From a virus: a stretch of 64,000 nt of DNA. Of this stretch, positions 1 to 64,000 are shown piece after piece. Positions within the stretch are counted from its first letter, which is position 1; each line of letters starts with the position of its first letter. The position numbers were made by a program, and so were the translations under genes. The notes under the pieces were generated by a model, which was given only the letters and a program-made list of their open reading frames with translations, did no database searches and had not been told where the DNA came from. The stretch is from IMG/VR virus record IMGVR_UViG_3300025684_000015, positions 33,887-97,886 of that record; one strand, written 5' to 3'.

Positions 1-1203
1 TCTAATAGCAACCACAGGATAGAATGTGTTGGCTGAGCTGAGTGTGTGCCCTGTGATTGGACTTGACTGACTCTTCTGCCTACCTATTAGTGTGGTTGTA
101 CCCTCTGAAGTAAATGAATGTGAACCTTGCCAAAAGTAATGTGGCCCAGAAGAAACCCCTGTGACATTGGCCAGTTCCACCCTTACTGGTAGTGCAGCAT
201 TTCCTGACCATGTATTTTCAATTCTATTAGCATGATTAAATTTGTGTATTGCATGAGCATTATTGTCAATAACAAATTTAAACTCTACCTGTCCTGCCCC
301 ATACCATTCATATTCAATAATGATTTGTTGTATGGCAGAGGGATTAAATACGATACCACTCGGACCTGTACCATCCAGTTTGTCATCGCTCCAATCATCA
401 CGAGCAACACGAGTTTCAACTATTCCTCCAGATGTATTTCTGCGAATCACACAGTAAAATGTAGACCCTTCTTCTTCAAAGTATGCGCCATTGCCCTCAT
501 CAAATAACCCAACGCGTCTACGAATACCAGGAAGAAGTGGATACCAACGAAATACCATAGACATTTCGCTTTGCCGTCCTGGTATATATCTCTGAACACG
601 CTTGGTTTGGCGTTTAATCTCATCACCTGCTGTACCGCCCACTTCGAGTAAAACCATAGCCTGATATTCGTCATGCGCGGCACTGGCTGTTCCTGAAATC
701 TGTTCGTCCCAGATGTCGTCATCTTTGCTTTGTGTATATGTAGCAAAGTCTGTTAATTCGAATGTAGACACCTTGCGACGGTTTTTAGAAGTGTGTTGTA
801 CAGTATCGTCATCAACCAACAACACTTGCTTACCCCAAGGATTTACGTCAGTTCCGATAACTTTAAGTGGATTGCCCACATCATTCTTAACTTCAACTTC
901 AGGTATACTAGTAACATTGACGTTAATATGAGAAGCACTATCAAGCATTAAGTTAAAAGTCTGACCGACGATATCAACGTGTAATGGATCACCTTCGTCA
1001 TTGCTGACTTCCACTTCACCAGGGATTGACACGGGCCCAGTAATTGTAATTGATTCACCGCCAATAGAAACAGGCAATGGATTATCTGAATCAACGATGA
1101 CTCCACTTCTATTTGCAGCAAGCATCATGACTTCAAAAAGGTCATCGTTTCTTGATGGGCCATTTCTTAGAAAATCATTACGGATTTTACTAAATTGTGC
1201 CAT
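1..1203 (-). CDS. Putative virion structural protein (3' end runs off the window; absent from the ORF track)
   Basis: Frame read from ATG at 1203 (MAQFSKIRNDFLRNG...) stays open towards the window edge; beta-rich with RQTKRVQRYIPG, DKLDGTGPSG and EYEWYGAG motifs that I recall from marine T4-like virion proteins. Confidence 0.6.
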   Translation of the reverse strand, partial: MAQFSKIRNDFLRNGPSRNDDLFEVMMLAANRSGVIVDSDNPLPVSIGGESITITGPVSIPGEVEVSNDEGDPLHVDIVGQTFNLMLDSASHINVNVTSIPEVEVKNDVGNPLKVIGTDVNPWGKQVLLVDDDTVQHTSKNRRKVSTFELTDFATYTQSKDDDIWDEQISGTASAAHDEYQAMVLLEVGGTAGDEIKRQTKRVQRYIPGRQSEMSMVFRWYPLLPGIRRRVGLFDEGNGAYFEEEGSTFYCVIRRNTSGGIVETRVARDDWSDDKLDGTGPSGIVFNPSAIQQIIIEYEWYGAGQVEFKFVIDNNAHAIHKFNHANRIENTWSGNAALPVRVELANVTGVSSGPHYFWQGSHSFTSEGTTTLIGRQKSQSSPITGHTLSSANTFYPVVAIR

Positions 1204-1282
1204 TATACTTCCTTTACCTTTGAACTTATAGTTATATTATACCAAATATTCTGCTAAAAGTACACAGTTTTTTTCAATTAAT

Positions 1283-2266
1283 TTAAATTTCTTTTGTTGT
1301 ACTAACAGTTTTTGCTTTTGGAAAAATACCAACTCTAGCTTTTGATAAAAACTTTCCAGCAATATTAGCACCACGATCTGTTGTATAACGAGCAAAAAAT
1401 ACTGGCTCATAACCAGCACCAACTAAGGGAGATCCATTTCTACCAGAGTGCGTAGATTTGATTTTATAAACTGAGCCGCTTTTGACTAATTTCATATCAC
1501 CTTGATGAAATTCATCGACGTTATTTCTACCACGAGATTTTCCAAAATCAATACCATACACTGACTTCATGATTAAGTCTTTATTTTTACAAATACGATA
1601 AACACTTTGCCCTGAGCTTAATCCCTCTGGAAACATATCTATTATATCAGTCATAAATTGTTTTACTTCTGAGTTATTACTCAAAGAGCGATCGCTTAAT
1701 CCGCCATATTGTTGAAAGTGTTGTGGTTTAGATCCGGCCTTGTGGGACAACCATGCTACTTCTTGTCCCATAGCATTTACAAAATGAAAGTCTGCTTTAG
1801 GAACACCTGGTGTAGACTCAATCCCACAAATCTCAATTGTTCTTCCACCAACATTTATTTTAATTTCTGCTTCATTTTCTTTTTCAATTGCTTTTTCTAT
1901 TTCAATTCTAAATTTAGTTAAAGCTGCATCTTCAGCTGCTGTACCTGAGCCAGCTCCTTTACCACCAAGAGATGCATCTTTAAGAAAGTCATTAGGAAAT
2001 ACAAGATTAGCATTTCTACCATTTAGCTTTCCTGGCAATGTAACCTTATATCCTTTTGGAGGATTAGCAATCTGAGATACTAATTCTTCTGCTGCTTTAG
2101 AATTTTTGTCAACATAGAACTCACCCTTTTTGACTAAGAATCCTTTAGTATTTTTGATTTTGTCAATAACAATCGGATCTCTACCACGGCGAGTAATGTC
2201 ACTTAATTTAAGCTCATTATAGCTTGCCATTGCGTCCTCCGTTATATACTGTCTAAACTTTAACAT
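1283..2266 (-). CDS. PD-(D/E)xK-like nuclease with T4 internal-head-protein-type N-terminus
   Basis: PKADF...WLSHK nuclease-like core; N-terminus MLKFRQYITE resembles the T4 capsid-targeting leader; late promoter upstream. Confidence 0.5.
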   Translation of the reverse strand: MLKFRQYITEDAMASYNELKLSDITRRGRDPIVIDKIKNTKGFLVKKGEFYVDKNSKAAEELVSQIANPPKGYKVTLPGKLNGRNANLVFPNDFLKDASLGGKGAGSGTAAEDAALTKFRIEIEKAIEKENEAEIKINVGGRTIEICGIESTPGVPKADFHFVNAMGQEVAWLSHKAGSKPQHFQQYGGLSDRSLSNNSEVKQFMTDIIDMFPEGLSSGQSVYRICKNKDLIMKSVYGIDFGKSRGRNNVDEFHQGDMKLVKSGSVYKIKSTHSGRNGSPLVGAGYEPVFFARYTTDRGANIAGKFLSKARVGIFPKAKTVSTTKEI

Positions 2267-2299
2267 TTAATTAAACCGTAATCTGTGAGTTTATAATAG

Positions 2300-2307
2300 T
2301 ATTTATA
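2300..2307 (-). promoter_or_regulatory. T4-type late promoter TATAAATA
   Basis: Exact TATAAATA on minus strand ~35 nt upstream of the 327-aa ORF. Confidence 0.75.
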
Positions 2308-2311
2308 ACAG

Positions 2312-2344
2312 AAAAAAACGCTACCCCTTTTGAAGTAGCGTTTT
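2312..2344. terminator. Rho-independent terminator (possibly bidirectional)
   Basis: AAAAAAACGCTAC...GTAGCGTTTT inverted repeat downstream of the DUF932 gene. Confidence 0.75.
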
Positions 2345-2367
2345 ATGTTTACAGAAAGAATACAGAA

Positions 2368-3324
2368 TTAAGCTACTTCTGCAAACTTAATAGCTGTTTC
2401 AAGAGCATTCTTTTTACGCACCTGATTTCCACCAAACCAAGATGAATACAAACGGTTATCTGCATTACGACCTTGTACATGATCGGTGATATATGTTAGT
2501 GAATTATAAGCCTGCCACCAAGAACCTTCAGCAAATTCTGCACCGGGCTGAGACTCAAGAGCTTCAAGACAAAGCTTTGCATTACGAGACAATGTATCAG
2601 CAGATAATTCTTTACCTTGAACTTTTTTGTCTGCAGTACGTGGATAGATTGTATTATAATATTCAATAAGTGAATCCATTGTAAAGCGCTTTTTACCAAG
2701 AAACTCAGCCATTTCTTTATAAGTTGCTAGCTTTTCAGATGCAATCCCAAGAGCTTCTTTTACTTCAGAAGGATTAAAGTCAACACGATGGCCAACTTTT
2801 ACTGCACGTTCAGCATTCATATTAAGTGAAAGTGAAAGTGTATTATTACATACAACACGAATCGGAGTAAATCGAATATCAATTGACTTACCATATTGGT
2901 GTGGGTTAGAGAACAAGAAGTATGAATCAACTTGATCACCACCAAAGAGATCAAATGACTCACTGACTTTTGCCAATGCCCATACCATTTGACCACCCTT
3001 TAGTGATCCAGCAGTATGCATTTCCATTTGACCAGAAAGAACATATTCTCCAAAGAACTCAAAAGCATCTTCATTTTGAAGTGGCTTCCAATTTTCACCA
3101 ACATTGGTTAGAATTTTTCCATCTGTCTCACGTACTAAAGACTTTTGACCAGTTGATTTACGTTCACCATTGAACTCGATGAAAGACTCAACCTCTTGAA
3201 CTTTCCAATCCAAACCAGCTTTTTCAAGCATTTGATTTGGAGTAAGATCATTTGAGACAGGAACTCCAAGACCATGCCATGGAAGTTCGCCTGCGTACGC
3301 CATTGTTTCAACTTGATGTGCCAT
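2368..3324 (-). CDS. DUF932/DUF945 family phage/plasmid protein
   Basis: PWHGLG, AGLDW, AGSLKGG..VW.LA, FTPIRVVCNNTL motifs. Confidence 0.85.
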   Translation of the reverse strand: MAHQVETMAYAGELPWHGLGVPVSNDLTPNQMLEKAGLDWKVQEVESFIEFNGERKSTGQKSLVRETDGKILTNVGENWKPLQNEDAFEFFGEYVLSGQMEMHTAGSLKGGQMVWALAKVSESFDLFGGDQVDSYFLFSNPHQYGKSIDIRFTPIRVVCNNTLSLSLNMNAERAVKVGHRVDFNPSEVKEALGIASEKLATYKEMAEFLGKKRFTMDSLIEYYNTIYPRTADKKVQGKELSADTLSRNAKLCLEALESQPGAEFAEGSWWQAYNSLTYITDHVQGRNADNRLYSSWFGGNQVRKKNALETAIKFAEVA

Positions 3325-3336
3325 AATATATGCTCC

Positions 3337-3618
3337 TTAAGCAGCAATTAAAAGTGATGGTGATACATTCCACATACCAGCAGAGCCGGCATTCACCACA
3401 ATATTTTTCTTGTTAATTCTTTGAATAGTGCCATTCATAGCACCACGTCTTCCAGTCCATTTCACATTTTGTCCTACACTGAAAGTATGCTTGATAGCAT
3501 TATTTTTCATGCGGCGAGTGGTGTTAAACATCTCAGCCATTTGATCAAATTGTGTGAGATCAGCCTTTGCCATAAGAACTTGAAGTTTAGCCATTTCATT
3601 TGTTGTCAACATAATCAT
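3337..3618 (-). CDS. Hypothetical early protein (SH3-like C-terminus)
   Basis: ORF directly behind early promoter repeat; FSVGQNVKW...G.I.RIN...WNVSPSLL pattern. Confidence 0.6.
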   Translation of the reverse strand: MIMLTTNEMAKLQVLMAKADLTQFDQMAEMFNTTRRMKNNAIKHTFSVGQNVKWTGRRGAMNGTIQRINKKNIVVNAGSAGMWNVSPSLLIAA

Positions 3619-3620
3619 TT

Positions 3621-3697
3621 CCTCTTTTCATTTTATAAGTATATTATACAACACTTTTTAGTACTTGTAAACAAAAAAATGCATTTAATTTGCATTT
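3621..3697 (-). promoter_or_regulatory. Early promoter/stem-loop repeat, copy 1 (shortened stem)
   Basis: TTTACA-17-TATAAT followed by ATACTTATAAAATGAAAAGAGG leader shared with other copies. Confidence 0.8.
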
Positions 3698-4485
3698 ATT
3701 TTTATAAAATCTACATCAAGGACAGAACGAGCATTATCTTCTCTTCCGCCGCGATAGATTCCAAATTTGATGTAAGGCTTCTTGCCTTTTCTCATTACAA
3801 TCTTATCAGACTTAGCACTCCAGACTTCATCTCCATTTGTCACCTTAGTGACCATATTAAAATGATCTTTCTTCATATCTAGATTAATTGTAACGTCTAC
3901 CCATTTACCAATATGATCATGGACTATAAAGTTTCCCATTGTCTTCTCAGACTCTAACTCAATATGGTTTAAATAATAATCTTTTCCAGATGCATGTTGA
4001 GTGCGAACACGTAAACGATTTCCTTTATCTACAGATAAAATATAAGCAGGTTTACATGAACCCTTTTTGTCGCTTTTGTAACAATTATTATATACTTGCA
4101 AAATAGTGTTTATTGAATCAGTCCACTGGTTAGTCCATTCAGCAAATCTAATTCTATATTTAATTTCATAGCTTTTATTTGGATAAAGGTATTCCATATT
4201 GCCTTTATAGCCAGCAGTAAGTTCTATCCTTTCATGCCATTGATATCCACTACGCTTATTGTTATCTGCTCGGCATCCACCACGCTCACCAGCATTTACT
4301 TCAAATCTAAGAAATTCAATATCTTTTTCTTTTAGCATTGAGTATTTAGATTTGCCTTGAGAAGGACAACTCTGATAAAAATTATGACTCCAATCTTTAT
4401 CTTTTATTGCAAATGCTTGTGAACTGAAAAATCCAGCTGCACAACTCAATACCACAGTGTGGAATACTATTTCTGAATATTTCAT
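3685..4485 (-). CDS. Secreted polysaccharide lyase-like protein (beta-jelly-roll)
   Basis: Signal peptide ending AFA; ERIEL, ILQV and YIKFGIYR motifs typical of polysaccharide lyases. Confidence 0.6.
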   Translation of the reverse strand: MKYSEIVFHTVVLSCAAGFFSSQAFAIKDKDWSHNFYQSCPSQGKSKYSMLKEKDIEFLRFEVNAGERGGCRADNNKRSGYQWHERIELTAGYKGNMEYLYPNKSYEIKYRIRFAEWTNQWTDSINTILQVYNNCYKSDKKGSCKPAYILSVDKGNRLRVRTQHASGKDYYLNHIELESEKTMGNFIVHDHIGKWVDVTINLDMKKDHFNMVTKVTNGDEVWSAKSDKIVMRKGKKPYIKFGIYRGGREDNARSVLDVDFIKINAN

Positions 4486-4562
4486 CTTTTATCCTCAGGC
4501 CAGTAAAGAGCGAGACACCAAAGTAATATTAAACAAACTATTAAACTTGCTACAAATTCCAT
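4482..4562 (-). CDS. 26-aa single-TM micropeptide (MEFVASLIVCLILLWCLALYWPEDKR)
   Basis: Start overlaps upstream stop (TAATG); stop overlaps lyase ATG (ATGA). Confidence 0.5.
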   Translation of the reverse strand: MEFVASLIVCLILLWCLALYWPEDKR

Positions 4563-4765
4563 TAGTGCCTCGCATGATCTTGATCGGTGAATTGAGAAAC
4601 ATGATCAGGATCTGATTTATGTGAGAAGACAACAGTATCATTGTCGACATCAACATCACCGTACATACGATGATCATGAACCAGATGGATAAAGTCAGGT
4701 CTACCAAAAACCCTGACAGCAGCCAGATAATCATTATCATTTCGAAAACCAACAAAGTGTAGCAT
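4562..4765 (-). CDS. Hypothetical protein
   Basis: 67-aa ORF fitting the coupled operon; HFVGFR...AVRVFG.PDFIH. Confidence 0.6.
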   Translation of the reverse strand: MLHFVGFRNDNDYLAAVRVFGRPDFIHLVHDHRMYGDVDVDNDTVVFSHKSDPDHVSQFTDQDHARH

Positions 4766-4772
4766 TATAAAC

Positions 4773-4844
4773 CTATATAAACATCAAGATTGGAAGTGAT
4801 GCCATTGCAAACATAAAGATAATTCCAAGGATAATTTGAGACAT
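4773..4844 (-). CDS. 23-aa single-TM micropeptide (MSQIILGIIFMFAMASLPILMFI)
   Basis: TAATG overlap with upstream ORF, GGAGG upstream, almost wholly hydrophobic. Confidence 0.45.
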   Translation of the reverse strand: MSQIILGIIFMFAMASLPILMFI

Positions 4845-5110
4845 TACACTGCCTCCTGGATCATTGGTGAACCATCAAAGTTAGTACTCATGACAACACC
4901 TTGACACTCGATCCAACGAGCGGCTTCTTCAATATTTTGATAAGCATCTGACTCATCGGCATCAAATGTACCATCTTCCTTTTTGATTTCCCAAGAACCA
5001 CGAAAATCGCCAAGCATATCTTGACAAATATAACATTCCTGCTCAGATACAACATTAGTTGCTTTATAGAAACCTTCAGAAACTTTAACGATTTTTAACA
5101 TGATCAACAT
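4844..5110 (-). CDS. Hypothetical early protein
   Basis: First ORF behind promoter repeat copy 2. Confidence 0.6.
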   Translation of the reverse strand: MLIMLKIVKVSEGFYKATNVVSEQECYICQDMLGDFRGSWEIKKEDGTFDADESDAYQNIEEAARWIECQGVVMSTNFDGSPMIQEAV

Positions 5111-5224
5111 CCTCTTTTCATTTTATAAGTATATTATATCATAAAAAAGAACCTTTGTAAACAAAAAAATGCACTTAATTTGAAAAAAAGTGCATTTAGT
5201 TTATGTGTTATAACAATAACTTAG
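5111..5224 (-). promoter_or_regulatory. Early promoter/stem-loop repeat, copy 2
   Basis: AAATGCACTT...AAGTGCATTT hairpin, TTTACA-17-TATAAT, conserved leader, near-IHF site at 5211-5223. Confidence 0.85.
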
Positions 5225-5515
5225 TTATTTTTTAGAAAAAGAATTTACTAAACGGGCTTGTTTTGTTCCTGGAATCTCTAAAACTGTTTCATTTGAGATT
5301 ATATCAATGATGATATTTGTTACATCAATCTCTTTGCGAATCCAACCCATTTTTTCTACAAGTTTTTCTAATTCTTTTTGATAGTATTCAAGTTCTTGTT
5401 CTTTTCTTATTTTAGACTCAATTACATCAGATAAAAGAATAATTGTTTCAGTTTTACTTTCTTTTTCTTCTTCTTCTCTTATTCTTCTTTTCATGTATTC
5501 TTCATGACGTTCCAT
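5225..5515 (-). CDS. Hypothetical coiled-coil protein
   Basis: 96 aa, E/K-rich, GGAG RBS. Confidence 0.6.
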   Translation of the reverse strand: MERHEEYMKRRIREEEEKESKTETIILLSDVIESKIRKEQELEYYQKELEKLVEKMGWIRKEIDVTNIIIDIISNETVLEIPGTKQARLVNSFSKK

Positions 5516-5544
5516 TTATTATCTCCACCTAGCTCCATCACTCA

Positions 5545-6045
5545 TTAGTTCTTTTCCCATCTATAAAATAGATGATCGTCAATAGTACCTATATAAGTTT
5601 TTTGTTTATTCCACGCTGGATCAACGTTTTTACTGTGATAGTGAGTTGCACCATCAGTTGGATCAATATTAGAATTACTAATTGATAATGCGCTATTGGC
5701 TATTTTTTTAGCATGTTCATACGCAGTTTTATCTCGAATTCTATCACTTAATCCATCGCAATACCAAGAAAAATGACACTTGTGTTTAATTGGTACGTGC
5801 TTATTATGAGTCTCTTTCCACCATTTAGAATGATATCCTTGGGTTACTACACCACAAATTGTATTAGGATATCTATCATCTTTGACTCTATTTAAAGTTA
5901 CCATAGCAACAGCGATCTGCCCACTAGAAGATTGATTGCGCGATTCAAAATATATATTTTTAGCAAGACATTCGAATTCTTTACTAGTGTTTACTTCTGT
6001 TGCTCCTAAAGAAAATAACAATGTTGCAATAATTTCGCTTAACAT
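5545..6045 (-). CDS. Cell wall hydrolase (SleB/Hydrolase_2 family)
   Basis: CLAKNIYFESR, VA.VTLNRV..RYPNTICGVV, FSWYCDG, GATHYH. Confidence 0.9.
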   Translation of the reverse strand: MLSEIIATLLFSLGATEVNTSKEFECLAKNIYFESRNQSSSGQIAVAMVTLNRVKDDRYPNTICGVVTQGYHSKWWKETHNKHVPIKHKCHFSWYCDGLSDRIRDKTAYEHAKKIANSALSISNSNIDPTDGATHYHSKNVDPAWNKQKTYIGTIDDHLFYRWEKN

Positions 6046-6281
6046 TCATTATTCTCATCAGCATAAACAATATTTTTGATTGGCCCTGTGCCTACTTCAA
6101 ATACATGACTAGTTTGTGCGGTATAGATGTTGCCATCCATAATCGATTTAATTCGAATGGTATCACCATCGTTAAGCACTTCACCAATAATTTCTTCATG
6201 TGGTTGTACAACACTAACTGTGACAGAGCTATTATAATAATCCCACATATAAACTTTCATTCCTTTAGTAATGCGTTTCAT
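6039..6281 (-). CDS. Hypothetical protein
   Basis: 80-aa ORF coupled to both neighbours. Confidence 0.55.
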   Translation of the reverse strand: MKRITKGMKVYMWDYYNSSVTVSVVQPHEEIIGEVLNDGDTIRIKSIMDGNIYTAQTSHVFEVGTGPIKNIVYADENNEC

Positions 6282-6796
6282 TATGCAGCCTCCTTTCGCT
6301 TTTGGCGTCGTTCAGCTAATAGCTTTTGGCGTCGTTCAGCTATAGCTGGATTTACTAATCCCTGACGAAGATATCTGTAAATTGTTTGAAAACAATCTCC
6401 ATGACCACGATCATTTTTTGACTTATCACGTAGATATTTAGGCATCTTAGATTTATGTGTATATTGTACATAATGAGATACTTCATGCGCAACCAAACAC
6501 ATTAGAATATCTGAATTATCAGACACTTTGATTTGCCCAATAGTAGGATCATCATTAAAACGGGCGTATTCGCTATATACTTTATTTCCGAATTGCCAAC
6601 ATTCAAGATTGATCTTAATCATGCGATATCCAGCCCAGCTGCGGCCGTTCTTACGACGATAAACATCTAAATGCTTAACTGCAGTATGGACATCTTTAGT
6701 TGTCAACCCAAGTTCATATTGTTTTTTCTTGAGATGGCGCATACAGATTTTAACCATTTCAGCAACGGGATTATAAAGTTCTTTATCAATAGCCAT
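6281..6796 (-). CDS. SprT-like zinc metalloprotease-fold protein
   Basis: HEVSH (HExxH) plus downstream HG..F. Confidence 0.6.
   Translation of the reverse strand: MAIDKELYNPVAEMVKICMRHLKKKQYELGLTTKDVHTAVKHLDVYRRKNGRSWAGYRMIKINLECWQFGNKVYSEYARFNDDPTIGQIKVSDNSDILMCLVAHEVSHYVQYTHKSKMPKYLRDKSKNDRGHGDCFQTIYRYLRQGLVNPAIAERRQKLLAERRQKRKEAA
6298..6342. repeat. 21-bp direct repeat x2 (encodes AERRQK twice)
   Basis: GCTTTTGGCGTCGTTCAGCTA at 6298 and 6322. Confidence 0.85.
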
Positions 6797-6802
6797 TTAC
6801 AT

Positions 6803-6920
6803 TCCTTTTTTCATTTTATAAGTATATTCTACCATACTTTTTAGCAAATGTAAACCCCTAAAATGCACTTTTTTAAAATAAAATGCATTTTTTTATCTGA
6901 AACATAATCAATAACTTAGG
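6803..6920 (-). promoter_or_regulatory. Early promoter/stem-loop repeat, copy 3, with IHF-consensus site
   Basis: TTTACA...TAGAAT, AAATGCA hairpin, AATCAATAACTTA at 6906-6918. Confidence 0.8.
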
Positions 6921-6932
6921 ATAAATACTTAA

Positions 6933-7508
6933 ATGAATGATTATGTTATCCCTCTAAGTAAGCTATCTTACGATAAAGAAGCATGCTTAGAATTTTTTAA
7001 AACTTTAGATTTTGGGAATCGGTGGGATGATAGGCCTACTGGCAGGTATATTCGTGCAGAAAATCCTGATGGCTATTTAGAAGTTCCATGCATTAAACAA
7101 ATCAATAATCAACTACCATATAGCGTCAATTTTCAATTTATTAAGATTGTTGGAGATTGGACAATGCCTATTCACATTGATACATATAGGACAGCTGTAT
7201 TAATGATACCACTATCACCAGATCCAGCACCAACTTATTGGTATGAAGAACCTGACTATATAAAAAAATTACGATTGTCTGGAGATAGAGATGCTTATAT
7301 TAAAGCTTCAAGAAAATTAAAAATAGATCCGATTTACACACATATTCATGATGGTATACCTACTATTATTAATTCAGAATTGCCGCATGGTACTGATACA
7401 CAGAATGGAATTGATCGGCTTACCATACAAATAGGAATGGCCAATACTGATACTGGACCATTCCTATCTTGGGATGAAATTTTTGAAAAAGTAAAAGACT
7501 TAGTCTAA
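6933..7508 (+). CDS. 2OG-Fe(II) oxygenase-like (DSBH) protein
   Basis: HID...PHG...RLTIQI facial-triad pattern. Confidence 0.6.
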   Translation: MNDYVIPLSKLSYDKEACLEFFKTLDFGNRWDDRPTGRYIRAENPDGYLEVPCIKQINNQLPYSVNFQFIKIVGDWTMPIHIDTYRTAVLMIPLSPDPAPTYWYEEPDYIKKLRLSGDRDAYIKASRKLKIDPIYTHIHDGIPTIINSELPHGTDTQNGIDRLTIQIGMANTDTGPFLSWDEIFEKVKDLV

Positions 7509-7802
7509 TTACTCTACTTCGCCTTTAAATACCCATGTGCGAACAATACCATTTTCATCATTATAGGCTGTTCTTGCATTAGCTGCGTCTTGATCACCAC
7601 TTTCAGACTCTGCTTTATATGCTAACCAAATTTCTTCGGTTTCTGCATAGTTTGTCAAAGTTAAAACCAAACCATCTTCAGACATAGCGCGCTCACGAAC
7701 AATCTTATATTCTGATTGTGTGTGTAGAATCATGTCATTTGTTGGTTGCCAAAATGGTACATCAACGCTAGGACGAGTAAATGTCATAACCGTTTTATAC
7801 AT
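7509..7802 (-). CDS. Hypothetical protein, last gene of transporter island
   Basis: 97 aa, TAATG-coupled to dctP. Confidence 0.65.
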   Translation of the reverse strand: MYKTVMTFTRPSVDVPFWQPTNDMILHTQSEYKIVRERAMSEDGLVLTLTNYAETEEIWLAYKAESESGDQDAANARTAYNDENGIVRTWVFKGEVE

Positions 7803-8758
7803 TATGCTGCTCCTTTAATATCTGCAACTAGGCCATTCTCAAAGAATGACTCATATTGCGGATAAACTGATTTAAGAGCTGTAGAAAATCTTGCTCTTTC
7901 TTTTTCTGACATAACAACAGTATCAATGCCAAAAGCTTTTGCTTCTGTTTGAACTCTAACATTATCTGCCAGTGAATCTTCTCTTTCGATTTTAGCTGCT
8001 TCTAATGAAGCTTCTTTCCATGCTTGTTGATCATTAGCAGACATAGAATCCCATAGTTGTTTATTCATTACAATTGAAGTAAGGAATAATGAGTGTGAAG
8101 TGTCATTAATATATTTAGCTACTTCATGCTGCTGTCTAGCAAAGAATCGAGCATATGTGGTAGTACCAGCATCAATACGACCATCTTTCATTGCTTGATT
8201 AATTTCATCAACTAACATTTGAACTGGTTTAGCTTGCACTGCTTCAAACATAGATTGAGATACTGGGCTTTTGGAGCAACCAATAGAAAGATCATAGAAA
8301 TCTTCAAGTCTTTCTAGAGTCTTTGTTGAAGGAATAATCCTATATCCACCTGAATATGTAAAAGCTAAACCTTTTAAATTAGATTTTTTCTCGAGCCATG
8401 AGAACAGATTTTGACCAATTTTTCCATCGAGTACTTTTTCGGCATGGCCATGATCTTCGAATAAGAATGGAAGCCCTAGGGAAAACATGTTCTTTTCAAA
8501 CTTCCCTAGAGTTTCTACATATGTTGTAGCAATATCAATATTGCCAGAGTTAACTAAACTAACAACTTTTTCTCTATCACTAGAGTGAATAGATAAGTTA
8601 CTACCAGTTTCTTTATTCCATTCGGATAGACTTAAAACCCGTAGATCATATCTACCATCAGTGCTATCTTTGATTTTTGCACTAAATACTTTTGCTGCGC
8701 GCAAAAATACATTGAATGGTTCGTGTGCAATAACCCACGTAAGTTGTTTAGTTTCCAT
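7802..8758 (-). CDS. dctP: TRAP solute-binding protein DctP-like, no signal peptide
   Basis: LPFLFEDH.HA.KVLDG, GLAFTYSGGYR motifs; paralog of 14808-15749. Confidence 0.8.
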   Translation of the reverse strand: METKQLTWVIAHEPFNVFLRAAKVFSAKIKDSTDGRYDLRVLSLSEWNKETGSNLSIHSSDREKVVSLVNSGNIDIATTYVETLGKFEKNMFSLGLPFLFEDHGHAEKVLDGKIGQNLFSWLEKKSNLKGLAFTYSGGYRIIPSTKTLERLEDFYDLSIGCSKSPVSQSMFEAVQAKPVQMLVDEINQAMKDGRIDAGTTTYARFFARQQHEVAKYINDTSHSLFLTSIVMNKQLWDSMSANDQQAWKEASLEAAKIEREDSLADNVRVQTEAKAFGIDTVVMSEKERARFSTALKSVYPQYESFFENGLVADIKGAA

Positions 8759-8764
8759 TTTAGT

Positions 8765-9718
8765 TTACTCTCCGAAAATTTCTCTGTATCCTGGCTCTAA
8801 TAGTTTTCTATTAGCAATATACGCATTCTTTAATCCTTGCGAATTAAGTGCTGCTTTATCTATATTTATCATTCTTTTTTCGCGTTCTGCCTTAGCTTTT
8901 TCACTTTGTACGGCTTTTGCTAAATTAATTTCATACCATTTTACAATTTCTGGATCAGTACCTTTTGCTAAAAGGGCACCGACTGTAGACATTTGTAAAA
9001 TTCCTGGATATGTTTCATTAACAGCTTCAGTATTAGGCAATGCTGGTAGTCTTCCATTAGACATTACCGCAATATACTTAATATCACCACTATTATAGAA
9101 CGCAACTGTTGGTGGCATACCACCTACCCAAATATCAACTTCACCAGCGGCTACGTCTTTAATAGCTTCTGCTGATTTTCTATATTTTACAAAGTTGACT
9201 TTATCTTTTGAGATACCTTCAGCTTCTAAAATAAGATTTGTTGCAACAATCTGATTAGGGAATGTTGTTGTGATATTTAGTGGTTTATTTGAAGTGCGAA
9301 TCCATTCAACCAATGCGGCTAATGAATTAATAGGTGTGTCGTGCTTTACGGCGATCACAATACTAGAAGTGATCAAGCCAGAAGTAAATTCGAAATCATT
9401 CGCCCAATCGTAATCAACCAACTCTGGGTTGGTGACTTCACCCATTACATGACTAATGCTTGTAGTCAAAAGCACGTGATGGCCATCTGCTGGGTAAGAT
9501 TTAAGAAAATGTTTTGTTCCGATAATACCAGCGGCACCTGGTTTAAACTCATAGATTACTTCAACACCAAGTGCTTCTTCAATTGACATAAAGCCAGTTG
9601 CATGAAGAGATGTTGGAGAAGAAGGAACCGTAACGGTAATAGGACCTGTTGGTTCCCATGCATACACAGTCGTGTTTGCTAGCACAGCAATAACGAAAGT
9701 CATAATATATTTTAACAT
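8765..9718 (-). CDS. tctC: Tripartite tricarboxylate transporter substrate-binding protein (TctC/Bug)
   Basis: Signal peptide, WEPTGPITVTVP, E.KPGAAG.IG, RLPALPN. Confidence 0.85.
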   Translation of the reverse strand: MLKYIMTFVIAVLANTTVYAWEPTGPITVTVPSSPTSLHATGFMSIEEALGVEVIYEFKPGAAGIIGTKHFLKSYPADGHHVLLTTSISHVMGEVTNPELVDYDWANDFEFTSGLITSSIVIAVKHDTPINSLAALVEWIRTSNKPLNITTTFPNQIVATNLILEAEGISKDKVNFVKYRKSAEAIKDVAAGEVDIWVGGMPPTVAFYNSGDIKYIAVMSNGRLPALPNTEAVNETYPGILQMSTVGALLAKGTDPEIVKWYEINLAKAVQSEKAKAEREKRMINIDKAALNSQGLKNAYIANRKLLEPGYREIFGE

Positions 9719-9763
9719 AATATTTTTTTTTCCTTTTAATGGGATTTATTTGATTTATACGAT

Positions 9764-9771
9764 TATTTATA
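9764..9771 (-). promoter_or_regulatory. T4-type late promoter TATAAATA
   Basis: Exact motif in intergenic gap upstream of tctC. Confidence 0.7.
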
Positions 9772-9774
9772 TTT

Positions 9775-10500
9775 TTACTTATTTGTCATTGAGCACAATT
9801 TAAGAACATTCTCCCAAGTCTTAGGAACGTTAACAACCAAATGAATTGATCCATCTTCCCAAGAATGAGTTCTATGCGTTTTCATTGTATCAACGTAATA
9901 AGCCCGACCAGGAATAATATCCTGTTTTTGGCCAGATTGACTCCATTCAAAAGAATCACTATCACATGCTTTCGATAAGAAAGCTACGATACGAATAGTT
10001 TTTCTAGTAATAAGTGGATAGTCTTTATGCGGTGGGAAATACCCACCCGCATTTACTTTAACTAAGAAAGTTCTACCAAGTTTGTCAAATGGTTCCAACA
10101 ACTCATGGAGAGAAGTTAGAGCATGATATACGTCTGTCTTATGGTTGAAGTCTTGGTCAAGTAAAAACTCGTTTCCAGTCTTAATTCTAGATTGTGGGAT
10201 AGAAAGATTTTCCGAATGAGAACTTCCTTCTAATCCAACTAGAACAAGACCTTCTCTATTATTTGGTGCCCATGCTTTTTTCAAGTATGGTTCCCAATCG
10301 TTATCAAATAACGATAATTCTTTATTTAATTGATCTAAATTAATTCTTGGTTTTAATAGTTCGAATTCACCCATTGCTTGCAATTGTAGCTCGCACATAA
10401 GATCTTCTTGCGTGGGTGTAAACTTTTCTGGCTTACGAGAATACTTCTCAAACCAGTTACCAGTATTTTCACCATCACCTTTATTTTTGATTTCTGTCAT
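9775..10500 (-). CDS. Aspartyl/asparaginyl beta-hydroxylase-like 2OG-Fe(II) oxygenase
   Basis: GGYFPPHKD...PGRAYYVDT.KTH...HLVVNV. Confidence 0.65.
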   Translation of the reverse strand: MTEIKNKGDGENTGNWFEKYSRKPEKFTPTQEDLMCELQLQAMGEFELLKPRINLDQLNKELSLFDNDWEPYLKKAWAPNNREGLVLVGLEGSSHSENLSIPQSRIKTGNEFLLDQDFNHKTDVYHALTSLHELLEPFDKLGRTFLVKVNAGGYFPPHKDYPLITRKTIRIVAFLSKACDSDSFEWSQSGQKQDIIPGRAYYVDTMKTHRTHSWEDGSIHLVVNVPKTWENVLKLCSMTNK

Positions 10501-10532
10501 CGTAATCCCAATTCATCGCAAATAAAATTGAT

Positions 10533-11954
10533 CTAAACATTCTTTTTCATCCTGTACATATTAGCTGATATGATTGCCAATATACATAACCATATTCCTA
10601 TTGCTATATTACTATGTATAAAGATAGAAAAGTCCCCTTGAGAAATACTAAGAGATCTTCTAAAATATTCTTCAAGCATTGGACCTAGAATTAATCCTAA
10701 AATAAATGGGACAACATTAATATCTAATTTCATAAACAGATAACCGAGAGCAATAAAAGCACAAAGAATAATTAAATCATTTGAGTTATTATTTACTCCA
10801 TACGTTCCAATAAAACAAACAGAAATAATAATAGGATATAATATTGTGTATGGTATTTTAATTAAGCTTACCCATATTTTAATCAACGGATAATTTAAAA
10901 TAAGAAGAATAATATTTCCAAAGAAAATACTGTAAACTAAAGACCAAAATAAATCAGGATGGTTTTGAATTACTAATGGACCAGGAACAATTCCAAATAC
11001 AATCATGGCACCAAGAATCAAAGTCATTGCCATATTTTCTGGTAATCCAAGACTTAATAAAGGAATAAGACTGCCTTGAGCAGCAGCATTATTTGCAGCT
11101 TCTGGAGCAGCAACTCCTTCTATAACTCCGGTGCCTAAATTTTTATTAATATTTTTTTCAACAGTATAAGCAGCATATGTTGCTCCTGTTAGTCCACCAC
11201 CTGGAATAATACCAAGAAACCCACCAATAAGAGTTCCTCTCAATGCTGCGGGAACAAATTGTTTTAAATCTTCTTTTGTTGGAAGAATTGCTAAATTTTT
11301 AGTCTGTACAATAGACATAGTATTTAATGATAAATTTCGAAATACTTCGGCGAATGCAACCATTCCAATTGCAGCTGCAACAAAACTTATTCCATCATAT
11401 AGATCATCAATATTGAATACAAATCTTTCAAGTCCACTATTTAAATCAACACCAACAGTTCCTGTCAATATACCAACCATAACTGCCGCTAATCCAGTTA
11501 AAAGATTATCACTTAGAATAGATGTAACACCAACAAATGCTAAACATAATAATGCAGTATATTCAGCTGGACCAAATTTAAAAGCAAGGTCAGCTAATGG
11601 TGGAGAAATAATTGCCATAGCAATTACCATAATAATACCAGCAATAAAGGAAGAAATAGCTGATACCATAATGGCTTTTCCAGCTAATCCTTTCTTTGCT
11701 AATTTATGACCATCAATACAAGTCATAATAGCACTATTTTCGCCTGGTGTATTTAATAGAATCGCTGTAGTAGATCCACCATATTGAGATCCATAATAGA
11801 TTCCAGCTAACATAATAATACCAGAAATAGGATCCATTCCAAAAGTAATTGGCAATAATAATGCAATTGTTGTTGATGGACCGAGGCCAGGTAATACACC
11901 AACGGCAGTGCCAGCAAGACATCCAATTAATAAAAATATTAATTGCTCTACCAT
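10533..11954 (-). CDS. tctA: Tripartite tricarboxylate transporter permease TctA
   Basis: G.LPGLG, YGSQYGGS..AILLN.PG, GVAAPEAANNA; multi-TM. Confidence 0.95.
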   Translation of the reverse strand: MVEQLIFLLIGCLAGTAVGVLPGLGPSTTIALLLPITFGMDPISGIIMLAGIYYGSQYGGSTTAILLNTPGENSAIMTCIDGHKLAKKGLAGKAIMVSAISSFIAGIIMVIAMAIISPPLADLAFKFGPAEYTALLCLAFVGVTSILSDNLLTGLAAVMVGILTGTVGVDLNSGLERFVFNIDDLYDGISFVAAAIGMVAFAEVFRNLSLNTMSIVQTKNLAILPTKEDLKQFVPAALRGTLIGGFLGIIPGGGLTGATYAAYTVEKNINKNLGTGVIEGVAAPEAANNAAAQGSLIPLLSLGLPENMAMTLILGAMIVFGIVPGPLVIQNHPDLFWSLVYSIFFGNIILLILNYPLIKIWVSLIKIPYTILYPIIISVCFIGTYGVNNNSNDLIILCAFIALGYLFMKLDINVVPFILGLILGPMLEEYFRRSLSISQGDFSIFIHSNIAIGIWLCILAIISANMYRMKKNV

Positions 11955-12364
11955 AATGGTAATGCTTTAAGTACTGTGAGTTTTAATATAATTGCTAAGA
12001 CCGAAGAAACGGCTGTTGAGATAATACATGATTTCCATGTAAAGTCTTTATGAAGAGTTGAAACTAACGGAACTAAAACCACAATAGAAGCTAAAATACC
12101 AAAATACTTAAACGCAAGAATTCCTAAAAATACAGCACCCAGCATTTTAATAAGTACAAATATTTCTAAATGTAATACTTCATTATCATTTTGTGATCGA
12201 AATGCGTATACTGTTGAAATAATAATTAAAATAATAGAAATAATAAATGGGTACATTCCTGGACCCATATTTGCAAGTGTTCCTAATTGCATATTAGATG
12301 ACATAATTAAAAATATAAATCCAATCATAAAAAGTAATATAGAAGTATATTGTTTTTTAGTCAT
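11948..12364 (-). CDS. tctB: Tripartite tricarboxylate transporter small permease TctB
   Basis: Four TM helices, MGPG.YP motif, C-terminal LP, adjacent to tctA. Confidence 0.85.
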   Translation of the reverse strand: MTKKQYTSILLFMIGFIFLIMSSNMQLGTLANMGPGMYPFIISIILIIISTVYAFRSQNDNEVLHLEIFVLIKMLGAVFLGILAFKYFGILASIVVLVPLVSTLHKDFTWKSCIISTAVSSVLAIILKLTVLKALPLW

Positions 12365-13383
12365 TATTCATATCCACAAAAATCATTATCTTCAACATAG
12401 TATTGTTTAATAAACTCTGTATCAAATGGTTTATAAAAGGATTGTAAAGAATTTGATTCAGATACAATCATATCAGGTTTATTTGTAAAGAATAATTTAC
12501 CCATAGACTGCCATTTTCTTTTGTAAATATGATAGTCTTTATCCTTTGTATAATTATATATTAGATCTTTATAGAGTGATTTATCTGGAGATTTATTTAA
12601 GATTGACCATCTTTGAATATCGTGAGAAGAGTAAAATGTGTCAAATTCTTTATGATAACCCAATCTAGGCTTATATTTTTCTTTAGCGTTTAACCATCTA
12701 AAATTGAAATTAAACCACCAACTAAAATCTTCAATAGTATCAATTGGCCGTGGAGAACTTTTACCAGTTTTTAACATAGCATTGATAAATGCTTCAGCCG
12801 CAATTTTATCAAATCCCAACTCAGCACAAACATTATATAGATTAGTTTTTGTTGCTGGTTTAGTAGTCCAAGATTTATCAATTCGTGAAAGCATCATGCC
12901 ACTAATAATTTGATCTGCATGTTCTGCTTGAATAGTAATACCATCATTATCTTCAGATAAATGTTTTTCAATTGATAAAAGTTTAAAGTTTGGTAAAATA
13001 TAAGTGTAATAAAATTTAGGATTCTCTTTTATAGAGTCACGATTCATTACAATTGTTATTTGATCTAAATTAATATTAGACTTAAGAAATGATATAACCA
13101 TTAAGGTTGAATCAATTCCGCCACTCCATTGTAAATATAAATGTTTACCTGTATCAACTAATTCTAAACAACGACTTTGTAATACATCTTCAAATGTTCC
13201 AACAGCTTTAACTGTAGGAATTTTATATTCTTCTGGCATATATTGCTTTAATGGTGTTACTAATGTTTCTGTTCTATCTGACATCCAACTAAAACGCATA
13301 ATTTTGCGCATAGCTCTTTCGTATAATACCATATCAGGAGTATCTAGAGCACGTAATAATATTGTTGAAGCATGTAGAATCAA
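12364..13383 (-). CDS. PP-loop ATP pyrophosphatase (asparagine-synthetase/ANH-like), paralog B
   Basis: WSGGIDST PP-loop; HADQI; shares DF.WW..FN and Q.WS..N with paralog A. Confidence 0.7.
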   Translation of the reverse strand: MILHASTILLRALDTPDMVLYERAMRKIMRFSWMSDRTETLVTPLKQYMPEEYKIPTVKAVGTFEDVLQSRCLELVDTGKHLYLQWSGGIDSTLMVISFLKSNINLDQITIVMNRDSIKENPKFYYTYILPNFKLLSIEKHLSEDNDGITIQAEHADQIISGMMLSRIDKSWTTKPATKTNLYNVCAELGFDKIAAEAFINAMLKTGKSSPRPIDTIEDFSWWFNFNFRWLNAKEKYKPRLGYHKEFDTFYSSHDIQRWSILNKSPDKSLYKDLIYNYTKDKDYHIYKRKWQSMGKLFFTNKPDMIVSESNSLQSFYKPFDTEFIKQYYVEDNDFCGYE

Positions 13384-13988
13384 TTGACGTATACCATATT
13401 ATCAATTAGACGTTTTAGTTTTGGTAATTCTTGCTGACTACTAATGTCATTTACTTTTTGAATTAATTTATAAACTGAACCATCAATTTTAGCTTTACCA
13501 TAAAAATAAGAATCATTTTCCATATCAATAAATTTTTTAGCCAATTCAAAAGATAATCCTGCTTGACTTGCAAAACATTCTATCATTTTATCATTATATA
13601 AAATATAGCGATCAGTATATCTACTCATAAATTTTTCGGCCATATCATCTATTAAAATAAGACATTCTTTTTTTATATTTAATATCTTTTTTGTCTTTTT
13701 AAATCTTATTGTTTTATGAGATACTAGTAAATCTACTTTTTGAATTTGATAGAATTCATCGATATCACTAGGTTTGGCGACAGAACCTTCACCAGGTCTT
13801 ACCATTCCTACGTTTTGTTGTAGTAAAATTTGATCTATATTTGGATTAAAAGTTGATGTTGTTCGTACTCGCATTACACTTGTATTTAATGCGTACTCAC
13901 AAAGTTTATTTGCTATATCATAATTAGAAGCTTCGCAGTAGATCAGGTGTTCTTCCTGATCTACCACAAAGATATATGTATTAATCAT
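13380..13988 (-). CDS. Hypothetical partner of PP-loop protein B
   Basis: ATGA-coupled to PP-loop gene; N-terminus resembles 17940-18575. Confidence 0.6.
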   Translation of the reverse strand: MINTYIFVVDQEEHLIYCEASNYDIANKLCEYALNTSVMRVRTTSTFNPNIDQILLQQNVGMVRPGEGSVAKPSDIDEFYQIQKVDLLVSHKTIRFKKTKKILNIKKECLILIDDMAEKFMSRYTDRYILYNDKMIECFASQAGLSFELAKKFIDMENDSYFYGKAKIDGSVYKLIQKVNDISSQQELPKLKRLIDNMVYVN

Positions 13989-14779
13989 TTTTTGCGAATT
14001 CTAAAAGTAACTACTTTGCGATCAGCTTCTGCAAAAATTGAAGCTGGTCTAGTTGTGTGTAATCTACGAGAATCATAACAAATAATACGACCTGGCTTAG
14101 GACTTACTACTTTACAAGTATCGCCCCAGTCAATTGGAAAACCTCGTTGTTGGCCACCTTTTTGATATCTTTGGTCGTCACCAGTTTCTGTATGATTGCT
14201 GGTGTAGAACATATTATCCGCAAACCATGTTGGATACCATACAGGGTTAGCAACATACATACATGTATATGTACGGTCATTCGATTCATCGGGTTGATCT
14301 CGATGAATTCCATGAGTATGCTTATAGTGTTCATTTGGCTGAGCCGCGGCGTACACTCTCCAACCCTGATCCATATTGGGATCTAATGTTGGTGGTGCAG
14401 TGTATTTATCTTTTATATACTCATCTGGAGAATTTTCTGCTACTGTGCCTTCGGGCTTACCAGCAATTTCAAATTCACCATCAAATTGCATATTGATACA
14501 TTGCCACAATTTATAAATTGGATCATGAGCTTTTAGACTTTCTTCGTCAGAAGCAAAATGAGCTCTTGGCATGAATAAATGGCGGGGCTCTTCCAGCCGC
14601 TTGGGGTAATCATTGGCTTTCCATTTACCAGGAACATATTCATGAATTTCATGAAAGTTGCTAGTTTTCTGCCTTTTCCAAGCGGCTGTCCAAGTTTGTT
14701 CTAATAGGTATTCCCATACTGAATGTCTAAGATCAGCTGGAACAGCGTCATCGACAACTCTTACTTCATAATCAATCAT
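13985..14779 (-). CDS. 2OG-Fe(II) oxygenase (prolyl-hydroxylase-like)
   Basis: IHRD...SPKPGRII.YDSR.LH..RP...RKVVTFR. Confidence 0.8.
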   Translation of the reverse strand: MIDYEVRVVDDAVPADLRHSVWEYLLEQTWTAAWKRQKTSNFHEIHEYVPGKWKANDYPKRLEEPRHLFMPRAHFASDEESLKAHDPIYKLWQCINMQFDGEFEIAGKPEGTVAENSPDEYIKDKYTAPPTLDPNMDQGWRVYAAAQPNEHYKHTHGIHRDQPDESNDRTYTCMYVANPVWYPTWFADNMFYTSNHTETGDDQRYQKGGQQRGFPIDWGDTCKVVSPKPGRIICYDSRRLHTTRPASIFAEADRKVVTFRIRKK

Positions 14780-14807
14780 TCAAATCACATCCTATTTTTA
14801 TTTTAGC

Positions 14808-15749
14808 TTAAGACTTTTGAATTTTCTCAATGATATTATCACTGAAAACATTCATGTACTTTGTGTACAGATGAGCAGTAGCTGCTTTGAACTTAGCAGT
14901 TTCTGATTCAGCCATCTTAACAATTTTAATGCCTTGGGTCTTACATTGATCTACGATACCATCGATAGAAGCAACTGATTCACGACGCTCTAAACGAGCA
15001 GCATTCAATGCAGCGTCTTTCAACACGGCTTGAGTCTTTTCATCTAGACCAGCGTAGAATTCTTTACCAACAATAATTGAGGTAAGGAAAAGTGAATGTG
15101 CAGTGTCATTAACTGTACCAAATGCTTCACCCTGCTTAAGAGGAAGAATACGTACATATGTAGACTCACCACCATCAATAACACCATTTGCATGTGCTTC
15201 ATTCATTTCTTCAAGTTCAACTGAATCAACAACATTTGCGCCTAGAGCTTTAAATGTGTCTACAGCAACAGGAGACTTAGAAGTACGAATGCTCATACCT
15301 TCAAAAGCAGCGACGGTATCTAATTCTTTTTCAGACGGGATAACACGGTATCCACCTGAATATGTAAAGGCCAAACCTTGTACAGGTGATTTTGCCTTAA
15401 GTCCATCCAATAGAGACTGGCCGATAGAGCCTTCTAGAACTTTATCTGCATGGTCATGATCGCGGAACAAGAAAGGCATGTCAAGTGCATACATATCTTT
15501 ATTCCAATCACCAAGCCATGTAGTATACATCTGCGATGCTTCTACAACGCCATCTTCCATTAACTGGAGAAGATCTTGTTTAGTGACTTTTTCGCCACCA
15601 TTATACTTATTTGAGTACTCAGTCAAAGAAAGAATTTCGATGTCTAAAGCACCATTTGTTTGCTCAAGTACTTGCGCTTTGAATCTTTCTGCAGCGCGCA
15701 GAAACAAATCAATAGGCTCATGAGCAATAACCCAACGAATGGTTTTCAT
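14808..15749 (-). CDS. dctP: TRAP solute-binding protein DctP, no signal peptide
   Basis: MPFLFRDHDHA.KVLEG, GGYR, G.SIRT, FKALGA, GVIDGGE. Confidence 0.85.
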   Translation of the reverse strand: MKTIRWVIAHEPIDLFLRAAERFKAQVLEQTNGALDIEILSLTEYSNKYNGGEKVTKQDLLQLMEDGVVEASQMYTTWLGDWNKDMYALDMPFLFRDHDHADKVLEGSIGQSLLDGLKAKSPVQGLAFTYSGGYRVIPSEKELDTVAAFEGMSIRTSKSPVAVDTFKALGANVVDSVELEEMNEAHANGVIDGGESTYVRILPLKQGEAFGTVNDTAHSLFLTSIIVGKEFYAGLDEKTQAVLKDAALNAARLERRESVASIDGIVDQCKTQGIKIVKMAESETAKFKAATAHLYTKYMNVFSDNIIEKIQKS

Positions 15750-15801
15750 TGTTAAACTCCTAATGTTAACACGTGTTTACGTTTTGGTTTGCAACCAACT
15801 T

Positions 15802-15809
15802 TATTTATA
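15802..15809 (-). promoter_or_regulatory. T4-type late promoter TATAAATA
   Basis: Exact motif upstream of dctP (AGGAG RBS follows). Confidence 0.7.
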
Positions 15810-15813
15810 TGTT

Positions 15814-16743
15814 TTATTTCTTAATATTGTCGTTATGCTTAATTAAAAGCTTTTCAACGATCGCAATATTTTCTAAATAGAATGCACCAATATCTTTACC
15901 ATCAAATACCGGTGAATTCATGTCTGATAGTCCAAATACTTTATCTTTACCAAGATTTTTTGTAGCAGCATTTAATACATATCCAAGCTTCAATCTTTTT
16001 AGTGTTGGCATTTCTGAAGAAGCAACAGTAATATTAAATACTTGTGGAGCAGATACTCCCTGTTCAGCTAATGTTGCTACTTCTGGAAGAAGTGGATGGC
16101 GGGAAGTACACGAAGCCGCGGCGGCTTGAATATTTGGATTTTTAGTTTTCATTTGGATATAGTTTTTAGCTTTTTCTACTACCATATTGACTGATCCATC
16201 TCCTGCCATTAACACCAATCCTTCATAATTAGATTTAAAAATTACGTAATTGATTTCGGTTTTAGCTGCTTCACCAATTTGGAGAGATGTCAAATGCGTA
16301 GCATTACCAATACCTACACCACCAACGGTCATGACATCTTTACCAGCATTTCGCATAGCCTCAATTGAATCTCCTAGATTCGAAATTACAATCCAGCATG
16401 CAGATCCTAAAGCATGAATAGGAACATATTTTTCACGATCTAATTTACCAGATCTAGTATGTTCTACATATTTTGGTGCGATAATAGATAATCTATTTTG
16501 TGGAGATGCATCCATTTGTTTTACAGCAATAATTTGCTGACCACCTGGTTTATTTTCAAGATGAAATTGAAATTGATCTTGAATCTTATTAGCTTCTTCG
16601 ACAATTGCTAAATACGCGGGTGTTCCGCCATGAGACGCTGAATACGGACTTTGAATATAGATGTCTTCTTTTGCAAAAGCGTGTGTAGACCCTAGTGTAA
16701 ACGCAACTGTCGCGCTAACCATTAAAGTTTTTAAGTTTTTCAT
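15814..16743 (-). CDS. tctC: TctC/Bug-like periplasmic binding protein (divergent)
   Basis: Signal peptide (AFA), ENKPGG, G.GNATHL, RHPLLPEVATLAEQG. Confidence 0.8.
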   Translation of the reverse strand: MKNLKTLMVSATVAFTLGSTHAFAKEDIYIQSPYSASHGGTPAYLAIVEEANKIQDQFQFHLENKPGGQQIIAVKQMDASPQNRLSIIAPKYVEHTRSGKLDREKYVPIHALGSACWIVISNLGDSIEAMRNAGKDVMTVGGVGIGNATHLTSLQIGEAAKTEINYVIFKSNYEGLVLMAGDGSVNMVVEKAKNYIQMKTKNPNIQAAAASCTSRHPLLPEVATLAEQGVSAPQVFNITVASSEMPTLKRLKLGYVLNAATKNLGKDKVFGLSDMNSPVFDGKDIGAFYLENIAIVEKLLIKHNDNIKK

Positions 16744-17980
16744 AAAAATACTCTTCTATTCCTTCGTTGTTAAAATATTTCATTTGATAATTTTCATCTA
16801 AACCAAACATATTATCTAGTTCATCGTTTATCGCAATTCGATGCCGATTCACAATGATTTGTTTAGATGGTATTTTCATTTTGTACCAATAGTACCAATC
16901 ATTGGCATCTAAACTATGTATATAGTCTTTAGCTGCCATTTTATAACGACCCTGTGTTGTGCCTAAGATTTTTTGGCCGTTATTATTATTTACCATAGAC
17001 CATAATTGAAAGTCTACAGCGTTAAACCAATTAATTTGTTTTTCGTATATTTTACTACGATCAACACCTGTTGATTGAATGCTTCCAGCCCTTAGCGCAC
17101 AATGCATATATTTTGGATTAAAGATAATCCACCAAAAGAAATCATGTAAGGTAGTTACTTTGCACTTTGCTGTTTCAATATTTCTAACCATTTTGTTATA
17201 ATACATTTCGCCAAATGCTTTATCAAGAGATGATTTTTCGGTATTAGAATATTTAAAATATCTACCATCTAAACAAAGATTAAAATACTTAATAATTGCT
17301 TGTTTATATTCGCTATAATGAACTTCTGGGTTGTCAATATTATCTTTTAACGCATATGCTTCTTTTGTATAATCAAAATAATAAGGAATTGACGGATATA
17401 ATTTAGTACCTAATTCAGTACCAAATAGAGCATCACCTTGATCACCTACAATAACTGTATAGTTTTGTTCCACAACAGTACGTCTCATATCAAATTCTTT
17501 ACTGTTATGAATCTTAAGTTTATCTTTAATAAATCTATTATAGAAGAATTCATTCTCAATAATTGAGTCAAAACTCATTGAAATTGTAATATTATCTAAT
17601 TGTTTATCTGTAAGATTTTTAATTAATGCCGCAACAATTGCTGTTGAATCTATACCACCAGAATATAGAATAAGAAATTGTTCATCTGTATTATCAATTC
17701 TTTTTGCGATATTTAAAGCTGTTTCATCACTAATTTGCGCAAATGATTTATTAAAGTCTTTTGATAAATCTGGCATATCATAACCAGGCGGTAATACCAA
17801 ATCATCACCCCATGGAGTATCCCACTCTCCATCTCTTGGAGAATATGAATTATACCCAAATGCTAATGAGATATTATAAAAAAACTTAGCTCCATCGTTT
17901 TGAAAGTTATATTTTTTCATAACTTTACGATGGTAAAATTTAAAAGGTGTATAATGTATTAGAAAAAAACGGTTTTGCAT
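16715..17980 (-). CDS. PP-loop ATP pyrophosphatase (asparagine-synthetase/ANH-like), paralog A
   Basis: YSGGIDST and GDQGDALFG motifs of the AS-B synthetase domain; no glutaminase domain; start uncertain. Confidence 0.75.
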   Translation of the reverse strand: MQNRFFLIHYTPFKFYHRKVMKKYNFQNDGAKFFYNISLAFGYNSYSPRDGEWDTPWGDDLVLPPGYDMPDLSKDFNKSFAQISDETALNIAKRIDNTDEQFLILYSGGIDSTAIVAALIKNLTDKQLDNITISMSFDSIIENEFFYNRFIKDKLKIHNSKEFDMRRTVVEQNYTVIVGDQGDALFGTELGTKLYPSIPYYFDYTKEAYALKDNIDNPEVHYSEYKQAIIKYFNLCLDGRYFKYSNTEKSSLDKAFGEMYYNKMVRNIETAKCKVTTLHDFFWWIIFNPKYMHCALRAGSIQSTGVDRSKIYEKQINWFNAVDFQLWSMVNNNNGQKILGTTQGRYKMAAKDYIHSLDANDWYYWYKMKIPSKQIIVNRHRIAINDELDNMFGLDENYQMKYFNNEGIEEYFYEKLKNFNG

Positions 17981-18575
17981 ATCGACTCAAATTCTCATAA
18001 AATTTTCTTTTTCGTAGGTTGCTTGTTTTAGATTTACTAAAGGCAACCATGATGTTGTCATATAATTCGTCAACATCTTTTGAATAATAAATTAGCTCGT
18101 AAATTGCTTCTTTAAATCCATTCTCAAAGTCTTTGTGACCACCATCAGATGCATGATAACCCATATCTTTATATGTTTCAATTCCCTTTGAATCTACAAA
18201 AGAAAAAATAGATTCGTACGATGATGGAAGTTCCATTTCAGTTTTTATAGTAGATTTTATAATTACAAACGTCATGCGAATATAATCTAAATGAGACTCA
18301 AAGATGTCTTGTGGAGTGTTCTGCTGAGGACCCAAATCTACATAAGAATCTTGTGGTTTAATTACTAGATATGGATATGGAGAAGACTGGCGGTATCCCT
18401 TTGGGTTACCTAGTGTCCAATTAGTACATACGCTATTATCAATTTCAGGCAATGTGACTGGAATTATGTTACACAATATTTTAGAGGTAAGTACTGTGGC
18501 TGTCTCGTATAGAGAGTGTACATCTTGATCGATAATTAAAAATCGTTCAATAGTATTTGAATATAATCCATGCAT
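17940..18575 (-). CDS. Hypothetical partner of PP-loop protein A
   Basis: Adjoins/overlaps PP-loop gene; FLIIDQDVHSLY resembles FVVDQEEHLIY of 13380-13988. Confidence 0.6.
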   Translation of the reverse strand: MHGLYSNTIERFLIIDQDVHSLYETATVLTSKILCNIIPVTLPEIDNSVCTNWTLGNPKGYRQSSPYPYLVIKPQDSYVDLGPQQNTPQDIFESHLDYIRMTFVIIKSTIKTEMELPSSYESIFSFVDSKGIETYKDMGYHASDGGHKDFENGFKEAIYELIYYSKDVDELYDNIMVAFSKSKTSNLRKRKFYENLSRYAKPFFSNTLYTF

Positions 18576-18602
18576 AATATAATATAACCTAAACGTGATT
18601 AA

Positions 18603-19058
18603 TCACATCTCTTTTATCACACCAATGTGATTATCTTGTTCTGTGCCAGAAATGGTTTGGAATCCATTCTGTAATGCCCAATCTAATTTACTTATTTTCA
18701 TCCAACCAAACATTTTTAGATAATTTGACCAATGTTTTTCATAAGCTTCTTCTAAAAGAAGAGCGCCTAATCCCTGATGTCGCCATTCTTTACGAATATT
18801 TATAGTACGAAAACGAATGGTAGATATATCCCACTCATATAATTGAGTAACTCCTATAATCCCATCAAAGTCTACTTCAGGATGTCGATCATATAGCCCA
18901 TAACATTTGGATATAGGATTATCTATACTAGAACGAAATGGCCCTAATTGGCTAACCAGTTGTCTATAGTTTTTATTGGGATCATTGAAGTGATCTACTT
19001 CTTTCCAATATTCTACAATTTGATCAAAGGAGATCTCTTCAACTTCAATTCCATCCAT
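18603..19058 (-). CDS. GNAT family acetyltransferase
   Basis: WRHQGLGALLL acetyl-CoA binding motif A; NGF near C-terminus. Confidence 0.75.
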   Translation of the reverse strand: MDGIEVEEISFDQIVEYWKEVDHFNDPNKNYRQLVSQLGPFRSSIDNPISKCYGLYDRHPEVDFDGIIGVTQLYEWDISTIRFRTINIRKEWRHQGLGALLLEEAYEKHWSNYLKMFGWMKISKLDWALQNGFQTISGTEQDNHIGVIKEM

Positions 19059-19403
19059 TTACGTTTGAGTACCTTTATTTGCTAAAACGTTAGTACTAAA
19101 TTTATCACCAGATGTAATTACACATGTGGTACCACGAGTTTTATTTACTACTATAAATGTCCATGTTAATGTATCATAATTAATCCACAATGAATGAAAA
19201 AGACCTTCACCAGTCGATGTTTCACTAGGTGCTACAAATATAATTTCTTCATCATATTTATTTTTTAAATTTTCTACAATATCATCTGTTTTTCCACAAA
19301 ATATTGGTAGTTGCATTGTGCTCACCCGAGGAGTAGCATCATTAGCAAAAACTAAAGTAGAAGCACAAACGAGTAAAGTAAACATTATTACATATCTTTT
19401 CAT
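19059..19403 (-). CDS. Secreted hypothetical protein
   Basis: Signal peptide, CG...KY.EE...TWT...TC pattern. Confidence 0.65.
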   Translation of the reverse strand: MKRYVIMFTLLVCASTLVFANDATPRVSTMQLPIFCGKTDDIVENLKNKYDEEIIFVAPSETSTGEGLFHSLWINYDTLTWTFIVVNKTRGTTCVITSGDKFSTNVLANKGTQT

Positions 19404-19419
19404 AATGATACTTCCTCTT

Positions 19420-19668
19420 AAAAAAACGAATGGTAGGTTATTCTGTTACTAGGAAACCTACCGAAACCCTATCCGACTATGCTGCTAGAGCGTAATCTTG
19501 AGGAGCAAAGTTATCGTTTGCATTTACTTTTGTGATTCTCCGCTGCCTTCACGTATCTGTCGATCCTATTTCGCCCCCATCATAAGCACACTCAGTAAAT
19601 GTGTTTATGGTGGAGGCGGTGGGTACTGCCCCCACGTCCAGCCTACATCCATCCAGTTTCACTGAATC
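19420..19668 (-). ncRNA. ssrA: Two-piece (circularly permuted) tmRNA, alphaproteobacterial type
   Basis: Acceptor piece ends ...GTGGG-GGCAGTA-CCCAC-CGCCTCCACCA (CCA at 19610-19608); 29-nt hairpin spacer; coding piece starts GGGGGCGAAATAGGATCGAC at 19578; G3.U70 pair; tag ANDNFAPQDYALAA* at 19521-19477; outer ends approximate. Confidence 0.93.
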
Positions 19669-19673
19669 ATTTT

Positions 19674-19681
19674 TATTTATA
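19674..19681 (-). promoter_or_regulatory. T4-type late promoter TATAAATA driving tmRNA
   Basis: Exact motif immediately upstream of the acceptor piece. Confidence 0.7.
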
Positions 19682-19685
19682 CTAC

Positions 19686-19814
19686 TTACTTACAAAGATC
19701 TTCATACTTCGTGGAGTGTACTCTATGTTTTGACATGTCTCTACCTAAATATCCTGGCGTTTTTTCTTTACTATTAAACATTTTAGATAATAACTTAACA
19801 AGTTTTTTGAGCAT
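19686..19814 (-). CDS. 42-aa basic small protein (MLKKLVKLLSKMFNSKEKTPGYLGRD...)
   Basis: GGAGAG RBS, amphipathic N-terminus; below ORF-track cutoff. Confidence 0.5.
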   Translation of the reverse strand: MLKKLVKLLSKMFNSKEKTPGYLGRDMSKHRVHSTKYEDLCK

Positions 19815-19849
19815 ATTTCTCTCCATTTCAGTTAGTATATTGTCGGAAT

Positions 19850-19915
19850 ATTAAGGGTATCCCCCTCTTTCCGGATTAACTCTATTATTATACCACATAA
19901 AAATGTATTTGTAAA
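19850..19915 (-). promoter_or_regulatory. Sigma70-type promoter plus conserved purine-rich leader
   Basis: TTTACA-17-TATAAT then AGAGTTAATCCGGAAAGAGGGGGATACCCTT; similar element at 47819-47884. Confidence 0.7.
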
Positions 19916-19925
19916 CAGTTTTTTT

Positions 19926-19933
19926 TATAAATA
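19926..19933 (+). promoter_or_regulatory. T4-type late promoter TATAAATA
   Basis: Exact motif upstream of the + strand secreted-protein operon; GAGG RBS follows. Confidence 0.75.
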
Positions 19934-19978
19934 AGATTGAAATACAAACTTTTATTATCTATTTTATGAGGATTTAGA

Positions 19979-20533
19979 ATGTTTAAGAAGCTAGCAATCT
20001 GTGCTAGCTTTATTATGTATATATCATTACCGGCAATGGCACAAGAACAAGACGTCATTGTTACTGACTCGACAAGTAATAGCACAGTGACAACGAACGG
20101 TCAAATGACCACAACGGTAAAACAACCACCTCCGTCCGCAATCTCACCACAATTTAGTAGTGGTAGCAATAGTGATCTATGTACTATTGGCGTAGCGGGT
20201 GCTGTCCAAACGCAAATTCTTGGTATCTCTGCAGGTACCACTTACACCGAAAAAAATTGTATCAGATTAAAAAATGCTAAGACTTTATACGATATGGGTA
20301 TGAAGGTCGCAGCAGTGTCTGTCATGTGTCAAGATTCAAAGATCTTTGATGCTATGAATCATGCTGGTACACCCTGTCCATATAATGGAACAATTGGTGA
20401 TGCCGCGCGTCTTGGTTGGGAAACCCACGTTGAGACTACGAGAAAAGAATTAGAAGATTCGGATAATATCAATGTTAAAGAAGCTGCTACTGTTGGTGGT
20501 ATGGGTCTTTTGGCCTTCTTACTGCTACTCTGA
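19979..20533 (+). CDS. Secreted/membrane-anchored Cys-rich protein
   Basis: Signal peptide (AMA), PPPSAISP, Cys-flanked beta-hairpin, AGTPCP, hydrophobic C-terminal tail. Confidence 0.75.
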   Translation: MFKKLAICASFIMYISLPAMAQEQDVIVTDSTSNSTVTTNGQMTTTVKQPPPSAISPQFSSGSNSDLCTIGVAGAVQTQILGISAGTTYTEKNCIRLKNAKTLYDMGMKVAAVSVMCQDSKIFDAMNHAGTPCPYNGTIGDAARLGWETHVETTRKELEDSDNINVKEAATVGGMGLLAFLLLL

Positions 20534-21377
20534 AAGTATTGCCCCGTATCCAGGTCGAACTGGTAATGCCGCTAGTAATGGGCATCAATGGGTAATGAAG
20601 AATATTCTGCCTGACGTCGCAGGGTTGGATATTAATGCAGTTATTTACAATTATACGATTCAAAAGAAAACTGAAGATGCTGCCACTGTGCATATTCAAA
20701 ATGAAAACGCTAGTGGGTCTGGATATATTTTTAGAGAGACTGACGAATGGAGACCAGGATCATTGGGAGGAACTATAATCAATAAAGTCGTTCAAGTGAA
20801 TCCTGGAATTCCAAGAGCCGCATGGGGAGATGGATCTATTGCTGTTGAGGGTGATGGTTCAGTTACTGATGCAAATGTAAGTTATAATTACAGAGTTAAT
20901 CCTTGTTTTGATCCACAGTTTGATCCCAATTGTCCAGGATATGTTGAACCTAAACTGGACATTGAAATACCTACAGTAGATCTAACTACATTATATGACG
21001 CAACTAAAGATGAAAACGTAGATTTAAGTAATGAAGAATTAGTTCTTATACAAGAAAATGACGAGCAGCTAGAAAAAGAAAAAGAAAAAGAAAAGGAAGA
21101 AGCTGAAGAAAAAGTTAGAAAGTACAGATTAGAAAAAGCTTTATCTGCTACTGATGCTTCAGCCTTATTCGCAGAAAATCAATTAATTCAACAAATGAAT
21201 GAAATTGCTAATTTAGCTGTAATTGCTCAAGGATACAATAAAACAATATCAGGCGGCGCATATAAAGAAACTATTGAATTAGTTGATTCTAAATTGCCTG
21301 ATAACGGAACAGGTTTAAGAAATAACTTAGCTCAACAAATATTGCATAATGAATTAGTGGATATGCAATACAAGTAA
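20472..21377 (+). CDS. Secreted protein: beta-sandwich N-domain, CFDPQFDPNCPG linker, helical C-domain
   Basis: Signal peptide; domain pattern read from translation. Confidence 0.7.
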   Translation: MLKKLLLLVVWVFWPSYCYSESIAPYPGRTGNAASNGHQWVMKNILPDVAGLDINAVIYNYTIQKKTEDAATVHIQNENASGSGYIFRETDEWRPGSLGGTIINKVVQVNPGIPRAAWGDGSIAVEGDGSVTDANVSYNYRVNPCFDPQFDPNCPGYVEPKLDIEIPTVDLTTLYDATKDENVDLSNEELVLIQENDEQLEKEKEKEKEEAEEKVRKYRLEKALSATDASALFAENQLIQQMNEIANLAVIAQGYNKTISGGAYKETIELVDSKLPDNGTGLRNNLAQQILHNELVDMQYK

Positions 21378-21411
21378 TATTATGTCACTCTAAACTTATA
21401 GGAGAAAACAC

Positions 21412-21942
21412 ATGAGATATGTGTTCACTAAACAAAAAGTTATAGCATTAAGTGTAGGCATGGGCATATTAGGGTCTGGCTTAACTTATGCTAAGGCAGA
21501 ACAAGTGCCAATTAATGGTATTGTAACATCTAGATGCATTATTCAAACTGACACTGCTGGTGTGTTTGGAAACCCTAATGCGTATACACTAACAACTGCA
21601 CCAGCTGATGGTGGATTACCACCTATTATTCGTTTTGATGTAACTCTAGCTGATGCTTATTATGCAGTAATTACTCCACCAACTGAATTTTCATCTAGTC
21701 CAGCATTACCAGATCAAGTAACGTTTACTGGTAATACAACAGTTGAGGCAGTATCTGATGCAACAGGCATGGGTTCATATGAATCAAATAAAATTCAAAC
21801 TGGTATGACTGACAAATATGATCTCACCGCAACTGGAAGTACATGGTTTAAAACAGCATCTGTCGCAACGATGGGTGGTAGTAAATCATTTCCAGGTGGA
21901 AACTACACAGCACTAGTAACTGCTGAATGTATTGCTCAGTAA
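21412..21942 (+). CDS. Putative fimbrial/pilin-like subunit
   Basis: Signal peptide (AKA), N-terminal I.G.V...C, C-terminal GGNYTALVTAEC resembling chaperone-usher pilin GxY strand; Thr/Ala/Gly-rich. Confidence 0.5.
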   Translation: MRYVFTKQKVIALSVGMGILGSGLTYAKAEQVPINGIVTSRCIIQTDTAGVFGNPNAYTLTTAPADGGLPPIIRFDVTLADAYYAVITPPTEFSSSPALPDQVTFTGNTTVEAVSDATGMGSYESNKIQTGMTDKYDLTATGSTWFKTASVATMGGSKSFPGGNYTALVTAECIAQ

Positions 21943-22360
21943 TAGGATAGTGTTTGTTATGTTAAAAAATATTATATTACCACTAGCAGTATTAGCATTA
22001 TATGCTGGTACTGCTAGTGCGCATGAAATGATTCCAACATATCCAAAGCTAAGTACCGTAGCTATAGATGGTGTGTATAAAACCACTATGAAGATGTTTA
22101 ATAAGCGGGAAGATGTTGAATTTTATGAAATCGGCGTATTCGATAAAGACTTTAAAGAAATACCATTTGTGTCAACTTATAAGATATTAAAAATAAGATA
22201 TCTAAGTCATGTTACTTTTGATGTGTATATTCGAAAAGCTGATTACGAAGCTGCAACATACATTTGTTCTAAAAGTAAATTAAGAAAAGCTAGTGATATA
22301 AGAACTGCTATATCTTCTAGAATATGTTCAAAGTTTCAGCATCAAAGACAAAACAAATAG
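21932..22360 (+). CDS. Putative pilus-chaperone-like periplasmic protein
   Basis: Signal peptide (ASA); P.Y...M.M.N......YEI.V.D pattern reminiscent of PapD N-domain; start probably at MLKNII. Confidence 0.4.
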   Translation: MLSNRIVFVMLKNIILPLAVLALYAGTASAHEMIPTYPKLSTVAIDGVYKTTMKMFNKREDVEFYEIGVFDKDFKEIPFVSTYKILKIRYLSHVTFDVYIRKADYEAATYICSKSKLRKASDIRTAISSRICSKFQHQRQNK

Positions 22361-22786
22361 GTGAATTTTATGAAGTATTTAGCGATAATAATAACCAGTC
22401 TTTTATTTAGTATAGAAGCCATGGCAGAAAATAGTTCACTCAATTTGCAAATGCCATCACCTGGAACTCAATATGGCCAAGATAGTATTCGATCAGGAGA
22501 AATTGATTGTAAAAATGCTATTGGTGGATCAACCAATTTTGAGTTTGGAGTAACAGGAATTATTGACAATTACAATAGTCCTTTCTCTAATGACAATGGT
22601 GCATCTACTAAAGATATTGGCGTATATGCTAGAATTACAATCCCTTTAGATGGACCTAAAGAACGAATCAATTGTAATTCTTTATATGAATTAGAATTAC
22701 GAAAAAAACGAATAGAAGTTTTAAAGCTCCAAGAAGAATTAGAAGCTTTAAAGAAATTAAACGCTCAAAGCGGCTTTGAAAATTAA
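22361..22786 (+). CDS. Secreted protein with Cys-flanked beta-hairpin and C-terminal coiled coil
   Basis: Signal peptide (AMA); C...FEFGVTG...IGVYARITIP...C. Confidence 0.7.
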   Translation: MNFMKYLAIIITSLLFSIEAMAENSSLNLQMPSPGTQYGQDSIRSGEIDCKNAIGGSTNFEFGVTGIIDNYNSPFSNDNGASTKDIGVYARITIPLDGPKERINCNSLYELELRKKRIEVLKLQEELEALKKLNAQSGFEN

Positions 22787-22876
22787 AATGTACTTTATTG
22801 AAGTTTTAAGATGGGCTATAGCCGTTCTAAAACAGAAAAGAATCAAACGAGCATTAAAGCGCTCTAGGAGAAAATA

Positions 22877-23311
22877 ATGTACGAATATAGAGTTAAAGTC
22901 AACAAAGTAGTAGACGGTGATACCGTTGATGTTGATATTGAATTGGGATTTGGTGTTGTGCTATCTGATGAACGTGTAAGAATTATGGGTATTGATACTC
23001 CTGAAAGTCGCACTCGTGATTTAACAGAAAAAGCATTCGGTCTTGCAGCTAAGAAAAGATTGCAAGAACTTCTTGGTGATGTTGCAGTTTTAAGAACACA
23101 AATTGCTAAAAATGGTGAAGATATGAAAGGTAAGTTTGGCCGTGTCCTTGGTGACTTTGTTGCTGAAGATGGTCGAATGATTACCGAAATTATGATAGAA
23201 GAAGGACATTGCGTTCCTTACTTTGGTGGAAGTAAAGAAGAAACTCAGGCTGCACACATGGTTAATCGTGAAAGATTGATTGCCGAAGGTGTAGTTACCT
23301 TAGACGATTAA
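22877..23311 (+). CDS. Thermonuclease (SNase) family nuclease
   Basis: VVDGDTVD, RIMGIDTPE, GKFGRVLG. Confidence 0.9.
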   Translation: MYEYRVKVNKVVDGDTVDVDIELGFGVVLSDERVRIMGIDTPESRTRDLTEKAFGLAAKKRLQELLGDVAVLRTQIAKNGEDMKGKFGRVLGDFVAEDGRMITEIMIEEGHCVPYFGGSKEETQAAHMVNRERLIAEGVVTLDD

Positions 23312-23323
23312 GGAGAGATTCAT

Positions 23324-23536
23324 ATGTATGATTTATATTCTAAAAAAGAAAAAATATATTTCCTTATTTGCGGAATTTTAATGGCTTTAGGATTATCAGT
23401 AACAACTTACTTTTATTTTAAATCTAGAGTTATTTCAATGCAATGGGAACAATCTTTTACAACTCCAAAAGAATACTGGTCAAAAGTTCCAAAATGGGAA
23501 TGGAAACCAGTATTTAAAGAAGACAAATTAGGTTAG
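23324..23536 (+). CDS. Small membrane protein
   Basis: One TM segment, AGGAG RBS. Confidence 0.55.
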   Translation: MYDLYSKKEKIYFLICGILMALGLSVTTYFYFKSRVISMQWEQSFTTPKEYWSKVPKWEWKPVFKEDKLG

Positions 23537-23546
23537 GAGAATTCAA

Positions 23547-24134
23547 ATGCTTACAACAATAATAGATCAATTAGTTAATTTCTGGCAATTTACAATTGTT
23601 GGTATACTCGTACTTATCGGGTTTATTGCTAATCTATTTGGTGTTGATAATGATAAAGAATTGGTTAGCTTTTCATACGAAGAAATGCCTAACATGCGAC
23701 CTATTAAAATAGAAACTGCGGGCAAAGGTTTCTGGGGAGCTATATGGATGTGGTTTGTGGGTGTGCGTCAATGGGAAATTGCTGAAGATTTTAAATATAA
23801 ATTGCAAAATGAAGAATTTGTAATTCCAGCAGGATTTACTTTTGATGGCGCATCAGTACCTAAATTTTTAGCTACTTGGTTATCACCAACTGGGGTATTG
23901 TTAATGGGTGGTCTTATTCATGACTACGCATACAAATATCAAAGACTACTTAAAGTTGATGGTACTACAACGCATCTTATGAATCAAAGACAAGCTGATA
24001 TGATCTTTAGAGACATTAATATTGAACAAAATGGATTCCATTTACTTAACTACTTAGCCTATTGGGCTTTACGTATTGGTGGTTTTGTTGCATGGAATGG
24101 TCATAGAAAAAGAAACGTGCAAATAGGAGAATAA
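23547..24134 (+). CDS. DUF1353 family protein
   Basis: IPAGF.FDGASVP...IHDYAY...ADMIF...ALRIGG. Confidence 0.8.
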   Translation: MLTTIIDQLVNFWQFTIVGILVLIGFIANLFGVDNDKELVSFSYEEMPNMRPIKIETAGKGFWGAIWMWFVGVRQWEIAEDFKYKLQNEEFVIPAGFTFDGASVPKFLATWLSPTGVLLMGGLIHDYAYKYQRLLKVDGTTTHLMNQRQADMIFRDINIEQNGFHLLNYLAYWALRIGGFVAWNGHRKRNVQIGE

Positions 24135-24135
24135 C

Positions 24136-24681
24136 ATGGCAGAATTCGAATTTGCTGGAACCACCTTTCGTGGTGGAAAAATGTTTATGGTTCTTACTGC
24201 TCTATCAACTCTAGGCGGTGCTGCTTGGGGTGGATTCGAATTCTATAATGACTATAGGAATATGAAAGAAATTGTTGAAAACATCGATGTGGATGCAATT
24301 AAAGCTGAAAATACTTTAGTTATTCAAAAGATGGATGAACAAATGATTCGTATTGAAGAAGCTATAGAATATACACGAGACATTAAATCTGGTTTAAGAG
24401 ATGATATTCTTTCGGTTGAAAAGCAAGTAGATCGTATGGAAGACAAAATTAGATCTTCTGAACAAGAAACTCGTGAACTTATAGTAAATGCAGAAGAACG
24501 ATTTGAGGCAAAAAGAGACGCTCTACAAAACGATTATGACCAAAAGGCCAGTCGTCTTGCAGAGCGAAATGATAATACTATAAAAGACCTTGAGACAAAG
24601 GTAGCTCGAGATCTGAAGGACCTTGAAGATCAGTTGACAAAGAAGTTGCAGCGGTCACTGGACAATCCACTTGCGAACTAA
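24136..24681 (+). CDS. Membrane-anchored coiled-coil protein
   Basis: N-terminal TM (LTALSTLGGAAWGGF) then long heptad repeats. Confidence 0.7.
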   Translation: MAEFEFAGTTFRGGKMFMVLTALSTLGGAAWGGFEFYNDYRNMKEIVENIDVDAIKAENTLVIQKMDEQMIRIEEAIEYTRDIKSGLRDDILSVEKQVDRMEDKIRSSEQETRELIVNAEERFEAKRDALQNDYDQKASRLAERNDNTIKDLETKVARDLKDLEDQLTKKLQRSLDNPLAN

Positions 24682-24943
24682 GGTCATGGATATATAACTG
24701 GATGAGTGCATAGTGAAGGACCTTCATAAGGTCTTTCCTTGCATCATCTGGTGATCCTTTCTTACCATAACGTTGAGCATATTTCATAACGTTACCAATA
24801 CAAAATCCAGTACCATGACCACCATCAATAATAAATTCAGTTGCTTGAAATTTGTCAGTTGAATAATGACCTTTATACGTAGAATCAATATATGATTTAA
24901 ATTGGCGAATCAATTCACCTTCATTATATTTGTAGTCTATCAT
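24578..24943 (-). CDS. DUF3310-like (nucleotide kinase-like) protein
   Basis: HY...GFCIGNVMKYAQRYGKK...DLMKVLHY; start reassigned to MIDYKY (AGGAG RBS). Confidence 0.7.
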   Translation of the reverse strand: MIDYKYNEGELIRQFKSYIDSTYKGHYSTDKFQATEFIIDGGHGTGFCIGNVMKYAQRYGKKGSPDDARKDLMKVLHYALIQLYIHDLSSQVDCPVTAATSLSTDLQGPSDLELPLSQGLL

Positions 24944-24944
24944 T

Positions 24945-25262
24945 TTATCTCCTATAAATGTATGCTTTATAAAGTGAAGCATTTTTGATTCCACCGACAA
25001 TATTTCCAAAGTAATCGTAAGAAACCTCGCCTTTTGAATTACAGAATGCATAATGTGGGTGAACAGCTTTCATTTTTTGGTATGGCTTACGACCACGAAT
25101 AACAACTCTCCAGCGATAGTCATCTCCACGCTGTTTATTCCATTCGTTAAATCGCGAAACCATACCTCTAACCATTTGCAATTCTTGCATGTCTTTTTCA
25201 TTATCAGGTGAAAAAGTGCCAACATATGAGTCAGTTGGATAACGTTGTGGTTCAATCGCCAT
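24945..25262 (-). CDS. Hypothetical early protein
   Basis: Start reassigned to MAIEPQ (GGAGG RBS). Confidence 0.55.
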   Translation of the reverse strand: MAIEPQRYPTDSYVGTFSPDNEKDMQELQMVRGMVSRFNEWNKQRGDDYRWRVVIRGRKPYQKMKAVHPHYAFCNSKGEVSYDYFGNIVGGIKNASLYKAYIYRR

Positions 25263-25464
25263 TGTACATACCCTCCGCAATATAAGCAGCATAATCTGCT
25301 AAATCATTACCAATTGTTTCAAATTCCTCAATTGCAGATTCACGCTGTATTGGTTTACTAGCAAATTCTGCACGAACCATAGTCATGAACTGGTCACGAG
25401 GTGTATTATAATTTTCTTGAGCAAATTCTTGCCCCTCAAAAACTGCTTGTCCCATCTTACTCAT
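25252..25464 (-). CDS. Hypothetical early protein
   Basis: Coupled small ORF in early cassette. Confidence 0.55.
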   Translation of the reverse strand: MSKMGQAVFEGQEFAQENYNTPRDQFMTMVRAEFASKPIQRESAIEEFETIGNDLADYAAYIAEGMYNGD

Positions 25465-25648
25465 AATCGTTTCCTTTCATCAATATTATACCTATTATTA
25501 TACAACAAAAACCAGCCAATGTAAAGGCAATAATTTGAGTTAATGACATTGCATTTTCCATACACGCGCCATCACAATCTGATCCCGCTGATCCAAGAAT
25601 AAGAATAAACCCAAAGAAAGCAATTAATCCACCCATCATTTTTGACAT
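25457..25648 (-). CDS. Small two-TM membrane protein
   Basis: Two hydrophobic helices flanking GSDCDGAC loop. Confidence 0.6.
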   Translation of the reverse strand: MSKMMGGLIAFFGFILILGSAGSDCDGACMENAMSLTQIIAFTLAGFCCIIIGIILMKGNDYE

Positions 25649-25860
25649 TACACTTCCTCCACTGTAATTTTATATTTCTTACCATTCATATCTTCAACAC
25701 TAATTGTTTTTTTAGTAGATACGAAATAACCTTTGTCAGGATGTAAATCCATTTGAACTTTTGAAACATCGCTCAACTTGATACGATCGGGATTCATGTA
25801 TTGATCTCTAATCAAACCTTTTTGTACTGCATCTGCAATATAATCACAATAAGCTAACAT
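25648..25860 (-). CDS. Hypothetical early protein
   Basis: 70 aa, ...D.NGKKYKITVEE. Confidence 0.6.
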   Translation of the reverse strand: MLAYCDYIADAVQKGLIRDQYMNPDRIKLSDVSKVQMDLHPDKGYFVSTKKTISVEDMNGKKYKITVEEV

Positions 25861-25871
25861 AACTATCTCTC

Positions 25872-26141
25872 CTAAGAACCTAAAACAATTTCATATGAAC
25901 CATCTGCATCTTTTCTAAAAGCTTCGATAAAATAATGCCAATCAAAGTCGGCCTGAATACGAAGACTATTTGCAGCGCGGATAACATCTGCTTCATCACC
26001 TGAAGACAAAAATGACGATACTTGAGATTTTTCATAGTTGGGATAATCCCCACCTGAAATATAAGTATAAGTGATACGACTACCAGCTGGTGGTAAAGTA
26101 ACATCATCACAAAGTACAGATTCTACAAAGTCATTCATCAT
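25872..26141 (-). CDS. Hypothetical early protein
   Basis: First ORF behind promoter repeat copy 4; start reassigned downstream of AAGGA RBS. Confidence 0.55.
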   Translation of the reverse strand: MMNDFVESVLCDDVTLPPAGSRITYTYISGGDYPNYEKSQVSSFLSSGDEADVIRAANSLRIQADFDWHYFIEAFRKDADGSYEIVLGS

Positions 26142-26150
26142 TGGTTTAGT

Positions 26151-26266
26151 TCCTTTTTTCATTTTATAAGTATATTATACTATACTTTTTAGCCTTTGTA
26201 AACAAAAAAATGCACTTAATTTGAAAAAAAGTGCATTTAGTTTGAGAGGAAAATCAATAACTTAGG
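26151..26266 (-). promoter_or_regulatory. Early promoter/stem-loop repeat, copy 4, with IHF-consensus site
   Basis: Hairpin identical to copy 2, TTTACA-17-TATAAT, AATCAATAACTTA at 26252-26264. Confidence 0.85.
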
Positions 26267-26284
26267 AATTATTTTAAAAAAATA

Positions 26285-26956
26285 TTAAATATTCTCCACA
26301 TATTCATCAATTAGAGGGAAGATTTTAGCAATTGCACAAGCACATTCCCTTGCAATTTCCATATGTTCTTTTTGAGTACCATTGGCAGATCTTAGCTCAA
26401 TGTAATGAATCCAAGATCGAAGGGTACCATTCACATATAACCTAGACTTAGTCAATCCTTCAGGTAGTACAGCACGAGCTTGTTCTTTTGCAATACCATG
26501 ATCTAAAGCCCACGCATAAACTTCTTGCACCATCCAAAGTACTCTACGTTGATGCCGATCCCATTCCCTCTGAAGTTCTTCACTATCAGTTTCAATAGAG
26601 TTCTGACGATTCTTTGTATCTTGCAATCGAGCTTCTCTAATCTCAAACTCATCAGTTAAATCACGAACATCAGCATATCGTTGAGAAAACTCTTGAAATG
26701 AAAATGATCTATGCCTTAATAGTTGTCTTGCAATGTCTCGAGTTGTTTCAACTTCTATGCAAGCAGATACCATTTCGAAGGGTGACCAGTGTTTGTGCTT
26801 TGCGAGATAGGCAAGTAACCTTTCTGACGTCGCAGAAGAAATTTGGTTCGAGGGGTTGGATACACGGGCGCAATACGCCACGAGTTCTTGGATATCATTA
26901 CCGACATATAGTTCTCCTTCTGGGGTTTGCGAATATGAGATTAATCGTGCTTTCAT
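26285..26956 (-). CDS. thyX: FAD-dependent thymidylate synthase
   Basis: RHRSFSFQEFSQRY ThyX motif; HWSPFE; KEQAR.VLP. Confidence 0.95.
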   Translation of the reverse strand: MKARLISYSQTPEGELYVGNDIQELVAYCARVSNPSNQISSATSERLLAYLAKHKHWSPFEMVSACIEVETTRDIARQLLRHRSFSFQEFSQRYADVRDLTDEFEIREARLQDTKNRQNSIETDSEELQREWDRHQRRVLWMVQEVYAWALDHGIAKEQARAVLPEGLTKSRLYVNGTLRSWIHYIELRSANGTQKEHMEIARECACAIAKIFPLIDEYVENI

Positions 26957-27144
26957 GTCTGTGGATCCTGGCCTGGTTGGTAATATTGGGCTTCTTCTGG
27001 TTTTAAGGAATTTTTTATACTATCCTTAAGTATCTCGTTAAATCCTCTATCCAAAATCCATTGCTTAGCGGCTTCATCCATTTCTAATGAAATAATGCCT
27101 TGGTCTGAGTCATAGCTAATTACATCTAATTTCATAGTTTCCAT
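26953..27144 (-). CDS. Hypothetical protein
   Basis: Small ORF coupled between gp41 and thyX. Confidence 0.5.
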   Translation of the reverse strand: METMKLDVISYDSDQGIISLEMDEAAKQWILDRGFNEILKDSIKNSLKPEEAQYYQPGQDPQT

Positions 27145-28535
27145 CCATCAAATTTTTCAGCTGAAATTCTACCACCGGCATTTGACTTATCAAAAACTGG
27201 AGTATCATCAACCAGTTGTGGTTCTTGAGATTGATCCACATCGTATAGTCTCATTCTAGATCTATCTATACCGACAACAAATCTTTTATAAAGCGTGGGA
27301 TCATTATAACGATTTTTAAGTTGCTTGACCATAAGTTGTCCATCTTTTTCGAGTTCTTCGGTTGAGATGAGTGCAAACATAAGATCGGCGGTAGCGGGTA
27401 ATCCAAAAGACTCGGACGTATCTTCAAGCCCAACATCTGAGTTAGAATAACCCGAGCGAGTCGTTTGCGTTGCAGAGAACACCGGCACATCGAATTCGAC
27501 GGCAAGTCCACGTAATTCTTCAGCAACTGCTTTAATGTAAGTGTATGAGTTGATTGCACCACCCATTCCCTTCATTCGAGATGAAGCACAGATATTTAAG
27601 TAATCAATAAAGATAATATCAGGTTCAAACTGTTTCTTTAATTTCAACTCATTCAATAAAGCTCTAAAGTGCCCTGCATGAGCTGACCCAGTAGGATATT
27701 CCTTTACAATCAATCGACCTGTAGTCTTACGAGCTAAGTTTGCAATTTTACTTGTAAACATATCTTTTGACATTTTATCGAGTTGATCAATGGGAACATT
27801 CAATAAGTTAGCATCGATACGCTCAGCAATACGTTCTTCTGCCATTTCCATCGTAATATAAAGAACATTACGACCTTCTACCAAAGCGCCACTAGCAACA
27901 TGACACATGAATAGAGACTTGCCAACGCCAGTACCTGCAAGGGCAATGTTAAGTGTTTTACGTGGTACACCACCCTTTGTAATTTTATTGAGATAATCGA
28001 GATCAAAGGGAATCCTATCTTCTTCTGTATGGTAGAAATCAAATCGTTGTTCAGCATTATCAACATAATCGTGACCAACATTAGTATCAAAGGCTACGCC
28101 AAGAGCTTTTGTAAGAAGATCTGGTAAAGCATTCTTAGTTAAAGTATCATGTTTACCATCAATAATATTAATAGATTCCATTACTGCATTATAAATTGCA
28201 CGATCTTGACACCACTTTTCAGTATTATCAAGTAACCAATTTTCATCTACTGTATCACCAACAAATAATTGTTTAGCAATTTCTACTGCAGCAGTAAAAG
28301 TATCACCATTTAGATTTGAATGCTCATTTAATTCTACTAAGAAAGTTTCTTGACTTGGTAGTTTATTATATTTTGCGACAAATTTACCAGCTTCTTTAAA
28401 GAGCGCTCTATATGGCCCTTCAAAGTATTCTGGTTTAATAAATGGTAACACCTTACGCATGTAATCTTCATTAGTTAAAAGATTACGCAGTATTGTATTC
28501 TCAATTTGTAAGTTCATCTCCATTTTCCCGATCAT
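27132..28535 (-). CDS. gp41: Replicative DNA helicase (T4 gp41)
   Basis: AGTGVGKS, ITMEMAEERIAERIDAN, SESFGLPATAD; start may be ~28514. Confidence 0.97.
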   Translation of the reverse strand: MIGKMEMNLQIENTILRNLLTNEDYMRKVLPFIKPEYFEGPYRALFKEAGKFVAKYNKLPSQETFLVELNEHSNLNGDTFTAAVEIAKQLFVGDTVDENWLLDNTEKWCQDRAIYNAVMESINIIDGKHDTLTKNALPDLLTKALGVAFDTNVGHDYVDNAEQRFDFYHTEEDRIPFDLDYLNKITKGGVPRKTLNIALAGTGVGKSLFMCHVASGALVEGRNVLYITMEMAEERIAERIDANLLNVPIDQLDKMSKDMFTSKIANLARKTTGRLIVKEYPTGSAHAGHFRALLNELKLKKQFEPDIIFIDYLNICASSRMKGMGGAINSYTYIKAVAEELRGLAVEFDVPVFSATQTTRSGYSNSDVGLEDTSESFGLPATADLMFALISTEELEKDGQLMVKQLKNRYNDPTLYKRFVVGIDRSRMRLYDVDQSQEPQLVDDTPVFDKSNAGGRISAEKFDGWKL

Positions 28536-28848
28536 AAGCTTTCACAAAGCCTTCTTCAAGGCCTTTATCAATAATATCTAATAATACCATACCAGCGAAG
28601 TTTTGTAAACCATTATTTTCAACTGATAGGTTTTCATCGGGTGTATCTACAATTTGAAAGTCAAAAGTTAATGCCTCTTCTTTATCGTTATATCCAATTT
28701 CACCAAAGACAATAGTAGTCTCCACGAAGTCACCAGACTCAAAGCGTACTGCCCAAGCATCTGGATGTTCTTCGTGGTGTACTAATTTATAGTCTTTATT
28801 TTCACTCAATGATATCATCATCAATCTCAATAATCTTATTGCCACCAA
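28501..28848 (-). CDS. Hypothetical protein at the T4 gp40 position
   Basis: Between uvsX and gp41; homology to gp40 not evident; start uncertain. Confidence 0.55.
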   Translation of the reverse strand: MVAIRLLRLMMISLSENKDYKLVHHEEHPDAWAVRFESGDFVETTIVFGEIGYNDKEEALTFDFQIVDTPDENLSVENNGLQNFAGMVLLDIIDKGLEEGFVKAYDRENGDELTN

Positions 28849-29848
28849 TTTTATAACACTGAGTTAAATATTCTTTAAAATCGGTTTCTTCAAAAATAGA
28901 TGTCCAGAATTCGGGGTCAAGAGTTTGTTTTTCTCGTACCTTTTGATCTGAAATTTCTCCAGTTTCTCTATCAACTTTGGCGTACCAGCCATTAGAAGGT
29001 TTGGCAATATAGTTACCTGTAAGTGCAATTTCACGAAGACCAGAGAACTTTTGTACGCCACCTTCCCAAGATACTGAAATAGGAATCTTTGATTTTTCTT
29101 TGACATAACGAGATTTCTCAACGTTAATTACAAAGTCATAACCAGTAATTTCAGTTCCAGTCTTATTTTGTCGGCGACCAAGAATCCAGATATTATCGGC
29201 TGAGTAATAGATACCAGTACCACCAGAAACAATAGCCTTAGGGAACAATCCAATCTCTTGATAAGTATGGTTAACCGCAATCAATGGGATATTCTTCATT
29301 GCTAGATATGGTGTACACATACGGAACAAACCTTTTAATGCTTTTGCACGAGACATATCAGCAACTGATTTCTCATTCAGTGCATCTTCAAGTTCTTTCT
29401 TTGAAGCTAGGTTACCAACAGAGTCAATAACAATACAAACTCGATCGTTATAATCTAAAGACTCTAATTGATGTACAATATCAAATTTAAGTTCTTCTAC
29501 GTTTGTAATAGGTGTGTGCAATACCCGAGAAGTATCGATCTCGAATTGTTCAAAGTATTGTTGTGGTGAACCAAACTCTGAATCATAAAACAATAATACT
29601 GCTTCAGGATATTTTTTAAGATATGCCGAAGCCATAATCAATGCAAACGAAGTTTTAAAGTGTTTTGATGGACCGGCAAGAACTGTTAGTCCTGGAGCTA
29701 GACCACCATCAGCACTGCCAGATAAAGCTACGTTAATCATTGGTACATCTGTTGGGATCATATCTTTATCGGTAAAGAATTTAGATTCAGAAAGAACTTC
29801 AGTGTGTTTGACTCTGGAATTCTTTTTTAGTTTATCCATAATGGACAT
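28802..29848 (-). CDS. uvsX: RecA-like recombinase UvsX
   Basis: AGPSKHFKT, YDSEFG, DSVGNLASKKE, ADMSRAK. Confidence 0.97.
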   Translation of the reverse strand: MSIMDKLKKNSRVKHTEVLSESKFFTDKDMIPTDVPMINVALSGSADGGLAPGLTVLAGPSKHFKTSFALIMASAYLKKYPEAVLLFYDSEFGSPQQYFEQFEIDTSRVLHTPITNVEELKFDIVHQLESLDYNDRVCIVIDSVGNLASKKELEDALNEKSVADMSRAKALKGLFRMCTPYLAMKNIPLIAVNHTYQEIGLFPKAIVSGGTGIYYSADNIWILGRRQNKTGTEITGYDFVINVEKSRYVKEKSKIPISVSWEGGVQKFSGLREIALTGNYIAKPSNGWYAKVDRETGEISDQKVREKQTLDPEFWTSIFEETDFKEYLTQCYKIGGNKIIEIDDDIIE

Positions 29849-29882
29849 ATAGTACTCCTATTTCCTTTTGATTAATTAAGTT

Positions 29883-29915
29883 ATATTATACCATAAATTC
29901 ATCTAATTGTAAACC
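29883..29915 (-). promoter_or_regulatory. Sigma70-type promoter upstream of uvsX
   Basis: TTTACA...TGGTATAAT overlapping the 3' end of the MTase gene. Confidence 0.6.
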
Positions 29916-31091
29916 ATTATTTTCATATTGTAGTGTTTGACTTTTATTATCTTGAATAAGAAAATTAGTATCAAGCATTTTATTATGAGATCTACCCTCA
30001 ATAAAAGACTTTACTTCCATAGCCATATCTTTTGCTGTAGAAACTGGTACGTTTTGGCAAATGTGATTTAAGTTTGATAAACCACCATGAAGCTGAAAAT
30101 CATTAGGCAATTTCATAATTGCCAAACATTCACGAATAGTTAGGTATCGATCTTCATCAGGATGAGTTAATGACGTTGGCATATGGCCAACAAAAGCACC
30201 AATATAATCCTTAGGGATCTCGGTATTCTTTCTCATGATATTACCACCAGCCGCAAGTTTATCGTACATACGAATGCACTTGGCTTCTTCACGCTCATAG
30301 TTATGAGCTTTCATCCATTTACCTACATCTAAATATGAGATCTTATGTGCCTCAATATAGTCTAATGGATTCGTGGTTTTTTCAATCTTATTTGCAAATT
30401 CCGCATGAGTAATACCTCCTTCTATTTCTTGAAGGACGTACTTATAAAACGGATTATCAGACGGCACACGAGAATTTGTGAGGATTTGGCTCATTGGATC
30501 ATTAGGATCCCGTTTCACGGAACGTATCGTATCCTCGATTTTTTCGTGGTCCCTCTTTATATATTCAAAAACAGGGACTTTATCGCCCTTCCAGAAAAAA
30601 TAAAATGTTCTATCTCTTACTTGCGAAAGGCCATGAAGAAGCGACTTAGTTTTGAAGATTGAGAAGGAATATCCAAATTCAGTTCCAATTGCTCTGAGTT
30701 TTGAGACGATCGGCGATCCCATTTTGCTTGCCAAGCGCGGTGCATTTTCCCCCCAAAAAACTGTAGGTTTAATATGCTCAAGCACAAGACGTGATGTATG
30801 TAACATCCAGTCATTTGTAGGGCTATCAGAAGCGGAAGAAGGACTAAGGCTGCTAAGGCCAGCGCAAGGGCAAACGGTGTTAACAACATCAACGCCATGA
30901 GCGCTACCCAGCTTTGAAGTATCATTGTCAAGGAGTGTGTATGGTACTGTTCCTCCGTAGTATTCGAGGAGGTGTTTGTCGTTGTTTGAAAAAACTTCAT
31001 AGCTTAAAATATACTCCGGCTTTGTTCCAAATGCTTGTTGCATTGCTATAGTTTCACCGCCAATAAGTGGTACTATACTCGCATAATTCAT
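29886..31091 (-). CDS. DNA cytosine-C5 methyltransferase-like protein (atypical motif I)
   Basis: PC (VCPCAGLS), EN (GENAP), QVRDR, RYLTIREC motifs; motif I is VPLIGG rather than FxGxGG. Confidence 0.75.
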   Translation of the reverse strand: MNYASIVPLIGGETIAMQQAFGTKPEYILSYEVFSNNDKHLLEYYGGTVPYTLLDNDTSKLGSAHGVDVVNTVCPCAGLSSLSPSSASDSPTNDWMLHTSRLVLEHIKPTVFWGENAPRLASKMGSPIVSKLRAIGTEFGYSFSIFKTKSLLHGLSQVRDRTFYFFWKGDKVPVFEYIKRDHEKIEDTIRSVKRDPNDPMSQILTNSRVPSDNPFYKYVLQEIEGGITHAEFANKIEKTTNPLDYIEAHKISYLDVGKWMKAHNYEREEAKCIRMYDKLAAGGNIMRKNTEIPKDYIGAFVGHMPTSLTHPDEDRYLTIRECLAIMKLPNDFQLHGGLSNLNHICQNVPVSTAKDMAMEVKSFIEGRSHNKMLDTNFLIQDNKSQTLQYENNGLQLDEFMV

Positions 31092-31092
31092 A

Positions 31093-31905
31093 TTAAAAAA
31101 ATTCCTCTAAGCTATTTGTTTGACTTGACAAATAAGCTTTTTTATGTTGAATAGTAGTAGCTAATTTAATCTGACCTTTCCATGGACCAGATGGAACTAA
31201 CTTTTCTTTTACCTTTATATATTCAGGCCATAAAGAAGCTAATTGGCGTTGAGCTTCGTTATGTACTTCAAGTGTGCGCCATGTAGAACAACCACCTTCA
31301 GCATTTGTTTCTGAACATGTTACCATATACTTAGCACTAATTCTATTTTTAAACCCACGAGTTAGAAGTTGTAAATTTACATCAAAATCTTCTGCTGCAG
31401 CAACGCGATTCCATTCAATATCAGTTGGCACATTTGGACCGTCATAAAAAACATTAGTCATAATGCGCTGGCATTCACGAATTGGCCATTGATTTACATC
31501 TGGGATAACCCATGCAGGTAAGAATCCACCATAGATAATTCCTTCATCCATCCAATCATTTATTAGATTAAATGCATCATCAAAGTCTTGACGAGTAAAT
31601 TTACGACTTAGCCATTTGGTTCCTTCACCCGGATTTGGTTCTTTTACAACAAAGTCTAAGTCATCATCTAATACCATATGACGAGTATTTTTAAATTCGT
31701 TAAAGATCCATTCTCGAGTTGGAGCAATCCTATTAATTTCTTCTGGAAGCTTTAAAACTTTATTGCCATAGATCTCAACCATTTCATCAAATTCATGAGC
31801 TTGTACGACAAAGAATGTTTTATTTTGATATTCTTCTGGTAGGTTATTATAGGTAATTTGTTTATTGACTCTACCAAGAGTTGGGATAATAAAGCAATCG
31901 ATCAT
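31093..31905 (-). CDS. GT-A fold glycosyltransferase (TET/JBP-associated-like, putative DNA-modifying)
   Basis: IIPTLGR, LDDDL, EDFD..LQLL..G, GGCS.WR. Confidence 0.75.
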   Translation of the reverse strand: MIDCFIIPTLGRVNKQITYNNLPEEYQNKTFFVVQAHEFDEMVEIYGNKVLKLPEEINRIAPTREWIFNEFKNTRHMVLDDDLDFVVKEPNPGEGTKWLSRKFTRQDFDDAFNLINDWMDEGIIYGGFLPAWVIPDVNQWPIRECQRIMTNVFYDGPNVPTDIEWNRVAAAEDFDVNLQLLTRGFKNRISAKYMVTCSETNAEGGCSTWRTLEVHNEAQRQLASLWPEYIKVKEKLVPSGPWKGQIKLATTIQHKKAYLSSQTNSLEEFF

Positions 31906-31923
31906 AATATAATTCTTTCAAAA

Positions 31924-31953
31924 TGGGTTGAGGAGCGTAGAATCTCCTCAACC
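31924..31953. terminator. GC-rich intergenic stem-loop
   Basis: GGGTTGAGGAG...CTCCTCAACCC inverted repeat. Confidence 0.5.
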
Positions 31954-31961
31954 CGGTTCCC

Positions 31962-32090
31962 TTAGTTGACGTTTTCAGATTGACCAGCTGATTTTGTGGC
32001 CCAAGCTAAATCAATTTCTAATTGTTTAACGCGTTGCGACAGCTGCTGTAATTGTAAAAATAAATCTTCATTAGTTGTTTTTGTTTCCAT
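31962..32090 (-). CDS. Small coiled-coil protein (42 aa)
   Basis: Start reassigned to METKTT (AAAGGTG RBS). Confidence 0.45.
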   Translation of the reverse strand: METKTTNEDLFLQLQQLSQRVKQLEIDLAWATKSAGQSENVN

Positions 32091-32115
32091 GATGGGTAAC
32101 ACCTTTGTTTCTTTT

Positions 32116-32562
32116 TCAAATGAATTCGTATTTGATACCAGTCTCATCAAACATCTCCTTAGTTTTGCGCCAAGATACTTCCCAAACTGGTGGTATTTCC
32201 ATGTTGCGCATAACAACACGTTTTACACCAACTTGAATAATACCCTTTGCGCATTCTGAACATACTGGTAGTCCAGTGACATATAATGTAGCATTATCTA
32301 AAGATACTCCATTATATCCTGCATTATAAATTACGTTCATTTCAGCGTGAACTACCAGCTCGTATTTCCTTTCGCGATCATTATAACGTTCGTCGTTATC
32401 ATCAATCCCTCGAGGAAAACCATTAAAGCCTTGGGCTAATACTTGACCTTTGGCTCCTACCGCCACAGCACCAATTTTGCGTGACGGGTCTTTCGACCAA
32501 CTTGCTACTTCTTCAGCAAGTTTTAAATATCTTTGATCCCACTTATCTAATCCCATATACAA
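32116..32562 (-). CDS. cd: dCMP deaminase
   Basis: SKDPS.KIGAV, HAEMN, PVCSECAK. Confidence 0.93.
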   Translation of the reverse strand: MYMGLDKWDQRYLKLAEEVASWSKDPSRKIGAVAVGAKGQVLAQGFNGFPRGIDDNDERYNDRERKYELVVHAEMNVIYNAGYNGVSLDNATLYVTGLPVCSECAKGIIQVGVKRVVMRNMEIPPVWEVSWRKTKEMFDETGIKYEFI

Positions 32563-32563
32563 A

Positions 32564-33286
32564 TCACTCTTTCCAGTTAGGATCTACTAATGTAAAGTGG
32601 CGAGAATACACGTGGAGATTTTGTACTTGCCAAATAATACTACCAGCTGTAGCTTGTAGATCAGTACTTAGTGAATTAAAATCATCTACTAAATGATCCA
32701 ATACATACTTTTGCCAAGCATAATCATTTTTATAACCAAACACAACATCATTTGATCTCATTTGGACAACAGCGTGTAATTCATATTCAAAGTTTTTTTC
32801 AACATCTCCAACTTCTGGTCTTAGATAATATGAAACAGTGTTTGTACAAATAAAGTCATTTTTATCATGTTCTTTATATTCTTCCCAAATTGACGGGCGA
32901 GTATAGACCATAGTTGCTCGACGAGTAGTTTCTTGATTTGCTAACAATTCGTCAAGAACTTGTCCATACTGGTTATAATATTTATCAGAATAAATTAGAT
33001 AACCATAGTTAGAATTTGTTTCACCATGTTTATTTGCGCTGTGTTTCCATGCAGCAGGTACTCCATTTGGATACTGGATATCATTTACGTTAGTGCTCAT
33101 AGACTCATACCAATCAATTTCTGATTTAATGTATGCATCATTAGGAGTACCAAAAATATATGGTTGATCAGCTTCAAAACTAGCACCAATGATTTCAATC
33201 ATTTTACAACCGGTGCGATCAATTTGAAACTTTTCATTATCTAAAGCGTAAATAAAAGTATCTCTAATATCTTCAGTTTTTAGCAT
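32564..33286 (-). CDS. gp42: dCMP hydroxymethylase (T4 gp42-type)
   Basis: IEIIGASF.AD, NSNYG, DFICTNTV, MRSNDVVFGYKNDYAWQKYVL, LHVYSRHF closely follow T4 gp42 as I recall it, including the cytosine-specifying Asp. Confidence 0.9.
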   Translation of the reverse strand: MLKTEDIRDTFIYALDNEKFQIDRTGCKMIEIIGASFEADQPYIFGTPNDAYIKSEIDWYESMSTNVNDIQYPNGVPAAWKHSANKHGETNSNYGYLIYSDKYYNQYGQVLDELLANQETTRRATMVYTRPSIWEEYKEHDKNDFICTNTVSYYLRPEVGDVEKNFEYELHAVVQMRSNDVVFGYKNDYAWQKYVLDHLVDDFNSLSTDLQATAGSIIWQVQNLHVYSRHFTLVDPNWKE

Positions 33287-33686
33287 TGGTTACTCTTTCC
33301 CTCAATCCACTTGTTGAAAATCTATGATCACGCTTATTAAAATATAGTATGATATCCCGTTGTTTACAAATATCTCTACCAGTGAAATCTGTATCTTTAT
33401 ATTCTACACCAAGAATGCGAATTTGTACATCCCTCATTTGCAAAATATCTTCAAGATCTGATTCGTGTAAATATGGGATAACTTCATCCACATATTTTAC
33501 TGCTTCGAGTTGAGTATATCTTTCCACTATCGTTTGAACGGGTGGATTTTTTTCTTTACGATCAATACTCGGATCAATTTGTAAACATGCAATTAGATAG
33601 TCGCATTGTTGCTTTGCTTCACGTAACATTTCTACATGACCAGCATGAAGCAAATCAAACGTCGACGCTGTTATTCCCACTCTCAT
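33273..33686 (-). CDS. Glycerol-3-phosphate cytidylyltransferase-like (TagD family)
   Basis: TFDLLHAGH (HxGH), ER...L.AVKYVDEV, R...FSTS. Confidence 0.85.
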   Translation of the reverse strand: MRVGITASTFDLLHAGHVEMLREAKQQCDYLIACLQIDPSIDRKEKNPPVQTIVERYTQLEAVKYVDEVIPYLHESDLEDILQMRDVQIRILGVEYKDTDFTGRDICKQRDIILYFNKRDHRFSTSGLRERVTNAKN

Positions 33687-34032
33687 CAGAATTACTCACC
33701 TTGATTGTTGCAGTTGCAGATTTTGGTTTATTAAACATATTATGATTAGCATTTTGACCTTCCATCTTACCACGAATATATGATACAGCAAAGGAACAAT
33801 AATTAATCATATCTTTATATGTGTCTTCAAGAGATTCAAATTGTGGATCACCACCAGCTTCAAGAAGCGATTGAGCACGAATAAGTTTTTGTGAAATCAT
33901 ATCATGGATAGTATCTACGCCACGACGATAATGCATTGCTTGAACAATATTCGAATTCTCATTTTGATAATCTTGAGATTTTTTAGTTTGCAGCTCTGCA
34001 CATTCTTGCAAAACTTTAACAGATTCCTTCAT
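33655..34032 (-). CDS. Nucleotide-modification-associated helical domain (Nmad/DUF1599-like)
   Basis: KK.QDY...K..R...ESLEDT..DMINY. Confidence 0.65.
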   Translation of the reverse strand: MKESVKVLQECAELQTKKSQDYQNENSNIVQAMHYRRGVDTIHDMISQKLIRAQSLLEAGGDPQFESLEDTYKDMINYCSFAVSYIRGKMEGQNANHNMFNKPKSATATIKVSNSDESGNNSVDV

Positions 34033-34630
34033 CTACAGACTCCCATGTTGGAAAAATATTAATACGCTTTTCAGTCCATTCACCTAATACAGTAATTATA
34101 CCAGGTTTATCAGCTCTTGTAAAGGATAAAGTGCTGCGCGCACCACCAGTATCCTTCCATTTTTGTGTGGTTAAAGAAAGATCTACAATAGAGACATGCA
34201 TACCAATAATACGCATTTTATCATCGAATTGAAATCTTTTTAATAGATGGACATCAACTTTCTTACCACCATTATTATTACCGACCCACTGACGGTTTGA
34301 TGGATCTTGTGAACAAGCATTCTTATCTTCAATAGGAACACCTTTGTAGACATGATCATAGCCATCAGCCATTTCTTCGTAAATATCTATACCAATTTCT
34401 TTCAATGAATCGATGAATAGAGTATTCAATGGAATATTTACTTGCTTACTGCGTTCTGCAGATCTTTGGCTAGAATCTACTTCATCAAGAACTTCGTATA
34501 GTTCTTTACCATACCAAGCTTTTGCAGCTGGTAGTTTTTCTTGATTCCATCGAGCAGCTACTAGTGGAGCAACTTGTTGGATGCCTTCAATAAGATCTGT
34601 ATAAAAACCTGACGTATTCATTATTACCAC
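34016..34630 (-). CDS. Putative restriction-endonuclease-fold protein
   Basis: GYD...IEDK resembling PD-(D/E)xK. Confidence 0.4.
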   Translation of the reverse strand: MVIMNTSGFYTDLIEGIQQVAPLVAARWNQEKLPAAKAWYGKELYEVLDEVDSSQRSAERSKQVNIPLNTLFIDSLKEIGIDIYEEMADGYDHVYKGVPIEDKNACSQDPSNRQWVGNNNGGKKVDVHLLKRFQFDDKMRIIGMHVSIVDLSLTTQKWKDTGGARSTLSFTRADKPGIITVLGEWTEKRINIFPTWESVDEGIC

Positions 34631-34833
34631 TCCTTATGATTTCCAGCAGCTTCGTTTTCTTCAAAGCCTTTAGTATAAGCTACAATTTCAGCAGCTGACA
34701 TGTCGCGACATTCAACCGGCTGACCATTATATGTTCCATCTTTATAGTAGTGCGGGTTATATGGGCGGCGATAATAACTATCAGCCATTCCACGATCATA
34801 AGGATAACCATGACGAGTATCAACAACATTCAT
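34624..34833 (-). CDS. Hypothetical early protein
   Basis: HG.PYDRG.ADSYY.R...PHY phage motif; start approximate. Confidence 0.65.
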   Translation of the reverse strand: MNVVDTRHGYPYDRGMADSYYRRPYNPHYYKDGTYNGQPVECRDMSAAEIVAYTKGFEENEAAGNHKEW

Positions 34834-34846
34834 AATATGATCTCCC

Positions 34847-35020
34847 TTAAAACTTGATTGAAGCTAAACCAGCATCGATTGGATCAATAATATATCCAAG
34901 ATCTTTTGCAACTTTATACACTACAGCTTCAGTAGGAAGATCTGAAGATAGACTCTGACAATAAGCAACAATCTCTTGCCAATTTGTATGTGGGATTTCA
35001 CGAGCTTTAAATTCAATCAT
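34847..35020 (-). CDS. Hypothetical early protein
   Basis: Start reassigned to MIEFK behind GAGGAG. Confidence 0.55.
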   Translation of the reverse strand: MIEFKAREIPHTNWQEIVAYCQSLSSDLPTEAVVYKVAKDLGYIIDPIDAGLASIKF

Positions 35021-35037
35021 GGTAGACTCCTCATTAC

Positions 35038-35124
35038 CTTTTTTCATTTTATAAGTATATTATACCATGAAAAGTCGGGTTTGTAAACAAAAAAATGCAC
35101 TTAATTTCAAAAAAAGTGCATTTA
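35038..35124 (-). promoter_or_regulatory. Early promoter/stem-loop repeat, copy 5
   Basis: AAATGCACTT...AAGTGCATTT hairpin, TTTACA-17-TATAAT, conserved leader. Confidence 0.85.
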
Positions 35125-35343
35125 ATTATCATTATCTGGAGAGACTATAAACGAATTTTTTAACTCATTTATATCTACCATAGTTCTATTGCCAGCTTCG
35201 TCTTCAACAGCAACTTGAAATGTTTCACCTTCAATGGCGCATAAAGAATCAAGAAGATCTATTAGTTCTCTAGTACTATCATCGATCTTTTTATCTTCTT
35301 TTTTCTTCTGATAAAATTCAAAATCGTATATATTACTCATCAC
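35122..35343 (-). CDS. Hypothetical protein
   Basis: Coupled to primase-like gene. Confidence 0.55.
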   Translation of the reverse strand: MMSNIYDFEFYQKKKEDKKIDDSTRELIDLLDSLCAIEGETFQVAVEDEAGNRTMVDINELKNSFIVSPDNDN

Positions 35344-36281
35344 ATATTTTTATACACATATTCAATGGCACGATCAGCTTCTTTGTCCATTGGTCTGTTT
35401 TTATACCAATTACCAGTTTCTTCATCAAATTGGCGACAGAGCTGAGATACTTCATCAGACGTAATAGCATATCTCTTATCAATCGCATGCCCAGCAACTG
35501 CTACCATAATCTGGTACATTTTATGATACCAACCAGTTCTACTTATGCTAGAATATTCTGCAGCTAGATTTTTTGGCCAGAATGGGCAATCATGGTAAGA
35601 TGACCAAGTAAAACTAGCATCTAATTTAGCTTTACGATGCTCAACAATTTGTTGTTGCATAGACTCTGGTAATCTATCAAAGAAATTATTCAATGAAGAT
35701 TTTTCTGGCATAGGATGTTTAAAGATTAATTCATCAGGGTCAATAGGTTCACGAGCATCACTATTGAAAATAAAATTGTTAGCACCAGCGTAGTTCGCAG
35801 GGATGTAATACATCCGTGATAAATCTTTAGTTTGTCTATCTCCGAGATTTCCGAGCTCTGTTTGTAGTGCATACCAAAATTTTTTGATTCGATCTCCTCG
35901 CACAGCTTTCGTAAGTGGAAAGACAAGACGGAACTTCGGAAAATCAATGGTGCTGCTAGCAGTACTATAGCAAATAAACCGAAAATTAGGAAATCTACTG
36001 TATAACTCATCTTTTAAATCTCCATCGCATACAAATTCATCGACATCAACTGCACACCAGCCACTCCACTCTAATACATTATCATTTGCTCGGGTAGTCC
36101 CCACCACATAGGTGGCTGGAGACATAAGTTCTGCATCTTTTTTAGTTGCTAATTTTCTTTCTGAAAGATCAAATAAGACTCTTTCAAATGAATCAAAATC
36201 TTTTAAGTCAACCCGTTTTTCAGTTTTATTATCAAAAATGCTATTAAAGAGCGTTAGTGATATTGCCGATGTTGTCGACAT
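35340..36281 (-). CDS. Archaeo-eukaryotic-primase (PrimPol)-like protein
   Basis: AVDVD (DxD), YSTAS...PKFRLVFPL, KDLSRMYY; helical C-terminal domain. Confidence 0.7.
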   Translation of the reverse strand: MSTTSAISLTLFNSIFDNKTEKRVDLKDFDSFERVLFDLSERKLATKKDAELMSPATYVVGTTRANDNVLEWSGWCAVDVDEFVCDGDLKDELYSRFPNFRFICYSTASSTIDFPKFRLVFPLTKAVRGDRIKKFWYALQTELGNLGDRQTKDLSRMYYIPANYAGANNFIFNSDAREPIDPDELIFKHPMPEKSSLNNFFDRLPESMQQQIVEHRKAKLDASFTWSSYHDCPFWPKNLAAEYSSISRTGWYHKMYQIMVAVAGHAIDKRYAITSDEVSQLCRQFDEETGNWYKNRPMDKEADRAIEYVYKNM

Positions 36282-36666
36282 GCGTAGGTGCCTCCCATCC
36301 TTCAGGCTTAATCAAATCAGGCAATCCCAAAGGATTTGGTCTTTCTTTCTTTTCGCCTGGAGTCTTAGCCATATTTGCAGTATGGACTCTATTCCAAGCA
36401 CGATAAGAATTCACACCAAAAGCATCTAGTGTGCCAATAGCAACAACGCATAGATCAATAAGACCATCAACAATTTCATCTGGATCTTTATCTTCATTTA
36501 CTGCTTTTTGAGTTTCTGCCAATTCTTCTTCAAGAAAGGCCATACGAAATTTCAAAAATTTAGACATTAGTTCTTTATTATCTAAATTCTTATCTACCCA
36601 ATCATGCACACCAAACTTAACATGCATATCATTAATATCTTTTACCCAATCATTACTCATCTTCAC
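36244..36666 (-). CDS. MazG-like/PRA-PH NTP pyrophosphohydrolase (candidate dCTPase)
   Basis: EEELAE, EIVDGLID, VH.ANMAK, KPEGW..P. Confidence 0.85.
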   Translation of the reverse strand: MKMSNDWVKDINDMHVKFGVHDWVDKNLDNKELMSKFLKFRMAFLEEELAETQKAVNEDKDPDEIVDGLIDLCVVAIGTLDAFGVNSYRAWNRVHTANMAKTPGEKKERPNPLGLPDLIKPEGWEAPTHVDNIGNITNAL

Positions 36667-36886
36667 CTCTTTTAAGCGGAGTTACATTATTAGTATATTG
36701 TACATCATCTTGATCGAAAAGTAAACAACTATTTTCAGGAACCTGATAACCCAAACTCTTTAAGAAATCAGTGTACGCTTCAAGCATTTCATCTAATGTT
36801 GCTTCATCTTTTAATTCAAAAGTAATTTTTCTTTGAGCAGTATATTCTTCATGTAGTTCTGGGCATTCCCATGTAAAAGTAATCAT
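36653..36886 (-). CDS. Hypothetical protein
   Basis: TLDEMLE.Y.DFLKSLGY pattern. Confidence 0.6.
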   Translation of the reverse strand: MITFTWECPELHEEYTAQRKITFELKDEATLDEMLEAYTDFLKSLGYQVPENSCLLFDQDDVQYTNNVTPLKRGEDE

Positions 36887-39372
36887 ACAAAAAAGTCCTC
36901 TAAGCTTGCGACTGGTTCTGGTGTCCAGCCAACAGCATCCAATATTGGTATTAATGGTTCTAGAAAAGATTTTGAAAACTGCAAATCATAATCTACATAC
37001 TTATTTAAATGTAATTCAGATGGTAAAACATCTGGAAAAGCAATTACATTTTCTTGAATAGCATTAGGCATTTTCATATATGTGAAATAAATCCTACTAC
37101 CATTTGTTATCAATTCATATTTATTCTTTAGTTTATTGTCTTTGATTTGTTTATTATATAAGATCGATCCACGCACATGAATAGGCGTACCTTTCTTATA
37201 TAGTTTTTCCCGATCTGCCCATTCGGTAATATTAGAAACAGATCGAGGAAATGCGACTTTTTCAGGAGATAAGCTATTAAATGTATTTTTAAAGTCTCGT
37301 ATAAAAGCTTGAGTATCTTCTTCACCACCTGAAATAATAACTTTGAAGATATCTTTGAATTTATTACGACAGACTTCTGGAGTAGAGGATTTAATAGCTT
37401 CAATACCCATGATCTTAAGTTTAGGCTCAGCGTATTGTACACCTTCATTATTGTGTACATTTAGAATGTAGCGCTTCTTTGCTGTCCATATACCACGGTC
37501 AGCGATAACTTCTCTACCCATTTCCATACGAGGTTTATGGCAATTCATCTTATTAAATAGCGCGTCATATGCAACAGATATTTTAGGCTCAAAGAATTCT
37601 TTACAAATCTTATCAAGAAATTGCACTGGATTTTTTGGATTAAAGTTTTTGACAAGTGAACTAAAGTTAACATATAGTGAATCTGTATCAATTGCAATTA
37701 CATAATCAATACCTTCAGTCTTAAGTACTTCATTCATTGCTTTATTTACAGCGATCTCAGCCCATTGAATAGCCAATTGCCCTGTTAATGTTACACCTTC
37801 AGCAAGACGAATATCAAAGTACTTAAACCATTGATTGCCTAGAGCTCCATAAAGAGAGTTCATAAGAATTTTAATAGCCATTTGCTGATTATTTAATTTA
37901 TTGATCTCTTTTTCTAAAGCATTAGTTTTATTTTTTTGATAGTCTGATTCAGCTGCCAACATCATATTCTTAATAGCACGACGTTCGTCATAATAGTCTT
38001 CAATGATTCGAGGAATAACACCATCTTTGTCTTTACGATAAGTAGATCCATTAGCAGCAACTGTGCCTTCATGAATAACTTTTTCTGATTTTAAATAGTA
38101 CTCTACACCTGAGTTTTCTGATTGATCAATAAGTGTTTCGGGTGACATATTCCACTGAACAATAATGTTCGGGTATAGACTATTTAAATCAAAAGAAACA
38201 ACCCAGTCATGCGCACCCACTTGTGGCTCTTTTACATATCCACCAGCAAACTTTGTTTTACCAGTGTCTGGTTTATTTAAAGGTGGAATTGTTTTTTCTT
38301 GTTGAAGTTTACGATAAATGATTGATTCCCAAATAGCGGTGGTACCCATTGTATCACCGTAATTGACACCACCCTTATATGCCATAGTCATAGCAAGAGT
38401 AATCAAACCCATTTTATCTTCAAAGCGCTCAATTAACTCAACGTCTTTCATATTATAATCAATATAACGTTGAAAATCTTCTTTATATAGATTTTTTAGT
38501 GAACCAGATTGTTCGTACGAAAGTTTTTCATCACCAAGTACAACATTAGCAATATGGTTTAGTTTATAAGATTCTTGAGCACCATAAGAATAACCAAACT
38601 TTTGAAAGAGTTCTAGATAATCTAGTTGACTAATACCCTTAATGTCATACGTATCTTCAGCTTTACCACGACGAGTAACTTCTCTATAGTCAACTAAACC
38701 CCATGGTGAAAACCTTTTAATAGCTCCAGGACCTAAAATTTTAGCTGTACGATTAATTAGATATGGAACATCGAAAAAGCGAACATTCCAACCAGTAATC
38801 ACATCTGGGCATACCGATTCACTAGCCCAAAAGTCAAGAAACTTTGTAAGCAGACTAACTTCATCGCGACATCGATAATAAGCAACTGGTTGAATAAGAG
38901 ATTTTTCTCTATCAAAATCACCATATGCCCATACACGATATACATTATCTTTACTGGATTTATAGGTAATAGAAAGAATACGTTGAGAAGCTTCATTTGG
39001 ATGTGGAAACCCATCTTCATATTCTGTTTCAATATCAAATGTACCTACATCAATAAGCTCGCGCTTAAATTCAATTTCGCGTGGGAACTTTTGAGTAATA
39101 TATTGCTGCAAGTAATTTTTGTTACCAAAGATATATCGGCCTGCAACTTGTTCATTCATTTGAAGCCATTCTTTAGCTTCACGCATACTATCAAGTTCAA
39201 TAGGCGCAACTGGCCGATCATTTAATGTTGACCAGCCAGTTTCTTTTTGGGACTGCACATAAAATACTGGTTTAAAATCGTTATCGCGCTTATAGATTTT
39301 TTTACCATCTGAACTATAACCACGATATAATATTGAATTACCATAACGAACTACGGACGTATAAAAAGACAT
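36883..39372 (-). CDS. gp43: Family B DNA polymerase (T4 gp43)
   Basis: FDIET exonuclease, SFDLNSLYP, KILMNSLYG, DTDS, KKRY; start reassigned to MSFYT. Confidence 0.98.
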   Translation of the reverse strand: MSFYTSVVRYGNSILYRGYSSDGKKIYKRDNDFKPVFYVQSQKETGWSTLNDRPVAPIELDSMREAKEWLQMNEQVAGRYIFGNKNYLQQYITQKFPREIEFKRELIDVGTFDIETEYEDGFPHPNEASQRILSITYKSSKDNVYRVWAYGDFDREKSLIQPVAYYRCRDEVSLLTKFLDFWASESVCPDVITGWNVRFFDVPYLINRTAKILGPGAIKRFSPWGLVDYREVTRRGKAEDTYDIKGISQLDYLELFQKFGYSYGAQESYKLNHIANVVLGDEKLSYEQSGSLKNLYKEDFQRYIDYNMKDVELIERFEDKMGLITLAMTMAYKGGVNYGDTMGTTAIWESIIYRKLQQEKTIPPLNKPDTGKTKFAGGYVKEPQVGAHDWVVSFDLNSLYPNIIVQWNMSPETLIDQSENSGVEYYLKSEKVIHEGTVAANGSTYRKDKDGVIPRIIEDYYDERRAIKNMMLAAESDYQKNKTNALEKEINKLNNQQMAIKILMNSLYGALGNQWFKYFDIRLAEGVTLTGQLAIQWAEIAVNKAMNEVLKTEGIDYVIAIDTDSLYVNFSSLVKNFNPKNPVQFLDKICKEFFEPKISVAYDALFNKMNCHKPRMEMGREVIADRGIWTAKKRYILNVHNNEGVQYAEPKLKIMGIEAIKSSTPEVCRNKFKDIFKVIISGGEEDTQAFIRDFKNTFNSLSPEKVAFPRSVSNITEWADREKLYKKGTPIHVRGSILYNKQIKDNKLKNKYELITNGSRIYFTYMKMPNAIQENVIAFPDVLPSELHLNKYVDYDLQFSKSFLEPLIPILDAVGWTPEPVASLEDFFV

Positions 39373-39394
39373 ACTTTCTCCATCACAATCAATA

Positions 39395-39429
39395 AGTATA
39401 TTATACACAAGTTTACAGCAAATGTAAAC
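39395..39429 (-). promoter_or_regulatory. Early-type promoter upstream of gp43
   Basis: TTTACA-17-TATAAT-ATACTTAT, same core as repeats but without hairpin. Confidence 0.7.
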
Positions 39430-39609
39430 CTATTTTTTCACATCAATGTCTTTTATTGCAGTATCACATTGTTGGCAACATTCTGGTGTACCACATTTGT
39501 CGTGAACTAAATCACCATCTACACCAAAAATTCTTTCCCAATTTTTTGAGTATGCGTCGGTATCTACTATTGGTCTTAGCTTAGATCCCTTACCATTGGT
39601 TGGTGTCAT
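39430..39609 (-). CDS. 59-aa Cys-rich small protein
   Basis: MTPTNGKGS...NWERIF...HDKCGTPECCQQC; ATGA overlap with peptidase stop; below ORF-track cutoff. Confidence 0.6.
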   Translation of the reverse strand: MTPTNGKGSKLRPIVDTDAYSKNWERIFGVDGDLVHDKCGTPECCQQCDTAIKDIDVKK

Positions 39610-40070
39610 TCATTAATACCTTCCGCATAGACAGTTTTACCATTTACACGCGAGGCTGTTAAAATAGACTTACGATTTTCGCCATCTGCTCTGTATGAAA
39701 CGTGTACCCAACCGGAATCAGGAATTCCTGGTGTATAGAATTCTAGAATAACTTGATCAAAGTCTAAATTATCTACAATCCAGTTTGCTAAGTCTGCGTT
39801 AGCTACTCCTGGAACTTCAATGTCTGCGGCTTGGCCTTTACAGTGTTGGCTAGTAGCGGATCCACCCACAGCTTCATTCAATTCAGGACAACGATATCCA
39901 CTATTCAGAACTGTAGGACCAAAATGATCACGCACTTTCTGTACAACATTTTCAAAAAGTGCTACAGCAGCATCAAGGTGTTCTCCTTGAGGGGTATTAT
40001 CAATGCCTTTACGCTCAGCGGTTTGAGACTTTGTAAATTCGGCCATTGAGAAATTTTTAGACAGTTTCAT
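39606..40070 (-). CDS. Peptidase M15A (candidate endolysin)
   Basis: SGYRC..LN..VGG..TSQH..G.AAD, WVHVS. Confidence 0.9.
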   Translation of the reverse strand: MKLSKNFSMAEFTKSQTAERKGIDNTPQGEHLDAAVALFENVVQKVRDHFGPTVLNSGYRCPELNEAVGGSATSQHCKGQAADIEVPGVANADLANWIVDNLDFDQVILEFYTPGIPDSGWVHVSYRADGENRKSILTASRVNGKTVYAEGINE

Positions 40071-40091
40071 GTTATCTCCTATTAGAAAATG

Positions 40092-40116
40092 AAAGGGAGC
40101 CCAAAGACTCCCCTTT
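40092..40116. terminator. Stem-loop terminator
   Basis: AAAGGGAG...CTCCCCTTT downstream of hsp20 operon. Confidence 0.55.
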
Positions 40117-40131
40117 ATTTATTCACTAGTT

Positions 40132-40347
40132 TTATTTATTGTCTATAATACGCCGGACAATATCGTGATGCGATACATTTTTAAAATCATTAGTATGATC
40201 TTTTAAATATGTCGCAGTTTCCCACGCCGCTTGCATGCGCCGTGCTTCCATGAGGCTATTTAAAAAGCCACCAAAGAAATTAATTACCGGCATTACCATT
40301 TTCTTCAGTGAGAAAGTGGGTCTCCGGAACGCTACTTGTGTTTTCAT
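40132..40347 (-). CDS. Small hypothetical protein coupled to hsp20
   Basis: GAGG RBS inside the hsp20 3' end. Confidence 0.55.
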   Translation of the reverse strand: MKTQVAFRRPTFSLKKMVMPVINFFGGFLNSLMEARRMQAAWETATYLKDHTNDFKNVSHHDIVRRIIDNK

Positions 40348-40783
40348 TTGAGTTTCCTCGTAAGGTTGAATTGATTTCGATTTTACGAGGACGCATTTCT
40401 TCTGGGACGACTACTTCTAAATAAATAGCAAGAATACCGTCTACTAGATCTGCTCCATTTACTTGAACATATTCAGACATCCGAAAGGTTTTTTCGAACT
40501 TCTTAGTAGAAATACTTTTGTGAATGTATTCCCTACCACGATTTTCATGGTTACCTCTTACCTTCAATGTTCTATCTTTCACGTCAATTTCTAACTCATT
40601 GAGGTGGAAACCTGCAACAGCTAATTCAATTGTATATCTAGTATCGTCTTCTTTTACGATATTATGTGGAGGATAGTTATCTTTTGAATGTCTAGCCACT
40701 CGGTCAAGCTCATCAAATAAATGATCGAACCCAACAAACGCTGAACGTGGAAAGAGAGTATGTACACCTTGTGTATTAGTCAT
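40280..40783 (-). CDS. hsp20: Small heat shock protein Hsp20 (IbpA-like)
   Basis: VGFDHLF, YPPHNI, IELAVAGF, GADL.DGIL, VPEE.RPRKI; start MTNTQ behind AGGAGG. Confidence 0.95.
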   Translation of the reverse strand: MTNTQGVHTLFPRSAFVGFDHLFDELDRVARHSKDNYPPHNIVKEDDTRYTIELAVAGFHLNELEIDVKDRTLKVRGNHENRGREYIHKSISTKKFEKTFRMSEYVQVNGADLVDGILAIYLEVVVPEEMRPRKIEINSTLRGNSNENTSSVPETHFLTEENGNAGN

Positions 40784-40843
40784 TATTGACCTCCTATTTA
40801 AAGCAAGGTTATGTTTTAAGACCGGCGCTATTCGCCGCATCCG
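40784..40843 (-). promoter_or_regulatory. ROSE-type RNA thermometer in hsp20 5' UTR
   Basis: ACCUUGCU pairs with AGGAGGU leaving a bulged G (UYGCU motif); upstream CGGCG/CGCCG hairpin. Confidence 0.75.
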
Positions 40844-40873
40844 TTATTATATATACGAGAATCTTATGAGATT

Positions 40874-41407
40874 TTAATTAGATTCTAAATATTGTACTAA
40901 GTTTTCTGGTTTGGTTTCACCATATGGATCTGTATCTTCACCGTCGTTATTGATACCTGGCTCTTGCCACCATTTTTCAATAACACCATCGTTGAATACA
41001 CACATATAGCGCCATGATCTGTTGCCAAATCCTAAATGGTTTTTACCAATAAGCATGCCCATGAATCGAGTAAAGTTACCAGATCCATCAGGAATTACTT
41101 TTACGTTCTGAATATTCTGAGCTTTAGCCCATGCGTTCATAACAAAAGCATCATTGACAGAAATGCAATACACTTCGTCAATACCTAAACTACGAATTTT
41201 ATCATAGTTCTCTTCAAAACCTGGAAGCTGATACGTAGAACATGTTGGTGTAAATGCTCCAGGTAAACTAAAGATTGCTACTCTTTTTCCTTTTAAGAGA
41301 GAATCGCTTGTTACATCTTCCCAGCGATATGGGTTAGGTCCTTCTATACTTTCATCACGAACACGAGTTTTAAACACCACGCAGGGTGCTTTAAAGCCTT
41401 CAATCAT
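40874..41407 (-). CDS. Peroxiredoxin (Prx5/PGdx type)
   Basis: SLPGAFTPTCS, SVNDAFVM.AW, RSWRY. Confidence 0.95.
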   Translation of the reverse strand: MIEGFKAPCVVFKTRVRDESIEGPNPYRWEDVTSDSLLKGKRVAIFSLPGAFTPTCSTYQLPGFEENYDKIRSLGIDEVYCISVNDAFVMNAWAKAQNIQNVKVIPDGSGNFTRFMGMLIGKNHLGFGNRSWRYMCVFNDGVIEKWWQEPGINNDGEDTDPYGETKPENLVQYLESN

Positions 41408-41408
41408 T

Positions 41409-41819
41409 TTACTTATTACCTATATTATATTTTGGACATAATTCCCAGTTGTTTTTATCCTTAAACGGGATAATTTTAATCTGACGAAGAGGGGCAACTG
41501 GTTGAGCTTGTGCCTTATCGTCAATTGTAATAAGACCCCAATCACTCATAAGAGTTGCGATCGTATTACGTCTAGCAATATCATTTTCTTCTAAGTTGGA
41601 TTTTTTACCATCAAGGAGAAATAACTCCTTAAAATGAACGATAAAATATCTACCTTGCTTATGTAGAATATGACAAGATTGAAATAGTTTATTTTCTTTT
41701 CTAGAAGCCACACCGATTCGAGTAAGTGTTTCACGCACTTTTAAGAAATCATCGGGCTCGTTGAGGGTAACCTCTAGCATATGGCCAGGGTTCCAATCAA
41801 TTAAATTATTTTCTTCCAC
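41409..41819 (-). CDS. regA: Translational repressor RegA
   Basis: DFLKVRETLTRIGVAS, QSCHILHKQG.YFIVHFKEL. Confidence 0.97.
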   Translation of the reverse strand: MEENNLIDWNPGHMLEVTLNEPDDFLKVRETLTRIGVASRKENKLFQSCHILHKQGRYFIVHFKELFLLDGKKSNLEENDIARRNTIATLMSDWGLITIDDKAQAQPVAPLRQIKIIPFKDKNNWELCPKYNIGNK

Positions 41820-42189
41820 CTTTATAAACCTTTGTTTTTAAGTTTGTTATTTGGTCTGGCGATAGAAGAGATAGTACTTGGCGGGCTTTTTCGTTGCTAT
41901 AACCATAATACTGTTTAATTACTTCCACGTCATCGATATTATGGGCTTTCACCCATTTAGAAAATCTTTTTTTCTTCCTAATCATATTTATAAGAAAGTC
42001 GTTTTTAAGAAGATTATCGATTTGGTGGTAGCGATTCATCTCGTTAGCAAACAAGACAGTGTCATGGAAATAAGATAACCCACGGTTAACCATAAACCCA
42101 TTATATTCTTTTTCGCTGATGTCATCAACTATTAGCTGTTCTTTAGTATAGTTGATAGCATTAAGGTAATCAAACGGAGATTTCGACAT
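41806..42189 (-). CDS. gp62: Clamp loader small subunit (gp62)
   Basis: Position between gp44 and regA; FMVNRGLS, KRFSKW, YYGYS.EKA. Confidence 0.92.
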   Translation of the reverse strand: MSKSPFDYLNAINYTKEQLIVDDISEKEYNGFMVNRGLSYFHDTVLFANEMNRYHQIDNLLKNDFLINMIRKKKRFSKWVKAHNIDDVEVIKQYYGYSNEKARQVLSLLSPDQITNLKTKVYKGGRK

Positions 42190-43099
42190 TGGCCATAATC
42201 TCCGTCATACACGCAACTACGTTTAGTTCATGATCAGCAACAAAAGCTTGTTTATATTGATAATCTGCTAGAATAAGAACTAATTGCGGAATTGAGTGTG
42301 GTTGAATATTAGAATTCATACGATCATAAATTGCTCTAAAGATAGCAGACGCATCAGTATCAATATTATTTGCTACCCACGTACGCATTCCTTTAAAGTT
42401 TTTATCTTTTAGTTGCTTAAACAACTCATCGTAATTATCTGCACGAGCAACAGAATGAGTAATACCAGTTAAAGACTGGCGTTGTAACTCATTTAGAATA
42501 CGACGTAAATCTGGTGCAAACTTCATAATAATTTCTGCAACAGCTTTTTGTTCGTATTCAACACCCTCGGTTTTGAGGATACCTTCTACGCGTTTCATAA
42601 ACTCCATAGCAATATTTGGTAATGCTTTTTTAGAAATATTAAATTCATATACACCACAACGAGAGTGCAATGGCTCAATAATTCTATTTTTGAAGTTACA
42701 CGTAAGGATAAACCTGCAGTTATTGGCAAACTCTTCAATAAAACCACGAAGAGCCGGTTGTGTTGACTGCGGGTTCAAGTAATCTGCCTCATCAAGGATC
42801 ACAACCTTATAACCACCTTGTAGTGAGACAGATGACGCGAACTGCTTGATCTTGCCACGGAGGGTTTCAATATTACCTTCCTCAGATCCATTAATTAAGA
42901 TCCAGTCGAGGCCAAGTTCATTACAAAGAGCTTTGGCCACCGTGGTCTTACCAAGACCTGCTGTACCAGTAAACAGCATATTGGGCAGTTCGCCAGATTC
43001 AACAATTTTAGTAAAAGTGTTTTTTAAATCTTCGGTAAGTACACAATCAGAAATAGTTTTTGGGCGATACTTTTCTACCCATAAGAAATCATTAGACAT
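42170..43099 (-). CDS. gp44: Clamp loader ATPase subunit (gp44)
   Basis: LWVEKYRP, G.GKTT, LDEAD, SRC. Confidence 0.97.
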   Translation of the reverse strand: MSNDFLWVEKYRPKTISDCVLTEDLKNTFTKIVESGELPNMLFTGTAGLGKTTVAKALCNELGLDWILINGSEEGNIETLRGKIKQFASSVSLQGGYKVVILDEADYLNPQSTQPALRGFIEEFANNCRFILTCNFKNRIIEPLHSRCGVYEFNISKKALPNIAMEFMKRVEGILKTEGVEYEQKAVAEIIMKFAPDLRRILNELQRQSLTGITHSVARADNYDELFKQLKDKNFKGMRTWVANNIDTDASAIFRAIYDRMNSNIQPHSIPQLVLILADYQYKQAFVADHELNVVACMTEIMANVEISV

Positions 43100-43123
43100 T
43101 CACGTACTCCATAATATAAAGAA

Positions 43124-43150
43124 AAGTTGAGGGGCTAACCGTGGCCCCTC
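43124..43150 (-). terminator. Stem-loop upstream of gp44
   Basis: GAGGGGC...GCCCCTC followed by a T-rich stretch on the minus strand. Confidence 0.45.
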
Positions 43151-43193
43151 GCGCGCGTATTAAGTCGCGACACTATCACCACCATGGGAGTGG

Positions 43194-43406
43194 TTATTCA
43201 TCAGTTTCAGCATCAGCCATGGCTTGTTCTTGTTCAAGATTTTCTACAAGCTGAATGACTTGAATACACTGATCACGTAGTCCACCAATGGTAGACAGTT
43301 CTTCACCTTTAAAGGCACCACGTTGTGTCATTGCATCAATAACAGCTACGGTTGACCGCGCTGATTTATTAGCAACATCACTAAGTTGTTGAACAGTTTC
43401 AGACAT
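43194..43406 (-). CDS. Hypothetical protein
   Basis: VID...QRGAFKGEELS.IG.LRD; start MSETVQ. Confidence 0.6.
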   Translation of the reverse strand: MSETVQQLSDVANKSARSTVAVIDAMTQRGAFKGEELSTIGGLRDQCIQVIQLVENLEQEQAMADAETDE

Positions 43407-43407
43407 A

Positions 43408-44097
43408 TTATACTCCAAATGTTGAGGTTTTTTCAAGTGCGATCCAGTATTTTACTGGAGTTGATTTATTACTAAACTCTGAGATGAGCTTAGAAGAAAT
43501 CTTAACGTCATAATCTCCGGGAAGAATTTTAAGATTGCTAATGCTAAGAATAAAATTAAATGCTGCGCCTTCTGTATAGTTGCCATCAATATCAATTGAA
43601 AATACATTAGACGTAGTATTTTTCGAGTCAACCACAGAGAGATTAATTACACCATCACTTGGTGTGATTGATACTTCTCCATGACCTAGAGCAGATGCCG
43701 CACGTTTTACTTTATTTAATGTGTCATTATCTAAAGTAAATGAAACTTCCGCTTCAGGCATCTTAATATCTTTTTGCGGAGTAGTCAAAGTTTCTTCAGC
43801 TGAGAAAAAGTATTTGACTCGAGATCTACCAGAAGAATCAGAAATGCGAACATGTCCTTCATCAAACTGCAGATTAGGTGCATCAACAAGCCCAAGCACG
43901 CTGATAAATTCATTTAGATCATAGATACCAAAATCTTTTGAAAAGCTTTCGGTAACTTCGGCTGAAGCTAAAACATTACGAGCTTCAGAGATAGTTTTGA
44001 TTGTAGTGCCTTCACGAATCAAAATATTCTGGTTAATACCAGAAAAGTTTTTTAATACCGATAGGGTGTTTTCACTTAGTTCCATTATATACTCCAC
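43408..44097 (-). CDS. gp45: Sliding clamp (gp45)
   Basis: LS..TL.VLKNFSGIN, FGIYDLNEF, YWIALE; start probably 44085. Confidence 0.95.
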   Translation of the reverse strand: MEYIMELSENTLSVLKNFSGINQNILIREGTTIKTISEARNVLASAEVTESFSKDFGIYDLNEFISVLGLVDAPNLQFDEGHVRISDSSGRSRVKYFFSAEETLTTPQKDIKMPEAEVSFTLDNDTLNKVKRAASALGHGEVSITPSDGVINLSVVDSKNTTSNVFSIDIDGNYTEGAAFNFILSISNLKILPGDYDVKISSKLISEFSNKSTPVKYWIALEKTSTFGV

Positions 44098-44107
44098 GTT
44101 TCAATAT

Positions 44108-44143
44108 ACTTATATTATACACAATTTTCATAGGTTTGTAAAC
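44108..44143 (-). promoter_or_regulatory. Early-type promoter upstream of gp45
   Basis: TTTACA-17-TATAAT. Confidence 0.65.
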
Positions 44144-44147
44144 AGTT

Positions 44148-45866
44148 TTATGCATTCATTTTACTAAAATTTTTGTCTTTTATGAATTCAATCTTAGATT
44201 TGAATTTACCATCTAAGATATCTCCTTTATGTGATATCACAAATACGTTTGTATCTTCTGTTAATGTAGATAAAATCTTAAGGAGATTTTCTACTCCATC
44301 TACATCAAGTGAAGAATCAAATGTCTCATCAAGAATCAAAAGATTTGTTGAGATTGAATTCTTCATCTTAGCAATTTGTCTCCACGTAAAGAGTAAAGCC
44401 AAATCGATTCTTTGTTTCTCACCTTCAGAGAAGGAAGCATAAGTAAACTCATCACGATGACGTGATCGAATAGTTTCTTGGAATGATTCGTCCAAATCAA
44501 AATGAACGAAGAAATCAAGCACTTGTAAATATTGATTAACGAGATTATTTATAACTGGTAAATACTGTTTTATAATCTTTGTCTTGATACCAGTATCTTT
44601 TAGCATTTCACCAATTACTTCGTTGTACGATCTTTGCTCACTGAGAAATAACCTTTGCTCCTGATAGGTATCTTTTTGATCTGATAAGTTCTGAAGAGTC
44701 TCCGTTGCTTCTGCCAGATCTCCTCCTCCACCTTCGATTTTGGTAAGATCACTTCTTTTAACTGATAGTCCAGACGAAATCTGCCCAAGTCTCTTATTGT
44801 TAGTGAGTAATAAATGCTGTTTGTTCGCGATAGCCTGGTGTACCTTATTCGCGACGTTAAGATCTGATTCAGTTTGACCTGATTCTTGAGAGATAGTGTT
44901 AAGTTTTGAACTAATGGTTTTTGCAGAAGAAGTTGCATCGGCGATTTTTGACGAGCGTAATTCGCTACCAATATCTTGGGAACAAGTTGGGCACGTGGTG
45001 TTATCTTCGAAGAACTTCGTTTCTTTGACGAGCTTTTTAATTTCTGATTTGAGCTCATGTTCATGCTCCTTTAATGAAGACTGTTTTGAATTTAATTTAG
45101 CTAAAGTCTCTGAAACCTTTTGCGTATTGGATTCAATGAACGTCCCGAGCTCAGAGTTTTCGTTCGTGAGTCTTGTCTGTTCTTCCTCAAGTTCAATAAT
45201 TTCCTCTTTAATCTTATCCGCGTATTCTTTATTAAGCGCTTTAACATCTTTGATATACTTCTTTTGTGTATCAACTTTATTAACAATGAGATCTAATTGA
45301 TAAGAAATTTCGTTTGTTTTATCTTTTAAGATGCCATTCTTTTCACGCAGTAATTGATTCATTTTAGAGAATACGTTAATATCCAACAAGTCTTCAATTA
45401 CTTCACGTCTATGGCCACCAGGTAGTTGCATAAAGGGAATGAATGAGGAAGAACCCAATACAACTACCTGATGGAACGTTTTATGCGTTAACTTAAGAAT
45501 ATTTTGTTCTATGATTTTTTGATATTCTTTAGAATGAGATGCTTGATCAATCATTGATCCATTCTGCCAAATCTCAAAAATTCCTGGTTTAATACCACGC
45601 ACAATTTTATATTCTACATTGCCAACAGCAAATTCTACTTCTACAACACAATCTTTCTTATTGATTGAGTTAACCAATTGTGGTTTATTAATATTACGGT
45701 GTGGTTTACCAAATAACGCAAATGAAATAGCATCTAGCATTGTTGATTTGCCAGAACCATTATGGCCAATAATCAATGTTGATTGGCTTTTATTCAAATG
45801 GATTTCAGTAAACTTATTACCAGTAGATAAAAAGTTTTTATATTTTATAGATTTAAATAATAGCAT
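44148..45866 (-). CDS. gp46: Recombination endonuclease subunit (gp46, Rad50-like)
   Basis: NGSGKST, CPTC zinc hook, FSEGEKQRID, LDETFD. Confidence 0.97.
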   Translation of the reverse strand: MLLFKSIKYKNFLSTGNKFTEIHLNKSQSTLIIGHNGSGKSTMLDAISFALFGKPHRNINKPQLVNSINKKDCVVEVEFAVGNVEYKIVRGIKPGIFEIWQNGSMIDQASHSKEYQKIIEQNILKLTHKTFHQVVVLGSSSFIPFMQLPGGHRREVIEDLLDINVFSKMNQLLREKNGILKDKTNEISYQLDLIVNKVDTQKKYIKDVKALNKEYADKIKEEIIELEEEQTRLTNENSELGTFIESNTQKVSETLAKLNSKQSSLKEHEHELKSEIKKLVKETKFFEDNTTCPTCSQDIGSELRSSKIADATSSAKTISSKLNTISQESGQTESDLNVANKVHQAIANKQHLLLTNNKRLGQISSGLSVKRSDLTKIEGGGGDLAEATETLQNLSDQKDTYQEQRLFLSEQRSYNEVIGEMLKDTGIKTKIIKQYLPVINNLVNQYLQVLDFFVHFDLDESFQETIRSRHRDEFTYASFSEGEKQRIDLALLFTWRQIAKMKNSISTNLLILDETFDSSLDVDGVENLLKILSTLTEDTNVFVISHKGDILDGKFKSKIEFIKDKNFSKMNA

Positions 45867-45871
45867 TCAAC

Positions 45872-46933
45872 TCACACTACTTCGAGGGATTGCGCCTCGG
45901 TCATAAGATCTGTCATTTCATTTTTAATACGATCTTTATTTAGATCCGTATCAACATTATCAATATATGCACTTAAGAGTTGTGAAGTATCTTCAACAGA
46001 TATACCATCATCTGATACATTTTCACCAATAAACTCCTGAAAATTCTCAGCAATTTTAAGTTCATAGATATCTTGATTCGAAATCTTATCAATAAATCGG
46101 TCAAAAGTAAATGATTCAGACTTATTTACTACAATAACTTTTACAAATTTGTTGGTAAGATCTTTTATCTTATAGTTATTATAATCTATTTCTTTGTCAT
46201 TGTACACAATTTTTTCGTACAAAGTGTGCGGATTTCTCACGGGTGTAAGTTCACGAGTTTTTGTATCTAATACGTGAAAATACTTAGGATCTCCACAATC
46301 AGACCAAGTCAATTCCATTTGACTACCAAGGTATTTAACATTGCCTTGTTCCGATTTAGTATGGAAATGCCCAGACATAACTAATTCAAATTTTTTGAAA
46401 ATGGTTGGATCCATTCCACCATTATTAGTAACACCTCTCATCATTTCAAATCCATTTAATTCTAGATGAGCACCAATAATTTGAGCATCACATGATTGAA
46501 TCCAATCAACTGTAGCTTTATAGTTTTCACTAGTAATCCATGGAATTAATCCCAACTTAAGACCATCATAGTCCATAACAGTTGGCTCCATAATAATATG
46601 AACGTTATTCATATAATGCCCAAGAAACTCTTTTAGCGAGTTTAGCTCATTAGTATTTTTATAATACGTATCATGATTACCAGGAATAATATCCATAGTC
46701 ATACCATTATCGCGTAATGGATCTAAGAATACTTTACGATTATGATTAACCGCTTTAACATTAATTTGTTTACGGTTATCGTAATAATCACCTAAATGTA
46801 GTACATGCGTGATTTTGTTTTCAATACAATATGGAAAAAAAGTATCGGTATAAAATCTAGTCTGATTTTCTAAAAAAATATCAGAAGAATTCCTGACATC
46901 ACAGTGTGTGTCATTCAGTATCGCCACTTTCAT
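45872..46933 (-). CDS. gp47: Recombination endonuclease subunit (gp47, Mre11-like)
   Basis: DTH, HLGD, GNHD, SGHFH. Confidence 0.97.
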   Translation of the reverse strand: MKVAILNDTHCDVRNSSDIFLENQTRFYTDTFFPYCIENKITHVLHLGDYYDNRKQINVKAVNHNRKVFLDPLRDNGMTMDIIPGNHDTYYKNTNELNSLKEFLGHYMNNVHIIMEPTVMDYDGLKLGLIPWITSENYKATVDWIQSCDAQIIGAHLELNGFEMMRGVTNNGGMDPTIFKKFELVMSGHFHTKSEQGNVKYLGSQMELTWSDCGDPKYFHVLDTKTRELTPVRNPHTLYEKIVYNDKEIDYNNYKIKDLTNKFVKVIVVNKSESFTFDRFIDKISNQDIYELKIAENFQEFIGENVSDDGISVEDTSQLLSAYIDNVDTDLNKDRIKNEMTDLMTEAQSLEVV

Positions 46934-47126
46934 TAGACAATTTCTCCTTTACTTCCGCAACATTATCAATTTTTCTTAAGACAACATAACCATCAAAAAT
47001 ATCAAATGATAACATATCGCCTTCTTTAGCATCAATTTGTTCTAGGATTTCATCGGGAATAGGGAGGATAAGATCTTCACCATCTTCAATAACTGTTGTA
47101 GTATAACGCTTTACTAGTTCACTCAT
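46911..47126 (-). CDS. AbrB/MazE-like small DNA-binding protein
   Basis: LILPIPDEIL...KEGD.L pattern. Confidence 0.55.
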   Translation of the reverse strand: MSELVKRYTTTVIEDGEDLILPIPDEILEQIDAKEGDMLSFDIFDGYVVLRKIDNVAEVKEKLSNESGDTE

Positions 47127-47719
47127 TCTAAAAACTCCGTTAAATCTGAGTCTACACTTTTAGTACGCTTTTTACGTACCTTCTCTTTTTTTACAAGCTC
47201 TTTAACTTCACCATCAACATGACGTACACGTTCAATTCTATCTTTCAAAGAATCGACAAAACTACCAATGGTATATTGACTCATTGCATCATTATCATCT
47301 GACGTAATAAAGTTTTCAATACCAGAACTAGTAAGATACTTCATCTTAATTTCTTGTTGTTTTTTCTCTTTTGCAATTCTACGTAAAAACGCATACCAAG
47401 TGATTTGTGTAAAGTACGCAAAAGCATTTGGTTTACCAGTTCTAGTTGCTGCTTCAATATCGTAATTATGAATAGCCTTTAAGCAATTTTCAACTGCGTC
47501 CATAACCATTTCTTCACGATAAGTATAGCGAATAAAATTGGCTTTATGCGATAATCCTTCGGCAATACGTAAGAAACATTGCGCAATATAATCTGGGACT
47601 TTTGGGATTTCAGTTTTAGTTGTTCTAGCTTCATTAACTGTACGAACGTAGTCAACAACCGATTGAGAAAACTGAGCATTATTTACATAATGAATACTTT
47701 CTCTTTTAGTTCTAGCCAT
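47123..47719 (-). CDS. gp55: Late sigma factor (gp55)
   Basis: HYVNN, IAEGLS.K.NF..YTY.EEM, NAFAYFTQI...AF.RRI.KEK. Confidence 0.96.
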   Translation of the reverse strand: MARTKRESIHYVNNAQFSQSVVDYVRTVNEARTTKTEIPKVPDYIAQCFLRIAEGLSHKANFIRYTYREEMVMDAVENCLKAIHNYDIEAATRTGKPNAFAYFTQITWYAFLRRIAKEKKQQEIKMKYLTSSGIENFITSDDNDAMSQYTIGSFVDSLKDRIERVRHVDGEVKELVKKEKVRKKRTKSVDSDLTEFLE

Positions 47720-47754
47720 ATCAGTTCCTATACATATAATTCATTTTATAGTTT

Positions 47755-47884
47755 ATTATATACCATCATGTAGCAAAAGTACACTATTAAATTTGCGCTT
47801 GAGTAAAAAAAATAGTTGTGTACAGATGTGCATATCCATGGTATAATAAAGAGTAATCCGGAGAGAAGGGGATATACCTTTAAT
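47755..47884. promoter_or_regulatory. Divergent promoter pair: minus-strand promoter for gp55 and plus-strand promoter with conserved purine-rich leader
   Basis: Minus: TGTACT-17-TATAAT; plus: TGTACA(47819)-17-TATAAT(47842) then AGAGTAATCCGGAGAGAAGGGGATATACCTT. Confidence 0.65.
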
Positions 47885-48374
47885 GGAATGTCTTTGGAAA
47901 TTTAATTACTTTACTGTCTGAATTAATTTCAGTAGATTCGGAGTTTTCATCCATTTCTGCAATTTCAGAAATTTCTTCATCCATTGTAGCAGCCAAATTT
48001 TCCAAGTACTCTTCCAATTCTTCGTCATCCATACCATAGACATCATCTAATGGTAAATCTCTCTTGACAGTAGTACTACTATTTATCATCTCTAATATTA
48101 CATTGGAATAGTGTTTCATTAAAGAATCAGATGGTGTTGCTTCAGAAATAACATGTCCAGAATTTAGCGTCTGCATCATTTCTGGATCATCTTGAAAACC
48201 CATCCATGGTCTAAAGGCAAAAAATCTAGTTTTAGTTTCTGGGTCAATTCCCTGAATTAGTTTTAGTGCAGCTCTTACTAGAATTGCTGAATTTTCTTCA
48301 TTATCCCATTCTATTACTTCACAAATAATCTCATCATCATTAGTCAGTTTAAACTGTTTGATTTGAAGATCCAT
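47880..48374 (-). CDS. Conserved T4-like hypothetical (Sm-like N-domain, acidic tail)
   Basis: KL.N.DEIIC, F.PWM; C-terminal KVIKFP.TFH. Confidence 0.65.
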   Translation of the reverse strand: MDLQIKQFKLTNDDEIICEVIEWDNEENSAILVRAALKLIQGIDPETKTRFFAFRPWMGFQDDPEMMQTLNSGHVISEATPSDSLMKHYSNVILEMINSSTTVKRDLPLDDVYGMDDEELEEYLENLAATMDEEISEIAEMDENSESTEINSDSKVIKFPKTFH

Positions 48375-49887
48375 TAATTTTTACCTTATATGTTTTGTTA
48401 TTAAAGTTTTCACGATTGTAAATTTTGTACCGCTCATCGGAATGTAAATATGCAAAGTTAACATGTTGGGTATTCTTCAAATCATCAATAATATCATATA
48501 ACGTGGTTGGTTCACCATTATCAGATTTTCTTAATCCTCTACCAATTGATTGAAGAACTCTTATCTGAGATTTAGACGGTGACGCAAATATAATGTTATG
48601 CAAATTGCGAATATTAATCCCAGTACTGAAAGTACCAAGACTAGCAACAATAATTGAATTCTTTTGTTTCTCCACAATTCCTCTTATAGCTTCTCGATCA
48701 GAAGTATCAACTTGGCCAGATACAAAAAACACTTTTCTTTTTTCGTCTACCTTACTATTTATCATATCGAAAAGTGGCTTCCCGTGCTTCTCAACATAGT
48801 TAAATAAGACTAACGTATTACCTTTTTGATCCACCGCCAAATTTCTAATAAAGTTATTGCGTTTCTCGTTAGACACAATCCATTCGATTTCTTCTTGATA
48901 TGTTCTTTTTCCAAAGTCTTCTCTAGATTCTTGGTCATAATCCAATACAATCCTTTTAATATTGAGTTGTGCTAGAGTGTCATTATCCTGAAGTGCTTTC
49001 GTAGTTGTAACTTTATATATCTTACCAAATAAGCCTTGAAGTACAAGTTCATGTGTTTGTGTTCCATCGAGTGTTCCTGTAGTACCAAATCTATATGCAG
49101 CTTCTGTGCACTTATTCATAATTTGCATTAATGATTTAGACTTAAATCCATGGCACTCATCTCCAACAATCATACCAAATTGTTGAAACCATGCTTTTGG
49201 TAATTTATAAATTGATTGCCATGTAGAAATAATAATAGGGCAACTAGTATCTTTATCTTTACCAGAATAAATTTTGTGGCTTAATCCCTTTGGCATTCCG
49301 TAAGACACAAAATCATTATCCATTTGTTCTACTAAAGATGTTGTAGGAACAATTACAAGCACCTTTTGTTTTTTCTCAGCATATTTCATTAAAAAATAAC
49401 TAGCTAAAGAATAAATTATTAAAGATTTACCTGAACCAGTTGGAGATAACAATATTGCTCTTTTTCTTCGAAGACCTTCCATTACAGCTAAATACTGATA
49501 TTCGCGAATTTTAAATGGTAAATTTAACCGATCAATAAAAGATAATAACTCTTTAGCATTAGGTCTTTCTTCAGAATAAACTGGACCATATTTTTCTGAA
49601 ACAACTGGTACTATATTATAGCCCCGCGTTTCACCGAATTTAAGTAAATGGTATATTAAACCAGCAGGCAATTCATTACTATTAGTGTCAAACAGTCGGA
49701 TTTTTCCATCCCATATACGCCGTTTAAAGGCAGGCATATATTGATAACCAGGAACAAAGAAAGAAAAAAACTCTTTTAGCTCTGCGGCTTGTCCGAAATT
49801 GCACTCAATATAAAGATTAGCATGATCTAGTTTCCAGATTCGAATTGTTTCCATCGTATAATGTTGCTTATCGTTTGGTGGCGCCAA
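48349..49887 (-). CDS. uvsW: RNA-DNA/DNA-DNA helicase UvsW
   Basis: WDGKIRLF, SPTGSGKS, DECH, QSIGRGLR. Confidence 0.96.
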   Translation of the reverse strand: MAPPNDKQHYTMETIRIWKLDHANLYIECNFGQAAELKEFFSFFVPGYQYMPAFKRRIWDGKIRLFDTNSNELPAGLIYHLLKFGETRGYNIVPVVSEKYGPVYSEERPNAKELLSFIDRLNLPFKIREYQYLAVMEGLRRKRAILLSPTGSGKSLIIYSLASYFLMKYAEKKQKVLVIVPTTSLVEQMDNDFVSYGMPKGLSHKIYSGKDKDTSCPIIISTWQSIYKLPKAWFQQFGMIVGDECHGFKSKSLMQIMNKCTEAAYRFGTTGTLDGTQTHELVLQGLFGKIYKVTTTKALQDNDTLAQLNIKRIVLDYDQESREDFGKRTYQEEIEWIVSNEKRNNFIRNLAVDQKGNTLVLFNYVEKHGKPLFDMINSKVDEKRKVFFVSGQVDTSDREAIRGIVEKQKNSIIVASLGTFSTGINIRNLHNIIFASPSKSQIRVLQSIGRGLRKSDNGEPTTLYDIIDDLKNTQHVNFAYLHSDERYKIYNRENFNNKTYKVKINGSSNQTV

Positions 49888-50273
49888 TTAAGATTTCCTA
49901 CTATTTCTTGAAGTGTTTCGGTTATAGTTTTCCAATACTGAATTAGCTCTTCACTTTTTTGAATTTCTGGATCTGAATCGTAATAGTGATCCATATCCCC
50001 TTTCATAATTTTTAATCCATTAAATGGATCTGGGTCCCACCCATGTTCTTCCATCTCTTCCTGAGACATCTTACCATTATACCAAAGCCACTTATATTTT
50101 AATAGTGTCTTTTGTCGCATTTCACTTTTCTTCAACTTAATTTTAGCTTGTGCTAAAAGTTGTAGATATTTTGCATGCAGTTGAGGGGTATCACGGGAAG
50201 ATTCATCAAGCTTAGCGTTATTAATTCGTGAGTCTTCTGCCCACATGTCGAGAATAGTCTCAAGCTCTTTCAT
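49827..50273 (-). CDS. uvsY: Recombination mediator UvsY
   Basis: W..DS.I, LHAKY, I.N.I.W..F.SG; adjacent to uvsW. Confidence 0.9.
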   Translation of the reverse strand: MKELETILDMWAEDSRINNAKLDESSRDTPQLHAKYLQLLAQAKIKLKKSEMRQKTLLKYKWLWYNGKMSQEEMEEHGWDPDPFNGLKIMKGDMDHYYDSDPEIQKSEELIQYWKTITETLQEIVGNLNWRHQTISNIIRWKQFESGN

Positions 50274-50299
50274 AATATAACTCCATTGTATAGGATTAT

Positions 50300-50797
50300 C
50301 TATATAAATTCAAAATACGTAAATCTGAACGAAACTGTAAATGTTATAAATTCTGTACCACTTGCGGTAGATTCAAATTGAATATCACCTAATGCTGTTG
50401 GGCAACATTCTAAATATTTTACTTGTTTAGTTGTATTGTTTTGGCTTGATAAAATAGATAAAGTAATATCTGAATAAGTTGGAGCGCTACTAGCATTTCT
50501 ATCTAGTGCTGATACTGGTAGATTATCAACTACTCTACGAATCCAAGCATACATTTCATTATATGCTGTCATATCTTCATCTAAAATAATATTAGCAGAT
50601 AGCTCATTAAATGTTAGTGAACCACCAACGATTGGTACCCCTTGAATTTTTCTAAAAGGTACTTCGGATGGATTTAAAATCATACCAGGATGAGTAACTG
50701 TTTGCGCAAAATATTCTAAGTTTGGATAGTTCTCGCGATCAATTACTAGTTTATAACTGGTAGGTTGCAAGTAATTTAAATTTGTAGTTAATGCCAT
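50300..50797 (-). CDS. gp3: Tail completion/tube terminator (gp3)
   Basis: N.LQP..Y, F.Q.V..PG, LDED...Y.E.Y.W. Confidence 0.85.
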   Translation of the reverse strand: MALTTNLNYLQPTSYKLVIDRENYPNLEYFAQTVTHPGMILNPSEVPFRKIQGVPIVGGSLTFNELSANIILDEDMTAYNEMYAWIRRVVDNLPVSALDRNASSAPTYSDITLSILSSQNNTTKQVKYLECCPTALGDIQFESTASGTEFITFTVSFRFTYFEFI

Positions 50798-50819
50798 TCT
50801 AGTATCTCCAATACAATAC

Positions 50820-50827
50820 TATTTATA
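50820..50827 (-). promoter_or_regulatory. T4-type late promoter TATAAATA
   Basis: Exact motif upstream of gp3. Confidence 0.8.
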
Positions 50828-50851
50828 TCAATTATAAACCATTATTTAAGC

Positions 50852-50879
50852 AAAAAAAGAGAGCCCCGAAGGGCTCTCT
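50852..50879 (-). terminator. Rho-independent terminator after gp23
   Basis: AGAGAGCCC-TTCG-GGGCTCTCT-TTTTTT (cUUCGg tetraloop). Confidence 0.92.
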
Positions 50880-50913
50880 AAGTAAGCATTAATATTATTA
50901 TTATTACAGTGTC

Positions 50914-52272
50914 TTATGCGAGGATATTGTCTACGCGGAAGATTCTGTAGTACTGGTTTGAACGATCGGCAGCCAAACCAGAAGCAGGAGACGAACCAAC
51001 GAATGGGTTTGAAGCCATACCGTAGCGAGTCTTAAAGCCAATCTTAGGCTGGAAAGTATCTTCACCAACCGCACGTACCATTGTTAATGGAACGTATGGG
51101 CAATAGAAGAGACCTGCGTCATATGGGTTAGTACCCTTATAACCAACGTTGATGTAATCAGCAGTTGCATATGGATCAATGTAAACCCGTGTGCGACCAT
51201 TAAGAACACCAGCGAATGTGTTACCAGTATCGTCAACGTTCAAGTTAGTTGCCATTGCTGGATTATAGTCAAGCATACCAGAAGCAGCAAGAGCAGAAGC
51301 AACATCTGAAGAACAGATGATGAAGTTACCTTTACCACGACGAGTTTCTTTAGCAATTACGTTAGACTCACGCTCGATCTGAAGGATCAGACCTTTGAAC
51401 TTCTCAACAGACCAACGTCCATCAGCATCAGTTGCAAGATCGAAGATACCAGCAGTCTGGATACCAGCCTGGCGTGAACCAATCTTAGCTTGAGCATTGA
51501 TAGTGCGAATAACTTCGCGGTTGATTTCAGCCAAGATCTCAGTTGAGAGAATGTTAGCCAATTCTGTTTCAGCATCCAAGCCATGAATAGCTTTAAGATC
51601 CTGAGCGAGTTCCAAGGTGTACTCAGCTTTCAATGCCCGGCTTTTCGCAGTCACTGTAGCTTTTTCGATGGTGAAGCCCATTTGAGCAAAATCTTCGCCA
51701 CCTGATACGCCAAGAGCTTCTGCTTCTGAAGTCTCATACGCATCGCCTTTATAAGGAACGTAGGTTGAACCTGAATCAACAATAGATGAATCAGTATCTG
51801 TATCAGTTGCACCAGCCAAACCTGATGGTCCGCGTGAACCGTTACCAGTTGTTGCTGAGTCACCTGAGTAACCAACAGCTGCTTCGTTAAAGAGAGCTTC
51901 GCTGCCTGCTGATACGCCGGCTTTTGACTTCTGGTAAGTTGACTTCATTGCGAAGATCAAACCAGTTGGACCAGTCATTGGCTGTACACCACAAACGTCG
52001 TATGCCATAAGGTTAGGCATTGCACGTCTTACAAGTGCAATCAGAACTGGGTTCCAGTTTGCACCAGTTGTGCCATGAGCTGCACCAGTTACAGATGCAT
52101 TTGTGTTATCTTCATGAAGCATACCTTCTTCGCGAAGTGCACGCTCTTGGTTTTCGAGAACCGCTGCAGTAACTGCACGGCGATGGCTGTCTTTAATAGA
52201 ACCGGCTGTCTCTTCGTTAAGAACTGGAGACCACTTTTCTACAAGACGATCGTAAGAAATAGTGTTATTCAT
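50914..52272 (-). CDS. gp23: Major capsid protein (gp23)
   Basis: GVQPMTGPTGLIFAM, KSRALKAEYTLELAQDLKAIHG, QPKIGFKTRYG. Confidence 0.99.
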   Translation of the reverse strand: MNNTISYDRLVEKWSPVLNEETAGSIKDSHRRAVTAAVLENQERALREEGMLHEDNTNASVTGAAHGTTGANWNPVLIALVRRAMPNLMAYDVCGVQPMTGPTGLIFAMKSTYQKSKAGVSAGSEALFNEAAVGYSGDSATTGNGSRGPSGLAGATDTDTDSSIVDSGSTYVPYKGDAYETSEAEALGVSGGEDFAQMGFTIEKATVTAKSRALKAEYTLELAQDLKAIHGLDAETELANILSTEILAEINREVIRTINAQAKIGSRQAGIQTAGIFDLATDADGRWSVEKFKGLILQIERESNVIAKETRRGKGNFIICSSDVASALAASGMLDYNPAMATNLNVDDTGNTFAGVLNGRTRVYIDPYATADYINVGYKGTNPYDAGLFYCPYVPLTMVRAVGEDTFQPKIGFKTRYGMASNPFVGSSPASGLAADRSNQYYRIFRVDNILA

Positions 52273-52286
52273 TTTAGTGACACTCC

Positions 52287-53348
52287 TTATTTAGATGTCT
52301 TTTTAATAGCTGACAGATATGAATTCATAACATCAGAAGATTCGACTTCATAAGCACCTTCTTCGTCAATTACTTCTTCTGCAACTGTCGTTGATTTATT
52401 GAAATAAGATTCTTTTACTGTTGCTACTTTGGCTGCAAATACATCTGCAGTATCAAAATCAACATCAGCTACAAGAGACTTAAGTTTTTCGACTTGAGTT
52501 TCTGCAAGATCACGAGAAGCTTCACGAATGATTTGCTCCCGCTTAAGAACTTCCAGTTCCTCTGCCATCACGATGGCTTTACCAGTCTGAGCGTTAAGTT
52601 GCTCTTCGAGCTCACTAACTTCAGCTGCTAATTCGTCAACCAGGTCGACTTTAGACTCAGGTACTTCGATATAAGATTCTGTGAACAGATCTTTCAAAGA
52701 AGTCATAAACTTCTCAGCAATTTCAGTTCTCAGACCAGATTCGATAGCAACCTTATTGTCTTCCATCCATTGTTCGACAACATAGTTCAGGTATGAATCT
52801 ACCTTCTCTACAAGATCTTGTTTTGTATTAGTTACTTCTTCAGCAATTTCTTCTTCGTATTTAGCTTCAAGACGATCAATCTCTTCTGCTAATTTAGATT
52901 TAATGGCTGCTTCGAAAATAACTTCAGCTTTAGATTTGAATTCTTCAGAAAGTGTAGCTTCTGATTGAACTAAAGCATTAAGGTCTTGTGAAAAATCAGC
53001 TTTATACGCGAAATCAGATTCTGCAATCTGCTCGCCTTCTACTGCTTCTACACCTTCGGCCTTATAGTTATACATTGCCGCAAGCTGTTCTCTGTTCATT
53101 GTCTGCATTTTGCCAACTGTAGCTGCAATTAAACCAGCTTTAGTCTTAGGCATTGGTTCTGCATTTTTAGCATCTTTTGCAGCACCCTTACCATTACGGC
53201 CAGCAACTGATGTAGCATCAGCAGCTTTATCCGCATCCGCAACAGATTGTGCTTCGGCGTTCTTCGGATCATGAGCTTCTTCCACAACTTCGTCCTCAAC
53301 TTCGTCGTGGAGTTCTACGTCCTGATCAATTTCATACTTATCAGTCAT
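52287..53348 (-). CDS. gp22: Prohead scaffolding protein (gp22)
   Basis: LSEEFK.KA..IFEAA, VDSYLNYVVE.W; position. Confidence 0.93.
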   Translation of the reverse strand: MTDKYEIDQDVELHDEVEDEVVEEAHDPKNAEAQSVADADKAADATSVAGRNGKGAAKDAKNAEPMPKTKAGLIAATVGKMQTMNREQLAAMYNYKAEGVEAVEGEQIAESDFAYKADFSQDLNALVQSEATLSEEFKSKAEVIFEAAIKSKLAEEIDRLEAKYEEEIAEEVTNTKQDLVEKVDSYLNYVVEQWMEDNKVAIESGLRTEIAEKFMTSLKDLFTESYIEVPESKVDLVDELAAEVSELEEQLNAQTGKAIVMAEELEVLKREQIIREASRDLAETQVEKLKSLVADVDFDTADVFAAKVATVKESYFNKSTTVAEEVIDEEGAYEVESSDVMNSYLSAIKKTSK

Positions 53349-53361
53349 AATTGACTCCTAT

Positions 53362-54018
53362 TTATCTAATTTTGAGTAACGAGAGGAAATTTTTAAACTC
53401 ACGAACCTGAGTCTCATAAAGATCAGATCGTGGAGCCTTTTTAATTTCAGTCTCCATTTTTTCAATTGTTTGTGCTTGAATAATACCGTTATTCCAAACC
53501 CATTCTACGCCTTCCATAATCCCATTAACGAAAGCAGACGGTGCAGATGGATCTTGTACTATATCAATTGCGTTAAGTAGGAAATCTTCTTTCACTACCA
53601 TAGCGCCGTTTTGTTGCATCAAACTTCCCATACCACGAGTCGAAACACCCAGTCCGACGCCACCATCGAGTAGACCTTGAACGATCATACCCATAGGAGT
53701 GTCTAGTACTGAGGCCTTTCCCACAACATCGTTTCCTGACCAAGTCAAAGATTCGATTTTGTGTGAAACTTTATCAAGGTTAACTGTTGGACCCTCAGGG
53801 TGATTCAATTCACCAACAGCTCTACCTTTTGAAACTTGTACGTCGTTATATCTACCAATAGCTTTTTCCATTATAGCTTTGGGATAAATTCGACCATTTC
53901 TATTCTTTTGATCGGCCTGAGCAAAGATACCTTCGATGAAGTACTTTTTACCACCACCGGCCTTTGCCTCGGTAAGTACTTCTAAACTTTGATCAGTATA
54001 TTCTGCAATAAGCTTCAT
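53362..54018 (-). CDS. gp21: Prohead protease (gp21)
   Basis: NRNGRIY, GELNHP, GVSTRGMGS, DIV.DPSAP.AFV. Confidence 0.97.
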   Translation of the reverse strand: MKLIAEYTDQSLEVLTEAKAGGGKKYFIEGIFAQADQKNRNGRIYPKAIMEKAIGRYNDVQVSKGRAVGELNHPEGPTVNLDKVSHKIESLTWSGNDVVGKASVLDTPMGMIVQGLLDGGVGLGVSTRGMGSLMQQNGAMVVKEDFLLNAIDIVQDPSAPSAFVNGIMEGVEWVWNNGIIQAQTIEKMETEIKKAPRSDLYETQVREFKNFLSLLKIR

Positions 54019-54022
54019 AAGC

Positions 54023-54229
54023 TCAGCCCTTATATTGTTTAACGAATTCTAAACCAGCTTTCTCAGCCTCTTTCTGAGACTTATAAGAATCTAATGCTTC
54101 TCCATCGACATAGGTAATAAACTTACCTTTATCTAAATGAATCATGACCTGCACACCTTTGATTTTTTTATCAAAGACGTGTTTACCGGCCGGCATTTTT
54201 TGTTCTCTTAATTGTGAAAACTGTTTCAT
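54023..54229 (-). CDS. Small prohead core protein (gp68 position)
   Basis: MKQFSQLRE leader; position between portal and protease. Confidence 0.55.
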   Translation of the reverse strand: MKQFSQLREQKMPAGKHVFDKKIKGVQVMIHLDKGKFITYVDGEALDSYKSQKEAEKAGLEFVKQYKG

Positions 54230-54248
54230 TTAAAATTACCTTCGTATA

Positions 54249-54256
54249 TATTTATA
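54249..54256 (-). promoter_or_regulatory. T4-type late promoter TATAAATA
   Basis: Exact motif in intergenic region. Confidence 0.8.
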
Positions 54257-54309
54257 TGTTTTTTATTTTCTACTTAGAGGCTTTTTTACGAATTGTCTTC
54301 TTCATCTTC

Positions 54310-54585
54310 TTAGGCACCGGAATCTGATTCATCTGATTCTTCATCATCGGTTTCGAGTTCTTCTGTGGAGTCGGTCTCGACATTCTCATCTTCATTTTCC
54401 TCTGCATCTAAGTCATTATAAATTTGACCAGCCACTTCAATCTTTTTTTGGTCTAAAATATCATTTAATTTTACTGTCATCATATTATTAAATACTGAAT
54501 TAGCTTTATTGTAATCTTGATCTAATGCATGTTGCACTAAATCTTCGATTGGATTTGGTATTACTTCACCGTCAATGTCTGACAT
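54310..54585 (-). CDS. Prohead core protein (gp67-like)
   Basis: Acidic tail; directly downstream of portal. Confidence 0.65.
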   Translation of the reverse strand: MSDIDGEVIPNPIEDLVQHALDQDYNKANSVFNNMMTVKLNDILDQKKIEVAGQIYNDLDAEENEDENVETDSTEELETDDEESDESDSGA

Positions 54586-54587
54586 AA

Positions 54588-56087
54588 TTATTCCTCGTCA
54601 CTTTGGTTTTGACCAGCTGCCTGGTCGTCTTGGGATTGCTTAGCCATATTTTCAATATCTTCATCTGAGAAATTAAGGACATTTTTCATAATCCATTCTC
54701 TAGAGAAATATTGATCTACATAATTATTAACCATATCAAGCGTTTGTAACTTTTCACGTAGAACTTCAAGATCTTTTAATTCTGTGAAATGGTTATCTCT
54801 AATATAGTCAACAATAATATCATTCTTCATGTTATTCCAATCATCTTCAGTAATAATACCTTTTAGTATTAGCTGAGTTTTTAGAATACCAGTGAATAAT
54901 TGACTAAACTTCATACGAAGTCTATCAATAAACTTTTGGAATTTCAATTCATCGCGACTAATCTCTGTAGATCTACCAAGAGAGAATTGAGACTCTTGTT
55001 CTAAGCGACTAATTGGAACATTTAAAGAACGATATAATCTTTTTTGGAAATAAATAATATCATCAATCTGCCCAAGGTTTTCACCACCGGGTAAAGTTGA
55101 GATCTCAGTGCCTCGGCCGCCTTCGCGCCTTGGTAACCAAAAATCTTCAAGCAATGATTGATGCTTACGATCATCTTTTAATTCGCCAGTTTTTGCATCA
55201 TAGACAAGCTTATTTCTATATCTTGTCATAATGTCTTTCATATATTGTTCAGACTTACCTTTTGGTAAGTTACCAACATCAATATAAAAGATTCTTCTTT
55301 CTGGTGCACGAGCCAAACGATAGATAACAAGAGAGTCTTCCATCATTCTTAATTGGTTAATTGGTTTAAGTGCTTTATGCAAATAAGATAAAATCTTTTT
55401 CTTACTCTCATCTAATAAACCAGATGTCACATAAGAAACTGAGTCTAAAGACATCTTAACACCAGAATTTTGCGCACCTGGTTTTTCTTGATAAATGTAG
55501 TATTCATCTACTTTTTCAATTAGCTGTGCGCCAGTTTCTGAGTCTTTTTTACGAGAAATTTGTTTTACTTTTCGCATTCTGGCAGAATCAATTACTCTAA
55601 TTTCTTGAATACCGCCTTTAAGGTTTGTTTCATCGACTACTAGGTGATGGAATAATCTACCATCAACATACCAGCGTCGGAAAATATCATGCCCATACAA
55701 ACCAAAATCAAGCATAGCATAAATATTATCGAATTCTGCTTTAATTTGTTTTTTAATACTATCGCTGACTTTTAGATTATCCATAGAGACATCAACAGAT
55801 TGATCTAATTCTCCACCAGCAATAGCTTCGTTAACAATATCTTCAATTGCTGCATCTACTTCTGGATGCATCGCAACTCCACGATATTTCATGATTAGTT
55901 GGAAATTGTCTTTTGATTCATCGCCATCAATATTTAAATATTGACCATAATGAGATCCAGCAGCAGTTACATAACCAGCACCATCATCATCACGTGCAGG
56001 TACAATAGACGGTTTTTTCTTAGCGTCTTCTTTATCTGCTTTTTTAATTTCAAATCCGAATAATCGGAAGCCTTGATTATCTGCCAT
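54588..56087 (-). CDS. gp20: Portal vertex protein (gp20)
   Basis: RAPERRIFYIDVGN, EDFWLPRREGGRGTEI.TLPG. Confidence 0.99.
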   Translation of the reverse strand: MADNQGFRLFGFEIKKADKEDAKKKPSIVPARDDDGAGYVTAAGSHYGQYLNIDGDESKDNFQLIMKYRGVAMHPEVDAAIEDIVNEAIAGGELDQSVDVSMDNLKVSDSIKKQIKAEFDNIYAMLDFGLYGHDIFRRWYVDGRLFHHLVVDETNLKGGIQEIRVIDSARMRKVKQISRKKDSETGAQLIEKVDEYYIYQEKPGAQNSGVKMSLDSVSYVTSGLLDESKKKILSYLHKALKPINQLRMMEDSLVIYRLARAPERRIFYIDVGNLPKGKSEQYMKDIMTRYRNKLVYDAKTGELKDDRKHQSLLEDFWLPRREGGRGTEISTLPGGENLGQIDDIIYFQKRLYRSLNVPISRLEQESQFSLGRSTEISRDELKFQKFIDRLRMKFSQLFTGILKTQLILKGIITEDDWNNMKNDIIVDYIRDNHFTELKDLEVLREKLQTLDMVNNYVDQYFSREWIMKNVLNFSDEDIENMAKQSQDDQAAGQNQSDEE

Positions 56088-56103
56088 TTACTTTCCCTTA
56101 CAA

Positions 56104-56135
56104 GTGGGGGTAGAGCATTATTCACTCTACCCCTT
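56104..56135. terminator. Stem-loop after gp19
   Basis: GGGGTAGAG...CTCTACCCC. Confidence 0.55.
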
Positions 56136-56149
56136 TATGTATACTCTTA

Positions 56150-56689
56150 TTAAGCGTCGGTAGTATTAGATGTCCAATACTGATACTGCCAAGTGATAGT
56201 AAATCTTTCGATTGTATCTGTATCACCATAAGAAACATCAATAGCTGAAATTTCTGAAGGCCATGCATCTTTAAAAGTATAAGTTTTAATAACAGAATTA
56301 TCTCTATCAAACTGTTCTACTTTTAAATCCGTGAAATAGAGTTCTGGATTTTGAATTCCACCAGCATCTGCATGGTTTGAAATTGCATTCATCCATTTTT
56401 CCATTTCATTTCTAATCTTAAACCCTGTGTCGTTAATTACAGTTACAGTCCAAACATCGAATACACGATCTCCGGCAACCTTCATTTGGCGCCCACGAAA
56501 TGGAATTGTAATTGTACCAACTGAAGAGGCTGGTAATTGAGCCGCTTCACACATAAAAGATGCAAAGTCTACATCTAAATTAACACCGAGACCTCCACGT
56601 GGATTTGCAAGAGTTACCTGGAATAGGTTACCTCTAGCTCCGCCACCAGCAAGTCTAGCTTTAAATTGATCTACTGAACCTAATGCCAT
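56150..56689 (-). CDS. gp19: Tail tube protein (gp19)
   Basis: GGGAR.NLF.V, FRGR..KVAGDR.F..WTVTV.ND. Confidence 0.96.
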   Translation of the reverse strand: MALGSVDQFKARLAGGGARGNLFQVTLANPRGGLGVNLDVDFASFMCEAAQLPASSVGTITIPFRGRQMKVAGDRVFDVWTVTVINDTGFKIRNEMEKWMNAISNHADAGGIQNPELYFTDLKVEQFDRDNSVIKTYTFKDAWPSEISAIDVSYGDTDTIERFTITWQYQYWTSNTTDA

Positions 56690-56700
56690 TTTTTATCTCC

Positions 56701-58446
56701 TTACACTGTGCCAACGACTTCTTCGAAGTCAACACCAGATCTTACGGCTACGAAGTTCAGAGTTACGTAGTTGATTGACCGAGCTGGCTTGATGAAGATA
56801 TTAGCGATGAATTCATTTCTATCAATAACTTCTGGTGTATTGACTGTTTCATCAGCAACAATACGGAAGTCAGTGATACCACGACGACCTTTGACATCGC
56901 GAAGAACCGGTTCAATAATATTTACGAATTCGGCCCGAGTAAACTCATCGTTGAATTCAAACATTACGCCTTCGGCTGCTCTTGCAATTGCTCTTTCAAG
57001 AACAAGGAAGAGTCTACGAACATTGATTCTATCAAAAGCAGAAGGTCTATTAAGGAGAGTCTTATCCCCGAAAAGAATAACCCCAGAACCTTGAATATTT
57101 ACAATTGGGTTAACACCAGCTTTGTAAAGAGTATCACGGTTAGTTTTATTAGGGTTATAGGTAATACCTGTTACACCTAAATATTGCCCACGTTTAACAC
57201 CAGCTGGTGAGAACCATGGAGCAGCATTTCTATCAGTTTCAGCCATGAGACCAGCTGTAGATGATGCGGCAGGAATTTCTAGATACTGATCATTGAACTT
57301 ATCATAAACTTTTAAGAAGTTTCCATCCATAATTAGATAAGAAGACTTAGTAAAGTTACCAGCAGTTGTAACTAAGTTGTTGGTAATTGTTGTTTCGTTA
57401 TTAATACCAATAACATCATTTCTAGCTGGTGATGTAACAACAACACAATCTTTACGTGCAGTCGCAATTGATGCAAGATCATTAACAACTGTAGTTTGCG
57501 CTGATGTGGCAACCAATGATGGAGCAATTAAGAAATCAATTTCAACAGCATCTTTATCTTCAAAAAGATCAAAACCTGTTGCGTATTCTGATGCAGTAAG
57601 AGTATAACTATAGAATCCATCAGCAAAATCATAATTGGTAATAGGTACACCCGACACTGCGTAATTCTTATTTGTGCCTGGTGTTAGGTTATCTCCAGCG
57701 TTTTTAGCGTCAAATGCAGAATCAAAGTTTGTTAAATAGACATACTGTGAACGTGTATTAATTACATCTTTTACGTAATTAGTCGTTCCATCTGCATTTT
57801 TTGAGTTTCCTGCCAATGACACATATGGGAACGCTTCAAGAACTGTTCCTTTTGTACCAGTGAACTCGCCGTTTTTATCGACAATTGCGATGTGTACTTC
57901 TGTGGAAATACCGTTACGGGCTGAATCATAAGATGATGTGCTTGGTGCGCCATCAAAAGATGATTTATAGATCCAGTCTGCGAAACTTGATCCGCCTGCT
58001 GAATCTGGCGGACAGATAGAAACTCTAAGTGAGTTGCCTAAATCGCCTGGATATTTAGCAATGAATGTTTGACCACTATCGAATGTAGTAATGTCAAATG
58101 CTGGTTTGTTGTTAACAGCTTTTGCAACTGGATCTACTCCAGTTTTATGAGTCTGAGCATTTAATGCTTCGTCTGTTGCTTCTCTAACAACGTACAGCGA
58201 ATTTGAATAGCGCAAGAAGTAACTTGCGTTATGAAAATCTTGTGCAGTTGATGCGGTTAGATTTGGAGCGCCGAATGTTTGAATTAGTCCTGCTTCATTA
58301 GCAACTAAGACTCTTTCGCCAACAGGCCCCCATCTAAAGTTTCCTACAATTGCGCCTGTAGAGGTCTGCACATTCGGTACTCCGCCTGTGAGATCAATCT
58401 CTTTTACGACTACTGCAGGAGATGCTGATGGTGTAAATAATGCCAT
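56701..58446 (-). CDS. gp18: Tail sheath protein (gp18)
   Basis: SP.V.VKEID, F.WGP, WFSPAG..RG, FDRINVRRLF. Confidence 0.98.
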   Translation of the reverse strand: MALFTPSASPAVVVKEIDLTGGVPNVQTSTGAIVGNFRWGPVGERVLVANEAGLIQTFGAPNLTASTAQDFHNASYFLRYSNSLYVVREATDEALNAQTHKTGVDPVAKAVNNKPAFDITTFDSGQTFIAKYPGDLGNSLRVSICPPDSAGGSSFADWIYKSSFDGAPSTSSYDSARNGISTEVHIAIVDKNGEFTGTKGTVLEAFPYVSLAGNSKNADGTTNYVKDVINTRSQYVYLTNFDSAFDAKNAGDNLTPGTNKNYAVSGVPITNYDFADGFYSYTLTASEYATGFDLFEDKDAVEIDFLIAPSLVATSAQTTVVNDLASIATARKDCVVVTSPARNDVIGINNETTITNNLVTTAGNFTKSSYLIMDGNFLKVYDKFNDQYLEIPAASSTAGLMAETDRNAAPWFSPAGVKRGQYLGVTGITYNPNKTNRDTLYKAGVNPIVNIQGSGVILFGDKTLLNRPSAFDRINVRRLFLVLERAIARAAEGVMFEFNDEFTRAEFVNIIEPVLRDVKGRRGITDFRIVADETVNTPEVIDRNEFIANIFIKPARSINYVTLNFVAVRSGVDFEEVVGTV

Positions 58447-58509
58447 GTGCTTTCCCTTTTTAGGTTCAGATTATACGATACATAATACGGTGTTTTTCAA
58501 TTTCATGTA

Positions 58510-58517
58510 TATTTATA
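58510..58517 (-). promoter_or_regulatory. T4-type late promoter TATAAATA
   Basis: Exact motif upstream of gp18. Confidence 0.8.
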
Positions 58518-58519
58518 AT

Positions 58520-60112
58520 TTAATCAAACTTAACAAACCACTCAGGTTTTTCATTATCTAATGACTCAATAAAATCTGATCCATCATCAATAAATCCAAA
58601 GGGTACTATATCATCAGCAATATCTTGCATTTTTTGTTCGAACAACATTTGTTTTAGATCAATATCAGTCATATCACCAAAAAATTGTGTTGTTGCAAAA
58701 TAACCAAACATAACTAAGTTCATCATTAAATCGTCATGATTACCATCAGAAGCTTCAAATGATTGACCACTAGAAGTAAATGTTGAAATTTCTAAAATAG
58801 TATTTTCATCAACGATATCTATTTTATAATTTTCTATAATATCTTTAATTGCAGAACAGCCTAACCGTTTTACTTTACGGTTCATATTGATACCTAAAGC
58901 ATTTGATTTAACAGTTGATTCTACGTGCATATTCTCATATTCTAAATCATGATATAATCCATTACAAACTACAGCGCCTTGATCATTTGATTCTATAACA
59001 ACATATGCATTATTATAAGAAACCGAATACTTATATATAATGTTAGGGAAGAGTATTGGAGAGATAGTATTGCGGCGATAAACAGCTACTTGCTCAAATG
59101 GACTAGTACTAATATCGATCAAATTAAAAGTAGAATAATCCTGTCCTCTTCCCTTACTTACATCGACTGTCATAATATATTCATGACCCTTTAAAGGCTC
59201 TTTGTATATTAATAGGTCTCCACCTTCCATTACTTTAATTGGATTTTTTGCTCTAAGTTTCATTAAAACTTCGGCATTAATTAAAGTATCACCAGTACCG
59301 AAAAAAGTATTTCCAAACTCCTGGTCAAATTGTAATTGACTGGTATTTGATATTGTTTGATTTTTCCATTCTTCATCTCTTCCAGGAACATCAAACCAAT
59401 CAACTCTAAAAGATTTAAATTCATTTACTTTTTGTTCTGCGCCTTCCCATATCTTATAAAACATATTACCAATACCATTAGCGGTAGAAGTAATAATTAC
59501 TTTTGTATCTTTACCAGAAGATACAACTGGATATGTGGACGTATAAAACTCAGTCGCGCGCTCCACAAAAGCAAACTCATCTAAATACAATAAATTAACA
59601 GACATACCACGAATAGAGCTGCCTGAAGTTGCTGCCGCCATAATTCTAGAATTATTAGAAAATTCAATAGAACCTTTATTAAGTGCTTTACATCCAGGTT
59701 GTAAAAAGAATGGTATATTTTCAAGCATTAATGTAACACGTGCAAGCATCTCGCGTGCAGTTGCTCCTTTATTTGCAAGAATAGCAATTGTTTTTTCTGA
59801 ATGAAATAGTGCAAACCAAAGTAAATACGCAACAGAGCTAATTGATTTGCCAGATTGTCGACATGCAAGAACAATAGAAAAACGGTTATTATTAAAATGG
59901 TCAAACATTTCGCGTTGATAAGGATATAGCTTAAATGGAACTAATCCTTTATCTAAGTGAATTACTTTAAGATACTTCTCGGCAAAATACGCTGGATCTT
60001 CCATGCATTTTTTATATTCTTTTAATTTTTCTGGAGTCCATTGCTCAGGAACTCCATCACGTTTGACGTTTGAATTACCGAGGTACGCTATCGTCTGTGG
60101 GAGTTGCATCAA
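58520..60112 (-). CDS. gp17: Terminase large subunit (gp17)
   Basis: RQSGKS, YLDEFAF, ITSTANG, HDDL.M. Confidence 0.98.
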   Translation of the reverse strand: MMQLPQTIAYLGNSNVKRDGVPEQWTPEKLKEYKKCMEDPAYFAEKYLKVIHLDKGLVPFKLYPYQREMFDHFNNNRFSIVLACRQSGKSISSVAYLLWFALFHSEKTIAILANKGATAREMLARVTLMLENIPFFLQPGCKALNKGSIEFSNNSRIMAAATSGSSIRGMSVNLLYLDEFAFVERATEFYTSTYPVVSSGKDTKVIITSTANGIGNMFYKIWEGAEQKVNEFKSFRVDWFDVPGRDEEWKNQTISNTSQLQFDQEFGNTFFGTGDTLINAEVLMKLRAKNPIKVMEGGDLLIYKEPLKGHEYIMTVDVSKGRGQDYSTFNLIDISTSPFEQVAVYRRNTISPILFPNIIYKYSVSYNNAYVVIESNDQGAVVCNGLYHDLEYENMHVESTVKSNALGINMNRKVKRLGCSAIKDIIENYKIDIVDENTILEISTFTSSGQSFEASDGNHDDLMMNLVMFGYFATTQFFGDMTDIDLKQMLFEQKMQDIADDIVPFGFIDDGSDFIESLDNEKPEWFVKFD

Positions 60113-60473
60113 TTATATCACCTTGTGCCAACATTTTTTGAACTTCAGCTGTTGATAAAAAGAAATTATTTTGCTGATTTTCAACCTTTGGCTCATCTTT
60201 TCTGTCAAGCTCTTTTTGTTTTTTATTTAAATCCATTAATTTATCGTTAACGTCTGAAACATTTTTAATTAATGTAGATAAAACTTCAAAAGCTCGAGGA
60301 TGCTCAGATTCTCTAGCAACTTGAATCATATCTTCAAGAGCATCTTTACCTTTTTCAATTAATTCGTAATACGTATCACGCGAATACTCATAATCTTGTT
60401 TAGATTTATCATCCGTCACTATCTGCACCATAGTATGTTCTAGTAAATCCAAAATCACTATCAGCTGAACCAA
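60075..60473 (-). CDS. gp16: Terminase small subunit (gp16)
   Basis: DYEYSR, A.ESEHPRAFEV; true start probably ~60419-60431. Confidence 0.9.
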   Translation of the reverse strand: MVQLIVILDLLEHTMVQIVTDDKSKQDYEYSRDTYYELIEKGKDALEDMIQVARESEHPRAFEVLSTLIKNVSDVNDKLMDLNKKQKELDRKDEPKVENQQNNFFLSTAEVQKMLAQGDIIDATPTDDSVPR

Positions 60474-61200
60474 TAGTTGTTAGTGGATCTGGGTTACTAA
60501 TAATTGTTTCTAATCTTAAATCAGAATCAGCTAATCCACCACCAATATTATATAATCGCGAAGTTGTTTGACGGATAACATTAGCTTGACCAATACCACC
60601 GTGATATTGTACACGCATTTCAAAATCTAAATTATAGATAATTGTTCTGCGCGCGGCAACCTCTCCTTCAAAGTCATCAGTAAATCCAACACCAGCAATA
60701 CTAACTGGGATATCTTCTCTAAATGATGGATACTCAGTACCAAAAGGAATCATAGTTAGAGTATATTGAGGATTAAACGTTGGTAATATTTGTTCAACAA
60801 TTTGTAACGCGTCATCTTGAGATTTCGCGTAAATATTCAATTGAAAAGATAAAACGTATGGGACACCTGTAAACAATTTGTTACGTGCAGTAGTACTTGA
60901 CGTCAACCCTTGAATATTATTCAACTTAGACAATTGGCGTGTAGTATCATATGCAATACTTGTAATCTCAAAAGACATTCTTGGGAGTTTAATTGCTACT
61001 TTTGTATCAGTATCTAAATTAGGATTTTCTCTAATTCTATCTAAATACTTTGACTTTGGTGCATACGATAATGGCACTTTTATCTGAGATATTCCACCAC
61101 CACTACTATTTTTGCGCACTACATAAATGTCGTTAAACAGCCTTCCGAATGCTGCAACGCATTTTTTAGTTTTTTCGTGATAAAAATGTGCACCAAACAT
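60409..61200 (-). CDS. gp15: Tail sheath stabilizer/completion protein (gp15)
   Basis: FG.LFNDI, KVPL.YAPK.K, LPRMSFE, QI.EQILP.F.P. Confidence 0.95.
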   Translation of the reverse strand: MFGAHFYHEKTKKCVAAFGRLFNDIYVVRKNSSGGGISQIKVPLSYAPKSKYLDRIRENPNLDTDTKVAIKLPRMSFEITSIAYDTTRQLSKLNNIQGLTSSTTARNKLFTGVPYVLSFQLNIYAKSQDDALQIVEQILPTFNPQYTLTMIPFGTEYPSFREDIPVSIAGVGFTDDFEGEVAARRTIIYNLDFEMRVQYHGGIGQANVIRQTTSRLYNIGGGLADSDLRLETIISNPDPLTTIGSADSDFGFTRTYYGADSDG

Positions 61201-61463
61201 TAGCTGTTATAAATCCCTTGTAAATGGTCTTCAAATTCTTCTACTTTTTTTAGTCTATTAGGCCACAATATGTATTCTTTTTCTGGATTCTTTTTTAAAT
61301 TATTTAAAAGTGGTATTACTGCATTATATAATTTGTCTAATTTCTCTTGTGCAGTCTTAGCTTCGGCTGCTGATAGTTCTACCTTTGCAGTTGTCTCTTG
61401 TACAGCTTGAAGTTCTTCTTCATTAACTGTAGTAAATCCAAAATCAAAAATATCATCACTCAT
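61200..61463 (-). CDS. Conserved hypothetical protein between gp14 and gp15
   Basis: FDFGFT...PLL.NLKKNPEKEYI.WPNR. Confidence 0.7.
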   Translation of the reverse strand: MSDDIFDFGFTTVNEEELQAVQETTAKVELSAAEAKTAQEKLDKLYNAVIPLLNNLKKNPEKEYILWPNRLKKVEEFEDHLQGIYNS

Positions 61464-62368
61464 TAATTAGGATCTCCAAATGGATTATTTTCTGAGAAGT
61501 CTAAGAAATCTGTTGTTTCAGTGTCAAAGAAATCGTTTTGTTCATTATTTGAAAGATTATTTAGTTCAGAAACACTTAATACTGTAAGATCTGAATCAAT
61601 TAAAGCTCCGTCCCATGTGGTCCCTCTACCACTAATAGTAATTGTTCTTCCAGCAGCAAACGTATGATAATTACCATCATCAGCACCAACATGCGCTAAG
61701 TATAATAAGTTATCACTATCAGAATATTTTACAACTTCTCCAGATACTATTACACCATCACTTAAAGTCATACTAGCGGTATGACCAGGAACAGTAGCAA
61801 TTGAATCTGAATCTAATGTAAGAATATATTGATAAGTGAAATCAGTTTCAATATCATCTATTGCTGCAATTCCAGTATCCAAATCTTCACCAGTATATTC
61901 AAACAAAGTACAACGTAATTTAAATACGTTTAAGTTTGCAATCTGATAAAATGGCATCTCATGTTCAACATGAGTAATTTGGAAAGTAGAATTAGAAAGA
62001 GGTAAGTAAATTAAATCACCTTCGCGAGGTCTTTCACTTTCAATATCATTATCATATCTAGCAACAGTTTGTGTCCATCTACGTCTGGATACTACAAATG
62101 TTGCCTCATCTCGTATTTCAACACCGAATCTAGAGAAAAGATCTCCTTCTCCCTCAAATCCTTCTATATTGTCGATATACATTTCAACTTTGTAAGCAGA
62201 ATTGAATGATGATTCAGCATCTTCGCCGAAAATAGTATTTTCATTTACTAAATCACGAGGAATATAATAAACATCTGATCCATAAATCTTTAAAGATTCT
62301 ATGACAATGTTTTCATATAGCTCATGTTCAGATTTTACTTTTTCTGAGAAGTAAATATTACGTGCCAT
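61463..62368 (-). CDS. gp14: Neck protein (gp14)
   Basis: ES.KIYG.DVYYIPR, RPREGDLIY.P, DFSENNPFG. Confidence 0.95.
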   Translation of the reverse strand: MARNIYFSEKVKSEHELYENIVIESLKIYGSDVYYIPRDLVNENTIFGEDAESSFNSAYKVEMYIDNIEGFEGEGDLFSRFGVEIRDEATFVVSRRRWTQTVARYDNDIESERPREGDLIYLPLSNSTFQITHVEHEMPFYQIANLNVFKLRCTLFEYTGEDLDTGIAAIDDIETDFTYQYILTLDSDSIATVPGHTASMTLSDGVIVSGEVVKYSDSDNLLYLAHVGADDGNYHTFAAGRTITISGRGTTWDGALIDSDLTVLSVSELNNLSNNEQNDFFDTETTDFLDFSENNPFGDPN

Positions 62369-62372
62369 TTAA

Positions 62373-63128
62373 TCATCCCATAAAAAAGTCTGGCGGAAGC
62401 TCATGCTCTAGCCGGATCTTTTCTTGTAATTCTTGGATCTCAGCCTGAGCGTCATCAAACATTTGTCTTCCGTTGATGATAACTCCTCCGGGTAATTGCA
62501 TACCTTCAAATTTAATTAAATTCATGCCCCATTGCAATTTAAGTAAAGATGTGGCGTATGATTTTAACCACATATCGTTATACACTGATGTAAAAGAATC
62601 TGGATCAATTGTTTGATATGTTTCTAAAACAATATAATCATTTTCTTCTAAATCTTTATCTTCAATATGACCATAGATATAAAGTCTATTTTGTCTACGT
62701 ACAAAGTTAACTAGTGGAGCACCATTCAATTTCATATCTAAAGTTGAAAGGTATTGTTGAATTTGTTCGTAATAAGCCAAATCACCGGCAAATGTCGCGA
62801 GATCCCAAATGTCGTTTAAAGCCATTTGATATTTGATATCGAACATATTGCCGGTTTGGGAAAATGTGGAGTTAACCCTGAACATACTCGACACCGTTTG
62901 AATATCACTACTCAAAGTCACGTATTTATTTGTGATGTCGGTTGAGGTCAATTTATGCTTCAGATATCCCTTTTTAGTGGCATCTGAATGATACTCTTGA
63001 TAGTATTGAATAGCTTCATCAATACGATCTTCAATTTGATCCTCATCAACATTAATCTCAATAACAGGTGCGCCTAAGCGCCGTAAGCAATAGTCAATTA
63101 ATGTTTGTCGAGAGTTCGGGTTAGCCAT
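62373..63128 (-). CDS. gp13: Neck protein (gp13)
   Basis: LRRLGAPVIEINV, QWG.NL.KF.G.QLPGG. Confidence 0.96.
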   Translation of the reverse strand: MANPNSRQTLIDYCLRRLGAPVIEINVDEDQIEDRIDEAIQYYQEYHSDATKKGYLKHKLTSTDITNKYVTLSSDIQTVSSMFRVNSTFSQTGNMFDIKYQMALNDIWDLATFAGDLAYYEQIQQYLSTLDMKLNGAPLVNFVRRQNRLYIYGHIEDKDLEENDYIVLETYQTIDPDSFTSVYNDMWLKSYATSLLKLQWGMNLIKFEGMQLPGGVIINGRQMFDDAQAEIQELQEKIRLEHELPPDFFMG

Positions 63129-63132
63129 TTAA

Positions 63133-64000
63133 TTAAGCACCTGCTCCAATAATTGTTTTAACAGTAGTACCGGCTGAGTTCTTAATCAACAATGTTGAAG
63201 CACTTGCAAGTTCTGTTGAACCAACAGTACCAGCACCAATTGCCATGTTAGTAATAGTAATGTTACCACTACCATTAACACCAGTTGTAGAACCAGTGAT
63301 ATCACCACTTAATGTGATGTTACGGCTGTTTACCCATGCTGAAGCAGTGTTTGCATTACCAGTTAAATCACCAATAAACGTTGCAGCTTGAATATCAGCT
63401 AATGCAAATGAACCATGGCCAGTATTGATTTGTGATGCAGCATCTGGTTCAAGTGTATAACCATCGTATGCTTTAAAGATTTGATCTGTAGCATCCCGGA
63501 AGAAACCAGCATGAGCATATGTACCACCTTCGTTGTAGTTACCAGCCCAACCAATATCAATTGATTGCGTTGGTGAACCAGCAGATTCAGCACCATTCAT
63601 GTAGATCATGTTATCTGAAACTGAAAGGTTTTCAGCGTTTACAGTTGTGGTAGTACCATTAACTTGTAAGTCACCATCAAGCACAACAGCACCAACAACT
63701 TCAAGAGTACCACCAATTACTGTGTTACCAGTTGCACCAGCAATAGTGAAGTTGCTATTAATATCAACATCACCAGTAACATCAAGAGTACCGGTTGTTG
63801 CAATATTACCAGATGTATTTGCTACAGTAAATGCACCATCAACATCAATACCACCATCTAGACTTGCTAGTAGGCTTACATCAAGTGTTGTTACTGTGGC
63901 TGCTGCCGCTGTGTTAGCACCTAGGATACCATCCATGTTAGTGAATGTTGCTGTAGTTGCTGTAAAGTCACCACTTGCATCTAGTACTACTGCACGACTT
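63133..64000 (-). CDS. Fibre-like virion protein (5' end outside window)
   Basis: Frame is open beyond 63936 to the window edge; G/T/A-rich, L.V.GTTTTVN...L.V.DN.I motif, HAGFFRDATD. Confidence 0.75.
   Translation of the reverse strand, partial: SRAVVLDASGDFTATTATFTNMDGILGANTAAAATVTTLDVSLLASLDGGIDVDGAFTVANTSGNIATTGTLDVTGDVDINSNFTIAGATGNTVIGGTLEVVGAVVLDGDLQVNGTTTTVNAENLSVSDNMIYMNGAESAGSPTQSIDIGWAGNYNEGGTYAHAGFFRDATDQIFKAYDGYTLEPDAASQINTGHGSFALADIQAATFIGDLTGNANTASAWVNSRNITLSGDITGSTTGVNGSGNITITNMAIGAGTVGSTELASASTLLIKNSAGTTVKTIIGAGA

Follow-up and report, generated by a model that had tools for sequence, protein, structure and literature searches.

A 12-kb island in a marine T4-like phage encodes a tricarboxylate-type importer, leaderless DctP-family proteins and asparagine-synthetase-like enzymes

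A 12-kb island of a marine T4-like phage was found to encode a full tricarboxylate-type (TTT) importer along with two leaderless DctP-family proteins and two asparagine-synthetase-like ATP enzymes of the PP-loop type. In hundreds of uncultured phages, a genuine linkage joins the binding-protein genes to the PP-loop genes. As a tentative reading, to which we give somewhat less than an even chance, a cytoplasmic binder of anionic metabolites would feed an ATP-dependent amide ligase, and in this phage a virus-encoded TTT importer would supply the pathway, with expression at least partly late. All positions refer to the window, the whole stretch of 64,000 nt that was analysed.

Setting and authenticity of the island

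The gene order and minus-strand coupling described in the original prediction were confirmed. Each open reading frame lies at its predicted position, on the minus strand except for 6933..7508 (+), and several have stops and starts that overlap or abut. That prediction held in part: gene positions, the main transporter labels and the promoter-like boxes stood, the 2OG and GNAT labels proved weak, and X recurs by position only. The island may be seen as three concatenated cassettes, each recurring separately in uncultured aquatic phages. One would consist of a GNAT gene followed by X, PP-loop A, an exported TctC-like protein and a leaderless DctP; another of a leaderless DctP followed by PP-loop B, which a pair of inserted genes separates in this island; and the last of TctB, TctA, a cupin-like protein, an exported TctC, a leaderless DctP and a 97-aa protein.

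The island is phage DNA, as T4-like core genes occupy its flanks, late-promoter-like motifs occur within it and the arrangement recurs in independent metagenomes. Contigs of an independent marine sample tile positions 5833-20500 with 0-4 mismatches each and a largest gap of about 0.5 kb, and they span the gene junctions that they reach, including those between cassettes; hence the arrangement is not a chimera. A chimeric assembly and the capture of an intact operon from a host, named beforehand among the outcomes that would speak against the prediction, are thus very improbable. TctA relatives with a named cellular source, mostly Burkholderiales, are about 50% identical and would fit a host origin. 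Against it, in addition to the tiling, stand the presence of the stretch in sequencing runs from 13 studies, relatives at 91-97% protein identity on separate contigs, the even GC content over the whole island and the phage-type promoter boxes within it. Further, contigs of a marine RNA library cover the 97-aa gene, DctP1, TctC1 and the start of DctP2, which favours the proposed pathway. Contaminating DNA is a possible source of these contigs, and this would count the other way.

Leaderless binding proteins and PP-loop enzymes

DctP2 (14808..15749, minus strand, 313 aa; Pfam DctP 2e-44) and DctP1 (7802..8758, minus strand, 318 aa; Pfam DctP 1e-46) are 41% identical, and no signal peptide was found on either. 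DctP2 starts with M-K-T-I-R and continues directly into WVIAHEP, a pattern seen in 120 of 120 relatives (297-336 aa) among the matches listed; all 120 are leaderless and 56-91% identical, in support of the preferred reading. The two proteins are therefore presumably cytoplasmic. As the phage record also contains no DctQ or DctM (the DctM search had a positive control), we conclude that the DctP proteins do not act as import receptors, contrary to what had been postulated.

Both proteins match PF03480 over its full length, as do the TRAP binders SiaP, IseP and 4P47, from which they differ in lacking a signal peptide and DctQ/M and in being phage-encoded next to an ATP-dependent enzyme. DctP2 retains both ligand-binding arginines; its R135 and R155 align with R152 and R173 of 4P47, which correspond to the conserved arginines bound to the ligand anion in TRAP binders of known structure (PMC11668362). 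Asn213 (4P47 numbering) appears to be Ser in the phage DctP. DctP1 carries I-G-C where DctP2 has I-R-T, with Gly at the position of the salt-bridge Arg, whose conservation across the family alignment is 90% or more; its absence here speaks against the preferred reading. Neither the leaderless state nor the Gly substitution had been noticed earlier.

PP-loop A (16715..17980, minus strand, 421 aa) and PP-loop B (12364..13383, minus strand, 339 aa) both contain SGGIDS and share further family motifs; at 20% identity they are members of a single family. The AF2 model of PP-loop A (pLDDT 84.5) resembles the synthetase half of asparagine-synthetase-type enzymes, the glutaminase domain being absent. 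Its VIA matches were TsnB9 (Z 12.3, 274 residues aligned), beta-lactam synthetase (10.6), human AsnS (10.1) and carbapenam synthetase (8.9). These matches support the adenylation class originally proposed, and we suggest that the PP-loop enzymes are of the kind that adenylates a carboxylate and forms an amide. The family scores below the cut-off of Pfam Asn_synthase, a model that 5 of 61 relatives do match, in agreement with this assignment. The family comprises 1,327 representatives (50%-identity) at E<=1e-10.

AsnB-type tailoring synthetases adenylate a carboxylate and then form an amide. TsnB9, the beta-lactam and carbapenam synthetases and the lasso-peptide cyclases have the PP-loop motif in common with the island enzymes and include the best structural matches. 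They retain an N-terminal glutaminase-like domain, active or dead, whereas in the island family a stretch of only about 80 unrelated residues stands at the N-terminus, and X is a separate partner. X(A) (17940..18575, minus strand, 211 aa) overlaps the start of PP-loop A by 41 nt and has no known family or fold; its AF2 model (pLDDT 77) gave no structural match above noise, the best reaching Z 6.4. In 72 of 78 related loci, the PP start has a co-directional ORF (120 aa or longer) whose end is no more than 120 nt away, and 50 of these 72 partners share one BLAST cluster with X(A), among whose relatives Met1 is the sole invariant residue. X(B) (13380..13988, minus strand, 202 aa) takes the partner position of PP-loop B; no similarity to X(A) was detected, the best profile match having 14% probability. 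The claim that the unit occurs twice thus applies to the PP-loop and DctP proteins, while X(A) and X(B) correspond by position only.

The importer, accompanying genes and promoter-like boxes

TctA (10533..11954, minus strand), the large membrane subunit, is full length (Pfam TctA 1e-140, profile positions 1-423 of 423), and the small membrane subunit TctB (11948..12364, minus strand) is above the Pfam cut-off (TctB 1e-9, 39.2 bits). TctC1 (8765..9718, minus strand, 317 aa) is a canonical TctC binder (Pfam TctC 6e-26) with a signal peptide ending in VYA. TctC2 (15814..16743, minus strand, 309 aa) has a signal peptide too, a hydrophobic leader ending in AFA, and falls below the Pfam cut-off (TctC 1.6e-5; 25 vs 27 bits). 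It is of a phage-cassette type, with homologues at 42-44% identity coming after PP genes in three loci (L009, L013 and L016); pairwise similarity between TctC1 and TctC2 was not significant.

Homologues of TctA on metagenome contigs were 92% and 86% identical, followed by a group at 51-64%; some of these contigs agree in length with contigs on which PP and DctP relatives lie. TctA relatives occur on 24 IMG/VR contigs. TctB, TctA and DctP are contiguous in loci L080, L081 and L089, as the preferred reading would have it. Against its import step, TctA is absent from three complete genomes bearing the core cassette; import is therefore an add-on outside the core. Hence the predicted TTT importer is real, with TctC2 sub-threshold, but accessory. 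Like TctABC systems and orphan "Bug" TctC proteins, the island has complete TctA and TctB and two exported TctC-like proteins. It differs in that the importer genes belong to a lytic T4-like phage and are interleaved with those for ligases and cytoplasmic binders, in that the island contains late-promoter-like boxes, and in that TctC2 is a divergent phage type.

The remaining labels are less firm. The probable GNAT acetyltransferase (18603..19058, minus strand, 151 aa) matches Acetyltransf_7 (8e-5) below the cut-off (23.3 vs 27 bits), a weak call; its homologues adjoin relatives of the 241-aa gene in the TctA loci L080 and L081. Three genes had been labelled 2OG, and only the possible 2OG-Fe(II) oxygenase at 13985..14779 (minus strand, 264 aa) has a Pfam match, again sub-threshold (2OG-FeII_Oxy_3 2e-4, 22.6 vs 27 bits; phrog_274 4e-9). 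The 241-aa protein (9775..10500, minus strand), without match in Pfam and PDB searches, is possibly an AspH/LpxO-like cupin dioxygenase. The lead comes from the Atlas, where the nearest clusters are viral and Asp_Arg_Hydrox (PF05118) is found on 11% of members in one; homologues lie near TctA in loci L080, L081, L089, L094 and L102. The 191-aa convergent gene at 6933..7508 (plus strand) was without a match in searches of Pfam, PHROGs, NCBIfam and PDB, and its homologues lie near TctA in L094 and L102. The postulated hydroxylation and acetylation steps hence build on weak domain calls. The 97-aa protein (7509..7802, minus strand) belongs to a small cassette-accompanying family (family profile 4e-16) whose members adjoin DctP or X-PP in a number of related loci.

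Two T4-type late-promoter-like TATAAATA boxes exist in the island as had been noted, both on the minus strand and placed like late promoters, at 15802..15809 (52 nt before DctP2) and 9764..9771 (45 nt before TctC1). The number of copies in the window is at chance level (11 vs 10.6 expected). Eight of the 11 fall within the intergenic 6.5% of the window, mostly 19-63 nt ahead of a start (P about 5e-8).

Linkage across phages, the proposed pathway and its alternatives

The leaderless DctP family was found on 432 IMG/VR contigs. A PP-family gene is present in 72 of 80 sampled loci, which is the opposite of the scattered homologues that would have spoken against a system. In 69 the PP gene and DctP share a strand and are no more than 80 nt apart, with the PP gene downstream in 59 and upstream in 10. 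Most PP genes following DctP (47 of 53) score higher to PP-loop B than to A. The order X-PP-(TctC)-DctP is kept in more than 12 loci with PP proteins only 35-40% identical to PP-loop A, so conservation of both kinds favours the preferred reading. Against it, DctP occurs in only about 18 of 78 PP-loop A loci, and a DNA polymerase gene adjoins in 20 of the 78; as the PP family extends far beyond the DctP pairing, the ligase does not need the binding protein. In Bdellovibrionota, DctP relatives of the same clade are followed by an unrelated carboxylate-adenylating AMP-binding enzyme (14 loci), which supports our reading and looks like an equivalent arrangement built on another enzyme fold.

In the pathway we propose, the functional core would be the cytoplasm-retained DctP-family binder, holding an anionic, probably carboxylate, metabolite, and the glutaminase-less enzyme, which would adenylate the carboxylate with ATP and join it to ammonia or an amine to give an amide. 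X may be a non-catalytic, fast-evolving specificity or adaptor subunit, the cupin/2OG-like proteins and GNAT may tailor substrate or product, and the exported TctC proteins with TctBA could here also bring in the substrate, or a precursor of it, from seawater. Of the original import-activate-modify interpretation, phage origin, linkage and ligase class stood; import by DctP and import as part of the core did not, and tailoring and the targets stayed tentative.

Those targets were virion protein, tRNA or DNA, for which we found no specific support. A related alternative, which we consider unlikely, is that the ligases amidate a carboxylate on phage DNA or a virion or tail-fibre protein, with DctP delivering a small partner such as an amino acid. 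The nearest precedent for the cassette, a partial one, is CmoY of Synechococcus phage S-B43, an ATP-dependent amide ligase and asparagine-synthetase homologue without glutaminase domain that couples glycine to DNA 5-carboxymethylcytosine (PMC12783734). CmoY resembles the island enzymes in being phage-encoded and glutaminase-free and in coupling an adenylated carboxylate to an amine. It travels with CmoA and CmoX rather than leaderless DctP and X, is not among the 50 best BFVD fold matches, and when two family members were compared by tblastn with 50,697 phage records (S-B43 presumably included), nothing came up at E<=1e-3. A C5 DNA methylase homologue does adjoin a TET-associated glycosyltransferase (TAGT) in this phage, which also has a thymidylate-synthase-like gene, yet a C5 DNA methylase was found in 0 of 5 cassette-bearing phage genomes (3 complete), and a C5-methylase/TAGT homologue within 10 kb of the cassette in 0 of 182 scanned viral loci. 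The late-type boxes, X-PP just upstream of the DNA polymerase gene in one clade, and the commonest phage class, where the DctP-PP pair has a radical SAM gene on one side and tail-fibre genes on the other, also fit macromolecule modification; a constant macromolecular neighbour is absent. No paper describing the binding-protein/PP-loop cassette was found in the literature search, so the claim of no described equivalent held apart from CmoY and the earlier listing of tctA as a putative viral auxiliary gene (PMC4164917).

It is also improbable that the binder sponges up an anionic host molecule, such as a regulatory or defence signal, for the ligase to neutralise. The presumably cytoplasmic high-affinity binding fold does show much stronger conservation (56-91% identity) than the enzyme it is paired with, X evolves rapidly, as a host-virus conflict would predict, and the core cassette needs no transporter. 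Defence or counter-defence genes were not recognised beside the cassette, however, and the frequent neighbours (BKACE, SDR, AMP-binding, Rieske and desaturase-like) suggest metabolism rather than signalling. We give similarly little credence to unconnected auxiliary genes, in which binders boost nutrient uptake by the host, like PstS of cyanophages, and PP-loop genes are unrelated neighbours in a hypervariable region. The tctA listing, the mosaic nature of islands and the possibility that exported TctC proteins dock on host TctAB would agree with this; the frequent, mostly abutting DctP-PP pairs, the overlapping or abutting island genes and the lack of signal peptides and DctQ/M do not. Cyanophage PstS and similar proteins are phage-supplied periplasmic binding proteins able to feed a membrane transporter. 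The same could apply to the two TctC proteins, with the difference that this phage also brings the membrane subunits and its DctP-type proteins are presumably not exported.

The island and its phage

Every open reading frame that the original prediction placed in the island (6933-19058, mainly minus strand) was found in its position. The minus-strand genes abut or overlap, by 41 nt between X(A) (17940-18575) and PP-loop A (16715-17980), 29 nt between PP-loop A and TctC2 (15814-16743), 4 nt between X(B) (13380-13988) and PP-loop B (12364-13383), and 7 nt between TctB (11948-12364) and TctA (10533-11954). Pfam matches were strong for DctP1 (7802-8758), DctP2 (14808-15749), TctC1 (8765-9718), TctB and, over its full length, TctA, and fell just under the curated cut-offs for TctC2, the GNAT gene (18603-19058) and 13985-14779 (2OG-FeII_Oxy_3). 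For the GNAT label the domain match is weak, at 23.3 bits against a cut-off of 27. A 2OG-Fe(II) oxygenase is expected to show a recognisable double-stranded beta-helix domain and an HxD...H triad, and here the three genes so labelled fared unevenly: 13985-14779 gave a sub-threshold match at 22.6 bits, 9775-10500 had no Pfam match and as its sole lead the aspartyl/asparaginyl hydroxylase-type cupins (PF05118) from the Atlas, and 6933-7508 (plus strand) had no Pfam match either. None of the three had a usable PDB sequence match, and the HxD-like motifs were seen by eye only. The PP-loop label was borne out, with both proteins carrying SGGIDS and aligning over their whole length as one family at 20% identity; the claimed two-fold repeat of a gene unit holds for these proteins and, in the case of X(A) and X(B), which show no similarity, by position only.

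A chimeric assembly is extremely improbable, as contigs from an independent sample cover 5833-20500 apart from short gaps, show 0-4 mismatches and run across the junctions between the cassettes. In marine metagenomes, runs of 13 different studies contain the 10-kb core almost unchanged, and the GC content is even along the island. In a marine RNA library, short contigs match the 97-aa gene (7509-7802), DctP1, TctC1 and the first part of DctP2. As libraries of this kind may include DNA, the hint of transcription is weak.

The source record is 97.9 kb long, with a completeness estimate of 57% (IMG/VR), and the window, its bases 33887-97886, encodes a T4-type DNA polymerase, helicases, major head protein, portal, sheath and terminase. 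The nearest head proteins are those of phage C48C1 (66%) and Pelagibacter phage HTVC008M (61%). Immediately upstream of the island lies a permuted tmRNA of the alphaproteobacterial type (19432-19700, minus strand), which was not called by ARAGORN and clearly matched by Rfam (alpha_tmRNA, 102.6 bits, E 1.6e-27); it suggests an alphaproteobacterial host. Between the tmRNA and the GNAT gene is a 114-aa protein with a signal peptide (19059-19403, minus strand; phrog_25396, unknown function), which has a homologue in the TctA locus L084. About 0.9 kb from the low-coordinate end of the island, downstream of its minus-strand genes, is a SleB-type cell-wall hydrolase (5545-6045, minus strand; Hydrolase_2, 2.5e-23), probably an endolysin or virion lysin. 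Outside the window, at G000:C1:5501-13095, about ten minus-strand genes of 190-275 aa stand in a row, several with similar N-termini, and may be a paralogue array.

The two TATAAATA boxes predicted inside the island do exist, and they precede TctC1 and DctP2. A T4-type late promoter is defined by this box shortly upstream of late genes together with gp55-dependent transcription. The overall frequency of TATAAATA in the window is no higher than chance, but its positions are strongly non-random: 8 of 11 copies are intergenic, where intergenic sequence makes up 6.5% of the window (P about 5e-8), and most of these lie 19-63 nt before a start, including those of sheath and other structural genes. 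The 5' end of the tmRNA also contains a TATAAATA box, at 19674-19681.

Linkage of binding-protein and PP-loop genes across phages

Gene contexts were drawn from scans of IMG/VR and GTDB; in IMG/VR, scans by single proteins gave nothing and the matches came from alignment-based scans. The scan with the DctP alignment returned 432 contigs, and co-occurrence in viral databases, which had been proposed as a check, was confirmed by a PP-family gene in 72 of the 80 loci kept. In 69 loci this gene lies on the same strand within 80 nt of DctP, downstream in 59 and upstream in 10; the downstream genes resemble PP-loop B, and the upstream type, which follows X, resembles PP-loop A. The linkage is asymmetric. 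The DctP binder almost never occurs without a ligase, whereas of 78 loci retrieved by PP-loop A only about 18 contain DctP, so that the ligase family is broader than the pairing. In 20 of these 78 loci X and the PP gene stand just upstream of a DNA polymerase gene.

In some twelve loci a PP gene is followed by a TctC-like gene with a signal peptide. IMG/VR has 24 contigs with TctA, frequently together with TctB, TctC and, directly behind TctA, a leaderless DctP; homologues of the GNAT gene, 9775-10500 and 6933-7508 are often present on these contigs too. Three complete genomes with terminal redundancy have the DctP-PP pair and no TctA. Since the three cassettes (GNAT/X-PP-loop A-TctC-like-DctP; DctP-PP-loop B; TctB-TctA-cupin-like-TctC-DctP-97-aa protein) occur separately in other phages, the island is a concatenation of them. 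It is the richest version found among the loci compared, bringing together an importer, exported binders, cytoplasmic binders and two ligases, and is for this reason a good starting point for biochemistry. Among 50,697 deposited phage records, megablast with the island gave no match or bacterial-type records filed as phage, and tblastn with TctA, PP-loop A, a distant PP member and DctP2 likewise found nothing or bacterial-type records.

The most frequent phage class has its DctP-PP pair flanked by a radical SAM gene on one side and tail-fibre genes on the other, and a small DUF2061 membrane protein is often present as well. The radical SAM protein, of 467 aa, stands before the pair together with a protein of 103 aa, and the tail-fibre genes after the pair have Peptidase_S74 chaperone domains (e.g. 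L149:8300-9703, L162:9687-9998 and L126:5385-6581, in sampled viral loci). Neighbours in related phages include fatty-acid-desaturase-like, Rieske, cupin and FkbM-methyltransferase proteins, as well as BKACE, short-chain dehydrogenase, AMP-binding and nitronate-monooxygenase-like proteins. The related islands look like a sizeable small-molecule metabolic toolkit of uncultured T4-like phages; examples of such metabolic genes are L052:5585-6436, L009:3278-4642, L006:6114-6851 and L011:4602-5435.

Binding proteins, importer and PP-loop enzymes

DctP1 and DctP2 each begin right at strand one of the mature fold, with no space for a leader between it and the upstream gene. All 120 of the listed DctP relatives have WVIAHEP within about the first ten residues; they are 56-91% identical and nearly all 310-318 aa long. 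A TRAP transporter consists of an exported DctP with the membrane subunits DctQ and DctM, of which DctM was the one searched for. Here the DctP domain is present without a signal peptide, and DctM is absent from the 97.9-kb record, estimated to be 57% complete, in a search whose control was positive. In solved TRAP binders two conserved Arg hold the ligand carboxylate or anion (PMC11668362). DctP2, which is located between the two ligase genes, retains both as R135 and R155, the counterparts of R152 and R173 in 4P47 (PMC11668362), while DctP1 keeps the first and has Gly at the second, the salt-bridge position, so that only DctP2 has the two-Arg feature. For the TTT system all parts are encoded, namely TctA (469 bits, full length), TctB (39 bits) and an exported TctC in TctC1 (92 bits, signal peptide), with TctC2 under the cut-off.

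Membership of the PP-loop proteins in the PP-loop ATP pyrophosphatase superfamily, which is marked by an SGGxDS pyrophosphate-binding loop ending the first strand of a Rossmann-like domain, is supported by SGGIDS, invariant in 61 relatives, and by PDB profile matches that fall on the motif. The AlphaFold model of PP-loop A (pLDDT 84.5) resembles many PP-loop enzymes; Foldseek against the PDB gave weak rows only. In VIA-align comparisons with synthetase halves TsnB9 ranked first (Z 12.3, 274 aligned), followed by beta-lactam synthetase (10.6), human AsnS (10.1) and carbapenam synthetase (8.9), and GMP and NAD synthetases ranked lower (Z 8.1 or less); the model has the fold of an AsnB-type synthetase domain. 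Pfam PF00733 (Asn_synthase) reached 14.2 bits against a cut-off of 21, and weak matches to it at E<=0.01 were present in 5 of the 61 PP-family relatives. From this fold ranking and these weak matches, the PP-loop proteins are predicted to be carboxylate-adenylating, amide-forming AsnB-type enzymes. The two proteins (339 and 421 aa) have no N-terminal Ntn glutaminase domain, residue 2 is not Cys and the PP-loop begins near residue 105; the nucleophile would have to be free ammonia or an amine. The family is mostly viral, has no Pfam model and comprises 1,327 representatives at 50% identity (E<=1e-10), all about 330-435 aa; no X-PP or DctP-PP fusions were seen among the best 150. Two more SGGxDS families, of about 390 and 300 aa, occur in the same phage islands, often beside TctA or TctC (e.g. 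L004:14368-15534 and L014:11201-12154), with up to four different PP-loop paralogues per phage.

A co-directional ORF of at least 120 aa, ending no more than 120 nt from the start of the PP gene, was present in 72 of 78 related viral loci, and BLAST places 50 of these 72 in a single cluster that includes X(A). Met1 is the sole invariant residue of the family. For the X(A) model (pLDDT 77) the best fold match, at Z 6.4, is helical-bundle noise and not convincing, the X(A) profile found nothing in the PDB, and X(B) fits no X cluster (best 14% probability). We read X as a non-catalytic partner.

A proposed pathway and its alternatives

Phage auxiliary genes are usually read singly, and parts of this island are of known kinds. 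The gene tctA is a listed putative viral auxiliary gene (PMC4164917, PMC6359870); a survey of pelagimyophages mentions no TTT, TRAP or asparagine-synthetase-type genes (PMC7029224). In line with the original prediction that no equivalent had been described, our literature searches found no account of a leaderless DctP with a PP-loop ligase. The recurrence of this tightly linked set in hundreds of uncultured marine and freshwater phages suggests an unrecognised cytoplasmic pathway that joins a transporter binding protein to an amide-forming enzyme.

We propose that a cytoplasmic DctP-type protein would bind an anionic metabolite and that the PP-loop enzyme, as an ATP-dependent amide ligase, would work with it. 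X would act as a specificity subunit, the cupin-like and GNAT proteins would do the tailoring, the phage TTT importer and exported TctC proteins would supply the substrate, and expression would be at least partly late. To this reading as a whole we give slightly less than even weight. More tentatively, the binding protein without an export signal could be the substrate-holding subunit of the ligase, inside the cell. If so, it would be a binding-protein-dependent enzyme system of a previously undescribed kind, spread across hundreds of aquatic phages, which this phage plugs into its own TTT importer and whose binder-clade relatives in predatory bacteria adjoin a different adenylating enzyme. 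The identity of the ligand would reveal which host metabolite is captured or converted as these abundant phages infect oligotrophic bacteria, would assign a first function to a protein family that counts more than 1,300 sequence clusters and might uncover a novel role for the solute-binding fold.

The main alternative, that the ligase modifies DNA or a virion protein, has a precedent in CmoY (PMC12783734) and we consider it unlikely. On the minus strand (29886-33286 and 26285-26956) the phage has a C5 cytosine DNA methylase homologue directly beside a TET-associated glycosyltransferase (PF20691), a thymidylate-synthase-like gene and ThyX, and it may hypermodify cytosine; a Tet/JBP search of the record gave no hit, and neither did its control. 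However, the PP-loop proteins have no detectable similarity to CmoY, and tblastn of phage records gave no match for the PP family. In the CmoA/CmoX/CmoY system the ligase gene comes with genes for a Cx-SAM synthase and a C5 carboxymethyltransferase; the C5 methylase homologue of this phage sits 11 kb away. A scan of 182 viral loci found no methylase closer than 10 kb to the cassette, and a C5 methylase is missing from each of five genomes that carry the cassette; given these scans, a link to DNA modification through the C5 methylase was ranked lower. That the genes serve to sequester a metabolite or signal seems improbable to us, and we doubt to the same degree that they are unconnected auxiliary genes. 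Lipid or envelope modification was also considered, in view of the lead to AspH/LpxO-like proteins, of neighbours that resemble desaturases and of the MBOAT genes seen in predatory bacteria.

Among the cellular genomes of GTDB, the DctP clade occurs chiefly in Bdellovibrionota and Bacteriovoracaceae and to some extent in Myxococcota and Elusimicrobia, and signal peptides are present in some of these copies and absent from others. An AMP-binding (adenylate-forming) enzyme comes next after the DctP-clade gene in 14 loci, and an MBOAT acyltransferase is near it in 8. The clade thus lies beside carboxylate-activating enzymes of two unrelated folds, which supports the functional logic; the cellular pairing with AMP-binding enzymes may be ordinary uptake followed by activation. 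In the predatory bacteria (GTDB loci L184-L251) the DctP-clade gene is often followed by an AMP-binding enzyme and an MBOAT acyltransferase, and this looks like an undescribed envelope-acylation or uptake-activation set.

Follow-up and report, generated by a model that had tools for sequence, protein, structure and literature searches.

Two leaderless DctP-like proteins encoded by a phage are probable cytoplasmic ligand binders linked by gene neighbourhood to AsnB-type ligases

Two DctP-like proteins, P0001 and P0002, are encoded in the 64,000-nucleotide stretch of phage DNA analysed here, which we refer to as the window. On balance we favour the reading that both are cytoplasmic, non-TRAP ligand binders of the DctP fold, which probably serve a pathway in which AsnB-type ligases form amides. 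TRAP solute-binding proteins are regarded as extracytoplasmic by definition (PMC5812351), whereas an entire clade, found on several hundred viral contigs, appears to have given up export yet kept its ligand pocket, and it is accompanied by ligases of the asparagine-synthetase type that form an undescribed family. This points to a small-molecule (or peptide) pathway encoded by phages and common among those of aquatic habitats, and would represent a new intracellular use of the binding-protein fold. In the literature, no paper was found that describes a leaderless phage DctP-like clade. The two genes are as follows:

7802-8758, minus strand: DctP-like protein 1 (P0001, 318 aa); PF03480 E = 1.3e-46; Gly at the conserved Arg position
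14808-15749, minus strand: DctP-like protein 2 (P0002, 313 aa); PF03480 E = 2.4e-44; Arg pair R135/R155 kept

The two ORFs, which share 40% identity, scored 159.7 and 152.2 bits against PF03480 (cut-off 23.4) and also matched the NCBIfam model TRAP_S1 above its cut-off, with TIGR00787 (dctP) matches below the cut-off of 175. Each opens at the first start codon past a stop, with an in-frame TAA 2 codons upstream of the P0001 start (8765-8767) and 9 codons upstream of that of P0002 (15777-15779). As the initial annotation had proposed, both begin at the first beta strand of the mature protein and have no signal peptide (N-termini METKQLTWVIAHEP for P0001 and MKTIRWVIAHEP for P0002). The upstream in-frame signal peptide that would have contradicted it is excluded by the two stops, and therefore no leader can be encoded for either protein, whatever the start codon. 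Since export by an N-terminal signal is not possible, both proteins should remain in the cytoplasm.

The lack of a leader extends to the whole viral group. With signal peptides called from N-terminal length and hydrophobicity, a signal-like N-terminus was found in 0 of 161 viral homologues, longest ORF included, versus 46 of 75 homologues in bacterial MAG loci, which are mostly from Bdellovibrionota (Bacteriovorax P0279, with the N-terminus MRLMILAVFSLFSIASLQA, is a signal-bearing example). All viral sequences, together with P0001 and P0002, fell in a single leaderless clade (93 leaves, support 98), the sister group of which consists of signal-bearing Bdellovibrionota sequences. By their place in this tree, both window proteins belong to one large, mostly viral, leaderless clade. 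Its sister is part of an uncharacterised 'WVLAHEP' DctP subfamily of Bdellovibrionota, Elusimicrobia and relatives, which shares 40-50% identity and common motifs with the phage proteins but, unlike them, has retained signal peptides in the proportion given above. In the one locus of this subfamily examined as an example (L102) there was no DctQM gene nearby, and some such genomes encode DctM elsewhere. Some leaderless copies in Bdellovibrio MAGs adjoin an apparent MFS-type membrane protein, identified by eye only.

These data bear on the possibility that P0001 and P0002 are ordinary TRAP binders that reach the periplasm in another way, be it read-through, an unrecognised start or export without a leader, and work there with host DctQM. 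A host may encode DctQM, and the stop of the neighbouring TctC gene (8765-8767) is in frame with the DctP start (8758), so that read-through would yield an exported fusion. However, in-frame stops close both ORFs upstream, the other TctC/DctP pair is out of frame, longer fused forms were looked for and none was found (weak evidence), and the viral copies uniformly lack the leader that bacterial relatives retain. We consider this explanation very improbable. The initial annotation had suggested repurposing as cytoplasmic carriers or sponges, or as virion components; the cytoplasmic location now applies to the whole viral clade and a carrier role fits, while the virion role, discussed below, is not supported.

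The AF2 model of P0002 (pLDDT 93.6) has the complete TRAP binding-protein fold, with two lobes and two long hinge strands, and matched many solved TRAP binders, including 4p47, 4n8y and SiaP, with TM scores of 0.85-0.88 (Foldseek E = 3e-26). Like the TRAP binders of PF03480 (SiaP of Haemophilus influenzae, 4p47, 4n8y and IseP, 8t9t), P0002 has this fold over its full mature length, and it retains both the Arg responsible for selectivity and a second Arg in the hinge strand (PMC4646407). The former confers affinity and carboxylate selectivity and is found in 96.8% of the whole DctP family (PMC4646407). R155 of P0002, in the sequence GMSIRT, aligned with the Arg of KIRT/KIRV in 4p47 and 4n8y, and opposite it stands G160 of P0001, in DLSIGC, the Arg-to-Gly difference that had been read from the sequences at the outset. 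The carboxylate-binding Arg (equivalent to SiaP Arg-147) is present in P0002, absent from P0001, and occupies this position in 144 of the 161 members of the viral clade. Along with R155G, the P0001 pocket differs from that of P0002 by E195T and S196T, and like co-changes are seen in its Arg-less relatives, as would be expected from the diverged specificity proposed earlier. These comparisons support the view that P0001 and P0002 are old paralogues with differing pockets.

R155, E195, R200 and H218 were invariant across 109 non-redundant Arg-bearing viral members. The viral clade also differs from TRAP binders in its own invariant motifs, WVxAHEP, DHxH and FTYSGG, and in that one window copy is Arg-less. 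An alignment of 23 DctP-like sequences (40-91% identity) had 66 invariant columns, which is unusually strong conservation for a binding protein and might mean that the clade-specific invariant residues H10, E11, D97, H98 and H100 form a catalytic or metal site for a pathway step, on a binding-protein scaffold. The DHxH motif is missing from the solved relatives 4p47 and 4n8y, which also speaks for such a site. We nevertheless judge an enzyme quite unlikely, since bacterial relatives with signal peptides, which are presumably periplasmic, have these residues too, and the overall fold and Arg pair are those of ordinary binders. To our knowledge, there is no catalytic precedent in the DctP family.

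The initial annotation had found no DctQ/M partner in the window. A search of the whole 97,886-bp record (estimated 57% complete), window included, gave no match to DctM (PF06808) or DctQ (PF04290), and DctM was absent from five 100%-complete related phage genomes. These absences support the conclusion that the phage DctP-like proteins are not subunits of a TRAP transporter; unlike TRAP binders, they have no signal peptide, and neither the record nor the complete relatives encode DctQM. For studies of auxiliary metabolic genes, the name 'TRAP-type C4-dicarboxylate transport system substrate-binding protein', which these phage genes now receive automatically, is misleading. The transport genes that the window does contain belong to another system:

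8765-9718, minus strand: TctC exported binding protein 1 (P0003, 317 aa); PF03401 E = 5.7e-26, 92 bits; signal peptide
10533-11954, minus strand: TctA, large membrane subunit of a tripartite tricarboxylate transporter; PF01970 E = 1.2e-140, 469 bits
11948-12364, minus strand: TctB, small membrane subunit; PF07331 E = 9.7e-10, 39 bits
15814-16743, minus strand: TctC-like exported binding protein 2 (P0004, 309 aa); weak Pfam TctC match, signal-peptide-like N-terminus

P0003 lies directly upstream of DctP-like 1 and P0004 directly upstream of DctP-like 2. Both TctC proteins start with typical signal peptides (MLKYIMTFVIAVLANTTVYA/WEP and MKNLKTLMVSATVAFTLGSTHAFA/KED), in agreement with the earlier reading. 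The TctC match of P0004 (E = 1.6e-5, 25 bits) falls below the 27-bit cut-off; members of its family lie at most 3 genes from 43 of the 161 viral DctP-like ORFs and have a hydrophobic N-terminus in 51 of 58 cases. TctA, TctB and an exported TctC are encoded together, which predicts a TctABC transport system. The nearest named relatives of TctA are from Burkholderiales (~50% identity), with unnamed metagenomic relatives at up to 92%. TctAB is rare among related phages, being absent from the first 80 loci and the 5 complete genomes, and any import step would therefore be particular to a few phages. Orphan TctC ('Bug') binders of beta-proteobacteria far outnumber, or have no, adjacent membrane partners (PMC5812351); they resemble the phage proteins in being orphan binders, and the window also has two TctC-type genes, but Bug proteins are exported and of another family, while the phage orphan binder is predicted to be cytoplasmic.

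Also unlike TRAP binders, the phage DctP-like genes usually have an AsnB-type ligase as their neighbour, and two such genes are present in the window:

12364-13383, minus strand: second PP-loop protein (P0276, 339 aa), a distant paralogue of P0275; SGGIDS; same BLAST cluster as P0275
16715-17980, minus strand: PP-loop ATP pyrophosphatase with an AsnB-type synthetase domain and no glutaminase domain (P0275, 421 aa); SGGIDS at residues 107-112

Using VIA-align, the model of P0275 matched TsnB9 (Z 13.7), beta-lactam synthetase (12.4), human ASNS (12.3), carbapenam synthetase (10.7) and AsnB (9.0), with generic PP-loop folds at Z of 8 or less, and the matches began at chain residues 119-208 of the full-length AsnB-type enzymes. 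No glutaminase domain (N-terminal Ntn, Cys2) was found in P0275 or P0276, which have no Cys2, no Pfam match to this domain and ~80-100 residues before the PP-loop. The phage proteins therefore share the PP-loop motif and synthetase-domain fold of asparagine synthetase B, beta-lactam synthetase, carbapenam synthetase and TsnB9, but are short (339-421 aa), are without the N-terminal domain and match Pfam only below its cut-offs (Asn_synthase, E = 0.034). AsnB-type enzymes activate a carboxylate by adenylation before forming a C-N bond (amide or lactam); we know of none that employs a separate binding protein.

Homologues of P0275 directly adjoin DctP-like genes in related phages, and in other phages the gene for a P0276-type protein usually comes immediately downstream of a DctP-like gene, with gaps between DctP-like and PP-loop genes of typically 15-90 bp on the same strand. 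A PP-loop ORF was at most 2 genes away from 105 of 161 viral DctP-like copies; when only non-redundant copies of the Arg type with room on either side were counted, this held for 56 of 69. Among MAG loci, 12 of 29 leaderless copies had a PP-loop neighbour, as against just 2 of 46 signal-bearing ones (Fisher p = 1e-4), the latter two both being doubtful signal calls. Leaderless DctP-like members in Polyangia, Planctomycetota and Elusimicrobia adjoin full-length, ~600-aa Asn_synthase genes. Judged by gene neighbourhood, the characteristic partner of the leaderless clade is a glutaminase-less AsnB-type PP-loop enzyme. This constant neighbour had been missed in the initial annotation.

The association is looser in reverse, as a DctP-like gene lay within 6 kb in only 27 of 64 viral ligase loci (42%; 21 of the 50 with room). 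A directly adjacent PP-loop gene is missing for about one in five Arg-type copies and for the majority of Arg-less ones, and the Arg-less copy of the window (7802-8758) is five genes from the nearest ligase. Ligase and binder can therefore work apart, which, with the intact fold, conserved pocket and cytoplasmic location, would suit a free sponge that sequesters a host metabolite or signal, starving a pathway or blunting defence independently of neighbouring enzymes. A sponge leaves unexplained why an AsnB-type ligase stays so close to most Arg-type copies across otherwise differing contexts, and why full-length AsnB-like genes stand beside leaderless bacterial members. Because the constant neighbour is an AsnB-type PP-loop ligase, a pathway helper is more likely, and we regard the sponge as unlikely.

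If the two proteins do serve an amide-forming ligase pathway, the Arg-bearing copy (14808-15749) would bind an organic acid through its conserved Arg pair and either hold it for the adjacent ligase or pass it on, acting as a helper and not as an essential enzyme subunit. The acid may enter through the phage's own TTT system, be trapped in the cytoplasm and then be converted; such import is possible because the pair shares its island with exported TctC binders and TctAB. The Arg-less copy, with its remodelled pocket, would probably bind a different, perhaps non-carboxylate ligand. A more speculative proposal, which we hold to be doubtful, is that the phage runs a complete import, capture and conversion line for an organic acid. 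TctC and TctAB, of phage or host, would bring the acid in, the cytoplasmic Arg-bearing protein would trap it and make uptake one-way, AsnB-type ligases would receive it from the binder and amidate or cyclise it, and the Arg-less paralogue would bind the product, by then without its carboxylate. If true, a solute-binding protein would here operate from the cytoplasmic face of a secondary transporter, a new logic for this class of protein. The DctP-like proteins are soluble and well predicted, and ligand screening or structures could reveal the chemistry directly.

The remaining features of the island comprise two expression signals and four genes:

9775-10500, minus strand: 241-aa protein inside the island; no Pfam, NCBIfam or PHROG match
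13380-13988, minus strand: 202-aa protein directly upstream of the P0276 gene; no family match
13985-14779, minus strand: 2OG-Fe(II) oxygenase-like protein directly downstream of DctP-like 2; PF13640 E = 2e-4, below cut-off
15757-15761, minus strand: AGGAG ribosome-binding site, 7 nt before the ATG (15749) of DctP-like 2
15802-15809, minus strand: TATAAATA box matching the T4 late-promoter consensus, 53 nt upstream of the DctP-like 2 start
17940-18575, minus strand: 211-aa protein directly upstream of the P0275 gene; no family match

The 211-aa and 202-aa proteins showed no similarity to each other by BLASTP. The ribosome-binding site that had been assigned to P0002 was confirmed; its late promoter amounts to a consensus match, as TATAAATA occurs 11 times in the window against 10.6 expected by chance, although, judged from the ORF list, 8 of these boxes occupy short spacers immediately ahead of ORFs in the same orientation. 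Late expression, as these boxes suggest, would also suit a virion-associated or maturation protein, one that either decorates the particle or acts together with the ligase to modify a structural protein, for instance a fibre. The DctP-like/ligase pair is flanked by tail-fibre and virion-protein genes in one large group of related phages, where its neighbours are a radical-SAM gene and one with a match to a tail-fibre-assembly PHROG. This fibre context is not constant, since in other phage groups the pair is found amid replication genes or next to DUF2061 or TctC genes. The DctP-like protein itself has no structural PHROG match and no additional N- or C-terminal domain for attachment beyond the binding fold, and its gene travels with that of an enzyme. 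The late-promoter-like boxes are insufficient on their own to sustain the virion component suggested earlier, and we think such a role quite improbable.

The phage is marine and T4-like. The island is real, recurring DNA, present with at least 99% identity in marine metagenomes from several studies. Contigs from an RNA library lie on both DctP-like genes, a weak hint that they are transcribed.

Both DctP ORFs, 7802-8758 (-) and 14808-15749 (-), are Pfam DctP matches (E = 1e-46 and 2e-44, respectively), and neither encodes a signal peptide, as the initial annotation had stated. They belong to an island of genes that also holds two PP-loop ligases, signal-bearing TctC-like binders and the tripartite tricarboxylate transporter (TTT) membrane subunits TctA and TctB.

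Genes of the island, in order, all on the minus strand
18603-19058 (-): weak GNAT-like ORF
(-): 211-aa ORF, no function assigned
16715-17980 (-): ligase 1 (P0275, 421 aa)
15814-16743 (-): TctC-like 2
14808-15749 (-): DctP-like 2 (P0002, 313 aa)
(-): 2OG-oxygenase-like ORF
(-): 202-aa ORF, no function assigned
12364-13383 (-): ligase 2 (P0276, 339 aa)
within 10533-12364 (-): TctB, then TctA
(-): 241-aa ORF, no function assigned
8765-9718 (-): TctC 1
7802-8758 (-): DctP-like 1 (P0001, 318 aa)

Each DctP ORF opens at the earliest start codon that follows a stop, and since an in-frame TAA lies 2 and 9 codons upstream, respectively, no leader can be encoded, whichever start is taken. The N-termini, METKQLTWVIAHEP and MKTIRWVIAHEP, lie within strand E2-8, which comes first in the AF2 model, as had been proposed from the sequence, and both TctC proteins carry classical signal peptides at their N-termini. 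The absence of DctM and DctQ noted for the window was found to extend to the rest of the 97,886-bp record. At 8758-8767 (-), the TctC stop (TAA, 8765-8767) is in frame with the DctP-like start (8758), two codons apart, and read-through at 8765-8767 would yield a signal-bearing TctC-DctP fusion. As the second TctC/DctP pair is out of frame, this arrangement is probably due to chance; no longer, fused DctP-like forms were found, which is weak evidence. The expression signals described for P0002 were recovered, with AGGAG 7 nt ahead of the ATG and TATAAATA 53 nt upstream; the window-wide count of such boxes is at chance level, and most of them lie just upstream of ORFs. Only these late boxes, together with a fibre context in one phage group, hint at a possible role of the DctP-like protein in the virion or in fibre maturation. 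The spacers upstream of 15749 and 9718 did not fold better than shuffled sequences (z = +0.43 and -0.62, respectively), and neither contains an Rfam family.

A search of 5.8 billion proteins returned 1,749 relatives of the DctP-like protein, and nearly all of the best 120 of these were 310-318 aa long, with N-terminal starts as in the window proteins. Scans for related loci with single sequences gave no matches, but alignment-based scans did: in IMG/VR they matched 432 and 392 stretches, and among bacterial genomes and MAGs they picked out 64 loci, mainly of Bdellovibrionota, Elusimicrobia and Polyangia. When the longest possible ORF was taken at each locus and then scored for a hydrophobic N-terminal extension, none of the 161 viral ORFs had one, versus 46 of 75 in the MAG loci; a signal-bearing example is a Bacteriovorax gene on a 1.8-Mb contig, with the N-terminus MRLMILAVFSLFSIASLQA... 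It is very unlikely that the leaderless proteins are exported via another route. In a FastTree phylogeny built from 222 sequences after thinning at 75% identity, the viral sequences, P0001 and P0002 included, all fell in a single clade of 93 leaves (support 98). This clade, whose sister group consists of signal-bearing Bdellovibrionota sequences, scored leaderless throughout except for two long upstream extensions, both probably spurious. As P0001 and P0002 occupy separate subclades and share 40% identity, they are old paralogues. Using tblastn against INPHARED we found no close homologue in deposited phage genomes, with all matches below 30% identity. Binding proteins are treated as extracytoplasmic in a review that covers the TRAP and TTT families (PMC5812351), and our literature search found no paper on leaderless phage DctP proteins; the single leaderless clade with its signal-bearing sister group, as predicted from sequence, is new. 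On a 445-kb Elusimicrobia MAG contig (L130), seven DctP-subfamily matches lie within 15 kb (2797-17985), several of them with a signal-like or Ala-rich N-terminal stretch ahead, and a DctM match is found on a different contig of that genome.

The constant neighbour of the viral DctP-like genes is an SGGIDS PP-loop protein, not a transporter. Two such proteins are encoded in the window (16715-17980 and 12364-13383). A PP-loop ORF lies no more than two genes away in 105 of the 161 viral copies, and in 56 of the 69 non-redundant copies that bear the carboxylate-binding Arg and have room on both sides; the two genes are usually on the same strand, separated by 15-90 bp. The rest of the context varies by phage group, with a DUF2061 membrane protein, exported TctC-like binders, radical-SAM/fibre genes or replication genes around the pair. 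VIA-align matched the 421-aa P0275 model (pLDDT 72.9) to the synthetase domains of TsnB9, beta-lactam synthetase, human ASNS, carbapenam synthetase and AsnB (Z = 13.7-9.0), versus Z ≤8 for generic PP-loop enzymes, while Foldseek with the ligase model gave a best E of 4e-3, the others being worse. P0275 has no glutaminase domain, and a complex prediction of P0275 with P0002, run with their alignments, scored 0.01, which speaks neither for nor against a complex.

In the MAG loci, a PP-loop neighbour was present for 12 of 29 leaderless versus 2 of 46 signal-bearing members (p = 1e-4), and a second leaderless group, from Polyangia, Planctomycetota and Elusimicrobia, adjoins full-length Asn_synthase genes of ~600 aa. 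The association of predicted leaderless bacterial members with neighbouring ligase genes is new. In the reverse direction, a DctP-like gene lies within 6 kb of the ligase gene in only 27 of the 64 viral loci that carry this type of ligase. The link is one-sided; the binder seems dependent on the ligase pathway and not vice versa, a dependence that also seems to be new. The best-supported reading is that the DctP-like protein is a cytoplasmic ligand binder serving an AsnB-type amide- or lactam-forming pathway. In this phage it may be fed via TTT import. The protein could possibly be a free sponge instead, but this would leave the linkage to the ligase unexplained.

Several loci show other arrangements. 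In a freshwater-type phage group (L009, 6322-12415, and ~35 similar loci) the pair sits among fibre and virion genes, in the order radical-SAM gene, ~100-aa ORF, the pair, and a gene matching a tail-fibre-assembly PHROG. A Planctomycetota MAG (L134, ~10000-15562) carries a bacterial operon that runs from a leaderless DctP-like gene through an Asn_synthase-like gene (627 aa) to an ABC importer permease (BPD_transp_1) and an ABC ATPase, uniting the pair with a different type of transporter. In a Bdellovibrio MAG (L087, 8141-10951), a leaderless member without a PP-loop neighbour follows a hydrophobic 415-aa protein, MFS-like by eye only, and a 204-aa ORF.

The P0002 model (pLDDT 93.6) superposes over its whole length on TRAP binding proteins, with TM 0.85-0.88. 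In P0002, R155 aligns with the Arg found in the solved TRAP binders 4p47 and 4n8y, and with Gly in P0001, bearing out the substitution read from the sequence earlier; 96.8% of the family have this Arg, which determines affinity and selectivity for carboxylates (PMC4646407). Residues H10, E11, S131, R155, E195, R200 and H218 do not vary across the 109 non-redundant viral members that bear the Arg, and it is possible that a clade-specific His/Asp motif is catalytic. The Arg-less viral members, including P0001, co-change at otherwise fixed positions (all carry S196T, and most show S159N and have lost H100) and retain the scaffold residues. The Arg-less pocket looks re-tuned rather than decayed.

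Arg-less, P0001-like copies typically show the order DctP-like, ~240-aa ORF, TctC-like, ligase, and at a related locus (L145) the ORFs immediately upstream of a P0001-like gene cluster with TctB and TctA of the window. Signal-bearing TctC-like genes are found within three genes of 43 of the 161 viral copies. This class of Arg-less paralogues, set among TctC and TctAB genes, is new. By BLASTP, the 241-aa protein of the island shows no similarity to the protein of ~240 aa encoded next to P0001-like genes at other loci, nor do the two ~200-aa proteins upstream of the ligases resemble each other. At 10533-12364 (-), both membrane subunits of a TTT, TctA and TctB, are encoded in full next to an exported TctC. 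Neither subunit was found in the first 80 related viral loci, nor were TctA, TctB or DctM in five 100%-complete related phage genomes of 165-174 kb; TctA has several metagenomic relatives at 56-92% identity, whose longest contigs equal in length those of DctP-like relatives. A contig from a DNA metagenome (run X7) joins 8208 to 12217, skipping 4,008 bases that span part of DctP-like 1, TctC, the 241-aa ORF, TctA and part of TctB. As only 20 letters support one side of the join, it hints only weakly that a variant lacking the TTT block exists.

The window covers bases 33,887-97,886 of the 97,886-bp IMG/VR virus record, whose completeness is estimated at 57%. PHROG matches to the major head protein, portal, sheath, terminase, helicases and a family-B DNA polymerase identify a T4-like myovirus; G+C in the window is ~35%. 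The stretch 7700-16800 recurs at ≥99% identity in marine metagenomes of several studies from 2016-2024. Missing RNA-library cover on parts of the island is not evidence of silence, and a promoter and terminator scan of 7000-20000 gave no excess over shuffles. Just upstream of the island, 19432-19700 (-) gives a strong Rfam match to a tmRNA of the permuted alphaproteobacterial type (RF01849, 102.6 bits, E = 1.4e-27; also RF04321), which ARAGORN missed, calling neither tRNAs nor tmRNAs. The type of this tmRNA hints at an alphaproteobacterial host; against this, the closest named relatives of TctA are from Burkholderiales. Of the island flanks, 18603-19058 (-) matches a GNAT acetyltransferase weakly, at a score under the cut-off (E = 8e-5), and 5545-6045 (-) encodes a cell-wall hydrolase (PF07486, E = 2.5e-23).

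Follow-up and report, generated by a model that had tools for sequence, protein, structure and literature searches.

The question raised by this locus is whether a marine T4-like phage encodes a system of its own for assembling a fiber or other structure in the envelope of the infected cell. In the window, that is, the whole stretch of 64,000 nt that was analyzed, five plus-strand ORFs designated P1 to P5 span positions 19979 to 22786 downstream of the motif TATAAATA, which resembles a T4-type late promoter (Table 1). A sixth gene, p181, proved to belong to the same conserved set.

Table 1. Positions of the promoter-like motif and the cassette genes in the window
Feature	Product	Position	Strand	Remark
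TATAAATA		19926-19933	+	T4-type late-promoter-like motif, 45 nt 5' of the first ATG (P1)
P1	184 aa	19979-20533	+	
P2	301 aa	20472-21377	+	
P3	176 aa	21412-21942	+	
P4	133 aa	21959-22360	+	142 aa from start 21932
P5	138 aa	22370-22786	+	141 aa from start 22361
p181	181 aa	24136-24681	+	Sixth conserved cassette member

A conserved set of proteins with export signals

The five ORFs are tightly packed, with a 62-nt overlap between P1 and P2 and gaps of no more than 34 nt between the remaining genes, and they lie within a plus-strand island (19979 to 24681) surrounded by minus-strand genes. Homologue alignments favored the ATG starts at 21959 for P4 and 22370 for P5. A reading of this DNA from sequence only, made earlier, had described the motif as heading five overlapping or abutting genes that run against the dominant strand, and the ORF coordinates bear this out. 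Its description of a five-gene operon was correct in that all five genes are present but fell short of the conserved unit, which includes p181; in this phage, three inserted genes separate p181 from P5. The AT-rich window contained 11 copies of TATAAATA against 10.6 expected, indicating no over-representation. In 6 of 12 related loci the motif recurred no more than about 90 nt ahead of P1, its position thereby being retained in T4-like relatives. A tmRNA of alphaproteobacterial type, recognized by an Rfam match and missed by ARAGORN, adjoins the operon.

The N-termini of P1 to P5 all exhibit the Sec-type signal peptide pattern of Lys/Arg, a hydrophobic core, and a small-residue cleavage site, and the mature products contain 4, 2, 2, 2, and 2 Cys residues, respectively, all even numbers. 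This is in agreement with the earlier suggestion that every product has a signal peptide and Cys residues that could pair. No Cys was found at the predicted cleavage site (lipobox) in any product, either from this window or among the homologues, and we therefore conclude that no o-spanin is present.

The gene order P1>P2>P3>P4>P5 was kept in all 52 informative IMG/VR loci, so that the co-conservation for which a synteny search had been suggested was found to be strict. In 50 of these loci p181 followed P5, directly so in 35. Relatives of P1 are encoded at no fewer than 594 IMG/VR loci, the P3 and P4 families comprise 1322 and 2081 protein clusters (at 90% identity), respectively, and genes of the cassette were found in myo-, podo-, and T5-like phages. 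Among the gene sets of marine phages that lack annotation, the cassette is one of the more common. Outside phages, sampling of 401 Pseudomonadota genomes revealed a P3-P4-P5(-P3') core in 6, where its neighbors are housekeeping genes and nothing indicates a prophage or lysis setting; some of these chromosomal copies carry a second P3 paralogue. Homologues of P5 were observed beside P3/P4 homologues both in bacteria and in 180 Vibrio phage records. The cultured T5-like Vibrio phage pVp-1 carries the core as gp077-079, located 3' of a large gene and separated by two small genes from the holin and endolysin genes that follow, while the Pelagibacter podophage HTVC115P has relatives of P1 (gp54), of the C-terminal module of P2 (gp53), and of p181 (gp49). 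The operon is a composite of two modules, P3-P4-P5 and P1, P2, and p181, that occur separately elsewhere. In podophage-like contigs and in HTVC115P the cassette follows tail fiber and tail fiber assembly genes, and in HTVC115P and L090 it stands at the end of the tail fiber block.

Searches of all six proteins against Pfam, NCBIfam, and PDB-sequence profiles returned nothing significant. PHROGs matches were to function-unknown families only (P1 to phrog_20531 at 7.8e-16 and P5 to phrog_37374 at 6e-10), with no structural annotation among them. Two distant P3-family members, each used singly to scan viral contigs, gave no match, and no published description of the cassette was found.

These data bear on the possibility that the cassette proteins serve as cytoplasmically made parts of the virion or of its assembly, their N-terminal hydrophobic segments not being export signals. 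The late-promoter motif and the proximity to structural genes in small phages would fit such parts, but the Sec pattern shared by all five N-termini, the even number of conserved Cys residues, the homologues of P3 to P5 in bacterial chromosomes, the lack of a structural PHROG match, and the periplasmic chaperone fold predicted for P4 (see below) together make this very improbable.

A predicted half-chaperone and Ig-like subunit

The AF2 model of P4 (pLDDT of 80.4) is a single domain. The mature protein is approximately 112 residues long, all 31 aligned homologues are similar in length, and no hydrophobic segment was found beyond the signal peptide. The invariant pair Cys103-Cys123 sits on the last two strands, which we take to recall the F1-G1 disulfide of Caf1M-type chaperones, and an invariant Lys or Arg follows the last strand. 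All six Foldseek matches below an E value of 1e-3 were chaperones of chaperone-usher systems, headed by SfaE, DraB, PapD, and SafB (E values of 5.6e-4 to 8e-4). In an independent search by VIA, P4 matched FimC with a Z score of 9.3 (chain residues 2-118, 101 residues aligned, rmsd of 3.0), followed at Z scores of 8.0 to 9.1 by SafB (9.1), YadV (8.9), CsuC (8.0), and also CupB2, FaeE, and PapD, with MSP domains equal to the chaperones in VIA score. The PF00345 (PapD_N) sequence model produced no match to P4. Judged by its model, and at the level of the fold only, P4 is an exported single-domain PapD-N/MSP-like protein, as anticipated when the longer, 142-aa form of the product was likened to a single-domain periplasmic chaperone. 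The invariance among the phages of the mature N-terminus, HEM(T/I)PTYP, suggested a copper site of the His-brace or YcnI/PCuAC type. This was rejected, since bacterial homologues have Gln there and PapD-N fits the fold better than PCuA or Cu-only SOD, both placed lower in the Foldseek list.

P3 was modeled as a confident Ig-like beta-sandwich (pLDDT of 89.9), and its Cys42 and Cys173 are invariant in the alignment. The Foldseek list for P3 was dominated by the pilus subunits CfaB, FimF/G, PapGII, PapA, Caf1, and Csu, all of them weak matches (E values of 3.6e-3 to 5e-2). The best VIA matches were generic Ig or adhesin sandwiches (Z scores of 7.4 to 7.6), with chaperone-usher pilins reaching only approximately 6 (6.0 for the PapGII pilin domain). 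An SCPU-annotated bacterial cluster in the protein atlas was matched to P3 at a score of 0.96; at the sequence level there was no Pfam or SCPU match, and the BFVD fold search gave weak, uncharacterized matches only. Of the earlier proposal that the 176-aa product is pilin-like, the Ig-like sandwich was recovered, but the likeness to pilins in particular is weak. A conserved 12-residue N-terminal peptide (V-P-I-x-G-x-V-x-S-R-C, hydrophobic at alternate positions and containing a Gly) was unstructured in the monomer model and lay outside the interface with P4.

When P3 and P4 were modeled together, the predicted complex had an ipSAE of 0.71, a value that expresses the model's own confidence and may owe something to solved chaperone-pilin complexes already known to the model, compared with 0.00 for the best of three controls. 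Of 80 solved complexes, 58 attained this mark, as did 2 of 110 mismatched pairs. At least 88% of the contacts were common to the prediction runs, and both partners had a pLDDT of 84 or more. In the predicted complex, residues 168-175 of P3 contact residues 118-125 of P4 in parallel, and residues 42-44 of P3 contact residues 122-120 of P4 in antiparallel orientation, a geometry which, as predicted, is that of donor-strand complementation. The chaperone-pilin complex suggested for examination in the sequence-only reading was thus obtained as a prediction, with the 133-aa product binding the 176-aa product via strand complementation.

An usher to accompany this pair was sought with PF00577. At an E value of ≤1 the model matched nothing in the phage record or in three relatives, one of 34 kb (98% complete) and two of 120 kb, and at ≤0.001 it matched nothing in five of the six core-carrying bacterial genomes (all but Nitratireductor). 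The Usher, PapD_N, SCPU, and fimbrial-family sequence models had no match anywhere in the phage record, and the largest cassette protein has 301 aa compared with the ~800 aa of a classical usher, whose absence had been noted at the outset and was borne out by these searches. The combination of a pilus-subunit-like protein with a half-chaperone and no usher therefore looks like an undescribed minimal route of envelope assembly.

Possible workings and role of the cassette

The remaining products offer candidates for the other parts of such a route. P1 comprises a signal peptide, a Thr/Pro-rich linker, a domain with four invariant Cys residues, and a C-terminal hydrophobic tail that is probably an inner membrane anchor. 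In P2, the signal peptide is followed by a Gly-rich N-terminal domain with an invariant Cys pair (C..P...P.CPGY), an acidic coiled-coil-like stretch, and a conserved C-terminal ...LVDMQY motif; no family, PDB, or protein atlas match was found for this protein. In P5, the pair Cys47...Cys102 flanks two amphipathic strand-like segments joined by a loop of variable length, and the C-terminal part is a coiled-coil-like helix. Fused forms of P5 were limited to a single protein, which carries a Pro/Gln-rich tail and lacks any known domain. By hhalign, P2 was unrelated to P3 and P1 was unrelated to P5. The sixth protein, p181, has an N-terminal membrane anchor, a long coiled-coil-like region, and an invariant C-terminal ...ALDNPLAN.

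We consider the locus to be a six-gene envelope cassette with a usher-less chaperone-subunit core, exported through Sec late in infection, and assign this reading a probability of about 0.55. The evidence consists of the export signals, the co-conservation, the folds, and the predicted interface; polymerization, cellular location, and biological role are what we infer. All of the cassette products would be carried out of the cytoplasm by Sec at a late stage of infection. P4, as a single PapD-N-like domain, would then hold the Ig-like P3 with its last beta-strand (residues 118-125), predicted to lie parallel to the C-terminal strand of P3 and antiparallel to its first strand. The free N-terminal peptide of P3 might replace the P4 strand in the next subunit and so give rise to a short polymer. 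P5, the one further core protein kept by bacteria and Vibrio phages, is a candidate, from its sequence only, for an assembly or outer membrane platform substituting for the usher. P1, with its putative C-terminal anchor, P2, and p181 would form the second, separately occurring module, which probably tethers the assembly to the inner membrane. Our best guess for the role is an altered surface or envelope of the infected cell at the end of infection, serving, for example, receptor masking, prevention of re-adsorption by progeny, or aggregation.

The layout of p181, an anchor followed by a coiled coil, is like that of an i-spanin, and this raises the alternative of a lysis-linked trans-envelope complex in which P1, p181, P2, and P5 bridge both membranes with P3-P4 as a periplasmic strut, disrupting the envelope or timing its disruption like spanins or beside them. 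Transcription that looks late, the position of the pVp-1 triad near the holin and endolysin genes, and the end of the tail fiber block in HTVC115P and L090, where T7-like phages put their lysis genes, are all consistent with it. However, the bacterial core lies amid housekeeping genes, no holin or endolysin gene adjoins the cassette in this window, and known spanins consist of one or two proteins rather than six. Unlike in two-component spanins, no cassette product has a lipobox Cys, and only p181 resembles an i-spanin. We regard a lysis function as unlikely.

Genes for receptor blocking, llp and cor for example, are usually neighbors of receptor-binding genes, and the location of the cassette directly 3' of the tail fiber and tail fiber assembly genes in podophage-like contigs and HTVC115P, like that of the pVp-1 core after a large gene, might accordingly point to receptor masking or superinfection exclusion without a fiber. 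A stable P3-P4 heterodimer, or P3 delivered by P4, would bind and obstruct either the receptor that the phage itself uses or some other protein of the envelope and, in the manner of T5 Llp, spare the progeny from adsorption to debris; the predicted export of all products would suit this. Against it, sequence conservation is very high across morphotypes that presumably use different receptors, and the bacterial copies, some with a second P3 paralogue, are more like the major and minor subunits of a polymer. Such masking also seems an improbable explanation.

The envelope cassette with a chaperone-subunit core remains our preferred reading. In a bolder and quite tentative form, it would represent a third donor-strand route, independent of ushers, common to diderms and many marine phages: the one-domain P4 would feed P3 to a small oligomeric outer membrane platform of P5, and phages of SAR11-type and Vibrio hosts would induce the route late, coating or linking infected cells and altering how the most abundant marine bacteria adsorb phage, aggregate, or sink. 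The first proposal, that infected cells build a surface fiber or envelope machine, is partly supported, and the cassette would be a new form of chaperone-guided fiber assembly.

Should P3 and P4 behave as the model predicts, half a chaperone and no usher would suffice for donor-strand assembly in a double-membraned cell; pilus biogenesis would then span a wider range than is now known, and a three-gene fiber kit would be defined. For the ecology of SAR11-type or Vibrio cells, an envelope structure made this late could have consequences for superinfection, for the loss of progeny on debris, or for aggregation. Since the core is available in cultured pVp-1 and related phages, and P1, P2, and p181 in cultured HTVC115P, these predictions are directly testable.

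Comparison with known systems

Marine phages are already known to carry one exported envelope module. Pelagimyophages and HTVC023P-type podophages have a csgF-csgG-csgA/B cluster in a variable region (PMC7029224, PMC9599517), and a five-gene operon is also reported in PMC7029224. Like the present cassette, this curli (type VIII secretion) module has several genes, occurs in marine myo- and podophages, is foreign to the presumed SAR11-type host, and raises the same questions of aggregation, exclusion, and pore formation. The proteins, however, are unrelated. No match to CsgG (PF03783) was found in the phage record or five related records, none of P1 to P5 matched a Pfam curli family, tblastn of P2, P3, and P4 against 50,697 phage records, including HTVC008M, was empty, and neither the Ig sandwich of P3 nor the PapD-like fold of P4 is that of a curli component; the cassette has no CsgG, CsgF, or curlin. 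That the operon is a diverged copy of the pelagiphage curli operon was therefore rejected as extremely unlikely.

There are also parallels with chaperone-usher pili (the classical Fim, Pap, Saf, and Caf1, and the archaic Csu, or SCPU, type). The cassette shares with these a Sec-exported subunit and chaperone, the fold of the chaperone N-terminal domain in P4, a last P4 strand parallel to the C-terminal strand of P3 in the predicted complex, the termination of P3 right after that strand, and an invariant basic residue after the chaperone strand. It differs in having no usher, in the single domain of P4 where PapD_N and PapD_C together form a cleft, in the lack of sequence matches to the PapD_N, Usher, Fimbrial, and SCPU models, in the constant presence of the small third protein P5, and in being phage-borne and, by its promoter-like motif, probably late-transcribed. 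The invariant N- and C-terminal Cys pair of P3 (Cys42/Cys173) has no counterpart in classical pilins.

Usher-less assembly has been described for the Elr/WxL pilus of Enterococcus faecalis, in which a chaperone primes the pilin by donor-strand complementation and the fiber grows by donor-strand exchange without an usher (bioRxiv 10.64898/2026.10.17.759780). The likeness lies in the complementation of pilin by chaperone, seen here in the predicted complex, whereas the Elr chaperone (DUF916/DUF3324) is membrane anchored and of a separate sequence family, P4 being soluble, and the Elr fiber is sortase anchored in a single-membrane host, the carriers here having an outer membrane. The Pam pilus of CPR bacteria has Ig-like pilins and PapD/FimC-like chaperones predicted to insert strands (bioRxiv 10.64898/2026.03.03.709456, PMC13278184) and, like the cassette, combines these with no trans-envelope machine. 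Pam chaperones, however, are two-domain proteins with a membrane helix at the C-terminus, the pilins of this system likewise have two domains, and the Pam hosts are without an outer membrane, in contrast to the carriers of the cassette, which are Pseudomonadota and their phages.

The exported operon and its surroundings

The sequence-only reading described a five-gene operon of exported proteins, and this was borne out. The genes P1 to P5 (184, 301, 176, 133 and 138 aa) span 19979 to 22786 within a plus-strand island (19979 to 24681) bordered by minus-strand genes. The N-terminus of each product has the Sec-like arrangement of Lys or Arg, then a hydrophobic core, then a small-residue cleavage motif, and the mature proteins have even numbers of Cys residues (4, 2, 2, 2 and 2). 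Homologue alignments favoured the ATG at 21959 as the start of P4 and the ATG at 22370 as that of P5. P1 and P2 share 62 nt (20472 to 20533), where the two frames encode the C-terminal hydrophobic tail of P1 and the signal peptide of P2. Since this overlap is only 4 nt in some relatives (locus L009), both genes are real. The TATAAATA motif occurs in the AT-rich window at chance level (11 observed versus 10.6 expected). Of 12 related loci, 6 have it ahead of P1, and none of these 6 belongs to the small-phage group (L009, L012 and L014).

The source phage contig is 97.9 kb (IMG/VR), of which the window is the final 64 kb, and is 57% complete according to CheckV. PHROG matches revealed replication and structural genes of the T4 type. 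The major capsid protein shares 66% identity with its counterpart in phage C48C1 and 61% with that of the Pelagibacter myophage HTVC008M. Because a phage tmRNA of the alphaproteobacterial type adjoins the operon, just upstream of P1 to P5 and divergent from them, the data fit an alphaproteobacterial host, possibly of the SAR11 type.

Features flanking P1 to P5 (positions in the window)
Feature	Position	Strand	Remarks
Exported 114-aa protein	19059-19403	-	Signal peptide and two Cys; phrog_25396, function not assigned there; across tmRNA from operon
Alphaproteobacterial permuted tmRNA	19432-19700	-	Rfam RF01849, 102.6 bits, E 6.7e-29; RF04321, 93.8 bits; not called by ARAGORN
TATAAATA motif	45 nt upstream of first ATG (P1)	+	T4-type late-promoter-like sequence
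Three genes between P5 and p181	22877-24134		Staphylococcal-nuclease homologue (PF00565, phrog_452); 70-aa membrane protein; DUF1353 protein
p181	24136-24681	+	Sixth gene of cassette, 181 aa

Predicted folds of P3 and P4 and their complex

The AF2 model of P4 (pLDDT 80.4) is a single domain, and two independent aligners agreed in assigning to it a predicted PapD-like/MSP fold. All six Foldseek matches at E <1e-3 were chaperone-usher chaperones (SfaE, DraB, PapD twice, SafB and the PapD of a PapD-PapK entry), with FimC, Caf1M, FaeE and CupB2 further down the list. VIA-align against 48,161 representative chains gave FimC at Z 9.3 (chain residues 2-118) and MSP domains at 9.1-9.3, together with SafB (9.1), YadV (8.9), CupB2 (8.3), FaeE and PapD (both 8.1) and CsuC (8.0). 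The last two strands of P4 hold the invariant Cys103 and Cys123, and an invariant Lys or Arg follows the final strand.

P3 was modelled with a pLDDT of 89.9 (97-98 in the core) as an Ig-like sandwich; residues 30-41, a conserved peptide at the mature N-terminus, lie outside the fold. Its Foldseek list consisted mostly of chaperone-usher pilins with weak scores (E 3.6e-3 and up), the best VIA matches were generic Ig or adhesin sandwiches (Z 7.4-7.6; PapGII pilin domain, Z 6.0), and the SCPU, PapD_N and Usher sequence models had no match anywhere in the phage record. For these reasons, the resemblance to pilins is suggestive. In the protein atlas, a bacterial cluster with an SCPU annotation was listed at 0.96.

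Complex prediction was then run on the mature forms of P3 (30-176) and P4 (22-133), for both of which an alignment was supplied. The ipSAE, which is the model's own confidence, was 0.71 (runs of 0.71, 0.71 and 0.73) versus 0.00 for the best control. When the tool was calibrated, 58 of 80 solved complexes attained this level, as did 2 of 110 mismatched pairs. Part of the pass may stem from likeness to chaperone-pilin complexes already solved. The runs agreed in at least 88% of contacts, with partner pLDDT of at least 84. In the predicted complex, P3 168-175 lies against P4 118-125 in rising register, making these strands parallel, and P3 42-44 lies against P4 122-120, making those antiparallel. 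P4 residues 22-28 and 47-52 also contribute to the interface, and P3 peptide 30-39 is outside its confident part. Donor-strand complementation, as known from PapD-PapK and FimC-FimH, is characterised by a chaperone strand running parallel to the C-terminal strand of the subunit, and the predicted P3-P4 geometry corresponds to such complementation. The proposal of a minimal pilus or fibre system stood in part: the chaperone-like fold of P4, the predicted strand complementation and the lack of an usher agree with it, but the fold alone did not establish P3 as a pilin.

Conservation and modular composition

P1 to P5 were in identical order in all 13 loci retrieved via P3. Relatives of P1 are encoded at no fewer than 594 IMG/VR loci; among the best 80, 52 were informative (at least 3.6 kb present downstream of P1), and all 52 had the order P1>P2>P3>P4>P5. 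In 50 of these 52, P5 was followed by p181, immediately so in 35. The p181 protein combines a long coiled-coil-like region with an anchor at the N-terminus and the invariant sequence ALDNPLAN at the C-terminus. The genes inserted between P5 and p181 differ among loci, an esterase/lipase being found at L047:8898-9626; in the source phage, the inserted DUF1353 protein carries an N-terminal hydrophobic segment. Small phages carry the cassette too (one such record, of 34 kb, is 98% complete), and in one 55-kb contig it comes immediately after two tail-fibre/tail-fibre-assembly gene pairs. The P3 and P4 families comprise 1322 and 2081 clusters, respectively (E<=1e-3), all unnamed.

The cassette combines two modules, A (P1, P2 and p181) and B (P3, P4 and P5). 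Module A was identified in the cultured Pelagibacter podophage HTVC115P (MN698247, 31233-34354), likewise after tail-fibre-like genes, gp54 and gp49 being homologues of P1 and p181; gp53 is P2-like, with only the C-terminal module LPD...HNELVDMQY in common (pairwise E 3e-6). P3 to P5 were not found in HTVC115P. Its gp52 and gp48, among the gp54-gp49 genes, encode further small membrane or coiled-coil proteins.

Module B was observed on the chromosome of Nitratireductor sp. ZSWI3 (locus L017, 6601-9420) as two tandem P3-P4-P5 triplets, flanked by corrinoid-protein and trimethylamine-methyltransferase (MttB) genes. Six of 401 sampled Pseudomonadota genomes, Nitratireductor included, matched the P4 profile. 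The other five all had P3-P4-P5-P3', where P3' is a second P3 paralogue, with housekeeping neighbours (rpoN/hpf region), and no usher gene was found in these five. A tblastn search with P5 (E<=0.01) matched 180 records of cultured Vibrio phages, the majority of them T5-like, among which neighbouring P3- and P4-like genes were examined in pVp-1 alone. In this cultured, T5-like phage (NC_019529; locus L108, 2639-5437), gp077-gp079 form a P3-P4-P5 triad (hhalign probability of 97.7% for gp077 to P3 and 85.7% for gp078 to P4; gp079 is a P5 relative) between the gene for an 861-aa protein and the holin/endolysin genes, from which it is separated by two small genes.

Proposed role and comparison with known systems

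The model is based on the export signals, co-conservation, two folds and the predicted interface. P3, once freed from P4, would polymerise via its conserved N-terminal peptide, in which every other position is hydrophobic, a Gly stands at the centre and Cys42 marks the end. P5 may conceivably stand in for an usher as a platform or outer-membrane element: it has two strand-like segments of amphipathic character (57-65 and 83-93), which include the invariant E58 and R88 and are connected by a loop of variable length; invariant Cys47 and Cys102 flank this part, and a heptad-like helix comes after it. This suggestion is tentative because a soluble hairpin would give the same sequence pattern. P1, P2 and p181 may tether the assembly to the inner membrane or organise it there. 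Location behind tail-fibre genes, proximity to lysis genes in pVp-1 and probable late transcription together point to an action on the envelope as infection ends. The presence of P3-P4-P5 on bacterial chromosomes speaks for this core being a device for assembly in general rather than a tool for lysis.

In comparison with chaperone-usher pili, the cassette would work as their chaperone-subunit half, but two of their defining features, the usher and the second chaperone domain, are missing here. Usher-less, chaperone-guided donor-strand assembly has been described for the Enterococcus Elr/WxL pili (bioRxiv 10.64898/2026.10.17.759780) and the Pam pili of CPR bacteria (bioRxiv 10.64898/2026.03.03.709456, PMC13278184). 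In both cases the hosts have no outer membrane, and the chaperones, which are unrelated in sequence, are anchored in a membrane. The pelagiphage curli cluster (PMC7029224, PMC9599517) is a different operon, and no description of the cassette was found in the literature searched. The data partly support the cassette as a form of chaperone-guided fibre assembly, in which polymerisation and the site of assembly are inferred; it is widespread, and cultured phages allow it to be tested directly.
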